This document shows positions 1 through 64,000 of a DNA stretch of 64,000 nt, piece after piece. Source of the stretch: Macrostomum lignano (taxonomy: Eukaryota); the NCBI GenBank assembly GCA_002269645.1, contig NIVC01001798.1, positions 1-64,000 of the forward strand, given 5' to 3'. Position 1 is the first letter of the stretch; each line of letters starts with the position of its first letter. The notes beneath the pieces were generated by a model that was not told the DNA's origin, made no database searches, and saw only the letters and a list, made by a program, of their open reading frames with translations. The position numbers were made by a program, and so were the translations under genes.

Positions 1-273
1 CCCCTAAAAGAAACTGGCGCCCTCCTAAAAGAAACTGGCGCCGCCCCCTAAAAGAAACTGGCGGCCCCCCCCTAAAAGAAACTGGCGCCCCCCCCTTAAA
101 GAAACTGGCGCCCCCCCTCTAAAAGAAACTGGCGCCCCCCCCTCTAAAAGAAACTGGGCCCCCCCTAAAAGAAACTGGCGCCCCTCCCTAAAAGAAACTG
201 GCGCCCCCTATAAGAAGCTGGCGCCCCCTAACTCAAGCCCCCCCCCCAATCAAAATTCCTGGCTACGCCCCTG
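1..273. mobile_element. Right end of a hAT-like non-autonomous element filled with a ~22-27-bp tandem repeat (CCCCCTAAAAGAAACTGGCG)
   Basis: Ends in AAATTCCTGGCTACGCCCCTG (253-273), identical to the right terminus of the complete MITE at 2979-3160. The left end lies outside the window. Confidence 0.7.
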
Positions 274-665
274 AAAATGAGGCGGTGGGTTGAGGGAGGC
301 TTGTTGCTGTGCAGTAATGAGCTCTGCGGAGAGCGGAATCGCTAGATAAAATGAGGTGGTGGGTAGAGGTAGGCTTGTGTATGTACACTGATGAACTCTG
401 CGGAGTCGGAATCGCTGGATAAAATGGGGTGGTGGGTAGAGGTAGGCTTGTGTATGTACACTGATGAACTCTGCGGAGTCGGAATCGCTGGATAAAATGA
501 GGTGGTGGGTAGAGGTAGGCTTGTGTATGTACACTGATGAACTCTGCGGAGTCGGAATCGCTGGATAAAATGGGGTGGTGGGTAGAGGTAGGCTTGTGTA
601 TGTACACTGATGAACTCTGCGGAGTGGGAATCGCTGGATAAAATGGGGTGGTGAGTAGAGGGAGG
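274..665. repeat. 73-bp tandem repeat, about 5 copies
   Basis: ATGAACTCTGCGGAG recurs at 391, 464 and 537 (period 73). Confidence 0.9.
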
Positions 666-1664
666 CTTGTTGGTGTTCTCATTGCTCTCAATAAAATTGG
701 CTTATTTTTGTGTTGTATGTTGTTTTAAAAATGAAATGGCAATCTATGATTTACTCAGATCATCGTTTTACTTGATTTTTATATATGATGCAACTCAAGT
801 TTTCTTATTTGCTCTCAGTAATCGCATCTTGTCAATCTACAGCGTGAAGCTTATCCCGCGCTTGGAATGAAAATTGGAAGATAATTAAGCATCATAATTA
901 TCGTAATTAAGCATCGTAAAGTACTCTTATTGCTTGTTATTATAATAAATCTCGATTGTTGTAGACTGTATAGCTACGAGCATAAGTTAAATGTCCAAAA
1001 TACGCTCGTAAACTTTCATATTCATTAAAATCTAATTGACTACTTCCGATGTTGATGATAAGTATTTTTCTTTACTTTATGGTCTTACCTTATAATAATT
1101 GATTACACCTGCCCTAATTGGCAGATGTGCAACCGACAGCTCAGCCGCAGCTATCGCGCGGCGCATCTGAAGGCTGCGTACGGCTGTTCAGTCCAACTTT
1201 AGTATATTTCTATTGGTACTTGTGTATATGGTTCTATTCTAATAATTTTAGTCAATCATTGACACATGGTCAAGCCCAAGGACAACTTAATAACTCAGGA
1301 CCGGAAACGAGCCAATTCATGGCGAAAAAAGTATGAGGCTCTTGAAGCATTGTTCTATGGCCCATCCGAATGCGCATGCTTTCAGTTGCCAATGTATACT
1401 TGTATCATATTTGACTTTTTGATAGGCAGTCAGAAGGCGGGTGCAGGGTCGGTTTTCTTAAATGTTGAATAGTTTTATTACATAAAGTAACCGTCGTGAA
1501 AATGCACAATGGGAAAGCTGTACATGCAGCACATTTATAAGAAAACTCGAGAAAAATTTACGATTCTTTCTTCATCTGAACTACAAACAGAGAGGAAAAT
1601 AACAGTCACAGAATTGGACAAGAGCTGACCATGATAAATAGTGAAGTGTTTGCTCCAGGTTCGC

Positions 1665-4510
1665 TCACTGTCCACTCAGCTTCAGTATTTTTCTATCGTG
1701 CACTTTATCCGGTGAAGGAGCGCTCTTTGCTCCTCGTTGAACATAACCATTGAAGAAACAGTTGGTGAGGCGCACGCAGCATCCCAGAACATCTGCTTCA
1801 GGGAAGTAAAACTCGACAACGGCAGCAAACAATTTGCGCACTCGCAAAGCACATAACGGTGATCGCAGCGAAATGAAGCATCCGAAACAAAGGCAAGCAA
1901 AATTGAACAGCCACTTTGGCGGGTGCTTCAACTTTCCCCGGGAAATCATTTCAGTGAATTCACCGAGTGCGGTGTTTAAATTTTCGGCAGGATCATCACC
2001 GGCAATTTTCTCCTTAAACGTTATGTAGCCTGAAATGTTATTATTATGCCTCAGTTGTCCTTCGCCTCAGCAATCGTTATTTCCATCCAAGTTCAAGTAC
2101 GAGCTAACACAAATGCATGCCTTACCTGCAATATCATAAACAGATGCCTTTTCGGCCATTGATAGGCTCTCAGCTTTGACGTAGCAGTCATCGAGCGTCG
2201 AAAGTTCTTCGTCTGAAAGGGGCGTGTCGCAGCAAAGTCCTTTGTTGTGCACGAATCCATCCAGCTCTAACACTGTGTAGAGTTTCATTCGTCGGAGTCG
2301 AGCGCTGAGAAGAACTTGCTCTACTGAGATAAAGTAATTGCCTCCGCTCATTTGGCGATAAACACCAAATTCTGCTTCCAGAGGATCACTGTGCAACTCC
2401 GCTATGAGAATGTACGTTGCACCAGATTCGCAGAGCAGTCGTTCGCATAGTTCTATGATTGCATGAATAGTGTAAGCTAATGACCTCTTCGTCTCTGACG
2501 TCAGAGATTGGTGTCTTGTTCTTCCCTTTCCACTGCGCATCTCCTCAATCGATTCGCAAAGCGCGCGCAGGAACTTGATGTTTGGATCTTGAACTGAATA
2601 GACAGCCCGTCTGTCTGGGTCATTAAGTCTAACATGAAGATGCGGGTTCTTGCAGTTCACAATTTTCCAGAATTTTGAAATAACGTCAATGAATGCAGCT
2701 GTTCCATTCTTCCCGTCGCATTTTAGGGTGGCAGCAACATTGTCGCAGAAAACTTGAAGAGCTAAATTGACTTTAGTCTTTTGGACATTCGTTGGGAAAC
2801 ACGCTTCGTATGTAATGCCTGTACGCTTAACAATGTGATTTGCTTCAGATTTATACAGTTCTACAATGTGTGACCACTTAGCCGTGACGACTGTTGTAGA
2901 CTTGGGCAAACGAATGGTTAGCATTCCATCAGACTCAGACTGCCAATTGTTCCGAATTGACTTCAGAAGGTGTACAACCAGTGGCGTAGGGAGGGGGGGA
3001 TCAGGGGGGATGTATCCCCCCGAAGAGCCTGACCAAAACTTTTTTGTTGCACTTTTTCGCTATACATGCTACCATGTGAGCACTTTTACCTTGGTGTATC
3101 CCCCCGTAGGAAATTCACCTTGGTGTATCCCCCCGTAGGAAATTCCTGGCTACGCCCCTGTGTACAACATCATGGAGCAAAAAGAAAGTAGACTCCTGTG
3201 ATTCAGATTTGCCGATCCAAGGTTTTGTCTGTTGAGCAGCAAACATCGAGAAGCACTTTCTGTTTGTGGGATGGTTGTCACACACAAGCGCTACATGTTG
3301 ATTGACGAGTTGAATGCACTTTCGAAGCTGATGGTACAAAAAGTCGGCGGAAAGAAGAAAAATCGATATCAGCCTTGACAAATGCGACCTTTACGATCTC
3401 GTGTGCATCATTTTCAGTGCCAATCTCTCCTAGACCAGCCAACTGAGTGCGTAATGTGCGTTGGCAAAGGAAGGAGCGTCTGTGCATGCGCGTATGCAGA
3501 ACTGCTAATCAGGTAAAGCAAAGCAGATTGGCGCATAGTGGCAATGTCGTATCGTCGATTGTTTGGGTGCGTTGTGGCGAACTCGAGTAGCTTCAGGATG
3601 AATGTAACTGATGTGTCCGGTACAACTCCATCGTGGTTAAAGGCAATAGAAAGGTTCTTAGATAATGCCCTCACCTCACTTTCGACGTCCACTGTAGAGT
3701 TTTTACAACGATTTATGATAGCTTCAAGTTGCGACCAATACTTTAATGTTGGTTGACATCCAAGCAGATCTCGAACCGCAACTGGTGAGTGTAACCGAAA
3801 GCATCGCACGGAATAGTTTGGTGAAACGAAAACCCGCAGAACCATTTCGGCATTGGCGCTTAACGAGAAGATAAACACCTCCTCTTGAACAATGGTAACA
3901 ATAAGCTGATGTGCTTTGATGACGTCTGAACAGTGAATGGATGCTCGGAATTCAGTCCACGATGGCAGCGTGTCCCGCTCTCGAAATTCTACTAGTTCAT
4001 CTTGGAAAAGGCATCGTTCGGACAGCAGCACGCCCCTTTCCTCAGCCTGTCGACTGGCACGCACTGCAATATCCAAGCACGCTTCTTAGTGTTTCGTTTC
4101 GACCCTATTTGATGGAGTGCAAATATTTGAGCAGTAGAACTTCACAAACCTTGTGTTTGAACGAGGCAGGACTGCGGGACTCCGTCGAAAACTGATGGTG
4201 GATGTAGCGGCCTTTCATTTCTTCCCTTTTTTATCATTGGTGCATCTTGAGGCCAGTGCTTAGCACACACGCCCATGTAGTCTGTCACGGTCTAAACAAC
4301 AACAAAATTGCTAATGAATTAATGTGGCCAGGCTAAATCTGATTCACAAAGCACATTTGAAGAAAGTCTTACCGTCAGTTGATTAGGCAGAGACAGTCGC
4401 CAAGCCTCTCGTTCAGTTGCATCTTTAGGAAACAAAAATACTGCAACATTCCGATCACGGTTACTATTGTAGTTTGCACAACAGAAAATGACGCTGCATT
4501 TTCTCGGCAT
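1665..4510 (-). pseudogene. Spliced THAP-domain P-type (THAP9-like) transposase, disrupted
   Basis: Exon 4510-4373 (MPRKCSVIFCCANY..FLFPKD..W) splices to 4291 (..VCAKHW..PSVF), completing the C2CH THAP finger. Further motifs: LPLP..TLR, VCDNHPTNRKCF, HDVVH/LLKSIRNNW, SDPLEAEFGVYRQMSGG, DIAG/YI across intron 2125-2030, SRGKLKHP. Frameshifts near 4078, 3460 and 3350, plus a MITE insertion. Confidence 0.85.
2979..3160. mobile_element. hAT-like MITE (182 bp) inserted in the P transposase
   Basis: TIRs CAGTGGCGTAG / CTACGCCCCTG (10/11 match). Exact 8-bp TSD TGTACAAC at 2971-2978 and 3161-3168. Internal ~30-bp direct duplication. Confidence 0.9.
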
Positions 4511-4832
4511 GATATTTAGTTTCAGCAAGAATAAAAGTTCTCTCTCTCAATTGCAAGTGCATGCGAAGAACTCGATCAATTTTCAGCTCAGATTTCTTCG
4601 CTTTCGTAGCACACGGATGGGCCATAGAACAATGCTTTTAAACGAGCCTCATACTTGTTTCGCCATGAATTGGCTCGTTTCCGGTCCTGAGTTATTAAGT
4701 TGTCCTTGGTCAAGCCTTCAAAAATGGCTCTCACTATCGGTTGTCTATGGCCAAAAAGCCATCTTTCACCAATAACGCGACCGTGCGGTAAATTCCAGCC
4801 ACTGTGTGGCAAATTCCCGCACGAATTCAAAC

Positions 4833-4973
4833 CAAGGACTACTTAAAAACTCAGGACGTTACACTCGCGAATGATAGAAATTCTAGAAACGGGCGCTTGC
4901 TTTAGCTGTGTCTATGGCAATGAAGCCTTTTCACTAACATTCTTTCATATCCTGAGTTGTTAAGTAGTCCTTG
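4833..4973. mobile_element. P-type MITE (141 bp)
   Basis: 24-bp TIRs CAAGGACTACTTAA(A/C)AACTCAGGA, related to the TIR of the large element. Exact 8-bp TSD ATTCAAAC at 4825-4832 and 4974-4981. Confidence 0.92.
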
Positions 4974-5176
4974 ATTCAAACTTTGAAATTTATTTCAAAC
5001 AAATCTTAAACAATAAAACAAGCACAGACAGTGGTCAGATAACAAAACAAAGCAGTTTTTATTGCAAAAACTAGTGCACCAGGATGATACTTAGTGTAAC
5101 AAACCTGACAGACGTGGCGTCGTTCAGATCTTGCTAAATGTGCAGTTACTGACTGGTCTGTGGAAATTGAAAACAA

Positions 5177-5819
5177 CTAAGTTGGATATGCAGACACAAA
5201 CTTCCGAAAGAGGCCCAAGTAGAGAATTTCTTGTTGCTTTGTCCCTTCAACACAGTTGGTCTTCTCGAATTCATGCAAATCCTGGTCCAACTCCGTCAGT
5301 GCAGCTTCTTCCTGGCCAGGTCCATCAATCTCCCATAACAATTCGAAGAGTCTGTTGCTTGCCTCGTCGAGATAATCGTCATCGTCATCACCAAACACCC
5401 CGTTGCTCATCAACCAGCGCCATCACTCCATGCCAGTCCAAAGTCTGGTCTATCTCCGTAGCCGTAAGACCCGAAATCATTTCATCTCGAAATTTAGAGA
5501 GGTCAATAAGTCTAGCGGTTCGAGACATTTTCGGCTCCTGTCTTTCTTGTCTAGTCTCGTCTTTCTGGTCCAACTCAAACTTTAAGTCACCGCTCTTATA
5601 ATCTCTTAGTTTGTGGTAAAACTCCAGCTTCGTGTGAAAACCCTCGATGTCTATGGCTATCCATCTATGTCTATGGCTATCCATATATGTCTATGGCTAT
5701 CCATCTATGTCTATGGCTATCCATCTATGTCTATGGCTATCCATCTATGTCTATGGCTATCCATCTATGTCTATGGCTAAAATCAGGAGATCGAAGGCTT
5801 CGCCCATAAATCTAGGAAT
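5177..5819 (-). pseudogene. Disrupted coding fragment of an unknown acidic helical protein
   Basis: Protein-like frame IPRFMGEAFDLLILAIDI / EGFHTKLEFYHKLRDY..DEQR is interrupted by a 120-bp tandem expansion. After a frameshift near 5400 it continues as GDDDDDYLDEASNRLFELLWEID..AYPT*. Confidence 0.45.
5647..5778. repeat. 20-bp tandem repeat (ATGTCTATGGCTATCCATCT) x6
   Basis: ATGTCTATGGCT at 5647, 5667, 5687, 5707, 5727, 5747 and 5767. Confidence 0.95.
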
Positions 5820-6339
5820 CTACCGATTGGTTCCTTCATGCGTAAATAGGCTAGTCCTGGCAAGAGTGCGCGTCTAAGCGATAGATAAATCTACCATTGT
5901 CTGCCTTTAAAACGATGGACAAAATCATTAACACACAAACTGGCTAAAGGTTTCTGCTTCATATTACCCGGCGCACTATAGAGTACATGTACACCTGACA
6001 GAGCTTGGGTTAGGCATGGTAACTCAGCTGGGGTGATTGAGGGCAAATTCTTTGCACTACAGACCTGACACGCAGGCTTTCTCTCCGTTGACTGTCAGAA
6101 TTGAATGGCTGTGTTTGAATTTTGGTATTGTACGCTCAACTCAAAGCAGCCGGTGAGACTGAGTACAATGCTATCTAACATTGTATTGGGACGATCGGTT
6201 GAATCTATAAATGCAAAAACTGTCCGGGAATTAGCTTTGTGATTGTTACAACTCTGCCTACCAACCCTAGCTATCCAGAACTATAGGTACCATCAATGCA
6301 GAGTGCAATGTTGACATACATCTACGAGAAACTACTGGC

Positions 6340-6625
6340 AAATTGTCAAATTCATCTAAACCGGAAGAGTCTTCTACATGCACTGCTGCTGGAGGTACAA
6401 TAGCTGCATTACTGCTATTGTACCTCTGGTTTGGTGACTACAATTAACTCGAGTAGCATGCGATGCACTCTCCAGAGATTCTTTGCCGCAGGTGGCTCAG
6501 TCAAACCAGACGCCCGCGGAGCTTACGGCACCTGTCAGCAATCAGGAAAATCCACCTCGTTGAGTTTGAGCCGCTGGTGCCGTCGAATTTATACCTAAAC
6601 TCTGAAATCTATCCGGCATCACATC
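6340..6625 (+). pseudogene. Decayed partial duplicate of the 5' part of the neighbouring PHM gene
   Basis: CCAGACGCCCG..GGAGCTTAC, GTCAGCAATCAGG, GAGTTTGAGCCGCTGGTGCC and CATCACAT match 7860-8010. NRKSLL..LLLLYLW echoes NRISLL..LLLAHLW. Contains stops, indels and an internal deletion. Confidence 0.8.
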
Positions 6626-6860
6626 CCGCCCTCCGCAGGGCCCTGCTTCTACTCAACCTCAAGGACATCAGGACGGTAACCATGGCCCTCTCGGATCATG
6701 GCTGTTTTGCCAGGCATCGCTACCTAATTGAGCATTGAGAATTCTGGCTCTCCTGCGTTGAGAATGCGGAATGTCTTGCCTTTACTCAGGAGAGTCACCT
6801 ACCTCGGCCCAAAACCGGACCTTCCGACGTTTTTAAGCCCGAGAATCTCTGCCAGCTCGT
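6626..6860 (+). mobile_element. Probable decayed 3' fragment of a non-LTR retrotransposon ORF2 (I/LOA/R1-like C-terminal region)
   Basis: LRRALLLLNLKDIRTVTMALSDHGCFARHRYLI followed by ECL...RVTYLG resembles the LTGHG-x-F-xx-H ... CPA..R..LG region around the CCHC knuckle. Judged by motif memory only; broken by stops and frameshifts. Confidence 0.35.
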
Positions 6861-7624
6861 CCGCAACCAAAGGGCTACCAGGCGAACGACCATCCACATC
6901 CTGGACTCTCCGGAGGGGGCAGTCAGAGCGCCGCGCGGGCACCGGCACCACCGGATCTCCGTCCCTGCGTAACACCGCAGCACTAGCCTCGACGCCTTCC
7001 CGCTGTATCCGGAACCCCCTGCAGCTGAGTCAAGTACATGTAAGTCTCTTGACGTGCGTAAGAAGTCTCGCGTACTCGAGTAGTCGAGTTTAAGCTGTTC
7101 ATAGTCGTTAAATTGGTAAGCTGTTGTACGTAACATGCACGAAAAATTGTAGCTTGGTAACTTTGTGTAAAGCAATCGAAATGCATCAACTACTAACATA
7201 TATTTCAACTACTCGTATTAGCAGTCTCGATAAGAAAATGTAAACCCTTTCATCAGTGTGCATTCCTCCTTTACATAACCCACCCCACGCCACTGCCACC
7301 CCACTTCACTTTGAGAGAGGTTTATTTTGGGGGCGTCCGATACAGGGTTGATGCTCTTGCAGACTCAAACAAAGCATTTTGGCTCCATCTCCCCAGAAGC
7401 GCTAAAATAGACCAAGTCAATAGAAATGTACAGTGGCAAGCATTAGACCTACTGCTTTTGATGCAGCGCCAATTCCTAGGGCTGCTATTTAATGGCAAGC
7501 GCGAATTTTGCTCTGAAGGGGTGCACGTACACTGAGGGATGAGATTATTAGGAGTACTAGCCTGCAAAATGAATCGTGCATGAAAGCTGTTTGCATCTAG
7601 GTTCTGCTCTGAGAAGACAAATAT

Positions 7625-8991
7625 ATGTCTGTAAAAGACAGCTCTATGGAGCGAACAAACGTCGAGGTCAGCAAGATGAAGTCCATCTGCCGAAGACTAT
7701 TTTGCATGCGCTTCTCGTCCAGTGGGCGACTGCAGTTCAACAGGATCAGTCTGTTGGCTCTGGTTGCGTATCTTCTGCTTGTGCAACTACTCTTGGCGCA
7801 CCTTTGGCGAAGCACTTATAAGATACACTCCATGGAGATTCGCTTGCCGCAGGCGGCTCTGTCGAGCCAGACGCCCGGAGCTTACTTGTGCACCGCTATC
7901 AGCCTCCGAGACCCGAGGAACGCGTCAGCAATCAGGCCAATCTACATCGTCGAGTTCGAGCCGCTGGTGCCACCGAATCCAACAAACTCCGAGATCCATG
8001 TGCATCACATGCTACTCGCCGAATGCAACGAGCTACCAGAAGGTGTCGGCGTCAATGGGCACGGCTGGTGGAACTGCGGTCTGGGACACCACAAAGACAG
8101 CGCCAAATCCGCGAACAGCAGCAAAGAGATGTGCTCGGTACGGCAGCGGTACCTGTTCGCCTATTCGAACAGTGCGGAAGCGTTCCGGCTACCGCGGAAG
8201 GTCGCGATGCCCGTGGGAGACTCTCGTTTCTACGGCGGAGCGCACCTGGTGCTGCAGGTACGAAGATCTACATATTTTGTGTGTCTCATAATAAGTACAA
8301 GCAAATGTCTCGTACTGACAACTAATTATGCGTAACTGACAACCAGGTGCACTACTCTAGTGGAAACCAACGGTTGCACGTCCATCCAAATCAGCATCAC
8401 TCCCCTGCAGTTGGAGACCGCAGGCCCGGTCTCCGTCTCCGCTACCTGAATGAGACGGGAAATCATTACCGAGTGGCCGGAGTCCACCTGTCTTCAACGT
8501 CGATCAGACCCGACGTCCGCTCTCGACACACCACCGGCTGTGAGTACACTGGCGAACTGCCGATAAGACCATTTGGTCTTCGGGTGCACACTCACTCGCT
8601 GGGCAGGCTGGTCTCCGTGTACAGAGTGCGTCGGCCCCGGCTGCCCCAGGACCCGATGGTTTGGCACCTCATCGGCCAGGCCGACCCGCGCCAACCGCAG
8701 GCCTACTATTCCGCAAATGCGAGCAGCGACCTGACAGTGAAGCCAGGCGATCTCATTGCGACAGCGTGCGCCACTACAGGCGGCAGAGGTGGCAGGTCCG
8801 CCCCAGTTGAGACGTGCAACGCCTGGCTCATTTTCTGGTTTGAGCAGTTGGATGCATTGTCGAAAGTGACTGGGCCGGATGGCCACGAGGGCAAAGTGGA
8901 TCTGCGACAAGACTGCATCAGTAGTGGCTCGGCGTTGAGCCTCTGGTCTGATGCGCCGAAATGGGTTGAGAAGCAGGCTTTTTTGGTGTAA
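7625..8991 (+). CDS. PHM: Peptidylglycine alpha-hydroxylating monooxygenase (monofunctional PHM, copper type II monooxygenase), 2 exons, up to 425 aa
   Basis: Exons 7625-8257 and 8347-8991 (phase 0, joining HLVLQ/VHY). N-terminal hydrophobic stretch, AYLC, VHHMLL, RVHTHSLG, PQAYY, GDLIATAC, ETCN; disulfide cysteines conserved. No PAL domain follows. Start codon uncertain. Confidence 0.9.
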
Positions 8992-9374
8992 TCAGTACTT
9001 ATAGTAATCACTTTTGGTGACTGTTTTATAAACTATTGAATGGAATTAAAGTTTGAATTAATGTTTGCTCATTACATTCGCAAGAAGTTTCAACAGTGAT
9101 AATCGCTTGCTAATTCTGGTTAAAAAACTTTTGTGCATCTTCAAGCTGTTAAAAGCTTATTTCATTCTTTAAATACGAGTATTCCTCCCAATTACACCCA
9201 TGATGATTATTTTAGTTTTGGCTAGAAATATTTACACGTTTGTATTGTATTCCTTTATATTCCAGCTTTTACTAGAATATGCAGGTGCTGCTGTCCTTTG
9301 CTTCTTCAGTAACGCTTAAATAATTGGGTTTTTGTTCTACGAGTTTGTATTTTACTTCAATGTGCAATTTTTAC

Positions 9375-9705
9375 GATGCTGTCAGATCCCCATAGAATGT
9401 CTGTAGTGACTGCCAAATCCCATAGGATGTCTGTAGTGATCGTCAGATTTTATGATTTCTGTCGTGACCGTCAGATCCCATAGAATGTCTGTACATGTAG
9501 TGACCGTCGGATCCCATATGATGTCTGTAGTGATTTTCAGATCCCATAGAATGTCTGTACATGTAGTGACCGTCGGATCCCATATGATGTCTGTAGTGAT
9601 TTTCAGATCCCATAGAATGTCTGTAGTGACTGTCAGATCCCATATAATGTCTGTAGTGACTGTCAGATCCCATAGAATATCTAGTGACTGTCAGATCCCC
9701 ATAGT
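9375..9705. repeat. ~30-36-bp minisatellite (CAGATCCCATAGAATGTCTGTAGTGACTGT)
   Basis: About 10 degenerate copies visible. Confidence 0.9.
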
Positions 9706-11055
9706 CACTACGCTGATTGACCAATTGTGAAGTCTCAATTGTGCTGAGCGATTGCTCAGACGCATCATGCACTCTACATGTTAGCTCTTACTCACCATTA
9801 TGGTAGCTAACTATTAGAATTACGTACTGTAATTATAATTTCCCTTGCCTTTCCTTTCTTTAACCTACACTATGCAACTGTGTGCTCCAAGCAGTGCTAG
9901 AATGTCTAATAGTGTGCGTGTGCATCGGATTTCCTTTCCCTGTATCCCATCTGCCTATGCAATGCTGAGACCGACTTCACCTGGGCGAGTGTACATTCGA
10001 TATTTGTAGACTAGGGTATAGAGACAGACCACTGAGTTCTAAAGTTAACTAGCTATCTGGATTGGAAAGCTAGAGCAACCTCGTGTATAAGTGAAATTTT
10101 TTAAACGTGGTGGAAGTGGAAGTAGTGGCATAGCCATATAGCCTCGGGGGATCATAGAGGTCATATGGGGGTCATGACGCGCCCCCAAATAGCTAACGAT
10201 GAAAATTTTTAATCTTAATTAATTCTTTAATCGGCGCTATGGGCGCTGATTTAGCGCCACTGACTAGATGTTTCTGCCTCTCAAAAAAATGTTTCGCTCC
10301 TAAAGAAGCTTTAAAGATTGAAATACAAGTAGCCGTGCCCGTGATCGATATCTTTCATTTTTTAGTCATTCAATGAACTTTTTACGAACTTCCCGCAAAC
10401 AAGCGGTAGATGTAGAGGACAATTGACAAGGCATTAATAGCGCGTGTCTATTGATAAGTTCCGCTGAACCTGCGGGGTAAGTCCATGTCCTGTCCCGCCT
10501 GTTATTCTTCCTTTGGCGAGGCGAAGCGTTTAACAACTGTCAATGGGGTTGTTTGTTAACTTGTTTCCTTTTTCTAATTCTAGTCTAGATTTCGTTAAGT
10601 CTAGAACTCCGTGACTCACCGCCCCGCCCCAAACCCCCCTTTACCACCCACCACCCCAAGCACCCACCACCCCAAGTACCCACCACCCTGAACACCCACC
10701 ACCCCATACCCTCGTGCCGCACATGACCAACTCTCCCCTCTCCTCGCTTGCGCGTAGAAAATAGCTTGCTCCTGCAGATGCTCTAGCTTCTATGTAGCAT
10801 AGAACGAGAACCCAGCCAGCGCCCACTCCCTTCCCGATTGCCCTCTAGCTGTATATATTAACTGTACATTGTACAATTAATTCCTGCAAACTCACTTTTT
10901 AGTTAAGCAAGAATAAATATTCTCCCACGCTGGGCTTTTACAGTCCTTAACTGTTTAACTGTGCTCCAGCCCTAAACAAAAAGCGACAAGCTAAGATAAG
11001 ATAAGAGATAATTAGAGCCACTTGCAACTCCCGTAACACAAATTAGCTTCCCCAA

Positions 11056-14000
11056 ATGGACTCTACTCAGTCTACTGCAGTCACAACGTCCAATAGCACT
11101 AGCAGCCTAGTGTACATCAGTCGTCGAATTCTAGACGACATCAAGCACAGTCGCAATTCCGACATTAAACGACACGCTATCTATCCGGAGGAGCGAGCTC
11201 TAACCCTGCCAATTGAAGAGGCGATTATCTACGCTATCCAGATGATTAATAGCGATGCTGTTCATCGATTGATTGAGCTGTGTGGTCGGACTAGGATTAA
11301 CTTCCGTTATACTGGTGAGTGACGCTTGCCGGAAAATTCCGGATAATCAAAAGATAGGCAAAAAATAGAATGTCGCCATGACGCAAAACGAAAACAGATA
11401 AATTGATGTCAGTGGCCAGCGGTGGCGCCTGACCAAAACAGGTGTCAGCGTGGTGTTAAAAATGGGCATCAATGTACGTGGCGTTAAACTGCAAACGTGC
11501 GTTGAAGGCACCAGCCACGAGGACTCGAAACCATTCCCTTCCTTATCCATTCTCCCAGACTCCCGAGGTCGACGCTTCATCCACCACGCCGCCGAGTCGG
11601 GCAGCGCAACCCTCATCAGAGTGTTCCTGACCAGCGGCCCGCTGAACGTGCAGGACGCCGACGGCTGGACGCCGCTGCTCCGAGCAGCTGATCGAGGCCA
11701 CACTCAAGTAATCGAAATTCTCAGCCAAGAGTCCTCGGTGAACATGCCGAAGACTCCGCGACCGGAGATCATGTCCGCGCTACACCTGGCAGTCCGGGGG
11801 CGCCATTGCGACTGCGTTGACGCGCTGCTGGCGCGGGGCGCCTGTCCCGACATGCTGGCTGGCGGAGGCGAGACGCCGCTGCACCTGGCCGTGGAGTCCG
11901 GCTGCCTGCACTGCGCCCTGGCGGTTCTGGAGCGCGGAGCCGACCCCCGCTGCGTGGACGTCTACGGGCAGACGCCGCTGCACCTGGCCGCTAAGAGGGA
12001 CAACGTGACCATGGCCGATTGTCTGCTGAATGCCGGAGCCGAGCCCTGCGCCAGGGACACCAACGGAAAGTCGCCGCTGCATCAGGTGAGCGTGTTCTAC
12101 AAATTGGCGCAAGTCTTCTTCTAGATTTAGAGGCCTCCATCCTTGAAATAGCCTCCGTTAGTGACAGAATGTCAGGTAAATCGCTGACAGAATCGCTAAC
12201 CAGTGTTCAAAACCTTGACTTACCAGTGACCGAAAATCTCTCGTCAGTGGCAAAAGACGTCTAGCTTCTAAGCCAGTGCCAGAACCCCAGAACCTCGTAC
12301 CAGTGCCAGCATTTTATCTAAAAGTGCTAGAACCTCGTATTATACATGTACATTTACCTTGGCCGGAACCTCAGTCACTGAACAAGCCCTCATCAATCTC
12401 ATTCATTTCCCCAATCCGCAGGCCATCTTAAACGATCGCTGGGTCATGGCTGACTACCTGCTCGCACAACCTGGCGTCGATGTCAACTCCGCCGATCATC
12501 AGGGCGTCAGACCGCTGCATCTGGTCATCATTCGTTGCGCCGGCAGCTCCGGGATGCTCTTGGCCAACGCTGGTCAGGCAGCGTCGGCATCAGCTGCAAC
12601 CTCGACAGCTGCAGCTCCGACGATCGAAGCTGCTCGCATTGAACTGCTTGAGAAGCTGCTGGCTCAGGGCGCTGATGTGAGTTCAAGGGTGATCGATAAT
12701 GGAAAGTGTTAGATCGGCGTTGAAGACATTCGCAGCTGATTTTATTCGACTACAAAACCGCCCAATATGACGCCAAAACGCAAAACTACTCAATATACGA
12801 CTACCACTGAAAAACACATTTAGCTACATGAACGCTCGTACACAGAAAACAGTAACGCAATACCTTTCTCAAACGACGTGGTTTCTAGGGCAAAGGGTGA
12901 CTCATGGTCTCTGAATCACTTCCTCCCTTCCCCTCTGTCTGCATGAGACTACTTAAGCTTAATATTTCGTGTACTCCAAAAGGGCGTCGCCGCTCAAGCA
13001 CAGCCCAATCCTCTAGTGCTTGCTACCTTCAGATTCAGGAGTGAGCGAGTGGGCAACCAACTGCCCGTCAACTTAACTGAATCATTGATTTGACGCTCTG
13101 CGAATCCAGAAATCAATATCGCTGATTGGAATTTCTTAGCCATAATATAGTCTGCACGGGGGACAGGGGGTAGAGTGTGTGTCTGAATTTCGCGTTAAAG
13201 TATCGGGGTTCGATTCCACATTAATTTGGGAATTGTGCACTCAAATTAACCAGCTGGCTTGTCGTGAGATTCACGACCCCTAAGGCACAATCGAGAGTTT
13301 ACATGCCTGACGATCAGAAATTCAAGGCCTCTGGAGCCTGTACAACCCTGTGTATGTTCCAGGCTCGATTCCTATAGTGCAGTCACGTTAAGTTGGGTCT
13401 AACTTGGAATCTCGGCTTGGCTCTGCTCGTGCCATTAACGCCCTAAGGAACAGTAAAGTCTACATGCCTAACGATATATCACGTTGGGCCGCTATAAACT
13501 CCTGTGTGTGGCTGTGCTTATGATTGCGTACGTATCCTTGCGCTTATGTGCCTACTCAGGGGAGTCGGCGGAAGTGGCAGTAATGCCTCTCGCCGGTTGT
13601 GTGACAATTTCGCATAAAGTATACCAGAGTGCACATAGCCCCTGCTTCTAATAGAAAAATTACATTCTGTGGGATTACATGCTCAACTGGTGCATGACTG
13701 TTAGTTCGCTCTTCGATTTGAAAGCAGGCGTCTTCTGCACCTGTACCTCTTCTGTCAACCTAATCAGGTAAACGCGCTGACAGACGAGGCTGGCGAGTCG
13801 CCGCTCTCCTTGGCGGTGACCTCCGGTAGCGAGGCTCTGGTCCGCCTTCTACTAGCCAACGGTGCCAGCGTCTTATCCGCTGACAAGAACGGCGCGAGCC
13901 CGCTGCACCGAGCGAACCTCTTGACCACTTCGTCTAGGAACTCGATCCTGTCCGCGCTGATTGAGCACGGCTGCGATGTGAACTCCTGCGACAAATTTGG

Positions 14001-16096
14001 TTATTCACCAATTAGTAAATGCGTCTTCCAGCTCATGGTCGATCGGATAACGCAAGCCGACTGCTTCGAGGGACTGCGGCTCATGGTGCGGGCTGGGGCC
14101 ACGCTGGGTCCCCTGCGGCGGCCTCAAGAGCAGCAGCAGCAGATGCAGCAGGTACTTACTTTGCACCTTGCTTTGTACCAGCAATATTTGATTAGATACT
14201 AGTAGATTGTTTCGGAAGAGTGCTTGGGGTAGAGTAGCCAGCCAAATTGTCTCGGTAGAGTGTCTGAGTAGAGTAGCTGAGTAGAGTGTCTAAGTCTGAA
14301 GTAGAGTAGTCTGAGTAGAGTGTCTGAGTAGAGTAGCTGAGGAGAGTGTCTGAGTAGAGTAGAGCTGAGCTGAGTAGAGTGTCTGAGTAGTAGAGTAGCT
14401 GAGGAGAGTGTCTGAGTAGAGTAGCTGATTAGAGTGTGTGAGTAGAGTGTCTGAGTAGAGTAGCTGAGAAGAGTAGCTGAGGAGAGTGTCTGAGTAGAGT
14501 AGCTGAGAAGAGTAGCTGAGGAGAGTGTCTGAGTAGAGTAGCTGATTAGAGTGTCTGAGTAGAGTGTCTGAGTAGAGTAGCTGATTAGAGTAGCTGAGTA
14601 GAATGTCTGAGTAGAGTGTCTGAGTAGAGTAGCTGAGAAGAGTAACTGAGTAGTGTGTCTGAGCAGAGCAGCTCAGCAGAGCGGTGTGTCGCTGTTACCA
14701 GGCTGCTACTCAATCCGCCCCATCCCGCACATCGATCCCGCCCAGCAGCAGCCCGCTCGCCAGCTGAACTCGCCCATCGTGTTCCTGGCGTGGCGCGGCC
14801 ACTGGCCCGGCGTGATGTTCCTAATCCGGTGCGGCTGGCGCCTTCAAGACGACGCCAATCTGCTCCCGGTGCTCACCGCGTCCGCCGGCTCGCTGCTGCC
14901 GCCCGACCCCGTCAGGGAGCGGCTGGCCCGCTGGGTGGAGGCCGCGTGGCTGCGCCGGCCGGCTACTCTGGCGCACCTGTGCCGCGCCTCCGTTCGGGAA
15001 CACCTGGGCGGAGTGCTGGCGGAACAGGTGAGGATCTGGGACAGGGGTGGGGTGTGACTAGGATCCGAGGTATTAGGATATATAGGATTTGGGGATCTAG
15101 GATTTCGATCTTTGATGTCGACATCTCACAAAATTCCCTAACTAAAGATTCAGTATGAACTTAACCGGCCCAGATGCGACCCCAGTATTTATAATTTGGG
15201 ATTTGGGTTTTGGCATTTGGAATATGGGATTTGGAATATAGGATTTGGGATTTGGGATCTGAGATATGGGATTTGTATTGTAGGATATGTGATTTGGGAT
15301 ATGAGATTTTAGATTGGATTCGGAATATGGGATTTGCGATTTGGGATATAAGGGATTGGGAATCCAGGAACTCGAACCCACGAGCAAGAGTCATGTGTGT
15401 TACTATGGGTTCGTACTTTAGGCTTGCCAAATACGAGATGCTGAGGATTCCGTCTTGTCACAACAATAACCGTCTTGTCACAACAATAACCGTCTTGTCA
15501 CAGCCATCCTAATGAACGGACGAGCGTATGCTCGTTCAATCCACGGGGTCTAGCGCGGCGCTCTGATGCGCCATGCGGCGCAGGCTCGATTCCAAGTTCA
15601 GTCGCATTAATTTGGGGCTAAACTGAAATCTCGGCTTGGCTCTGCTCGTGCAATTAACGGCCTTGAGGGCCAACCCCAAGGCACAGTGAAGTGTACATGC
15701 CTAACGATAAATAAATTTAGGGCCGCTGTACACTCCTGTGTGAGTGTGTGCCTGCGCGTGTGACTGCGTACGTATCCTTGCGCTTGTGTGCCTGCTCAGG
15801 GGAGTCGGCGGAATGGGCAGTATAATGCCTCTTGCCGGTTGTGCGACAATGTCGCTTAAAGCGCGCGCCAGGGTGCACACAGCCGCCTGCCAGCTCTAAC
15901 TCAAAAACAAATCCCCTCAATCCTGCCGCAGAAAATCAAGCAACTGCACCTGCCAATCAGTCTGAAATCCTACCTTCTCTACGAGCCCGAGTGTCGGGCC
16001 TTTGAGGACACCTCGATGCAGGACTTTGACGAAGACTTCAGCGACTGTGACGCCGATCCAGAAGTCGAGGCTGAAGCCGGCACGTCCAACGCTTGA
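11056..16096 (+). CDS. Ankyrin repeat and SOCS box protein (ASB family), 6 exons, ~646 aa
   Basis: Exons 11056-11314, 11559-12085, 12422-12676, 13768-14151, 14677(or 14680)-15027, 15932-16096, all GT-AG and phase-consistent. Many G-x-TPLH ankyrin repeats. SOCS box PATLAHLCRASVREHLG..EQ / KIKQLHLPISLKSYLLYE is split by the last intron. Confidence 0.88.
13320..13659 (+). mobile_element. tRNA-derived SINE copy (ASB intron 3)
   Basis: B-box GCTCGATTCC near 13363; body GGGCCGCT..ACTCCTGTGTG..CGTACGTATCCTTGCGC..CAGGGGAGTCGGCGGAA and A-rich tail shared with the other copies. A related diverged head lies just upstream (~13190-13320). Confidence 0.8.
14215..14665. repeat. Purine-rich ~13-bp repeat (GAGTAGAGTAGCT / GAGTAGAGTGTCT) filling ASB intron 4
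   Basis: Directly visible tandem array. Confidence 0.9.
15085..15365. repeat. Degenerate 7-bp repeat (GGGATTT / GGATATG)
   Basis: Directly visible low-complexity array in ASB intron 5. Confidence 0.8.
15535..15910 (+). mobile_element. tRNA-derived SINE copy (ASB intron 5)
   Basis: GGTCTAGCGCGGCGCTCT head, GCTCGATTCC B-box, full shared body. Ends ~20 bp before the last ASB exon. Confidence 0.85.
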
Positions 16097-18410
16097 CTTT
16101 TGAGTCTCTCTGGCCCAGAGAAACCCTGGGAAGGGCGCGCAGCTTTCACAGTTTTTTGCTGTCATCAGCGAGACAAAGGAAGTTTTCTGATGTTTTGTAG
16201 CACCAAATATCTAACCTGTGCACTCAGAGATGCACTCAAAAGTTTGTCGAGAAAAAATTGAAAAGCATCGTTGAAGAGCGGGAACGTAACGTAAAACTAC
16301 CCTGATTCAGAGAAACTCGAATTTCTAGTCGATCATTATTAACTGCTCTGCAGGATTAAAACTTTAAACTCTTAAAACTCATCAACTGATAAAAAGGAAG
16401 TTAGACAAGAAGCAATACAATTACTACTTTTAGTGATACGTAACGCTCCATTTTGACATTTTATTTTTCCTGCGATCTCATGAGCAATCGTGTATACGAT
16501 GTTACGATTTTCGTATTTTTTAGCTGAAAAATGTTATTATCATCTGCATGGTACCACAGTCACAGTCGTGCCGAAAACTGCATGGTTCGATTCCTACTAG
16601 CGCAAACTAAAATAGCCACATGTAATTTGAGGCTTTTCCAAGTCCAAGAGGGCGGACCTGTTACTGATTATTTTGTTATAGTCTGTCAGTTATTAGTGTT
16701 GTAACCGTCTTTGATTAACGTATTGATGAAGCTAAAATATAACATGATGCATGACGAAAATTCTAAAAAGTTTTCTATCTTCTAGTTCAAAATTGTATTC
16801 ATAAATATCTGCTCTTTCACTAAATTAAATTCATTGTTAGCACATACGATTATTTTATTTGGCTGTTTCTCATTTATTAAACCCACTGTCTGTTGAGCAG
16901 ATAGCTAGTGCGAGTTCTTAGGCCACAAGTTAGTTGCTTGTTTCTATATGAACTGTTCTTTAAACAAAAATCAAAGTATAGCTACATAAATTATTTTATC
17001 GAGTGGAACCATTTTTCATGATTAATTTATCAAAAATTAACTGTATCGGATTTAGTATTTTAAATATTTTTGTTGTTTTCGTTCAAAATTCATTTAGCTA
17101 AAGTTATTCAAATTCAACTTTGAACTCAAAATAGAAATGTCCTACATTTTATAATTTGTTACTTGTTAGTAAAAAACTAAAAAATTTCCCAAAACTGATT
17201 GACGCGAAACTAGCTTATATTATTGATGAATCTAAATATGTTTATTAATAAACATACCGGTAAATAAGGATTTGGCATGATGCAGCTTTAGATATAGTGG
17301 TTATTCGTACTGTACCCTTTTAAATCCAGAAAATACAGAATTAAAAATGAAGTCAATTTTTTCATTTTGATGCTTCAAAAAAATTATATTTAGACAGCCG
17401 ACTTCAATAACTAAAAAAACGTTTGTTTTAAAGAAATCATTTTTAGAATAGGCACAATGACAACTAAAACCAGTGATTGGATAGCTAATAAACAGAGTAT
17501 ATTGTCTTTTTGGCAAAATATAGGCAAGGCAAATGAAATATAAAAAATAACTATAGAAAAAGTTAATAATACCAGCAGCTCAACTAATTTTTAAAATGAT
17601 TTTAAATATCAGACAGTACATCTGATTCTTGTGCATGCTAAATATAATATTATAGTAACTGTTACGGTTTTACAATGAATATTTTATTTGATTAAACAAA
17701 CAGGATAATAATCGTTACAAATTACTGAATTTAGCTACAATGATAAGTTATAGTTCTATGTATATAGTATAGAAAACTTTTTTCATTGGACACTCGTTAA
17801 TTTTGATAAAAAGGCAAATGAAATTATTTGAATAACAAAAAATTCACCATTGAAAAAGCGATCAACAAAGAATGGTCTTAGATTGATTCATTGAGCAAAC
17901 TGTTTTCGAATACAAATGATGAAGAAAAGACATGAACACGGCAAAACCAGCTAAATGTATGCTAAATATAATGGCAGTAGGAAAGGTGTACAAGCAGCGT
18001 ATTTTGTTGTACAATATAATGTCAAATAAAAACTATAATAAATACACTCGTAATGAAGTGAACATTTCTGAATAAAAATTAGTAATAAACACTATTAAGC
18101 ATTGAAACCTTACCCCACTCATGCTGCATGATCACGAAAAGTTCAGAGAGAAATGGAAATCTACAAGCAGTGTAAGAACTTGTTTAATTTTTTTTAAAAT
18201 AAAAATTATCAAAAGTTTCAGTAGCAAGGATATAAAAACATACACACTATAATATTTCAGTAAATGTACAGCGGATTATAACCAATAGTAAAATTCAAAA
18301 CAGTAAAACTAAAATATTAAGTATGAGAAAAGAACCTAAAATAACCATATTAAGTGTGAATAAACAAGTTTTTTTGGTTTTGAAATCGTTCAGTTGTCTG
18401 TGTCTTCATT

Positions 18411-19041
18411 CTAGTCTCTAAACGTAATCTCTTCGACGCACTTCTTAGCTCTTTCTCGACAGGCCTCGGGCAGGTAGTCGAATTCCGTAATCATTTTAAC
18501 ACCGTTCAATAGATCCTCGTCGCGTTTCCGTTTGAGCAACAGGTCGGCCAATCTAATTAGGTGCACGGACGCCTCCTCATCTGGCACTCCTTCACACATG
18601 GTGGCCATCATTCCTATAGCCGTGCCGACCGCTTCCATCATGCTAGGCCGATCCCAGGGCCTCGAACGCAGGCTAACATTGCCCATTAGAACGTATGCAC
18701 AGTCTAGCAGGCGGCGGAACATCACAGGCCGATTCCAGCCATCTTGGATTAACTCTTCTAGGCCGTCGATCACCTGCATGCGCGAGAGAAAGGACGGGAT
18801 GTGAGGGATGAGTTTAAGGGGAGGGGGCGGGCCATGTACATTTAGGGACGAGATTAAGCGTGTGTGTGTACATTTAGGGACGAGATTGAGTGAGTGAGTG
18901 AGTGAGCGAGTGAGTGAGTGAGTGAGTGAGTGAGTGAGTGAGTGAGTGAGTGAGTGAGTGAGTGAGTGAGTGAGTGAGTGAGTGAGTGAGTGAGTGAGTG
19001 AGTGAGTGAGTGAGTGAGTGACCGATTGAGTGTGTGTGTGT

Positions 19042-19091
<50 letters not shown>

Positions 19092-22000
19092 ATTGGGGGA
19101 CAGGATTGGGCCTGTGTGTACATTGGGGGACAGGATTGGGCCGGTGTGTACATTGAGTCAGGAACGAGATTGAGTGAGAGCAAATATGGAACAAAATTTA
19201 ATGTACATGCGCGCTCGTACGCTGCATAAGTGCAATACATTGAGAGCAAAATATATGAAACTAACAATGCACATTAAAGACGGCCTCTGCCTGTAAATTA
19301 GGCGCCTGTACATTACATCAAGCTTACCCTATTTGACGTAATATAAAAGCGCACTCACATCTTTAAAGTGTCTCTCTTCGTTTAGCCGATAAGCGAGCTT
19401 AGGGCACTGGACCAACTGCCGGAACAGCCTGTATTGCAGCTCCTCAATGCGATCGCTATACTCCACAGTGATAGGCTCCGAGAACAGTTTCATCATGAAC
19501 TCCGGAAAGTTAATCCGATTGCAAATCATTCGACAGACGTCCGTCTTTTCGCAGACCATGCACATTACCTCCATTGACAGGACGCGCATAGCGCCTGGGT
19601 ATTTGTTTGGTTCGCGTATCATCTCAACGGATATGTCGATAATGTTGGGCATTTGAATGTAGCGAATAACAGTGTCGCGACTGTCTGGCATGATTTTGAG
19701 GCCCATCGACCAGAGGCCCATCATTACGTAGAGCTCGTGGTGCGTCATTTTTTTCAGCGGCGTGCGTACAATTCTTGGTATCGAGCGATGTCGAATCTAA
19801 AGATTGTTCAGTGGTGGAATGAGATTTGAATTTGAATTTGTTCTTAATCTACAAGTGGGGAAGTGGATCCCGAAATCCAATTGAAATTGAATCTGGATCC
19901 TGGGGTCACAGAAATCTGATATTTTTGCATAAATATACTTCCAACCTTCTATTCCTACCATCTCCAACTATAAAGCGTACTTTATCACTGCTATTGATTG
20001 ACTGTCTCACCAGGCCCCCGCCGCTACAGCCCCACTCCATACATTCCTACCCCTTTAACTGCATTTTATCACTGCTGTTTATCATCGACTGTTCGCCTGA
20101 CCACCCCCCTCCCCACCCGCCGCCACAGCCCCAATACATACATTCCTACCCCTTTAACTGCATTTTATCACTGCTGTTTATTATTGACTGTCTCGCCTGC
20201 CCAACCCCCCTCCCCACCCGCCGCCACAGCTCCAATACATACATTCCTACCCCTTTAACTGCATTTTATCACTGCTGTTTATTATTGACTGTCTTGCCTG
20301 CCCAACCCTCATTCCCCACCCGCCGCCACAGCCTTAATCCATACATTCCTAACCCCTTTACCTGCATTTCATTACTGCTATCACTGCTGTTTATTGGCTG
20401 TCTCGCCATCCCAACCCCCCCACCCGCCGCCACAGCCCCGATCCATACATTCCTTCCTATCCCTTCTAACTGTATTTTATCACTGCTATCTAGTAAGGAC
20501 TGGATGAGCGACGGTTATTATAATTTCTATCCAATCAATTAGAAATTTCTTATCACCAACTGACCAGCATATCAAAGCCGCCCTTCTCTTTAAATTTGGT
20601 GTACAATTCTGTGCCGCGTTTATCCGCCACAGCTTCGCCTAGACAGTGGAAAGCACCGGCAAAGAACAATTGGGGGGCGTCGAACCATTCCTGGCCGTTA
20701 AATAGGTTTAGGAGTTGCTCGGCGTCAGCGATTCGCTCCGGTGTGGGACCGAATTCTGCGTTGCAATGGAGATGTTTTGCTTTTTTCGGTTAAAATGATG
20801 ACTACGGGGTAGTTGATTGATAAGATCTGGTGTTTGCTGGTCTGGGCAGTGTGTACATTGGGACATTGGGGGTAGGGTGTTTGCTGGTCTGGGCAGTGTG
20901 TACATTGGGACATTGGGGGTAGGGTGTTTGCTGGTCTGGGCAGTGTGTATATTGGGACATTGGGGGTAGGGTGTTTGCTGGTCTGGGCAGTGTGTACATT
21001 GGAACATTGGGGGTAGGGTGTTTGCTGGTCTGGGCAGTGTGTACATTGGGGCATTGGGGGTAGGGTGTTTGCTGGTCTGGGCAGTGTGTACATTGGGGCA
21101 TTGGGGGTAGGGTGTTTGCTGGTCTGGGCAGTGTGTACATTGGGACATTGGGGGTAGGGTGTTTGCTGGTCTGGGCAGTGTGTACATTGGGACATTGGGG
21201 GTAGGGTGTTTGCTGGTCTGGGCAGTGTGTACATTTGGGGTAGGGTGGGTGTTTGCTGGTCTGGGCAGTGTGTACATTGGGGGTAGGGTGGGTGTTTGCT
21301 GGTCTGGGTAGTGTGTACATTGGGGGTAGGGTGGGTGTTTGCTGGTCTGGGTAGTGTGTACATTGGGGGTAGGGTGGGTGTTTGCTGGTCTGGGCAGTGT
21401 GTACATTGGGGGTAGGGTGGGTGTTTGCTGGTCTGGGCAGTGTGTACATTGGGGGTAGGGTGGGTGTTTGTTGACCGGGGCTCTGACTCACCATCGGTCT
21501 TATTGAATTGGCTCTCGTATTGCTCTAAAAAGTGCCTACATGCGGCATCGAACAGCTGGCCGGGGTTATCGTGCAGCCTACGCATCTCTAGCGCAGTGGC
21601 CGCGGCTCGCGCCCAACGACGAGTCTCAGCAGCGCGACCGCTGTTGAGCACCTGGTTAACCTGTAAAAAGCAGGTAGGGTGAAGAAGGTTAAAAATAAAT
21701 TGACAGTGTAACAATTACGGTTAAGGCGTTAAGAATTGAAAGCAGATTTATCAGAAAAAGTATTAAAATAAGAAGTATTAAAGCTTTAAGGAAGTTTTAA
21801 ATACGACAATCAGGCCCTTGAAAAACTTTATTTTAGTTCTAGATCGGTGAAAAAGCAAACCCTGAAACTATGAAAGAATCAGGCCCTGAAACTATGGAAG
21901 AATCAGGCCCTGAAACTATGGAAGAATCAGGCCCTGAAACTATGGAAGAATCAGGCCCTGAAACTATGGAAGAATCAGGCCCTGAAACTATGGAAGAATC

Positions 22001-25000
22001 AGGCCCTGAAACTATGGAAGAATCAGGCCCTGAAACTATCGAAGAATCAGGTCCTGAAACTATGAAAGAATCAGGCCCTGAAACTATGGAAGAATCAGGC
22101 CCTGAAACTATGGAAGGATCAGGCCCTGAAACTATGAAAGAATCAGGTCCTGAAACTATGGAAGAATCAGGCCCTGAAACTATGGAAGAATCAGGTTCTG
22201 AAACTATGAAAGAATCAGGTCCTGAAACTATCGAAGAATCAGGCCCTGAAACTTTGGAAGAATCAGGCCCTGAAACTATGGAAGAATCAGGCCCTGAAAC
22301 TATGGAAGAATCAGGCCCTGAAACTATGGAAGAATCAGGCCCTGAAACTATGAAAGAATCAGGTCCTGAAACTATCGAAGAATCAGGCCCTGAAACTTTG
22401 GAAGAATCAGGCCCTGAAACTATGGAAGAATCAGGCCCTGAAACTATGGAAGAATCAGGCCCTGAAACTATGAAAGAATCAGGTCCTGAAACTATGGAAG
22501 AATCAGGCCCTGAAACTATGGAAGAATCAGGCCCTGAAACTATGAAAGAATCAGGTCCTGAAACTATCGAAGAATCAGGCCCTGAAACTATGGAAGAATC
22601 AGGCCCTGAAACTATGGAAGAATCAGGCCCTGAAACTATGGAAGAATCAGGTCCTGAAACAATGAAAAAGTCAGGCCCTAGAACTATGGAAGAATCAGGC
22701 CCTAGAACTATGGAAGAATCAGGCCCTAGAACTATGGAAGAATCAGGCCCTAGAACTATGGAAGAATCAGGCCCTGAAACTATGGAAGAATCAGGCCCTG
22801 AAACTATGGAAGAATCAGGTCCTGAAACAATGAAAAAGTCAGGCCCTGAAACTATGGAAGAATCAGGCCCTGAAACTATGGAAGAATCAGGCCCTGAAAC
22901 TATGGAAGAATCAGGCCCTGAAACTATGGAAGAATCAGGTCCTGAAACTATGGAGGAATCAGGTCCTGAAACTATGGAAGAATCAGGCCCTGAAACTATG
23001 GAAGAACCAGGCCCTGAAACTATGGAAGAATCAGGCCCTGAAACTATGGAAGAATCAGGTCCTGAAACAATGAAAAAGTCAGGCCCTAGAACTATGGAAG
23101 AATCAGGCCCTAGAACTATGGAAGAATCAGGCCCTAGAACTATGGAAGAATCAGGCCCTAGAACTATGGAAGAATCAGGCCCTGAAACTATGGAAGAATC
23201 AGGCCCTGAAACTATGGAAGAATCAGGTCCTGAAACAATGAAAAAGTCAGGCCCTAGAACTATGGAAGAATCAGGCCCTAGAACTATGGAAGAATCAGGT
23301 CCTGAAACAATGAAAAAGTCAGGCCCTAGAACTATGGAAGAATCAGGCCCTGAAACTATGGAAGAATTAGTACCTGAAAGGCTGAAACTATGGAGGAATC
23401 AGTACCTGAAACTATGGAAGAATCAGGCCCTGAAACTATGGAAAAATTAGGTCCTGAAACAATGAAAAAGTCAGGCCCTAGAACTATGGAAGAATTAGTA
23501 CCTGAAAGGCTGAAACTATGGAGGAATCAGTACCTGAAACTATGGAAGAATCAGGCCCTGAAACTATGGAAGAATCAGGTCCTGAAACAATGAAAAAGTC
23601 AGGCCCTAGAACTATGGAAGAATCAGGTCCTGAAACTATGGAAGAATCAGGTCCTGAAACTATGGAAGAATTAGTACCTGAAAGGCTGAAACTATGGAGG
23701 AATCAGTACCTGAAACTATGGAAGAATCAGGCCCTGAAACTATGGAAGAATTAGTACCTGAAAGGCTGAAACTATGGAAGAATCAGGCCCTGAAACTATG
23801 GAAGAATTAGTACCTGAAAGGCTGAAACTATGGAAGAATCAGGCCCTGAAACTATGGAAGAATTAGTACCTGAAAGGCTGAAACTATGGAAGAATCAGGC
23901 CCTGAAACTATGGAAGAATCAGGCCCTGAAACTATGGAAGAATTAGTACCTGAAAGGCTGAAACTATGGAAGAATCAGGCCCTGAAACTATGGAAGAATC
24001 AGGCCCTGAAACTATGGAAGAATCAGGCCCTGAAGCTATGAAAATCTAGCTGAAACTAATAAAGCAGTGTAGACCCTAATAAACACAATCCAATTGAAGC
24101 ATTAAATCGTAACCATACACGTTTAAGTCCAACTAACCATTTCGCCGATCGCGTTGCACTCGCTTAGTATCTCGTCGGTTTGCGGCAAGTCCATCAGCAG
24201 CATAGACATGCAGCCAAACATGCGGCCCATGGCCAACGTACCCTCGGGCGACACCTCGTCTAACAGGTTCTCAATGGCAGTGCGGCAAGCCTCGACTAAT
24301 CCAGGCTGACGCATTAAAGCCTCTCGAATGCAATAGTGCTGGCATAGACTGAAATCAATTTAGCTTTACTATTAATGACCTGACAACACTCCTTTGACAT
24401 CTTGAGTGCTAAGCCACCTATCTGCCTCTCACTCTTAAACCACCCCTAAGCATTTTCATGTTTTTAAAATTCAACTCTTTCGAGAAGGTCAATTTCCAGA
24501 TTCTATAGACCCGCAAAGGTCAAACAATCGAATTTGTCGATGAGAGAAGTTTTGAGCTAATAAAAAAAACGATCCTGTTTCAGAGGTTGGATTTCATTTG
24601 CATTTGTTGTGCAAAACATTAATAAGCTACTATTCCAGAAAAACGAATACTTCTTCGCGTCTACCGGTAGATTTCAAGCCTAAATCATTCTCTCTCAGTC
24701 CAACAATCGCTACGGTAGCTATACTCACCGGTAAGCAGCGTTGCAAAACTCCCCAAACGATTTCGGATGCTCACTTCCGTTAACAAGACCCTCTCGAATG
24801 GCTTTGGCAATGTAGTCAATTTTCTTAGAGTCCTGATCAATCACGCGAACGTAGAACCTTGGACACAGCGCAATGGTGGCCACGAGTTTGTAGGCCTCGG
24901 CACGGGCCAGATCGGATTCGCCGCCAGTTCTTAGCATGAGATGCATATTGGCTCGAATTTTGTTGCTACCAAATATGCCGTAGTCGCTATCGAACAATGC

Positions 25001-26459
25001 AGTCTCAGTCAAGTCGTACTTGTTGCACATCAGCTTGCAAACGTTCGGATCGGAGAGCACACCGATAGCGTATTGAATGCCTTCAAGGCTGACATCTTCC
25101 AGCATACGCTTCTCGGTGCACACCATTTCGAATACGTTGTCAATGACGCCGCGGACTTGCAACGAGCGCACGGCGTTGTCTTTGAAGTCGCGAGAGGCGT
25201 GCTTGCACAGCGTGTAGGCAGATTTTAACACCTGGGATTGGTTGGCATGTAGGTGGCTTGTTAGTGGAACTAGTATCTTCTGTTGCCTGTTACTAGTGCA
25301 TTATGTTCTCAGATTGACTGAAATAATGCACTGTACGAACTTTTTCCGAGGAAAATACGTAATATTGAAACTAAAAAATGTAAATTTCCACGGCTTTTCC
25401 ACGCGTTAATAATTTAGTGAGTGAGCCATTGTCGGCTTTTTAGGGCCTGGTGCACTTTGGGGCTGGCCGCTGGACTTTGGCGTGCCCCTTCCCTGCCGTG
25501 CACCCTGCCCCGTGCTCTGTGCTGGTTGGCTGCGGCCAGCCCTTTGTGGCACGAGGGCTGCGCCCTGCCCCGGGCGGGGTTTTGATTGGCTGGCTCTGAG
25601 CGCTGTTCTGCGCAGCTTAGTCTGTGGGACAGGCTGTTCCCCAAACCCCCCTCTCAAGGCCCAAGGTCTGTTTTTTTCATCATTTATTGTCTTCTTTGCG
25701 CCTTTTTTACTCTGCTATTGTTAGTCTTTCGCACTAATTTGCTATTACAAGTTCCAAATATACTAATCTCTATCCATCCATATACTAAAAATGGTCTGTC
25801 GGTAGGTATATGTGGGTATGTGATCGATTTCAGAAAAAACTGCTCAACCGATTTTCTTCGAACTTGTTTAATCTACAAATATACGGGTGTTATTTACTCA
25901 GCTTCTGGTAAGCACTCTGAAAAAAATAATCAACTCACGAAGCATGGGACTTTAGTCTAACAAAAAAACATTTTAACATAACTTTGTGCAACTAATCAAA
26001 CTTGAATCTTGATACTAAAAGACTGAACTAGGATAAAAAACTTTGAGTCCAGTCATGTGGACAAAGTTTCAAGTCAATTGACTTGTTCGATTTCAAGTTG
26101 AGTACTTAGATTGTACTCCTAGTAGTTAAGACGAAAATCAATGATTTAAACAAATATTGGCTGTAAAAACTAACCTTCAACTCGTCTGGGTACATATTAT
26201 CAACAGTTTTGGCCATCACTGCACTAATCTTTGGATTTCGAATGAGAACATTGAAGCCATTGTTCTTCTTGAAGCTGAAGCGCATTTCATCATCGCTAAG
26301 TGAATTTGCAAAAGCAACAAGTCCATCAGCATAAAATTGTAATTCTTGATCTGGAGGCGAAAGGCTGTCCATTGTGGCTTTGATTACATCACCAAACTTG
26401 TCTTCCCTTGGTGGTAGCGGCGGTGGCCCCTGCTGCTGCTGCTCTGTCTCTTCAGCCAT
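18411..26459 (-). CDS. Orphan all-helical (ARM/HEAT-like solenoid?) protein, 7 exons, 719 aa
   Basis: Exons 26459-26175, 25231-24729, 24348-24138, 21660-21492, 20755-20565, 19796-19359, 18773-18411. All six introns are GT-AG with matching phases (0,2,0,1,0,0), total 2160 nt, no internal stop. Family not recognised; the fold is inferred from amphipathic patterning. Confidence 0.8.
18885..19090. repeat. Compound microsatellite (GAGT)n + (GT)n
   Basis: Directly visible. Confidence 0.97.
19970..20490. repeat. ~100-bp tandem repeat, about 5 copies (intronic)
   Basis: ACATTCCTACCCCTTTAACTGCATTTTATCACTGCTG recurs at ~20041, 20140 and 20241. Confidence 0.9.
20830..21475. repeat. 47-bp/43-bp minisatellite (GTGTTTGCTGGTCTGGGCAGTGTGTACATTGG..)
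   Basis: Period 47 in the left part and 43 in the right part; fills the intron between exons 21492 and 20755. Confidence 0.95.
21850..24050. repeat. 24-bp minisatellite (GAAGAATCAGGCCCTGAAACTATG), ~2.2 kb, intronic
   Basis: About 90 units. Produces the MEESGPET ORF on the strand opposite the host gene. Confidence 0.97.
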
Positions 26460-28859
26460 TTCGAGCTTATAACTAAGATAAGCTGCAAGTCACAAACATG
26501 CATAAATTTTGAATGAATAATTTTTTGATCAGCATAACTATAAACTGGATTTTTAGTTAGAATGAAAAACATAATTGTATAGTATGATAGTGCACTGCTG
26601 CCAACTGATTAACATAATGCAGACTACAGAACTTTGCCTAAGTGCCTCTCCCACTGTTATGTTTGTGACCCAAATAGATGCTCAAGTTGAGAAGCCAGAC
26701 TGCTACTTGAGGCTTGGCAAGTAAACTTTCTTTTCTTGCTTGCTTGGCTATAGCCTAGGCAAATGGCTACATTGTCATTAGTCATTTATATTATTAAATT
26801 AGAAACTAAAAAAATGTATTCTCCAAAATAAAATGCAATTTTAACCATTAAGGTTATTATACAGTACAAATATATAATATTTGCTAAGCTTTTCCACACC
26901 ATGATATTATTCTATACTGCATATTATAGTTATACATTATCTAATTTAAGTGCAGATCAAAAGAATACATCATAAGATAATAAGATATCCTTAGAAACTC
27001 AAAATTTTCCAAAAAAGAGAAATTAGCAAAATTCCTTTTCTACCTATATTATAGATTATTTGGTAAAAGAAATTAAAGATTGATACTAGATGTAGATATA
27101 AAAAAGTTTTTATAAATGTAATAAAATATCCTACTGAAAATACTTCATTCACACATCAATATACACATATCAATAATTGATTAAGTAAGCCGAAAGAAAA
27201 AACAGACAGCCACTTTAGAGCAAGATAAATCAAAAGGTTTTAAGTTTTAACTTCGCAATTCTAACAAGGAACCATATTCACAAATCATTGTGATTAGCAT
27301 GTTTTAGCGAAATTTTCTCGAATTCTTGTTTAATAAATCATAAGACTTACAAAAGCGTATTTCAATAGACTATCAAGAAGATTTTAACTGTAAATTTATT
27401 ATAATTATGGAATTATTTATAACTAAAAAGTAAAACGTACGACCAAGGGTAACGAGCGTTTTTAAATTCTATGGCAAAAGAGGCGTCTGAATGCCCGAAG
27501 AGAAAGTATCAAGGCGATAACGAGAATAATAGGTAGATAAATAGGTAGATTAATTTCTCCTAGTATCGACTCAGTCACTCAGGTGTAAAGTGTAAAGCCT
27601 TTGGGCAATACCTATCCTTTAAAAGCGATTTACAAAATCAGTGGTAAAATGTCCACTTTTTCGAAAGCGAAATTTATACAAGGTACTAAAATTTAGCTTC
27701 TGTAATAATTAGGCAGTAAAATTAAAAGAAGATTTTAATTAAAGATTACAAATGCATTATTTTACTTCTTTAATTCATTAAATTTGATGTAAATAATTTG
27801 TAAAGTTTGTTAATGTAAGCTAAAGCCGTCAAAATTTATCTAAATTGTTTGTACTTGAATTAATATGCTTATATGAATAGTGGGCATAACTCTGTGATCT
27901 CTAGCTTAGCTTTTATTTCTCTCCCTATTTTTTTCTATGTGTATAAACATCTGTCCTATTTGCAGTTGGCTTTTCTGCATGCTTGTAATAACAGGAGCTA
28001 GTAAGGCAGGAATAAAGGGTCTCATCCAGTGAAGTCCAGGGCTGCAGAAGCTCGATGGAAAAAAAAACTTGGCGGGAAAAAACTGGCTTGAGAATCTAGC
28101 GCGGAGGGTTTACCGAGGAAACCCTCCTGCAGGTAACCATCCTGCGGGAAACCCTCCTGCGGGGAAAACTCTGGAGGAAAATCAAGCGGTTGATGGCAAG
28201 TTAAAGTGATTTTAATGCTGAGCTATGGCCTCTGAGACTTTACTCGTAATATTAAGTTGACACATTTTAGCCAGATGATTATTTGTGTGTTTTTCAAAAT
28301 TCACCGAAGTATAGTATATACCGGTATAGAGAGCATACAGCGTAAAAGAACCCCCTGTGCGGAACTAGCTCCTTTCTTTGTCTTTGCGCCAGCACCAAGG
28401 GGACGCCATTATAAGAGTGCGTGTGCATTTCGTAGACTAGACTAGCTACTCGCATTGGCATAAATAAACTGGTCGCGGAATGATTAATGTTCTTTAATTA
28501 TCTCTGCATGGTTCAGATTTTGATTACAATTTTCACATATAACAAACCAACAAGCTGTTTGAATTTAACATATGCTACATGAATGCATGAAACCGGGTGT
28601 AAACAGTGATTTTCTGACCGGAAATGTTTAGACCACTTGATGGCGTTTAACTTATTTTGCCCCTTCGCACAAGTTAGTAGCATTGCAATACGTGAAACCT
28701 CAGCTTGTCAGGCGCAATTAACATGACATATTCGCTTCCTCTATTAAAGTGCCGCTGTGTGCATAAAGAACGATTTACGACTATAGGCTGGTCTACATAC
28801 ATGTATGTTCAATATGGTGCGGTTCTTGTCGGCTCTTTTGGTGTATATTCTCTTCCTAA

Positions 28860-30215
28860 TGTTTTTTCAGTCTCTTCCTAATAGTTTTGTACAGTCTCTT
28901 CCTAATGGTTTTGTACGGTCTCTTTTTAATGGTTTTGTACAGTCTGTTCCTAATAGTTTTGTACAGTCTCTTCCTAATGGTTTTGTACGGTCTCTTTTTA
29001 ATGGTTCTGTACAGTCTGTTCCTAATAGTGCTGTACAGCCTATTCCTAATGGTTTTGTACGGTCTCTTTTTAATGGTTTTGTACAGTCTGTTCCTAATAG
29101 TTTTGTACAGTCTCTTCCTAATGGTTTTGTACGGTCTCTTTTTAATGGTTCTGTACAGTCTGTTCCTAATAGTGCTGTACAGCCTATTCCTAATGGTTTT
29201 GTACAGTCTGTTCCTATAATAGTGCTGTAAAGTCTGTTCCTAATGGTTTTGTACGGTCTCTTTTTAATGGTTTTGTACAGTCTCTTCCTAATAGTTTTGT
29301 ACAGTCTCTTCCTAATGGTTTTGTACAGTCTGTTCCTAATGGTTTTGTACAGTCTCTTCCTAATGGTTTTGTACGGTCTGTTTTTAATGGTTTTGTACAG
29401 TCTCTTCCTAATAGTTTTGTACAGTCTCTTCCTAATGGTTTTGTACGGTCTCTTTTTAATGGTTCTGTACAGTCTGTTCCTAATAGTGCTGTACAGCCTA
29501 TTCCTAATGGTTTTGTACAGTCTGTTCCTATAATAGTGCTGTAAAGTCTGTTCCTAATGGTTTTGTACAGTCTGTTCCTATAATAGTGCTGTAAAGTCTG
29601 TTCCTAATGGTTTTGTACAGCCTATTCCTAATGGTTTTGTACAGTCTGTTCCTATAATAGTGCTGTAAAGTCTGTTCCTAATGGTTTTGTACAGTCTGTT
29701 CCTAATGGTTTTGTACAGTCTGTTCCTAATGGTTTTGTACAGTCTGTTCCTAATGGTTTTGTACAGTCTGTTCCTAATGGTTTTGTACAGTCTGTTCCTA
29801 ATGGTTTTGTACAGTCTGTTCCTAATGGTTTTGTACAGTCTGTTCCTAATGGTTTTGTACAGTCTGTTCCTAATGGTTTTGTACAGTCTGTTCCTAATGG
29901 TTTTGTACAGTCTGTTCCTAATGGTTTTGTACAGTTCTGTTCCTAATGGTTTTGTACAGTTCTGTTCCTAATAGTGCTGTAAAGTCTGTTCCTAATGGTT
30001 TTGTACAGTCTGTTCCTAATGGTTTTGTACAGTTCTGTTCCTAATAGTGCTGTACAGTTCTGTTCCTAATAGTGCTGTACAGTCTGTTCCTAATGGTTTT
30101 GTACAGTCTGTTCCTAATGGTTTTGTACAGTTCTGTTCCTAATAGTGCTGTACAGTCTGTTCCTAATGGTTTTGTACAGTTTGTTCCTAATGGTTTTGTA
30201 CAGTCTCTTCCAAAT
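28860..30215. repeat. 24-bp minisatellite (GGTTTTGTACAGTCTGTTCCTAAT), ~1.35 kb
   Basis: Directly visible; variant units on the left, homogeneous core at 29680-29930. Confidence 0.97.
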
Positions 30216-30959
30216 TTTCCGGCACTGCCTGACCCTCAGAAATGGAATTGCGGTTCTGTACCATTATAAATGTATGGATTAAGCATTGTTGTATTGATGG
30301 TACTAGCATAGATTTCTAACGTAGATTATAGCCTCTGTCTGGACTAACACTACACTAATATGCACCATACATTATGTATAAACATATGACAATTTACAAA
30401 TTGTCATATGTTCTGAGGACGCAGAAGATCGAGCACACGCATGCTGGCAGGGAGAATTCTGGAGAGTAGCGTGAGACTGGGGTTATTTATATAGCCGAAT
30501 AGATCGCGTGAGGTGATTTTTTTAGAATTATTATTTCGGCCAATGCAGCGAAGGCTCTATAGTATGACAGACAGAGACTGAGGCAGAGAGAGGGGGGATG
30601 AAGATGGATCAAATCAGCTGCCAAGATGAAGAAGCAAAATCTTTCTGGAAGTGAGCACTATTGCACTCTCAGCTGTATGCTCTCCCGTGTGAGTCATCTC
30701 TATCCCATGTTTTTCTGAACCTCTGGGAGTGGGAATAGAGCTGATGGGATCAGTGGGTAGCGGCTGTATGGCTGCCGGCTAGGAGAAGCAAAACTGCATA
30801 AAATAACATTTTCTGGCAGCGGGAAGGGCTACCCAGGCTAGAGCAGCTTGGCTTGGATTGGGACTGGTGAGCGCCTGAAGTTCGAGCTGATAGCATTCGA
30901 CAGCACGAATCGGTGGCAGTCAGAGAACGCTGGCAAAATAAGATTTGAAATGACTAGAA

Positions 30960-32025
30960 TGACACTTAAATTCTATATGACCCATTTAGATCCTATATGA
31001 CCCATGCACTTAGACCTTATATGACCCACTCAGGCCCTATATGCCTATTTAGATCCTATGACCCACTCAGACTTTATATGACCAACTCAAATCGAAAATG
31101 ACCCACTCAGACCTTATATGACCCACTCAGACCTTATATGACCCACTCAGACATTATATAACCCATTAAACTCCAAATGACCCACTAAAATCCAAAATGA
31201 CCCACTAAGATCCAAAATTACCCACTCAAATCCTATATGACCCACTACTATCCTAAATGACCCACTACTATCCTAAATGACCCACTCAGATCCTATATGA
31301 CCCAATCAGATCCAAAATGACCCACACAGATCCTACACTGTATATGACGGACTCAGAACTTATATGACCCACTTAGATCAAAAATGACCCACGCAGATCC
31401 TATATGACCTACTCAGATTCAAAATGACCTACTCAGATTCAAAATGACCCACTAAAATCCAAAATTACCCACTCAGACCTTATATGACCCACTAAAATCC
31501 AAAATTACCCACTCAGATCTTATATGACCCACTAAAATCCAATATGACCCACTCAAATCCTGTATGACCCACTCAGGTCCTTTATGACCCACTCAGATCC
31601 TTTATGACCCACTCAGATCCTTTATGACCCACTTAGATCCTTTATTACCCACTCAGATCCTTTATGACCCACTCAGATCCTTTATGACCCACTCAGATCC
31701 TTTATGACCCACTCAGATCCTTTATGACCCACTCAGATCCTTTATGACCCACTCAGATCCTTTATGACCCACTCAGATCCTTTATTACCCACTCAGATCC
31801 TTTATGACCCACTCAGATTCTTTATGACCCACTCAGATCCTTTATGACCCACTCAGATCCTTTATGACCCACTCAGATCCTTTATGACCCACTCAGATCC
31901 TTTATGACCCACTCAGATCCTTTATGACCCACTCAGATCCTTTATGACCCACTCAGATCCTTTATGACCCACTCAGATCCTTTATGACCCACTCAGATCC
32001 TTTATGACCCACTCAGATCCTTTTG
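30960..32025. repeat. 20-bp minisatellite (ATGACCCACTCAGATCCTTT), ~1.05 kb
   Basis: Degenerate on the left, near-perfect from ~31590 to 32020. Confidence 0.97.
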
Positions 32026-32748
32026 AAAGTCTTGAGTCAACCATAACGCCAATCCATAGTCTCGGAAGCAGAGCAGACTAAGCATAGCTCGTATAAACAG
32101 TAAGCTGAGGACATTTCACCCAATACACATACGGCTAAGCATATATTGATGGCGATAACCGCCCCAGGGCTTGAAGGGCAAATTGGACTTGCCATCTATA
32201 ATCCGTATAGGCTAAAGTTATGTCTTCTCGCATAGTAAGCGTGCGATAGAAAATGAGGAGCGGACAGAGGACACGAGAATCCGGGGAGAGGGTAGAAAGA
32301 CGGGAGATACCGCCCAAGGGGGAATTCTCAGTTCCCCTTCCCTTCCTTCCCGAGGAAGGATCTCGCCGAGCCAACCAAATCAGCGCTGATTGGTCCATCG
32401 CCGCACCCCCAACCCCCTTCGCAGCCTCCCGATCCCCCTCTCCCACAGACGCTCGCTAGCTGGTCAGTTTTTTAAAATTGGTAACCCTCCCTCCCTCCTC
32501 TCCCGCCTCGCCTCTTAATTCCCCGGCTTTTTGGACTCGCCGAGGCGTGGGAATGGGTGCGATGGAGAGAGAGGGAGAGACTGGCAAAGAGTAGGAAGAC
32601 GAGAAGAGAGGCTGAGTGTAAGAGGAGGGAGGGTGAGCCGAACGAACTGATCAGACGGGGCTTTTTTGAGTGAAATCTTCTGCATCAGCGTCGGGTTGGT
32701 CCGAGTAATTCTTGGCGGGTGCACACGAGACAAAAAGCGAGGAATATC

Positions 32749-34289
32749 ATGCAGCAATCTGAGAGAATGGCTGGTGCTGGCTTTTCAACGAAGCAGCACC
32801 AGCAACAACAGCAACACCAGCAACACCAGCAACACCAGCAACAACAGCAACACCAGCAACAGCAGCAACAACAACAGCAACAACAGCAACAGCAGCAGCA
32901 TCTTGTGTGCACTTGTCCACCGGAAGTGCATCAAGGTGAGTGACGATTTTTAGAAAAGAATTAAAAAACAGAAACATAGTATAAGACGAAAAACAGTTTT
33001 GAAAAACATTTGTTTTACAGAATGACTAATTTTACCTGTGGCCTACGCAGGGTGTCTTTTGATGGGTGCCCCTGTCTCTTGGTGGACGCCCCTGTCGTTT
33101 GGTTGACGCCCCCTGTCTCTGGTTGGCTCGCCCTGTCGTTTGGTTGACGCCCCCTGTCTCTGGTTGGCTCGCCCTGTCGTTTGGTTGACGCCCCCTGTCT
33201 CTGGTTGGTGCGCCCTGTCGTTTGGTTGGCACCCCCTGTCTCTTGATGGGCGTCCCTGCCTCTTGACGGGCGCCCCTGTCGCTTGGTGGGCGCCTCTGTC
33301 TCCTGGTGGGCGCCCCCTGTCTACTGGTGGGCGCCCTTGTCTTTTGGTGAGCGTTCCTGTCTCTTGGTGGGCGCTCCGCTCCTGTCTCTTGGTGGGCGCC
33401 CCTGTCTCTTGATCGGCGTCCCTGCCTTTTGATGGGCGTCCCTGTCGCTTGGTGGGCGCCCCTGTCTCCTTGTGGGCGCCCCCTGTCTCCTGGTGGGCGA
33501 CCTCTTAAAACCTTTTCCTCTTCAAAGGACTGTAACACACCCACACTGTCAAGTTCCGTGCTTCGCTGATACCGTAGTAGGTTGCTATCAGTAGAAAATC
33601 AAAGCATTTTTATTATACAATTCGGTGCACTCTCACCCCAACGGCCGCCCAACCTCTTGTCCATAGCCATGCACGAAGCGCAGCGCTATGTTAAATCCGG
33701 CAGACCGCTGCCCAAGGAGCTTCTACAGGTGCTATCGTCAGGTGGAGCTGCTGGTTCAGTCAGTCAGCACCAGCACCACCAGATGGCCGATCAGTTCAGG
33801 TAAGAGATTGTTGGCATTGCCCAAAGCAAGTGTGCAACAGCTGCTTCGCTTGGTCACTAGTACGAATTATTGCATAGATCAAACCTGCCCAATCTGCATG
33901 ATGGCTAATCCATCCCATTCATCTCTGATTTTGTCCGGTTCTGTTTGGATTTATAGGGGGGGGGGGTTGTCTGCAGCAAAACTGCAGACTGATTTGCTTA
34001 TATAATCAGCAAGTTCGTTTCTACCGGACTTCAGCCAAACTCTGATAGTGAATCGTAATCAGTGTTGCAGCTGCAGATGTATGCGAAATGCTATAAGCCG
34101 GGGCGATTCATTGTACCAGTAGAAACTGCTTGCAATCTTCATAACTGATGAAACTGAAAATATAAGACCAATTTTAACTGTTCTCTACTTATTAAGAAGT
34201 TGGTCAACTTGCTGAAGAATCGCATATTTCAGCGGTCGTCTGTCTCAAGCTGAAACGCAACTGAGCCACGTCAATGACTGCTTCGTCCA

Positions 34290-34322
<33 letters not shown>

Positions 34323-37300
34323 GAAGGTGACGACATCCCACATTCCCAGCAACTGCAGTTTGGACAGTGCAATCTCTGCTCAAAGCGGTGAGTAAATGTA
34401 CATCAATGTACAGTATTACAATGTACAATGTACAATGTACAATGTACAGGAGCTAACCTTCCTGATAAAAAGTCGTTGAAAATTATGCAGAGTAATTAAT
34501 TGATCTTTTATCAATCTAGAATTATGATTGAGCATTAATCAAATATCAATCTGAAATCAATCCGACATCAATCTGACATCCATCTGATATCAATCTGACA
34601 TCCTGACTAAGCATCAGTCTGACATCATGGCTAAGCCTCAGTCTGACATCATGACTAAGCATCAGTCTGGCATCATCACTAAGCCTCAGTCTGACATCAT
34701 CACTAAGCCTCAGTCTGACATCATCACTAAGCCTCAGTCTGACATCATGGCTAAGCCTCAGTCTGACATCATGGCTAAGCCTCAGTCTGACATCATGACT
34801 AAGCCTCAGTCTGAAATCATCACTAAGCCTCAGTCTGACATCATGGCTAAGCCTCAGTCTGACATCATGGCTAAGCCTCAGTCTGACATCATGACTAAGC
34901 ATCAGTCTGACATCGTGACTAAGCCTCAGTCTGACATCATGGCTAAGCCTCAGTCTGACATCATGGCTAAGCCTCAGTCTGACATCATGACTAAGCATCA
35001 GTCTGAAATCATCACTAAGCCTCAGTCTGACATCATGACTAAGCCTCAGTCTGACATCATGACTAAGCATCAGTCTGACATCATCACTAAGCCTCAGTCT
35101 GACATCATGACTAAGCATCAGTCTGAAATCATCACTAAGCCTCAGTCTGACATCATGACTAAGCATCAGTCTGACATCATGGCTAAGCCTCAGTCTGACA
35201 TCATGGCTAAGCCTCAGTCTGACATCATGGCTAAGCCTCAGTCTGACATCATGGCTAAGCCTCAGTCTGACATCATGGCTAAGCCTCAGTCTGACATCAT
35301 GACTAAGCATCAGTCTGAAATCATCACTAAGCCTCAGTCTGACATCATGACTAAGCATCAGTCTGACATCATGGCTAAGCCTCAGTCTGACATCATGACT
35401 AAGCATCAGTCTGACATCATCACTAAGCCTCAGTCTGACATCATGACTAAGCATCAGTCTGAAATCATCACTAAGCCTCAGTCTGACATCATGACTAAGC
35501 ATCAGTCTGACACCTCGTGACTAAGCATCAGTCTGACATCATGACTAAGCATCAGTCTGAAATCATCACTAAGCCTCAGTCTGACATCATGGCTAAGCCT
35601 CAGTCTGACATCATGGCTAAGCCTCAGTCTGACATCATGGCTAAGCCTCAGTCTGACATCATGACTAAGCATCAGTCTGAAATCATCACTAAGCCTCAGT
35701 CTGACATCATGGCTAAGCCTCAGTCTGACATCATGGCTAAGCCTCAGTCTGACATCATCACTAAGCCTCAGTCTGACATCATGGCTAAGCCTCAGTCTGA
35801 CATCATGACTAAGCCTCAGTCTGACATCATGGCTAAGCCTCAGTCTGACATCATGGCTAAGCCTCAGTCTGACATCATGGCTAAGCCTCAGTCTGACATC
35901 ATGGCTAAGCCTCAGTCTGACATCATGGCTAAGCCTCAGTCTGACATCATGACTAAGCTCAGTCTGACATCATGGCTAAGCCTCAGTCTGATCATCACTA
36001 AGCCTCAGTCTGACATCATGGCTAAGCCTCAGTCTGACATCATGGCTAAGCCTCAGTCTGACATCATGGCTAAGCCTCAGTCTGACATCATGACTAAGCC
36101 TCAGTCTGAATCATCACTAAGCCTCAGTCTGACATCATGGCTAAGCCTCAGTCTGACATCATGGCTAAGCCTCAGTCTGACATCATCACTAAGCCTCAGT
36201 CTGACATCATGGCTAAGCCTCAGTCTGACATCATGACTAAGCCTCAGTCTGACATCATGGCTAAGCCTCAGTCTGACATCATGGCTAAGCCTCAGTCTGA
36301 CATCATGGCTAAGCCTCAGTCTGACATCATGGCTAAGCCTCAGTCTGACATCATGACTAAGCCTCAGTCTGACATCATGGCTAAGCCTCAGTCTGACATC
36401 ATGACTAAGCCTCAGTCTGACATCATGGCTAAGCCTCAGTCTGACATCATCACTAAGCCTCAGTCTGACATCATGGCTAAGCCTCAGTCTGACATCATCA
36501 CTAAGCCTCAGTCTGACATCATCACTAAGCCTCAGTCTGACATCATGACTAAGCCTCAGTCTGACATCATGACTAAGCATCAGTCTGACATCATGACTAA
36601 GCCTCAGTCTGACATCATGACTAAGCATCAGTCTGACACCTCGTGACTAAGCATCAGTCTGACATCATGGCTAAGCCTCAGTCTGACATCATGACTAAGC
36701 ATCAGTCTGACATCATGACTAAGCCTCAGTCTGACATCATGGCTAAGCCTCAGTCTGACATCATGACTAAGCCTCAGTCTGACATCGTGACTAAGCTCAG
36801 TCTGACATCATGGCTAAGCCTCAGTCTGACATCATGACTAAGCTCAGTCTGACATCATCACTAAGCCTCAGTCTGACATCATGACTAAGCATCAGTCTGA
36901 CATCATGGCTAAGCCTCAGTCTGACATCATGGCTAAGCCTCAGTCTGACATCATCACTAAGCCTCAGTCTGACATCATGGCTAAGCATCAGTCTGACATC
37001 ATGACTAAGCATCAGTCTGACATCGTGACTAAGCATCAGTCTGACATCATGGCTAAGCCTCAGTCTGACATCATGACTAAGCCTCAGTCTGAATCATCAC
37101 TAAGCCTCAGTCTGACATCATGGCTAAGCTCAGTCTGACATCATGACTAAGCATCAGTCTGATCATCACTAAGCCTCAGTCTGACATCATGGCTAAGCCT
37201 CAGTCTGACATCATGACTAAGCCTCAGTCTGACATCATGGCTAAGCCTCAGTCTGAATCATCACTAAGCCTCAGTCTGACATCATGGCTAAGCATCAGTC

Positions 37301-40300
37301 TGACATCATGACTAAGCATCAGTCTGACACCTCGTGACTAAGCATCAGTCTGACATCATGGCTAAGCCTCAGTCTGACATCATGACTAAGCATCAGTCTG
37401 ACATCATGACTAAGCCTCAGTCTGACATCATGGCTAAGCCTCAGTCTGACATCATGACTAAGCCTCAGTCTGAAATCATCACTAAGCCTCAGTCTGACAT
37501 CATGACTAAGCATCAGTCTGACATCATGGCTAAGCCTCAGTCTGACATCATGGCTAAGCCTCAGTCTGACATCATCACTAAGCCTCAGTCTGACATCATG
37601 GCTAAGCATCAGTCTGACATCATGACTAAGCATCAGTCTGACACCTCGTGACTAAGCATCAGTCTGACATCATGGCTAAGCCTCAGTCTGACATCATGAC
37701 TAAGCCTCAGTCTGAAATCATCACTAAGCCTCAGTCTGACATCATGGCTAAGCCTCAGTCTGACATCATGACTAAGCATCAGTCTGAAATCATCACTAAG
37801 CCTCAGTCTGACATCATGGCTAAGCCTCAGTCTGACATCATGACTAAGCCTCAGTCTGACATCATGGCTAAGCCTCAGTCTGAAATCATCACTAAGCCTC
37901 AGTCTGACATCATGGCTAAGCCTCAGTCTGACATCATGACTAAGCCTCAGTCTGACATCATGGCTAAGCCTCAGTCTGACATCATGACTAAGCCTCAGTC
38001 TGACATCATCACTAAGCCTCAGTCTGACATCATGACTAAGCCTCAGTCTGACATCATGGCTAAGCATCAGTCTGACATCATGACTAAGCATCAGTCTGAC
38101 ACCTCGTGACTAAGCATCAGTCTGACATCATGGCTAAGCCTCAGTCTGACATCATGACTAAGCATCAGTCTGACATCATGACTAAGCCTCAGTCTGACAT
38201 CATGGCTAAGCCTCAGTCTGACATCATGACTAAGCATCAGTCTGACACCTCGTGACTAAGCATCAGTCTGACATCATGACTAAGCATCAGTCTGACACCT
38301 CGTGACTAAGCATCAGTCTGACATCATGGCTAAGCCTCAGTCTGACATCATGGCTAAGCCTCAGTCTGACATCATGGCTAAGCATCAGTCTGACATCATG
38401 GCTAAGCCTCAGTCTGACATCATGGCTAAGCCTCAGTCTGACATCATGACTAAGCCTCAGTCTGACATCATGGCTAAGCCTCAGTCTGACACCTCGTGAC
38501 TAAGCATCAGTCTGACATCATGGCTAAGCCTCAGTCTGACATCATGGCTAAGCCTCAGTCTGACATCATGGCTAAGCCTCAGTCTGACACCTCGTGACTA
38601 AGCATCAGTCTGACATCATGACTAAGCATCAGTCTGAAATCATCACTAAGCCTCAGTCTGACATCATGGCTAAGCCTCAGTCTGACATCATGACTAAGCC
38701 TCAGTCTGACATCATGGCTAAGCCTCAGTCTGAAATCATCACTAAGCCTCAGTCTGACATCATGGCTAAGCCTCAGTCTGACATCATGACTAAGCCTCAG
38801 TCTGACATCATGGCTAAGCCTCAGTCTGACATCATGACTAAGCCTCAGTCTGACATCATCACTAAGCCTCAGTCTGACATCATGACTAAGCCTCAGTCTG
38901 ACATCATGGCTAAGCATCAGTCTGACATCATGACTAAGCATCAGTCTGACACCTCGTGACTAAGCATCAGTCTGACATCATGGCTAAGCCTCAGTCTGAC
39001 ATCATGACTAAGCATCAGTCTGACATCATGACTAAGCCTCAGTCTGACATCATGGCTAAGCCTCAGTCTGACATCATGACTAAGCATCAGTCTGACACCT
39101 CGTGACTAAGCATCAGTCTGACATCATGACTAAGCATCAGTCTGACACCTCGTGACTAAGCATCAGTCTGACATCATGGCTAAGCCTCAGTCTGACATCA
39201 TGGCTAAGCCTCAGTCTGACATCATGGCTAAGCATCAGTCTGACATCATGGCTAAGCCTCAGTCTGACATCATGGCTAAGCCTCAGTCTGACATCATGAC
39301 TAAGCCTCAGTCTGACATCATGGCTAAGCCTCAGTCTGACACCTCGTGACTAAGCATCAGTCTGACATCATGGCTAAGCCTCAGTCTGACATCATGGCTA
39401 AGCCTCAGTCTGACATCATGGCTAAGCCTCAGTCTGACACCTCGTGACTAAGCAAGAACCTCTCGAAATGATTTGCATGCTTTTTAGCTCATCAGGCCGC
39501 AGCACACGTTTAGCTACAGTTGCTCCAGTTGAGCCAGTGAGGGTTGTACTTTTATTTCGAACAGAAAAACACTCTACCAGTAGTTCAAAGCATATAAAAT
39601 TCAGGCCCACAATCTCACGGCTGCGGCCCGCTAACCAATAAATCGATATTGATGAAATGCGCTATACGCAGACACCGGTGCGGCTTGGTTGCTTTTTTTG
39701 CTCGAGCCGTCCCTGAGCTCTAGGCAAACTCTCATTCGCTATCCTACCCCTCTCTCTCGTGAGGGCCTCACTCCAGGACTCAGCTGGGTTAAACTGATCG
39801 CTCATTTCTACTTTCCTTTCCTATATGCATACATATATGTTTATAACAGCGCTGCAGAGTGTTGGCTGATAGCTAAAATACTATACACTGTATGCCGCAT
39901 ATGCATACGATATTATGCTACATCGAGATGCTGATGCCACAAATCCCTTAATGGCCATGGACGCGTTTGTTCGCCTTGCGTAGCGTAGCCTCCACTGTGA
40001 AAGTCTTTTTTGCTTCTGCTTAAAAAAGTGAAGAGAATGCGAGAGACGAGAGAGATGAGAGAGAGAGAGAGAGACTGAGAGAGAGAGACAGAACGCTCTT
40101 ACCACGTAACTTACACAGCCATAAAATTCCAGTCAAGACGAGAACAAGAAATTCGCTTCTTGACATCTGAAGCGCAATTCTGGGTTTAAACTTCTACCCT
40201 TTCATGGTAGGCTACCGTTCGGGATTATACAGTTTAATTCTTGAAATTCTGGACTGCTACTGTATCGCTACTGATGAGGAAGGAGGCTGAAACTAAATTA

Positions 40301-40836
40301 TCAAACATTAGTATCGGATATATGCATGTTGATAAAGATCAATATCACTTTTCTGCCCGAGAATCCGATGGTAAACTCTACGATTATGGCTCTGAACTAC
40401 ACTTGGCTCCTACATGCTACGAATGAAAAAATGTTGTATTTTGGCAATATCATGAAAAATGCCTTCTGTAAAGCTGCGAAACTTATTTATAGAAATATGC
40501 GAGCAATATCTTCGGATTGAAGCTTAAATTAATATCTGATATTAAATATCCGCAGGAGGGCTGTGGGGATCCTTGCGCAACACCTGCCCGTTTCCCGCTT
40601 CTGATCCTCAGGTAGAGCTGCAGTTTACAGCTCTGCGTAGACCGAGTAGTTTTGTTTGGTCAAGGGGTCGGCAAACTCCGACCGGGGAAGCCTCAAGGAC
40701 CACTAGAAGTTACTTTTGTAACGGTAACTTCTAGTTGTCCTTGGGAAGCCTCTCTATCCGGCCCGGCCCCCGGGTTCTTTGAAACTTTACAATAGCAATC
40801 CGACCCGCTCACGGTTTGTGTCTCTTCTCAGCTCTC

Positions 40837-40869
<33 letters not shown>

Positions 40870-43816
40870 ATCTCTTCTCTCCTTTCATCTCTCATCTCAT
40901 ATATTCTCTCATATTCTCTTTCCTCTTCTCTATTCCCTCTACTTTCCTGGCCTTTTCTAACCCTTGACGAAATTCACCTTCCTTCATCGGATAAGTCATA
41001 TTTTTGCTATATGGCCACCTTGAATGATGCTTCAAGCCATAAGCATGCATTGCTAATGCCAATAGAACTGTCAATCATAGTTCTCGATGCAATCGTCAGG
41101 TGTTTTTCTGACTATCGTTTTAATGTCTTTATTCATTTGGCTGAAGTTGAAAAAAGCACTTAGTTGGCTCCGGGGGACTAATAGAATGCCACTCATGTAA
41201 ACTATAAATCTACGATCTATTTCATCCTGTTTCACTCTGTCCCAAATGAAAAACGAAACAGTCCGTTAATGAGCCTTGTAGATTGATTGTAGATTATTCC
41301 GGTAATGAATTAAACGAACATTATTAAGCTTTGGGCTTGTTTGTAAATTCTACTCTGAATAGTTCTTTAGCGTGTGCTATGGCTCCTTTTAAATCGCATC
41401 TTTTATAGAGGCCGGGGGCTGTGTGCACCCTGACGCACTTTAAGCAACATTGTCACACAACCGGCGAGAGGCATTGCTGCCCATTCCGCCGACTCCCCTG
41501 AGCAGGCACACAAGCGTAAGGATACGTACGCAGTCATACGCACAGGCACACACTCACACAGGAGTGTACAGCGGCCCTAACTTTATTTATCGTTAGGCAT
41601 GTACACTTCACTGCGCCTTTGGGGTTGTCCCTCAATGACGTTAATTGAACGAGCCGAGCCAAGCCAAGATTCCAATTTATCCCCAAATTAATGTGACTGC
41701 ACTTGGAGTCGAGTCTGGACCGCTGGCTCACGAGAGCGCCGCGCTAGACCATTGGGCTAACGGCCCCATTTTCAAGTTTAAAACTTCGGAGATGACGCGA
41801 ACAAACAAATTCAATTCCATCAACCAAACAGCCTCTAAACTGAAACTTTTGCAGCCAAAAGTGGCGGCAGCATTCACGAAGTTCTGACCCGAACAAGGCA
41901 CGATTTGGTTCGACTCCGGTCGGAATTCGAAGCCCTGAGATCGTGCTACCGGCAGAGCCTTGTTGACGTGAGCCAAATGTTCGCTGAACAGCTCGCTTGT
42001 TTGAAGGTGAGACCGAGAAAAGCCTGGAATTGCCAACATTACCGGTTGAGTGGAGCTTGATTGCAGGAAGGCGTTTAAGGTGACATTCAAACAGCTTGGC
42101 GTTATACATGAACAATGGATCTGACTTTCTAAAGTGTACAAGTGTACACAAGGCGCCTCGGGAGAGGGGTGTCCCTAATAGGCAAGAGTCGCAAGTCAAG
42201 CCCCAGGAAAGCATTTTTGTGGCTGCTCACGGACGCATTGATCATTAAGCTGCTCTGCGCCTGCTTCCCACCAATTGAAAGCAAACTTTTCTTTTTTAAT
42301 TGAGTTCTTCACCATCCCGCAGAAGATGCAGAGCGGTGGCCAAGGTGCGGCACAGAATCACCACAATCACGCGCAACATCCGATGCATCTTCCGCTGCCG
42401 ATGCAGCAGGCTCATCCAACTCAGCAGCATCTGCAGTCGAAGCGGCGATCTCAGCTGCGCTCAACATTGCAATCCTACCGACAAGAGACTCAAGCAACGG
42501 AGCGTCAGTTAGCTGAGTTGGAACAATCTGTGGCAGCAGCAGCTGCAGCTAAGAACGCAACCAGCTCCCAGGCTGTTGAGAGAACCTGCAAGAGTCTGCA
42601 GGACTCGTTAGGCCAAGTAACCAAGTCGCTGATTGGAGCAAAGACAGTCTTTGAGGCCGAGATCAATCGCGGCGTTCGCGACTTAATTAGGGATGGATTT
42701 GAGGATGCCACCACAGCTGAGTAGTAAGGAATTCACCAGCCTATTATAAATGTATCAGGAATGTAAATAAAGCGTAGACTGTGGAAACACGCTGTAGAAG
42801 CGCTACAAATAGCATATAAATAGCCTTTCGCACCTATGGATGACACCTCTCAGACTTCTGTTTAACAGTCGCTTGAAAAGCAACATTGTTTTCTCTGCAG
42901 TTTCGTGAGCCAAGAGCCAACCCGACTGGAGCAGTGCTTTCAAAGATGCCACAAACTCTCGGACGCCATCAAATCGTTGAGGTACGTAGGAACTTAAAGA
43001 CACTTTTGCATTCAAAGCACGTAACAATTTTCAAAAGCTTTACAATGAATAATAATTAATGCTAGACGCAAACTGACTGAAATGTTCTCAAAACAGTCAG
43101 GTTGCACTCAAAGACACCGTCTAAATCCAGCCAGAAATTCCTTGAGGCATAATAATTTCAACATACACAGCTTTTAAAAATTGTACTTACAAATCAAAGA
43201 ACCTATATGAACCATCTTGCAGCACGTCCTCGGAGATGGCCAACTCCACTGGTGAAAGTCGACGCTTTTCGCCCATTAAGCAGCAGCAGCAGCAGCTCAT
43301 GAACCAGCTCAAGCCGGCCGAGGTGATGTACCATTCGCAGCCAGAGTTTCGTCCAGCTGGAATTTTTCAATCTCAGGTGAGATTTTTCTTTGCAATTTCC
43401 TGCTGCGACTAACAGTAATCGGCCGAGCTAATAAAACAATTAACTTTGAACGACAGCAGCCGCAGCAACAACCAGAGACGCTGCCTCCGCCGCCTCCACC
43501 GACGCAATCAACTCCAACGCCACCCAGAGTTCTGCCTAAGCCTGGCAGTCACGTGAATCCAACATACGATGAATATCTGCTGCCTCCACCGCCGCCACCG
43601 TCACAGCCAGCAATGCAGGCCTCTCATCTGACGCAGCTGCAGCAACCGCCAAGCCGGCCAATCAGGCAGCCAGGACGGCCTCAAGTTGCATTTAGCAACA
43701 CTGTCAAAGTGGACGATGGTAGCGAAGTTGTCCGACTGAACTGGCCAGACGAGGAGCTTCTCGACAGCGAGACAGTCGTTAGAAGGCCTCCCCCAACTAA
43801 AATAGTTTCTCAGCCC

Positions 43817-43856
<40 letters not shown>

Positions 43857-44248
43857 TGCAGCAGCGAACGCCGCCGCCACCACCGCCGCGAAAGTCGTCC
43901 GCGTCGACTTCGTCTTCGTCGCCACCGCCACCGCCGTTGTCTCTCACCGGGCCTGGCCAGAGACCAAGCGACTATGAGAACCTCGACATAGAATCGTTGA
44001 CCTCTCGACAGCAGTACCACGTGTTCGATATCGATCCGCCGCCAGCGCGCCAGAAACACCCGACAGCTCAGCAGATCAACGGGCAAGTGCAGCGAACGCC
44101 GCAGCACGACATCTGGCTTCGGCAGACGTCGTCAGCAGCACCGTCAGGCTACGGAAATCAGCACCTGCGCTCCAGGAGCGAGCCGGATGCGAGCAAAAGT
44201 GCTCAGCCGTTGTTTCAGCAGCGTCAGTCCAGTTCGCGTGCTAACTAA
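32749..44248 (+). CDS. Gln/Pro-rich coiled-coil adaptor resembling SRCIN1/KIAA1217 (Sickle tail, AIP3-like domain)
   Basis: Phase-consistent exons 32749-32935, ~33592-33799, 34233-34387, 40556-40611, 42323-42723, 42901-42981, 43223-43376, 43457-44248. The segment EYFVSQEPTRLEQCFQRCHKLSDAIKSL resembles the F-x-x-x-EP-x-(R/K)-L-(D/E)...R coiled-coil motif of that family as I recall it. Possible further exons at 44302-44353 and ~45205-45230. Exon structure is better supported than the family call. Confidence 0.55.
33050..33505. repeat. Degenerate GC-rich minisatellite (GGGCGCCCCTGTCTCTTGGT-like)
   Basis: Directly visible array in intron 1 of the coiled-coil gene. Confidence 0.85.
34545..39452. 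repeat. 24-bp minisatellite (CTAAGCCTCAGTCTGACATCATGG), ~4.9 kb, intronic
   Basis: About 200 units with a few recurring variants. Source of all KPQSDIM(A/T) and LSHDVRLR ORFs. Confidence 0.98.
40661..40775. mobile_element. Left end of a hAT-like (Charlie-type terminus) element hosting the 50-bp P MITE
   Basis: CAAGGGGTCGGCAAACT..CCGG..CGGCCCGGCCCCC resembles CAGGGGTCGGCAAACT hAT termini. No right end or TSD found. Confidence 0.35.
40694..40743. mobile_element. Minimal 50-bp P-type MITE
   Basis: 20-bp TIRs CAAGGACCACTAGAAGTTAC / GTAACTTCTAGTTGTCCTTG (1 mismatch) around a 10-bp spacer. Exact 8-bp TSD GGAAGCCT at 40686-40693 and 40744-40751. Confidence 0.88.
41400..41767 (-). mobile_element. 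tRNA-derived SINE copy, full length
   Basis: Reverse-strand head GGGCCGTTAGCCCAATGGTCTAGCGC (A box), GACTCGACTCC (B box), shared body, tail CCCCCGGCCTCTATAAAA. Confidence 0.88.
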
Positions 44249-46238
44249 CTACAAACACACCTTTATTAAAAAATCCAGTATTTTGACTAATTTTATTTCT
44301 AGCTTGTGATAATATTCTTGCCGAACAAAGAGTATCAAGACCTACCGCTATAGGTGAGCTTGTAACAAAAACTATTTTGGTTCGACTTCAATATGGGCTC
44401 AAATCCAAACTCAGTGAATTTTGTTCAAATTTAGTTCATCACGAAACTTGAAAAATAGCTTTTTGAACTTCAAAGCCGTTGAAAACTTTTTTAGATCTGT
44501 AATTCTAAAGGGAACAATTTACTAAGCCAGACTGACCAGAGAGCTTGATACTTTGAGAAAGGCTTCAAGTCCACTTCTGCTTACCTCGATCTGCTTTTCA
44601 TATTGTATAGCTAGTGCCTCGGAACAGATCTAGTGAGGATTTTCCGAAGCTGTTTTGGCGCACTGAATTCTTTTGAACTATGAGCAGTCCAGCAGGCAAA
44701 CTCTGCTTTAGTTTGAGACGAACTCGATCTATTTTTAAACTCGAAAAACCTGTTTATAACTCGTGATATTGGACCTATTGGCATTCGCTGACTGTGTAAG
44801 GTCAGGGAGGGGTCCCTGGCCTGGAGAAAATTGTGACACGGGTCCATGAGAATTGCCCGCAGACGCCGAATTTCTCCAGAATGGTAATTCCGATTTTGAC
44901 AAATTAATTATTCACTTTACTAGCTATATCTTAGAAAGCGAATTGGCCTGGGTTGGTAGATTGTCACATCCATGTCTCCAGGGCTCCCTGTTTAGGGTTT
45001 TTTTTGCTTTGTCAGCGTTGTGTAACAGTTATTATGCATTATGTACCTCTTTCGTTATTTTCTTCTGAAAACTTAATTGTTTTATTAACTACCAAAGCTT
45101 GTAGTTGGAACTTCCTTGAGCACTAAGCTGACAGAAGAAAAGATAACTCTAATGACGTCACATTAGGCTCATAGTTCAGATTTTTATTTCGCATCGAATC
45201 CCAGCAGATCGCCGGCAAATCTGCTGACAGAAAAAAATTCACATGGATGCGTTTATTCAAGCGTGACAACATCGAACAAAACATGATATGCTGATGTAGA
45301 ATGCCATTTTGTCAGTGTTTTTAAAATGAATTACGCCACAAGAATAATATTTTTCAGAGTATAACAGCAATTATTTGCATCCAATAAATCAACGATAAAT
45401 GCCGTCTGATTCCTCTGCTAATTAAAACAATGTAACAAACCTTCTTATATAGTATGCAGAGAATGAAATTTTCTATTTTTATTTTTTCCTCTAATTTAAA
45501 GAGTTATAATCTTTGAGACATATCTTTAGTAACTGTAAGTATAGTATTGCGTCAGCAGTAACTAATCCACCTTAATAGTACACAAGTTGAAGCCATTCAG
45601 TGTTATTAAAAGTACAAAGCTTGCAAGGAGAAGTTAAGAGCATGTGTGGTTGAAAGTGCTATAATTATCTGTGATGGCCCCCCATTTGAAACTGACATCA
45701 AAATCGACAGCATAAACATCGAAATTTTGTTCAACCCAAGGTTAGGATATGTTAGGAGAAGAGTTTAACAAAAAAGAAATTTGTGCAAAAAAATCACAAC
45801 AGCAGCTAAATGCCATCAGAATATAGTGGCGATATTCTATCGAAGGAAACGAGGTGTCCGTAAATAACACTAGGCCATTGTGAGCGCACAAAGGTCCTTT
45901 TATGACAGCATTTACCATGCAAAAAATAATCAATATCGAATGGATGCGCGCAAATGTTTAAAAGAAAAATGGGAACTGCAACAACATTCGCGGGACAATT
46001 ATCAACAGCTGTTCACCGCTTTGCGCACACGTGTAGACAGGTGCAATGCATAGTTTTAAAATCGTTACTTTTTCGCTGATAGACACTAAAAACACTTGAA
46101 AATACTTTAAAACTTTGCTGATTGACTGTGCCAGAATAGAAAATGTATATTTGGGAAGTTGTTCTCTATTAGAAAGAAATAGTCCGAGAGTTTGAATTGA
46201 CCCCGTACAAAACCATGACGAATAATTAAAATTGTTAA

Positions 46239-49200
46239 CTAGGAAGTGGGGAGCCTTAGTGATTCGCCGACTTCTCCGCGACTAATTGAGCCACTTGAAG
46301 GCGGAGTAGCAACTTCCACAGCCATGGACTGATGCTCGTCATTGGAGACCAATGCGCACACTGCTGTCTCTTGCGGGTGGCAACAAACACTAGCAACCGC
46401 CGCTCCCTGTGCTGCGGCCTCTTCACCTTCATCATCGAGCTGTTTTGATGTTGTTCAACGTAAGGGTTGAAAATTAACTGAGTACTTGTAGTCCCGTTGA
46501 TAAGCTAGAAACCTGACAGGTTTCATTAAAATATTTGGACCTTGTGAAGCTTCAAGCTTGTGAAGTGTACTGCGTACAAAGCGGAACGATATTCTGGGCT
46601 ATCCTGTGTCATCCTGTGATATCTGTGTCATCCTGTGTCATCTTGTGACATCTGTGCCATCCTGTGATATCCTGTATCATCCTGTATCATCCTGTGTCAT
46701 CCTGTGTCATCTTGTGACACCCTGTGATATCTATCCTGTGTCATCCTTCGCCATCCTGTGATATCCTGTATCATCTTGTGTCATTCTGTGTCATCTTGTG
46801 AAACCCTGTGACATCCTGTGTAATCATGTGCCATCCTCTGGTAACCTGTGTCATCATGTGACATTCAATGATATGTGCCATTCTGTCATCCCGTGACTCC
46901 TGTGACATCCTGTGACCAGACATCAAATGACTTAACTATGCAGTGCGTAGCATCTTAGCTCTCCTCTGACTTCATCAGGTAATTGTACTCTAAGTTAATT
47001 CATTCCTTTTTCCATTGGGTTCTACCTAACGTGTACTGTAGTATATGAGTAATCTGATGCGCATTCCTAATCTCTTCACTCTTATTAATCAGCTCGATAA
47101 CCAGTAGTGAAAAGGTACCAAACTGTGCAAATATGAATAGAAATCTGACATTTCTCACCTCATGCACTCGCCGCTCTTGGATCTCTCGTTGACGCTGCTG
47201 CTCACGCTGCTCTTCCTCCAGCTCGCGTCGGATCTCCTTCTCTAACTCGTCGTCATCAGACATCATTTTGTGCGACTCCTGTTTAGGGATAGTTTTTTTA
47301 AATTAAAACTGTTAACTGTGGATTGCAATAGATTTTACTAGAGTAAAAAGCTTGACGTTATAGTGCCGACTAAAAAGTTTATTTAGACTTTGTGTACTTT
47401 TTATCAGAGGCAGGAGCTGTGTGCACTTTAAGCGACATTGTCACACAGCCTGCGAGAGGCACTACTGCCCGTCCCGCCGACCCCCCTTAGCAGGCACACA
47501 AGCGCAAGGATACGTACGCAGTCAAACACACAGGCACACACTCACACAGGAGTGTACAGCGGCCCTAACTTTTATTATCGTTAGGCATGTACACTTCACT
47601 GTGCCTTCTTGTGGGTCGGCCCTCAACGGTATTAATTGCACGAGCAGAGCCAAGCCGAGATTCCAATTTAGCCCCAAATTAGTGCAACTGCAGTTGGGAA
47701 TCGAGCCCGGACCGCTGGCACGTAAGAGCGCCGGCCCCCTGACTTTGCGTACTTAGCTAATTCCCACCGCAACTCCGTGATCTACGCTCACCTCCAAGTG
47801 TTTCATTAGCACAGCAACCACAACATTCACCAGGACAAACTGCGCCATGAGCACGAATACCACGAAATAGATTGGCGCAATTATAGGCGAGACGCAGCAG
47901 TTCTTGACGCAGTTGTCGCTAGGATCGCATTTCTCCCGCAGGGTGTCCTTCATGATGCCATTCCAGTTGTCTCCAGTGGCGATGCGAAACAGCGTTAGAA
48001 ATGCCATGCCGAAGTTTTCGAAGTGGGCGTGTCTGCTCAGGCCAACACACGGATTGTCTAATGAGCACTCTGAAATGAAAAAATATTATGTCATTATCTT
48101 TTTTATAATTTTGGGGTATTTCAACAAAAATGCTTTTAAAATTATAGGTGCATTAATTATTGGATGGTAAAATTCAAGTCAGTTGTTTAGTATCTTAGTA
48201 TCTACATTATAAACACGAAAAATAGTAATCTCACCAAGTCTCCCAAACAGCTCCACACCCAGAGCGGCAAAGATGAAGAACAGTAGAAAGAAGAGCAGAC
48301 CGAGATTGCCGACCTGCGGCAATGCCTGAATGACGGTGTCCAGCAGTGCTCTGATGCCTTTGGCCATCTTGAGCAGTTTCAGCACTTCAAAATCAATGTT
48401 AACAATTTTTGTGCTATATTGAATGAAAGTTCCTAGGGTTGGGTAGGGTAAAGTAGGGTAGGGTAGAGTAGGGTAGGGTAGGGTAGGGTAAAGTAGGGTA
48501 GGGTAGGGTAGGTCAAGTAGGGTAGGGTAGAGTAGGGTAGGGTAGGGTAGGGTAAAGTAGGGTAGGGTAGGGTAGGTCAAGTAGGACTAGGGTTAGAGTA
48601 GTATTATGGCTAGAATAATCTCCCTGTCAGCCATAAAAGACTCACGGGGGACATTGCTGAGATGTCAAGGCTTATGGGGGAATGGCTGAAATGCTTGGCT
48701 CATTAGGGGGGGGGGGGGTCGTTCAGATGCTTTGAGCCAAAGCTCATAGATGATCCGACTTATATCTTAGGCTACATAGCTGGCTTTCAGGGCGGAGACT
48801 TTGTTGCTTTAAAAATAATTCTCCCCTAAAAAAATTAACAATACGGACAGTACAAGGTCATAACCTACATGTAGTTTATTCAAAAATTTCTTTGTTGCCT
48901 CCCCAACGACGTGGGCGCTTATTGGTATTGAAAATTCTAATAAAAAAACTCATCGACAGCAGCTTACCTCTGGCTATTCGAAGAACTCGCATAACCCGAA
49001 TAATGGTTGGATTTATTGGAATCAGCGTGTACTGAACCTCCTCGAGAATGATCCCGGCAATGGAAAGTGCAACGATTATTACATCGAGCTGGTTCCATCT
49101 GGAGTAGTTTGGAGTTGACGTGAGCCAAGAGTGCTAAACGTTTGCTAAATTGTTGACACGATTTACGCAACTACATAGATTTCTTACTTATCCTTGAGGT

Positions 49201-52200
49201 AGCGTTGCAGTCCGAGAGCAAAAATTTTGAAAATCGCTTCAAACACAAACACGGTTGAAAATGCATAGTTAGTAATCTTGAGTCCCATTTCGAACTCCTG
49301 TGGTAAAATGAATTGATTGTTTTTATTGCGCAGTCTAAACGTCAAAAATATTCTCAATTAAAGTTAATAAAGGCTTACCGGCGGCATCATATAGAATTCC
49401 ATTGCCATGGTGATTACGTTGACACCAATAATTGTTGCTATAATTAGGTCAAAGTACTTGCTTTCTACGAATCGGTGCACTGTACGCCGAGTTCTCGAAT
49501 ATTTTGACCAATAGGGTATCTCACGAATACCTGAAATGTAGTTGTCATTTAGCAATGTTCATTTTTATCGTAGATTTTTTGCGAGTGCCAATTTCAGCTA
49601 CCTTCCGCCGCTGGCACGAATTGCCAAATTTCAACTTACGCCTTCGTTTCTTCTCCATCCTTCTGGCTCGCTTGGCAGCTCTTCGCGCCTTCTCTTCTTT
49701 CTCCTGGCTTGCCCGGCATTTGTGAAAGTTTTCAACGACAACGCCGACAAACATGTTAAGCACGAAGAAGCCTACTAATAGTAGGAACGAGATAAAGTAC
49801 AGCAGCAGCCACTCGTTGTTGTTCTCCTTCGGCTGCTGATTTTCGCCCACAGCGTCCAGTCCCGTGTACATGATTTGAACCCAGCCGTCTCTTGATGACA
49901 AAACAAACAGCGCCATAAGTGCCTGGCCAAGGTTGTCAAAGTTGTACTTGTGCCTTTCCCAGGTGTTGCGCTTGTCCGCCAAACAGTTGGTTTTGTTGGT
50001 GACGCCTGTCAAATCGGGTCCTTTGCAGTAGAAAAACTTTCCTTTAAAAAGTTGTACACCAAGAATGCCAAAAATGATGAAGAATGTGCAACAGATTAAC
50101 ACGATGTTGCCTATGGGTCTAAGCGAAGACAGCAGAGTTTGCACGACCAATTTGAGCCCTGGTGCCCTGCTAATCACGCGCAAAGGTCGTAAAGTTCGTA
50201 ACAGGCGGAAAACCCGTAAAATTCCAAAAATCCGATTAGTACTACCAAACAGTAGTACCACGAGGATATCAATCAGTGAAATGAACACGAGAGCTCCGTC
50301 CATTATGTTCCAACCGCTTCGCAAATAGGAATGACGACTTATAATGAGACCGTGGGATACTAGCTTAATTAGCATCTCGACCGTAAATATGACCGTAAAT
50401 ATATTGTTGCTGAGACTGAGAAATTGACGCTCCTGAAATTGTTTGTGCAATTACATCATCACATATGTAACAACTAAAAGTACATTATTACAACAAAGTA
50501 CAAAAAAACTTACTGTACTATTCTGTGGAATCGAAGGTCTTTCCATAGCCAGAGTGATGCAGTTCAGAGCGATGAAAAATAGTACTGTGTAGTCGAACCA
50601 TCGCTGCTGCGTTATCTTATTGCACAATAAGCGGAATCTGACGGACACGTAGGTGATTATTAATAAATATGCGAGCTTAACCTATCAGTAATAATCCAAA
50701 ACACCCTGATGAGCTTCGTTCACTTCTCCACCTACATTACCGTTTCTTAATCGGTAATTTAAATATCCATACAGTGAAAAATAGTTTCTGCAATCTCTTA
50801 TTCAAGATTTCCGGATTGCAAAGATAGACAGTAGATTTACCTGTTAGTTGGACTGAACAGATACAATGCGTAGTCTTCGCGATCTTTGAAACAGCCAGTG
50901 GTCGGTACAACATACTCGCTGAGCCATTTCAGCTGCTGCAAAATTGGTAGATGAGAGCTTCTATTGTAGAAATCGTTGGAACGGCGGAAGCACTTTTCTG
51001 ACAGCTACGATATAATACAGTAGACATTTGAAGGTGGCTATCACATGTTCGAAATCCTTCATAAGATCAAAAATTCACTTGATTAAGTATTCAAGTCGTC
51101 AAATTGTTTTGGTTTTTTTTTCGACGCTGTAAAAAGTGAACCTATGATGTATCCCACTTTGCCTGTACGCCTTGTCTATGTAACTAGTGCTTTGCAAGCG
51201 GAGATTCTCACTAAGTAACCTCCGCTGCCATAGACAATAAAATTAACGCCTTGAGCCAGAGTGAGGTTGGTTGAGCACTTTCTTCTACCACAGACAAAAC
51301 GTGTCCCGCGAATACGAGCTACAGGGAGCGGAGAATACTCATAATCTCTGCAAATCTAGTCAATATTCTCCGTTCCTTGCATTCGTGGGATACATTTCAA
51401 TAACCAACTGAAACTTGGAGAATGTCTATGGCAAATCTGCATAGACATTCTCCTCGTTTCACTAGGTTATTATACATGTTTCGAGCTAGTGATATTCTTG
51501 TAGTTGTGAAAGCAACCACAGGCACTTCTCCCACTGCCTCTTACCAAATCGTCCTCCGTACTAGCGTTGCTGTCACGCTCCTCTTCGGCTCCGGATTCTC
51601 TTTCGACTGGACGTCCGGCAGAGCCTTCGCATGCCCGCCGGCTGCCCAGCTGCGATCGGTTACTGCTGAAACTTCCAGCGCCGTCTTCGTCGTCCTTGTT
51701 ATTGTCCAAGTTGCGCATTCCCAATTCGTCGGCTTGATTTTCAATTGGCGACGAGCGGAGAAACGGGCCGCGACCGTTGCTGCCGTTAGACTGATGGCGA
51801 GCCACGAGTTGGCCGTTGCAACCACTGGAAGGTTCATCGGTGGACTTTACATTTTTACTTTTAAACAGTCCTTAAAAATTTCTGAATTGAATCTTGTTTT
51901 TGTAATTAGGTCGAATTCGATACTCGTAGTATTTATGATAGACGATTTCGACTTAGTAACAATAAATGTAAAATGTGATGCACATTTCGGACAATATGTG
52001 AAAACGCGAATTAGCGGTTGGCAACAAAGAACTTAAATTAAATCCGATTTACCTTCCAATGTGCTTTTAAAGTGTGTAAATCGAATGATTTGTAGGTGCA
52101 CACTTGAGATACGCGCTGAGATGCGTTGGATTTTAAGAAATCAATTTAACTACGAGACCTATAGGAAAACTAGCCTTTTGATCAACAGATTTATGCTGCA

Positions 52201-55200
52201 AGTCCTAAGACGAAAGTTCCTTTTGTGGCTTTGGATGCCCAGCTAAAAGTATACGACTATGATAAAAATACTCGCATGGGTGTTAGCACAAGGGTTCTTT
52301 TCCGTAAGTATCAATCTTGTGATCGACTTTAATCAAAGGTAGAGAAAACTTTAAAAATGCACTTGATTAGTTATAAAAATAGGAAGTAAAACACCTGACT
52401 ACGACGATAAAAATGCTGCATATGAATACGATGGATTGATGTGTAGTGATTAAATATATACGGAAGTGCTTGTAAGTTTCTGATAGCTCTAATTTTACCG
52501 TTCCATTTTATGTTTTGCATTTTAAAAAAGTGGAGTTGTCACGCCTACGTACAATAAAAACTTGGAAAATCCTATTGTTAGGACCAGGTTTTCCTTTCTG
52601 TGGGTATTTTTCCTCAAACTGCACTCAATAGACTTCTTTTTTGTTCCTAATTGGCCGCACAAGGAGTGGTAAACTTTATTAGTGCATCGAACCAATAATT
52701 ATTCAGTCGAGTAAATAGTGAGAAAATATTAATACATTTGCATAATCCAACAGAGACATTGTGCGCGATTATCCGTGAATTATTTGGATTGGTTTGATTT
52801 TTATACATCTAAAAAAGTGACGACACGATGCAATCTCAGGTTGCGCAGGAGGTAAGAAAGCTCCGTCTGTTACGTCACAAGTCACTATAATCACCAAGAC
52901 GTATTGCACACTGAAAGTAAAATAATTTTTACTTTCTCTTGATGACAGTACCTGACAGTATGGCGCCTAAAATAAAACGTGAACTTGTCTAATGGTTGGC
53001 CGCTATTATTGCAGACTGGCAGCTCAAGCAGCTGCGCCACATTGCTGTTGCTTTTGTTGCACAAACTAGCGCTGCTGCTGCCGCTGAGGGAGCACCGACT
53101 GACGCTGGTACAGCTGCTTGCTGAGCTGCTGCTGTAGCCACTTTGACTATTATTGAGAACAGCGAAATAAACAGAATTGTTAGACAATGAAATTAATAGG
53201 ATAAATTTGTTGTTTTTTCTTCAACTGTTTGCAACCATGATACTTTAACTAACAATATGCTCGTAAAGGTTTATAATGAGTACGACGAGAAGGTAAAAGA
53301 GAGATAGCTGCTCAAGAAGTATCATACAAAAGTTTAACTATCAATATAGTTTTACTTAGTGTATTAAATACACATCATGTCTAACTACTAACACTCAATA
53401 ATCGCGCCTCTTACCTCATGTCCTGTGCCGCATCGTATCTGGCTTGTATGCTCAGCTGCTCCATCATTGGCCGCGTTGATGTCGAAGACTTTGGACTGCC
53501 CGCTCCGACGCTTTCGCAGCCCACCGAGTTACTCCGACAGTCAGGCTTATAAAAACATCAAAAATTTTGCATTCATTCGGTTTAACGAAATTAGCTCATT
53601 GATTTATTATTCAGTTATTATTTCACGAGTTGTTTAACAATTTTCTTTAATTGCTAACCATTAAGTGTTCAAATTTTTGTAGGAACAAAGTTGAACTTCT
53701 TATTTGCTTAAAAACGTCCTATTCCTTTTTGGTAAGTGACACTTAAAAATTTAAAGCTAACAAATTCAGATGGATAATTTTTTAAATGGAACTCACAGTC
53801 ACAGACCGATCGATTGTGGCGATGCTAGACGAGCTGCAGTGGAACGCCAACTTTGGATTGGCTTGCCCGGCCGAGGCTACCACGGCTGCCGCCGCCGCCG
53901 CCGCTGCCGCCGCGGTAGAGCTCGCGCTGACTCTCTCTGGCGTCGCCGCCGTACGTATGATGACTGGCGGAGGCGGCAGTGTGAGCTGCGGCGCTGCCTC
54001 TAAGGTTGAATCGCCGACAATTTTGCTGCCGTTCGATCGACCGACGCGGCCACTTTCTTTAGCTTCTAGAAAAAAAGAAATAAAGATTTACTGTATATTT
54101 GTTATAATTCATTGATATGTGTATTTAAAGCCTATGCAAACTGTTTAAATGTCTTGAAATAGAAGCCATTAAGCAGAGGTAAAGCAAGATCCTTTTGCAT
54201 AACTATCAATACTGCATAGTTACTATTAAATCTATCTGACTGAACCAATTAATCTACTGCCGAGTGCTTCCGGTAAGCACAGTATTTCTTCACTACTACG
54301 AGCCGTACAATCGGAGGCTCCGATGCGTCCGTTAATCTATAGATTTACCACAGATAAACTCACAGAATGTTATAGCCATTCGGTCACTTAACGTACGGTA
54401 CGTGTACCAGCGCTAGTCGTTTACTCACTGCGCCGCTTTCTTTTTCGCCTCTGCGACGCGAATTCTGAATCGGGTGCGTCCGCAAGTGCTGCGCCACTGA
54501 GGTCCTTTGAGTTGTCGATGTCGGAGCCTTTGACAGGTGCAGCTGCTTTCTGAAATGCGATCAGCTTTTCGTAGTTTAACTTCATCAAGTTGATAAAGCA
54601 TATCATGTCATCAGCTGTAAAGTTTTAGGGAAAAATCAGTTTCGATAAAACAATCGGAGTGATGTTTCTTTGAAATTTTGGAACACAACATAGTTTAAGA
54701 GAGCCGAGTCAACTCTTCAGTTTTATTGTAGATTGAGAGAAGACAAATCTAAGTGCAACAATCGAAAATCAATCACTTGGTTCTTTTAGCTGTCACACTG
54801 CAAAAGCAAACAGTTTGATCAAGATGATAGATATTCTGGTTAAGTTAATGCAAGGAACAGTAAACCGAAGTGACTCGTGCATTTACATGATGCAATTCAG
54901 AGCTAGGCAAATCGGGAGACAACTTGAATTTTTTGTTAGTCATATGAATGTCAAACTATAGTCGAAAACATTAAACTAACAAATACAAAAAACTAAAGAC
55001 CATGGGTTAATTTCCTGACTATTCCGTTGAGTCTTCAGATGGGGAAGGTGTAATTAAGATGTGGGAAATGTCTTAGGACAACCAATAAATGGAACGCACA
55101 TTCATTTGGTTTGAGTTGCTGAAAGTTCAACTGGCACTAATTTTTACATATAGCTCTTGAATTTATGAATATTATTAGCAAGGCCAAATACAATCAGGAA

Positions 55201-58200
55201 GGTCAGCTCTAACAAAAAATTATAAAAAAACAGTTCACCCCTCGTAACTAAAAGCAAGGCACTAAAACACGTTTTGTATTGAAATGTATGCAGTTAACTT
55301 GACAACAAGTGGATCTAAAATTGTTACAAATAGAAGATGCCATTTTCTAAATACTTGTAAACTAGAGGTGTTTAATAATTATATCTGTGCTATCGATAAG
55401 CATCATAATCAGCAATCAGTATTGCTAACGAAGGTGCAACAGTAGAACTCGTACATAAGCACATTCGAAGAGCACTCGCTTTTACCTTCTTCAGACGGTA
55501 CTTCTCCATGATATAGTACTTTCGCTGCACAGTGCATTGATTAGGGGTTTTGTTAATAAAACTGCTTCATATAGTAAAAAATATGCTCAATTTTATCCCT
55601 GACAATTAGTCCTTCTTATTAAAATGAATCTGGAGTGGAAAATTCAGAAATGAATCTTCACTATTTGGAACTTTTCAGTGACAACAGAAAAATACAGACA
55701 GGATTAGCTCGCATCAACAGTGATGCAGTTCTGGCGACATCAGTTATTTACGATAAGCAATAAAAATGGTCGAAATATTTTCCGAATAGTAAAAAACGGA
55801 GTATACTAGTACTCGTATATTGCAGTATGTAAACTGCCTGGCATTGCAGTTCAAGCATGCGTTTCTTGGAATGTAGTGGTTAATGATGTATGCCTATTCT
55901 ATGATATTCTACGAGCTAAATACTGCTGTTTCAATACAGTTTTATGGTTACTTGTAATTTTATAGACAGGTTTAATCTGCTGGTGACCATAAAATTATTG
56001 TTAGTAAATTAAAAGTTGCTATGAGCTGTTAGCGGGCAACAATCCGAATAAAATTATTTGCTTAATCGCTCTACACTTGTAAAAGTAATAGTAATACGAG
56101 TAATTAAAGACAATTTCTATATTTTACTTACCTCGCTAGAGAAGCCTTCGACCAGAATAGCGACCAGCAAGTTGAAAAGAACGTAGTTACCAAACGTCAT
56201 CAGAGCGATAAAGTAAAGAGCTGCCCACGGTGAAGTGCGATACATGCCATTGTACAGCACCGTGTTCCAATCCTCTTGTGTCAGCACCTGGGGGTTATTA
56301 TGCCGCTTGTAAGGTCGCAAATTCGAAATGAGCTTAATTAGAGTTGGATTTTATTATCCAAAAGTTGTTCGGAACAAACTACACGCGTATGAGCTCAGAC
56401 CACATCATTGCTATTATTACCATAGTACATCAGAAATAAAGTCAAACACAGTAATCAGAAAGCCAAGCGAAAAGAATTCTGAGTTTGCCTATATTCGAAG
56501 AAGTACATCAATACTATAGACGTTAGTCGTACGAGCGTATTTCGATTCTAACAGTAAAAAATCCGACAACTCAACAAGGAAAATCAGTTTTAATCAAAGC
56601 ACCTGAAATACGGTGACCAGAGACCACATGATGGTGTCGAAATTTGCCCGATCGCACGTGCAGTCGCTGTTGGGTTTAGCTCGCTCGCTGCAGGTGCACG
56701 TCTTGCCGTCCGGGTGCCAACAGAACTTGCCGCCAAATAAAGTCATGCCGAGGATGCTGAAAATTGGATCGAAAAAAATTTCAGATTTTGCAGTAAAAAT
56801 GTTTTACTTCTACCTTTTAAATTACACTCCGCTTTGCATAATCAATGCGTCCAAGGGCGTAGCCAGGTTTTTGCCGTGGGAGGGGGTTACGTTCCTGCCT
56901 ACTAATTTCGTTTAAGAGACGCTGCTCCATTTTAAGGGTTTCCAAGGCTACTACAAGGGTCCTAAAGCTGCTGTTCAACAAAAGAAAGTACAAAAGTTCA
57001 TTTACCAAACATTTATTTTATTAAAGGTATACTTTCAATTCTTCATACCTGAATATAAAGATAAATAGCACAAGCAGTGCAAAGAAGGTGGCCACATTGT
57101 CCATGGTTTTTAACATCACAAAAAGCTGCTGCCGCAGAGCAGGAAGAAATCGCACCAGTTTTAGAATTCGAAGCAGACGAAATGTTCGCAGCACAGAGAG
57201 GCCACTGTTGCCACCTTGGATGAGCTCGAAGATGCTGGGATAAGTGATGAAGATTTAATATATATATATATAGTCTAGCAGTTGACTACAGTTGTGCGAA
57301 TTCCTGATTTACTCCCCAATGCATATAACAAGTGTAGCTCTAATCATCGACTTGTCTATTAACGTCATCAGGTTAATTCTTCTGCATTTTAGTACGAGTA
57401 TCTGCTTGCAATTGATTTCATGGCCGCCGGCCTCTCAAGCCCAACTCCGTTTAACCATATAGGCATTTAGCGTGGGGTTGGGTTTGGCTTATCTTAATTC
57501 GACGGTCAATTAAACTCCCACCCCTATTTCTGTCCCCGCACATCCAATAAGAAAGCTGATAGCTTATCGATTTTTAGGGCGCATGACCCCACCCCCTTCT
57601 TCAACCCCACTGCCCTTGAGCCCAACTATGGGGAGGGGTGAAATGCAATCGATTTTATAGCTGCCCGTTCAATCCACAGAATATACACAGAATGGCGAAT
57701 CGGCAGTTCTCTATGAAAGCGAAAATAAATGCGCTTGCACTACTAACGTTGTGAAGCTGATAAGTAGCGGCGATTTTTTAAACGCAAAGTTGAATGTAAA
57801 AGTTGAGCTCAAGACAGCCTTTGAAAGCTCTGAATCGTCGTTTTGACGCTGCAGTTAAATGCTGTGCTATCATTGTAATTAATTTGTTCATAACGGTGCG
57901 TGCGCAAAGTCATGAGCAGTAGTAACAACTGTTATAACCTCATTACCATGTATATGTAAGCTAAAAAACAAAAGTAACAAACATAACAACAGGTTAAATT
58001 TTAGTGCTGCACGCAAGGCAGGAAATGCCAGACGCAACAGAAATTGCAAATCTCATGCAATCACACTCATCCTCTTGAACTTCCTAGATTGCTCATTGCA
58101 AAATGCTCGCCCGCGCTTTCTCTCCTGAGCCGCAATCCTGCGCCCATTGCACCAATGGTGCAAGCGCAGCATCGAGAACAGCCTCGCAATGCTCATCACG

Positions 58201-59923
58201 CATCTCTCTGAGTGCTCAGCGCAATGAGTCGCAATATATGGGGCCTGATGCAATCGGCCAATATTTTGCTGATTCTGTGTGACACACCAGCATGCATGAA
58301 CTCTGTCACTTCCAGCAATTTGAATTGGCGTTCCATCTCAGTGACAGCTCTGATAACTGCTCTGCTTGGGGTGACTAAGCTGTCATCCCGCTTGCACTTC
58401 AGTCGCAGGAAGCGTGTCCGAATTGCTTTCCCTTCAGTTCCTGTTGGCACACCTCACACTTGCACTCGGTTTTAAAGAAGCGGAACAGCAACCAACCGCC
58501 GACATATGCGCACTTCTCGTGATCTAAGTCATCCGATGTAGCAAAGGGCTCATCACCTGCTTCCTTGAGATCTGAGTCACAAGTGTTGCCCTGCAGGTGG
58601 ACTGGCTCTGGAGCTTCTTGGCTCACTGCAGCCTTGGATGCTCTCTGGCTGCTGGAAACCGGTGAAATCTAGTGCCCGGCGGACACTTGCCGGCGTAGTT
58701 GGGGCATCCGTACGCAGCGCACTAAAGCCTCGAAGCAGACGCAGTCATGCAAAAACAGTATCACAATAAGCTGCGTATTCAAACTCTAGCAGATATGCCT
58801 TCGGTATTAGTACTTTTGAAGCCAAACCTAGCTTCATCAGCACCAGCTTGGGCCATAGATAATGCAATACAGCAAAGACAGGCTAGCGCGATCAATAATG
58901 CATTTGACCTGCATGCTTTCACGCCACGAGCTCGTGCTAGAAAGCCCAAGGCATGCTGTCTATGGCACTAACTTAGAGCGCAGAGGCAGCAGAAGGCAGG
59001 GCCAGCCTAAAGGTAGGTTCTAAAAATAGCACAGTTTAGAAGGGGGGTGGGTTGGTTCTATCAAGCCTTGCTATATTCTGTGGACAAACCCGCAATAAAT
59101 GGCAAAGAATTATTAAAGTGCCATTCAGCCTACTTAGTTTTTCTTCACAACAAGAGTAGCCAGTATAGAATATCATTCTTGTACAAGAAATTTTCTCAAA
59201 ATGCGGGATTCGCCATTCTGTGTATATTCTGTGGTTCAATCTCCACCTCTTTTTCGTCTCCAAAATTGGTGGGTGTGAGTGCTATCAGTTTTATAGCCTG
59301 CCCCTCCCTCATATACGCCTTCCTACTCCCTCTAACTCCACTTTTGCTTGCTTTAACTTTAAAGAACCCAGAATTATCTGTAATGGAATTGCAGAGAATA
59401 CCACAGCAAAAGTAATACGAGTACTGTATAGGCTATAGAACTAAAGTTAGACAGTACAGTATATACAATACATTTTACGAACTAAATCGTGTCAAGTTTG
59501 GAAGAAATAAACCAATCAAAATTAAATGCCTATCGCTTCGCTTACCTCAGCAGAACAATGGAAGCATCAAAAACGTTGAATCCGCTGCTAATGTACACAA
59601 TAAGACCGTCGCCAATGAGCTTAAGCAGCATCTCTAAGCCGAAGATTACACAGAACACAACGTTGCTGTATTCGATAATGTCCGTTAATAGAATTGGCTG
59701 AAAATTTTGATTTAGCCGGAGAAAGGGGCAGGCATTTGTAAGATATTTGTAAGGAACAAGCTGCTATTAACTAACTCAGTTAGAAAACTAAAATGTCATA
59801 CCTGGTCATAGTACTCAATACCCATACTGATTGTGTTAAATAGAATGGCTAGAAGAATGCCTTGTTGAAAAACCTTGTGATCGATTATTCTCTTAACCAC
59901 ATAGCGCAGCTTTTGAAATATGC
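46239..59923 (-). CDS. Cav3: T-type voltage-gated calcium channel alpha-1 subunit (Cav3), domains II-IV and C-terminus; 5' part outside the window
   Basis: Exons 59923-59802, 59697-59546, 57234-57049, 56756-56603, 56287-56132, 54549-54429, 54065-53797, 53545-53415, ~53146-52952, ~51870-51545, 50935-50841, 50637-50514, 50432-49640, 49530-49379, 49297-49188, 49098-48968, 48384-48235, 48069-47792, 47278-47159, 46439-46239. Pore motifs TQEDW (II), SRDGW (III), TGDNW (IV) fit the EEDD filter. Linker motif [11 protein letters not shown]; S4 segments present. The junction between the ~52952 and ~51870 linker exons is unresolved. Confidence 0.95.
46600..46920. repeat. Degenerate 10-bp repeat (ATCCTGTGTC)
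   Basis: Directly visible in the last Cav3 intron. Confidence 0.9.
47400..47740 (-). mobile_element. tRNA-derived SINE copy with TSD, in a Cav3 intron
   Basis: Shared body. 14-bp TSD GACTTTG(T/C)GTACTT at 47386-47399 and 47741-47754 (1 mismatch). Confidence 0.88.
48435..48595. repeat. (GGGTA)n microsatellite
   Basis: Directly visible. Confidence 0.95.
56852..56900. mobile_element. Isolated hAT-like MITE terminus
   Basis: CAAGGGCGTAGCCAGG matches the reverse complement of the MITE right end (CCTGGCTACGCCCCTG). No partner end found. Confidence 0.45.
58053..58780 (-). pseudogene. Remnant of a second P/THAP9-like transposase (C-terminal part) in a Cav3 intron
   Basis: [40 protein letters not shown] and [11 protein letters not shown] match the Y(I/V)AG-Y/W..C..C, L..PS and R-x-HH C-terminal motifs of P-type transposases. 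Split across three frames. Confidence 0.65.
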
Positions 59924-60044
59924 CTGCAACGATCAGTAGTATGTTTTTATTTGCCAATTAAATTTTCATCCGAAATCTCGCAAAAATTGAAATGTCACTG
60001 TCGCAAGAACATGTACTGTGTATTGACTACTGACATAAATTTGA

Positions 60045-60395
<351 letters not shown>

Positions 60396-60581
60396 CTAAA
60401 TATCGCATTAATAAAAGGTAGGATTTTAGTTGTTGTTCTTAAACGAGGGTGGGAAGCCGGGAGCTACCGTACCCGCGGATCAGCCCAAGGAAGGGCTCTG
60501 CCACTAGCTTACAGGGCCTATCTACCAGGGGCATATAGCCCGAGCGGCCCAGATTGGGACCAGGACTCAAGGCCTGGAGAG

Positions 60582-60942
60582 CAGGCGCGTCGCCACCGGG
60601 GGGGGAGGGGGGACATGCCCCCCCCCCAGTAAAAGCTCTGGGGGGGGACATGCCAATGCTTTGTCACCCCCACCCTACCTTGTGGTAATCAGTAATTTTC
60701 TACAGGGCGCCAAATTATAGCGCCTTCGGCGCCCAAATAACTGTCTGCGGCGCTAAAATGAGTGCCTGCGGTGCTAAAATGAGTGCCTGCGGTGCTAAAA
60801 TGAGTGCCTGCGGTGCTAAAATGAGTGCCTGTGGTGCTGAAATGAGTGCCTGTGGCACTAAAATGAGTACCTAAATTTAGTAATGTACATGTTGAATTCT
60901 TGGCTTTGTCCCCCCACCATTTAATCCATGGCGACGCACCTG
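60582..60942. mobile_element. hAT-like MITE (361 bp) with an internal 21-bp tandem repeat
   Basis: 14-bp TIRs CAGGCGCGTCGCCA / TGGCGACGCACCTG (1 mismatch). 8-bp TSD CTGGAGA(G/A) at 60574-60581 and 60943-60950. Internal CTAAAATGAGTGCCTGCGGTG repeated about 6 times. Confidence 0.85.
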
Positions 60943-61003
60943 CTGGAGAAAATACCTTATTAAGCGCTACTAGCTCAATGTCTATGGACTAAGACACCGC
61001 CAA

Positions 61004-61329
61004 GGGGGGCCGTAGCCCAGCGGTAGCGCAGATGCTCTGGTGTGCCAATGACCCACGCTCGATTCCAAGTGCAGTCACATTAATTATGCTCGTGCAATTA
61101 ACGGCCTTAACCCCCCCCCAAAGCGCAGTGAAGTGTACATGCCTAACGATAAAATAAAGTTAGGGCCGCTGTACACTCCTGTGTGAGTGTGTGCCTGCGT
61201 ACGTATCCGCGCGCTTGTATGCCTGCTCAGGGGAGTCGGCGGAATGGGCAGTAATGCCTCTCGCCGGTTATGTGCCTATGTCGCTTAAAGTGCGCCAGGG
61301 TGCACACAACCCCCCTGCCTCTAATAAAA
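61004..61329 (+). mobile_element. tRNA-derived SINE copy with perfect TSD
   Basis: Head GGGGGGCCGTAGCCCAGCGGTAGCGC (A box), GCTCGATTCC (B box), tail CTCTAATAAAA. 13-bp TSD AAGACACCGCCAA at 60991-61003 and 61330-61342. Confidence 0.92.
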
Positions 61330-64000
61330 AAGACACCGCCAACCCATAGTGGAATCAGGGACGGTGCTAGGACCGAGTCCACCCAGGCCACCCCCCAACG
61401 ACAAAACCCAAGTGTGCGCGCGAAAAATTTTGTAAGTTTGTACGCTCGTAGTTAAGTATTTTACTATTTGTAGTTTAAAAAGTACCTTTTACTAGTCCAA
61501 ACTCGCGCACATCTACTAAAAGTAGTTAAAGTCAAAGTCAGCCAACTCACATCACCGCAGTGCGTGCATACGCATGCATCCGTCATGGATAAAAGCTTTA
61601 GTAACCTTTTCTGTCTTGAATAAACAAAACGGAATAAAACAAGATTGTTGAATTTCAAATACGGCCACAAATCACATTCTGCCTTGCTTCCTTCCGATCC
61701 CTTTCTCTGAATCGCTCAATCTTCATTCAGCCTGTCTGTCTAAATATCACTCTCTCCCTCTTTTTCCCTCTCGACCTCTCGCCCTCTCCTTCTCTCCCTC
61801 TCTCCCTTTTACCCTCTCGCCTTATCTCCTCTCTCCATCTAGATCTCTCTCCCTCTATCCGTTCCGCCTCATCTCTCTCCATCTCTTCCAGTCTTCCCCT
61901 GTCCCCCTTTCTCTCTCCCCTCTACCCCCTGAATTAACTCTCCCCTTCTGCCCCCATGTCCTCTTCCCAACCAATTTTCCCCAGTTTTGCCTTTAATTTA
62001 ATCTTCTTTGTGAACGTCAATCCCTATCAGCTAGTCTAGATAATCTCCCAATCCGTCCGTTCTACGCGGGCTGTCACACCTGTACCAATTATGTTGCAAA
62101 TGTGCTTATTTTGCTTGAGCAAAGACACAATTTGGTAGCATCCGAATCCCAATGGGCTACCGGGACGAGGGGGTCCGAGTGGTTCGGGTCTCTTAAAATG
62201 CCGTGAAAGTCCTTTCTCAAGTGCAAATCGCGTGTTATAAGTAGTGCGCGCTGTGTAAAAGAACAGATGAGAAAATCAAGCAAAGAAATATGAGCAAGCA
62301 AGAAATAGTAGATGGCAAATGGGCCGGCGTAACAGAGCTCGTTTAGAAAAAGGAGAAAGAGAGACTAGCATAATTATTTATTCATTAGCTAGGCAGGGGT
62401 TCCGCGTCACGTAAGGAGAATTGAGTGAAGGAGAGAGGAGACCGAGCGACCGAAAGGGGAGGATGGGGAGACAGGAGCTGTATTAGAGGAAACGGGATCT
62501 GAGGAGAACCACCAGAGTCGTTGTTTCGCCCCCCCGCTTCCACTCGCAAACAAACTCAAATATTTCCCTTCCCCTTCCCCGCCTCCCTATCCGTGGCCCG
62601 GAGCTGCTACTGCAGTCACTGCGCTGCTAGGTCTTAGCGGAAAGCTATATAAGCCATGAGGAGGCTGCTCAGTGTAAGAGCTCACTCACACTCTGCATCG
62701 TGGCATCTCAATGCTGAGTATATACTCGTATAGGTGCACCGTCGTCAGTAGAGATTTACAAGAACCCTGAGCCGGTATTGAGCGCACTGCTCAGGTTGCA
62801 AGCGATCACTATTAAGATTAGCTTAGCATAGTGTGCGGTGTCGAAGAGGGAAGGAATTATAGTTGAGCCAACTGGGGGCAAACACGGAGGGACTGTCGAG
62901 AAGAGAGCTTGCGTTAACAGTTTCCTGTTGATATAAGTTCCTAACTTGAATTGGAGGTTTTTTGTCTCATCTCAACTCTCTTGATCTCTCATCGCATATT
63001 TTATCTCTCATTTCTTCTGCCATAAATACCATCCATAACATTTTTTATGTTGATAGAGAGGGATAGAATGAGAGATTGAGGTGAGTAAAGAAGGAGATCG
63101 AAAATGAAGTTTAGGTTCCATATTTTTAATCAAAACCTAAAAATATTTCAAGCAGCAATTATTGTTCTGTGTAGTGGACTGTCAGAAAAAACGTTAGTAA
63201 AAGACGGATTTTAGTCAACAAATCTATGAATAAAAGAGACATGGTTAGCCGAAGAAATTCCCCTTAAAGACGAAGTTACCCTCGTATACACATAATTGTT
63301 TTTGACACGAGGTAAATTTTTCTATTTCCGTTTTTTTCTATTTCATCCTTGTTGTAAATAAGTACGCCTCGATCTAAATATGAAACGGACATGGACTTTT
63401 TCTCTGCCTTTGAAAGTAACTACTAACATATAGATGCATAGTTGTAATTATTAACTTACACCAAATGTTGCTTGATGAAACTTCGTCCTCTGTTGTGTAG
63501 ACAGAATCTGAAGTGTCACGAGGATTTGGGATCTTTATTAACTTTTTGTTTCCTTGTCATCTTTAATTCCCCACAATCGATCATGTGTTTGTTATCTAAG
63601 TTGAATCATATTGCGAGGGTGTTTAGTCATTAAGTACATTGAGCACGTGATTCGATTCGGTGCTGTCTACCAGTTTTTCTTCACCATGCGTACATCGATC
63701 GATCACGTGACGAACATGGTTTGGGGCGTCTTCCCGTGTACACTGATCACGTGACTTAAATTTGGGGAGCCTGTCGCGCTTGTACATTGATGACGTGATA
63801 TTGTTTGTCGCGTCATCAATCTCCTAAATAAGACTGATCATGTAATCGGACCACAAACACCTAATGCAACTCAATAGCTTAGTTTTAAGCTGGCTGGCTG
63901 GCTGCCAAGATTTTTGCTAAAGATTCTTCGATCTCAGTAATCACCCTTTCACTTTGAGTTGTAAAATTAGCAATATATTTAACATGGAGCAATTTCTTAG

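Follow-up and report, generated by a model that had tools for sequence, protein, structure and literature searches.

A two-exon gene for a PHM-like protein

The window, by which we mean the whole 64-kb stretch of Macrostomum lignano DNA that was analysed, contains two long open reading frames (ORFs) on its forward strand within positions 7625..8991. The two ORFs, 7625..8335 and 8347..8991, lie in differing frames. Splicing out an 89-nt GT-AG intron (8258..8346, + strand) restores the frame together with a QVHY motif, and produces a 1278-nt coding sequence (CDS) of 425 amino acids followed by a TAA stop codon. According to the ORF list and the splice reconstruction, exon 1 (7625..8257, + strand; aa 1-211) encodes an N-terminal extension, a hydrophobic segment and the CuH domain as far as Gln211. 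Exon 2 (8347..8991, + strand; aa 212-425 and the TAA stop) encodes the end of the CuH domain, including His213, and the CuM domain. A candidate polyadenylation signal, ATTAAA (9045..9050, + strand), was found purely by pattern match 54 nt 3' of the stop codon. The CDS has a GC content of 58%, rising to 68.5% at third codon positions (GC3), and the intron and the downstream flank have 36% and 39% GC, respectively.

The spliced product is 100% identical across 100% of its length to PAA47899.1 from Macrostomum lignano, which is named 'hypothetical protein BOX15_Mlig031046g2' in NCBI and carries the UniRef label 'Peptidylglycine monooxygenase'. Contig NIVC01004296.1 of assembly GCA_002269645.1 contains gene DNA that is base-for-base identical to the gene in the window, and this contig matches the first 13.7 kb of the window at 99.7%. 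GenBank models of the M. lignano assembly were produced by genome-guided RNA-seq transcript assembly (PMC5730564), and the PAA47899.1 model, intron included, therefore has transcript support. The recorded sources of the protein are limited to NCBI and UniRef; no transcript-assembly (Logan) record is among them, possibly a sign of low expression. A search for expression data in the literature full texts and supplements of M. lignano RNA-seq papers did not find 'Mlig031046'.

Domain architecture and predicted fold

Pfam analysis of the 425-aa product identified both copper type II ascorbate-dependent monooxygenase domains in N-to-C order, with PF01082 on aa 71-218 (50.9 bits, gathering cut-off 30) and PF03712 on aa 260-379 (51.8 bits, gathering cut-off 23). 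These are the only two domains detected: Pfam found no NHL-repeat PAL domain in the product, and just 46 residues separate the C-terminal domain match from the end of the ORF at aa 425. When proteins of solved structure were ranked by sequence, the top relatives were all rat PHM/PAM chains, with E-values of about 1e-18.

The earlier note on this DNA, which was made from the sequence alone, had called for a structural model. An AlphaFold2 model of the 425-aa protein, calculated from a 37-sequence alignment, has a mean pLDDT of 80 and a pTM of 0.80, and low confidence is restricted to the N-terminal 35 residues and lineage-specific loops. Used as a Foldseek query, the model matches rat PHM: the top 29 hits are rat PHM chains, with E-values from 1e-21 to 1e-18 and target TM scores of 0.66-0.77, and human DBH ranks after them with an E-value of 1e-12. 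The protein is thus predicted to adopt the two-domain beta-sandwich fold of PHM. A DBH/MOXD-type protein was ruled out by the weaker structural match and by the lack of a Pfam match to a DOMON domain in the 425-aa product.

A hydrophobic helix occupies aa 41-61 in the sequence (ISLLALVAYLLLVQLLLAHLW; 7745..7807, + strand) and aa 40-60 in the AlphaFold model, and is preceded by a basic stretch. This segment is probably either a signal anchor or a signal peptide that stays uncleaved, and a signal-type segment at this position would suit a lumenal, disulfide-bonded protein. Translation could in fact begin further downstream, as there are Met codons in frame at aa 8, 18 and 28.

Active-site residues and the loss of the CuM methionine

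Five of the six copper ligands of PHM are present. Alignment with rat PHM equates the adjacent residues His127-His128 of the VHHM motif (8003..8005 and 8006..8008, + strand) with the CuH ligands His107/His108; among the other PHM domains covering these columns, His occurs in 226/232 and 231/232. The third CuH ligand, rat His172, corresponds to His213 (8350..8352, + strand) of the QVHY motif, which straddles the exon junction, with Gln211 (rat Gln170) as the final codon of exon 1. Further downstream is an RVHTH motif (R290-V-H292-T-H294; 8581..8595, + strand), in which Arg290 (8581..8583) aligns with rat Arg240, the residue that binds the substrate carboxylate, and His292 and His294 (8587..8589 and 8593..8595) align with the CuM ligands His242/His244. 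All eight family-wide cysteines are also kept (C89, C134, C151, C170, C276, C352, C368 and C401), and from the pairing in rat PHM we infer that they form four disulfide pairs.

The sixth ligand differs. In the HMMER alignment the ETCNAW motif (8809..8826, + strand) places ETCN on rat EMCN, so that Thr367, encoded by ACG (8812..8814, + strand), replaces Met314, the thioether ligand of CuM. We refer to the product as the Thr367 protein. Within the same motif Asn369 (rat Asn316) is retained and Trp371 stands in for rat Tyr318, a position with Tyr in 245 of 249 other PHM domains. The loop that bears this motif is shortened as well: Cys352 and Cys368, the equivalents of the rat Cys293-Cys315 disulfide pair (8767..8817, + strand), enclose 15 residues (ATTGGRGGRSAPVET) versus 21 in rat PHM. 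Among 238 occurrences of the motif in 277 family proteins, 228 have a loop of 20-21 residues, and a 15-residue loop occurs only in PAA47899.1 and a near-identical copy.

Positions occupied by the same residue in at least 80% of 35 canonical PHMs were taken as conserved, which applies to 70 alignment columns. The Thr367 protein keeps 48 of these. Changes are concentrated in the DEMCNFYxMY motif, which carries the substitutions D>V, M>T, F>A, Y>W, M>I and Y>F; six of its nine conserved columns are altered, compared with 16 of the 61 outside it (one-sided Fisher test, p = 0.023).

These results agree with what the earlier note had read from the sequence. It had described an intact ORF, which is the case in that two exons join as a 425-aa CDS; it had listed the CuH histidines of VHHM and QVHY, the HTH pair, the substrate-binding Arg and the disulfide cysteines as kept, and all were recovered in the alignments. 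The replacement of EMCN by ETCN and of Tyr by Trp, as well as the short Cys-Cys loop, were likewise borne out. So was its broader claim that several active-site changes have accumulated in a preserved fold, given the six altered motif columns, the unique loop, the five ligands and the full set of cysteines.

No substitute sulfur ligand for CuM is apparent in the model. Met315 is the sole Met in the CuM domain (aa 230-425), and AlphaFold places it in the turn of a hairpin formed by predicted strands 297-306 and 316-323. The hairpin starts just after His294, and Met315 is predicted to lie at its far end, distant from His292 and His294. The four Cys residues of the CuM domain all occupy conserved disulfide positions, leaving no unpaired Cys.

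The threonine codon is shared by a second sequence

ACG and ATG are one base apart, and the same reads may underlie both the window and the NCBI contig. A T>C error in sequencing or assembly, or RNA editing of the transcript, could accordingly mean that the true protein carries Met. The evidence against this reading comes first from a second M. lignano sequence, UniRef A0A1I8HU36, which belongs to the same 90% cluster and likewise reads ETCNAW. It differs from PAA47899.1 at seven positions (13, 92, 161, 163, 188, 333 and 398) and is on this basis a distinct copy or allele, so the codon change is shared by two copies or alleles. None of the seven differences falls in a conserved column, where about 1.1 would be expected, which is not significant. 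Moreover, the residues equivalent to Asp312, Phe/Leu317, Tyr318 and Met320-Tyr321 are changed too and the loop is shortened. The second copy and the several motif changes together effectively rule out a sequencing error, and the single-base error that the earlier note had allowed for can be set aside. Restoration of AUG by editing would require a C-to-U change. A hidden canonical exon or alternative splicing was ruled out by a tblastn search of the 64-kb window with six canonical PHMs, which matched the two known exons and no canonical exon elsewhere. Overall, we regard it as extremely improbable that an error or editing conceals a methionine.

Among the sampled domains, five histidines and a threonine combine only in M. 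lignano

When 1.84 billion representatives were scanned exhaustively with HMMER, 283 family matches were obtained at E <=0.001. The top matches were all PHM/PAM, the nearest being Nematostella PAM with 37% identity, and the other relatives that we looked up were canonical PHM/PAM proteins of an annelid, an aphid, cnidarians, tunicates, a sponge and the planarian Dugesia japonica. The 277 collected family proteins were re-aligned, and 249 other PHM domains span the Met314 column. Met occupies this column in 246 of them.

Apart from the two M. lignano sequences, no match has Thr in the Met column while retaining all five His ligands. The only other match with five His and no Met, P0053, has Lys in this column. 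Glandiceps XP_077988554.1 shows M314T together with H242R, and is without the segment carrying His172. In Anneissia XP_033126806.1 the HTH motif has become YSN and EMC has become DEC, so that both CuM His residues and the Met are lost. P0128, an 834-aa PAM-like protein, departs from the expected residue at all six ligand positions. As aligned, these three proteins show that duplicated PHMs of animals have lost ligands repeatedly.

We did not detect an orthologue of the Thr variant among 15 billion proteins, in which the nearest relative is 37% identical. A word-indexed protein search with the variant matched only the variant itself, and a profile query for its relatives gave five matches, none of them an orthologue. 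A profile built from P0008, P0020, P0023 and P0027, presumed to be from flatworms, did not find a canonical M. lignano PHM; its named matches were PHMs of mites and other arthropods, nematodes and tardigrades, with no flatworm among them. Cluster look-ups gave cnidarian, annelid, tunicate, sponge and planarian PHMs, and none from M. lignano.

Divergence, signs of constraint and a decayed neighbouring copy

Over 295 core columns the Thr367 protein shares a mean identity of 30.5% with the 35 canonical PHMs, whereas these share 41.2% on average among themselves, with per-sequence means of 31.9-45.8%. Its identity to planarian PHM is 28.9%; planarian PHM averages 40.8% to the PHMs of other animals. 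The low identities thus make the Thr367 protein the longest branch of the alignment and show that it and the known flatworm PHM are not orthologues. Taken together, our data identify it as a transcribed, structurally intact, lineage-specific and fast-evolving PHM paralogue in M. lignano.

Fast evolution of this kind raises the alternative of a redundant duplicate that is drifting towards a pseudogene, still transcribed and open with no selection for function. The genomic setting fits such a history. The DV1 genome is heavily duplicated, with non-repetitive blocks that are duplicated at >=95% identity adding up to 180 Mb (PMC5730564), which favours relaxed selection on spare copies, and one decayed copy lies about 1 kb upstream of the gene itself. 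This partial exon 1 copy (6400..6624, + strand; equivalent to aa ~52-129) was detected by tblastn at 38% identity, has in-frame stops and has had its His-His motif destroyed; by blastn, nt 201-386 of the gene and 6467-6624 of the window share 79-82% DNA identity. It provides a local view of unconstrained decay. The length of the branch, the undetected orthologue, the absent transcript-assembly source and the existence of ligand-poor PHM-like proteins elsewhere (XP_077988554.1, XP_033126806.1 and P0128) are also in keeping with drift.

The state of the gene itself argues the other way. In a neutral simulation of the CDS, which comprised substitutions only and did not count indels, intact ORFs made up 10% of the outcomes at 0.05 substitutions/site, 1.3% at 0.1 and 0.2% at 0.15; both the ORF and the GT-AG intron of the real gene are intact despite its divergence. 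The protein retains five ligands out of six, the eight family-wide Cys and 48 of the 70 conserved columns, GC3 is strongly raised, the AlphaFold model is confident, and the neighbouring copy, at ~80% identity, already has stops. Long-lasting simple decay of the Thr367 gene is unlikely, because an open frame has survived on the longest branch, GC3 is elevated and the gene model is RNA-seq-derived. The view in the earlier note that the changes are not simple decay therefore stands as far as long decay is concerned; in a genome so duplicated, selection may have been relaxed recently. On balance a drifting duplicate is a doubtful explanation, though one that deserves weight.

Probable consequences of the missing thioether

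In PHM and related enzymes, CuM in its Cu(I) state is ligated by the sulfur of the Met. What this weakly bound thioether of Met314 does at CuM has long been asked for PHM, DBH and TBM alike, and reviews still describe its role as critical but elusive (PMC2988203; PMC12164859). The earlier note had stated that loss of Met314 essentially abolishes activity, and the published variants support it. M314I, M314H, M314D and M314C of PHM had undetectable activity in spent medium, and purified ligand variants, M314H included, retained <= about 5% (PMC2988203; PMC12164859). M314I still takes up Cu at the M site, where a water stands in for the thioether, and its CuH is disturbed (PMC2988203; PMC12164859). 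The homologous residue of tyramine beta-monooxygenase is Met471, and its variants M471H, M471D and M471C are inactive or nearly so (PMC2988203; PMC12164859). We found no report of Thr being tested at Met314 or Met471 in the literature on ligand variants. The hydroxyl group of Thr is a poor ligand for Cu(I).

By analogy with these variants, the Thr367 protein probably lacks canonical hydroxylating activity. We envisage that it would enter the secretory pathway by way of its N-terminal hydrophobic segment and fold with its disulfides in place. Copper binding at CuH would still be possible, and CuM would probably bind copper through two histidines and a water, as in M314I. Such a CuM site would not be expected to stabilise or activate Cu(I)-O2, so peptidylglycine hydroxylation would be lost or nearly lost. 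The C-terminal carboxylate of a peptide could perhaps still be bound, because Arg290 and Asn369 are kept. With hydroxylation lost or nearly so, the Thr367 protein would most likely be a pseudoenzyme that has been retained for some non-canonical function, for instance as a binder of copper or of glycine-extended peptides; we consider this account slightly more probable than not. The particular roles suggested in the earlier note, a non-catalytic peptide binder or a regulator of neuropeptide amidation, gain no support from our results, and its interpretation is borne out in part.

The same residues can be read as those of an active enzyme with altered chemistry. In that case CuM would be held by His292, His294 and a water or the Thr hydroxyl, and would still activate O2 or H2O2, with other kinetics or on another substrate in a pocket reshaped by Trp371 and the short loop; we think this unlikely. 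The entire CuH electron-donor site is kept along with Gln211, Arg290 and Asn369, which would be needless in a pure binding protein, and the changes cluster at the substrate/CuM pocket and are not protein-wide. Copper binding at the M site persists in M314I, and a little activity remains in M314H and TBM M471C. Nevertheless, each tested substitution of Met314 or Met471 cuts activity at least about 20-fold or abolishes it, 246 of 249 natural PHM domains have Met, and the CuM domain offers no replacement sulfur donor. We are similarly sceptical of the more far-reaching proposal that the gene encodes either a naturally evolved non-coupled binuclear copper monooxygenase free of the CuM Met, with two histidines and water or Thr-OH at that site and with another chemistry or another substrate, or a selected copper- or peptide-binding modulator of neuropeptide amidation.

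The Thr367 protein is a new natural variant in a well-known enzyme family. It could serve as a natural scaffold for asking what the CuM Met does, or prove to be the first clear PHM-derived pseudoenzyme. Were it a natural Met-less monooxygenase or a selected pseudoenzyme, it would constitute a natural test of the need for Met314; were it a decaying duplicate, the finding would be ordinary. Interest in it would rise sharply if Thr367 were found to be conserved under purifying selection, or if copper-dependent activity were shown. The UniProt name 'Peptidylglycine monooxygenase' probably overstates the activity of the protein, which should not be counted as the amidating enzyme of M. lignano. If M. 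lignano had no Met-containing PHM, the Thr367 protein would have to be active.

Comparison with known copper monooxygenases

The closest comparison is with the rat PHM core (PDB 1PHM, 1OPM and 1SDW) and the invertebrate PHMs, which share both Pfam domains and, according to the AlphaFold model, the beta-sandwich fold with the Thr367 protein. The equivalents of His107, His108, His172, His242, His244, Arg240, Asn316 and Gln170 are common to both, as are the cysteines of the four conserved disulfide pairs and an N-terminal hydrophobic segment with a putative targeting function. Flatworm and insect PHMs, for example that of Dugesia japonica (BAD98846.1), are monofunctional and have no PAL domain, like the Thr367 protein. 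Unlike PHM, the Thr367 protein has Thr for Met314, Trp for Tyr318 and Val for Asp312, and the Phe, Met and Tyr that follow are changed. It also differs from PHM in a six-residue deletion in the Met-bearing loop (15 residues versus 20-21) and a 40-residue extension ahead of the hydrophobic segment.

Among engineered proteins, PHM M314I (PDB 1YI9) and M314H and TBM M471H, M471D and M471C resemble the Thr367 protein in having lost the thioether while keeping all His ligands. Those variants are single laboratory substitutions, whereas the change in M. lignano is natural, introduces Thr and is accompanied by a remodelled motif and loop. Natural counterparts are the PHM paralogues of Glandiceps and Anneissia and P0128, which are also without the canonical CuM Met. 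However, these have lost at least two ligands and some are fragmentary models; the Thr367 protein is full length and has five of six ligands. DBH, MOXD1 and tyramine beta-monooxygenase have the same copper domains and ligand set, but the structural match of DBH to the Thr367 protein is nine orders of magnitude weaker than that of PHM (E 1e-12 versus 1e-21).

A decayed partial copy of exon 1 lies upstream of the PHM-like gene

Sequence similarity revealed that part of the PHM-like gene's exon 1 has a decayed duplicate at positions 6400-6624 (+), approximately 1 kb 5' of the gene and on the same strand. The duplicate shares 79-82% DNA identity with the gene across ~150 nt, its reading frame is interrupted by stops, and the His-His motif has been lost. 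There are additional weak resemblances to the gene, …CFARHRYL… and …LQLSQVH, the latter followed by gtaag at ~7040. Judging by these resemblances, the pseudo-exon 1 may be complete and extend to ~7040.

The surrounding DNA is repeat-rich and is shared with a second contig

Positions 1-13741 align to 2371-16094 of contig NIVC01004296.1 with 99.7% identity, the differences amounting to 6 mismatches and 33 gap openings in 13.7 kb. Beyond position 13741 the alignment fragments within repeats, and the end of this 51 kb contig falls near window position 14.8 kb. The window is therefore distinct from that contig and represents a separate assembly of one and the same locus.

Minisatellites are dense throughout the window, with regions at 1-228, 274-670, 14248-14681, 20829-21453, 21860-24040, 28842-30215, 30976-32023, and 34590-39453; in one of them 202 copies of a 24-bp unit span 4.9 kb, and another has 88 copies of a 24-bp unit. 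Starting ~390 nt 3' of the stop codon of the PHM-like gene, an array of 30/66-bp tandem repeats (9379-9704) gives rise to spurious ORFs on both strands, at 9443-9772 (-) and 9452-9730 (+). Repeat artefacts also account for many of the window's long ORFs, such as that at 21870-23450 (526 aa).

Other coding segments were also found. A probable P-element/THAP9-type transposase fragment lies at 2067-2924 (-), a 285-aa ORF in which a TNP-like GTP-binding insertion domain (PF21788, E 2.7e-8) was detected. Ankyrin repeats (PF00023, E 3e-31) are encoded by an ORF or exon at 11450-12124 (+), ~2.5 kb 3' of the PHM-like gene, where the NCBI gene list of the overlapping contig has no called gene. At 49545-50450 (-), an ORF or exon that probably belongs to a cation channel gene encodes an Ion_trans domain (PF00520, E 1e-60) and also matches polycystin channels weakly.

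PHM proteins lacking copper ligands occur in other animals

Among the PHM-family proteins collected by homology search, non-canonical copper ligands were also observed in natural animal PHM-domain proteins outside the window (P0086, P0128, P0132, P0016/P0274, P0143, and P0095). We found no paper in the literature that discusses ligand-deficient animal PHM paralogues. The changes include H107D in Sycon ciliatum XP_065187707.1, H242R together with M314T in Glandiceps talaboti XP_077988554.1, and absence of the CuM His residues and Met in Anneissia japonica XP_033126806.1, while P0128, a PAM-like protein of 834 aa, keeps the expected residue at none of the six ligand positions. Ligand-deficient PHM paralogues seem to have originated repeatedly among animals.
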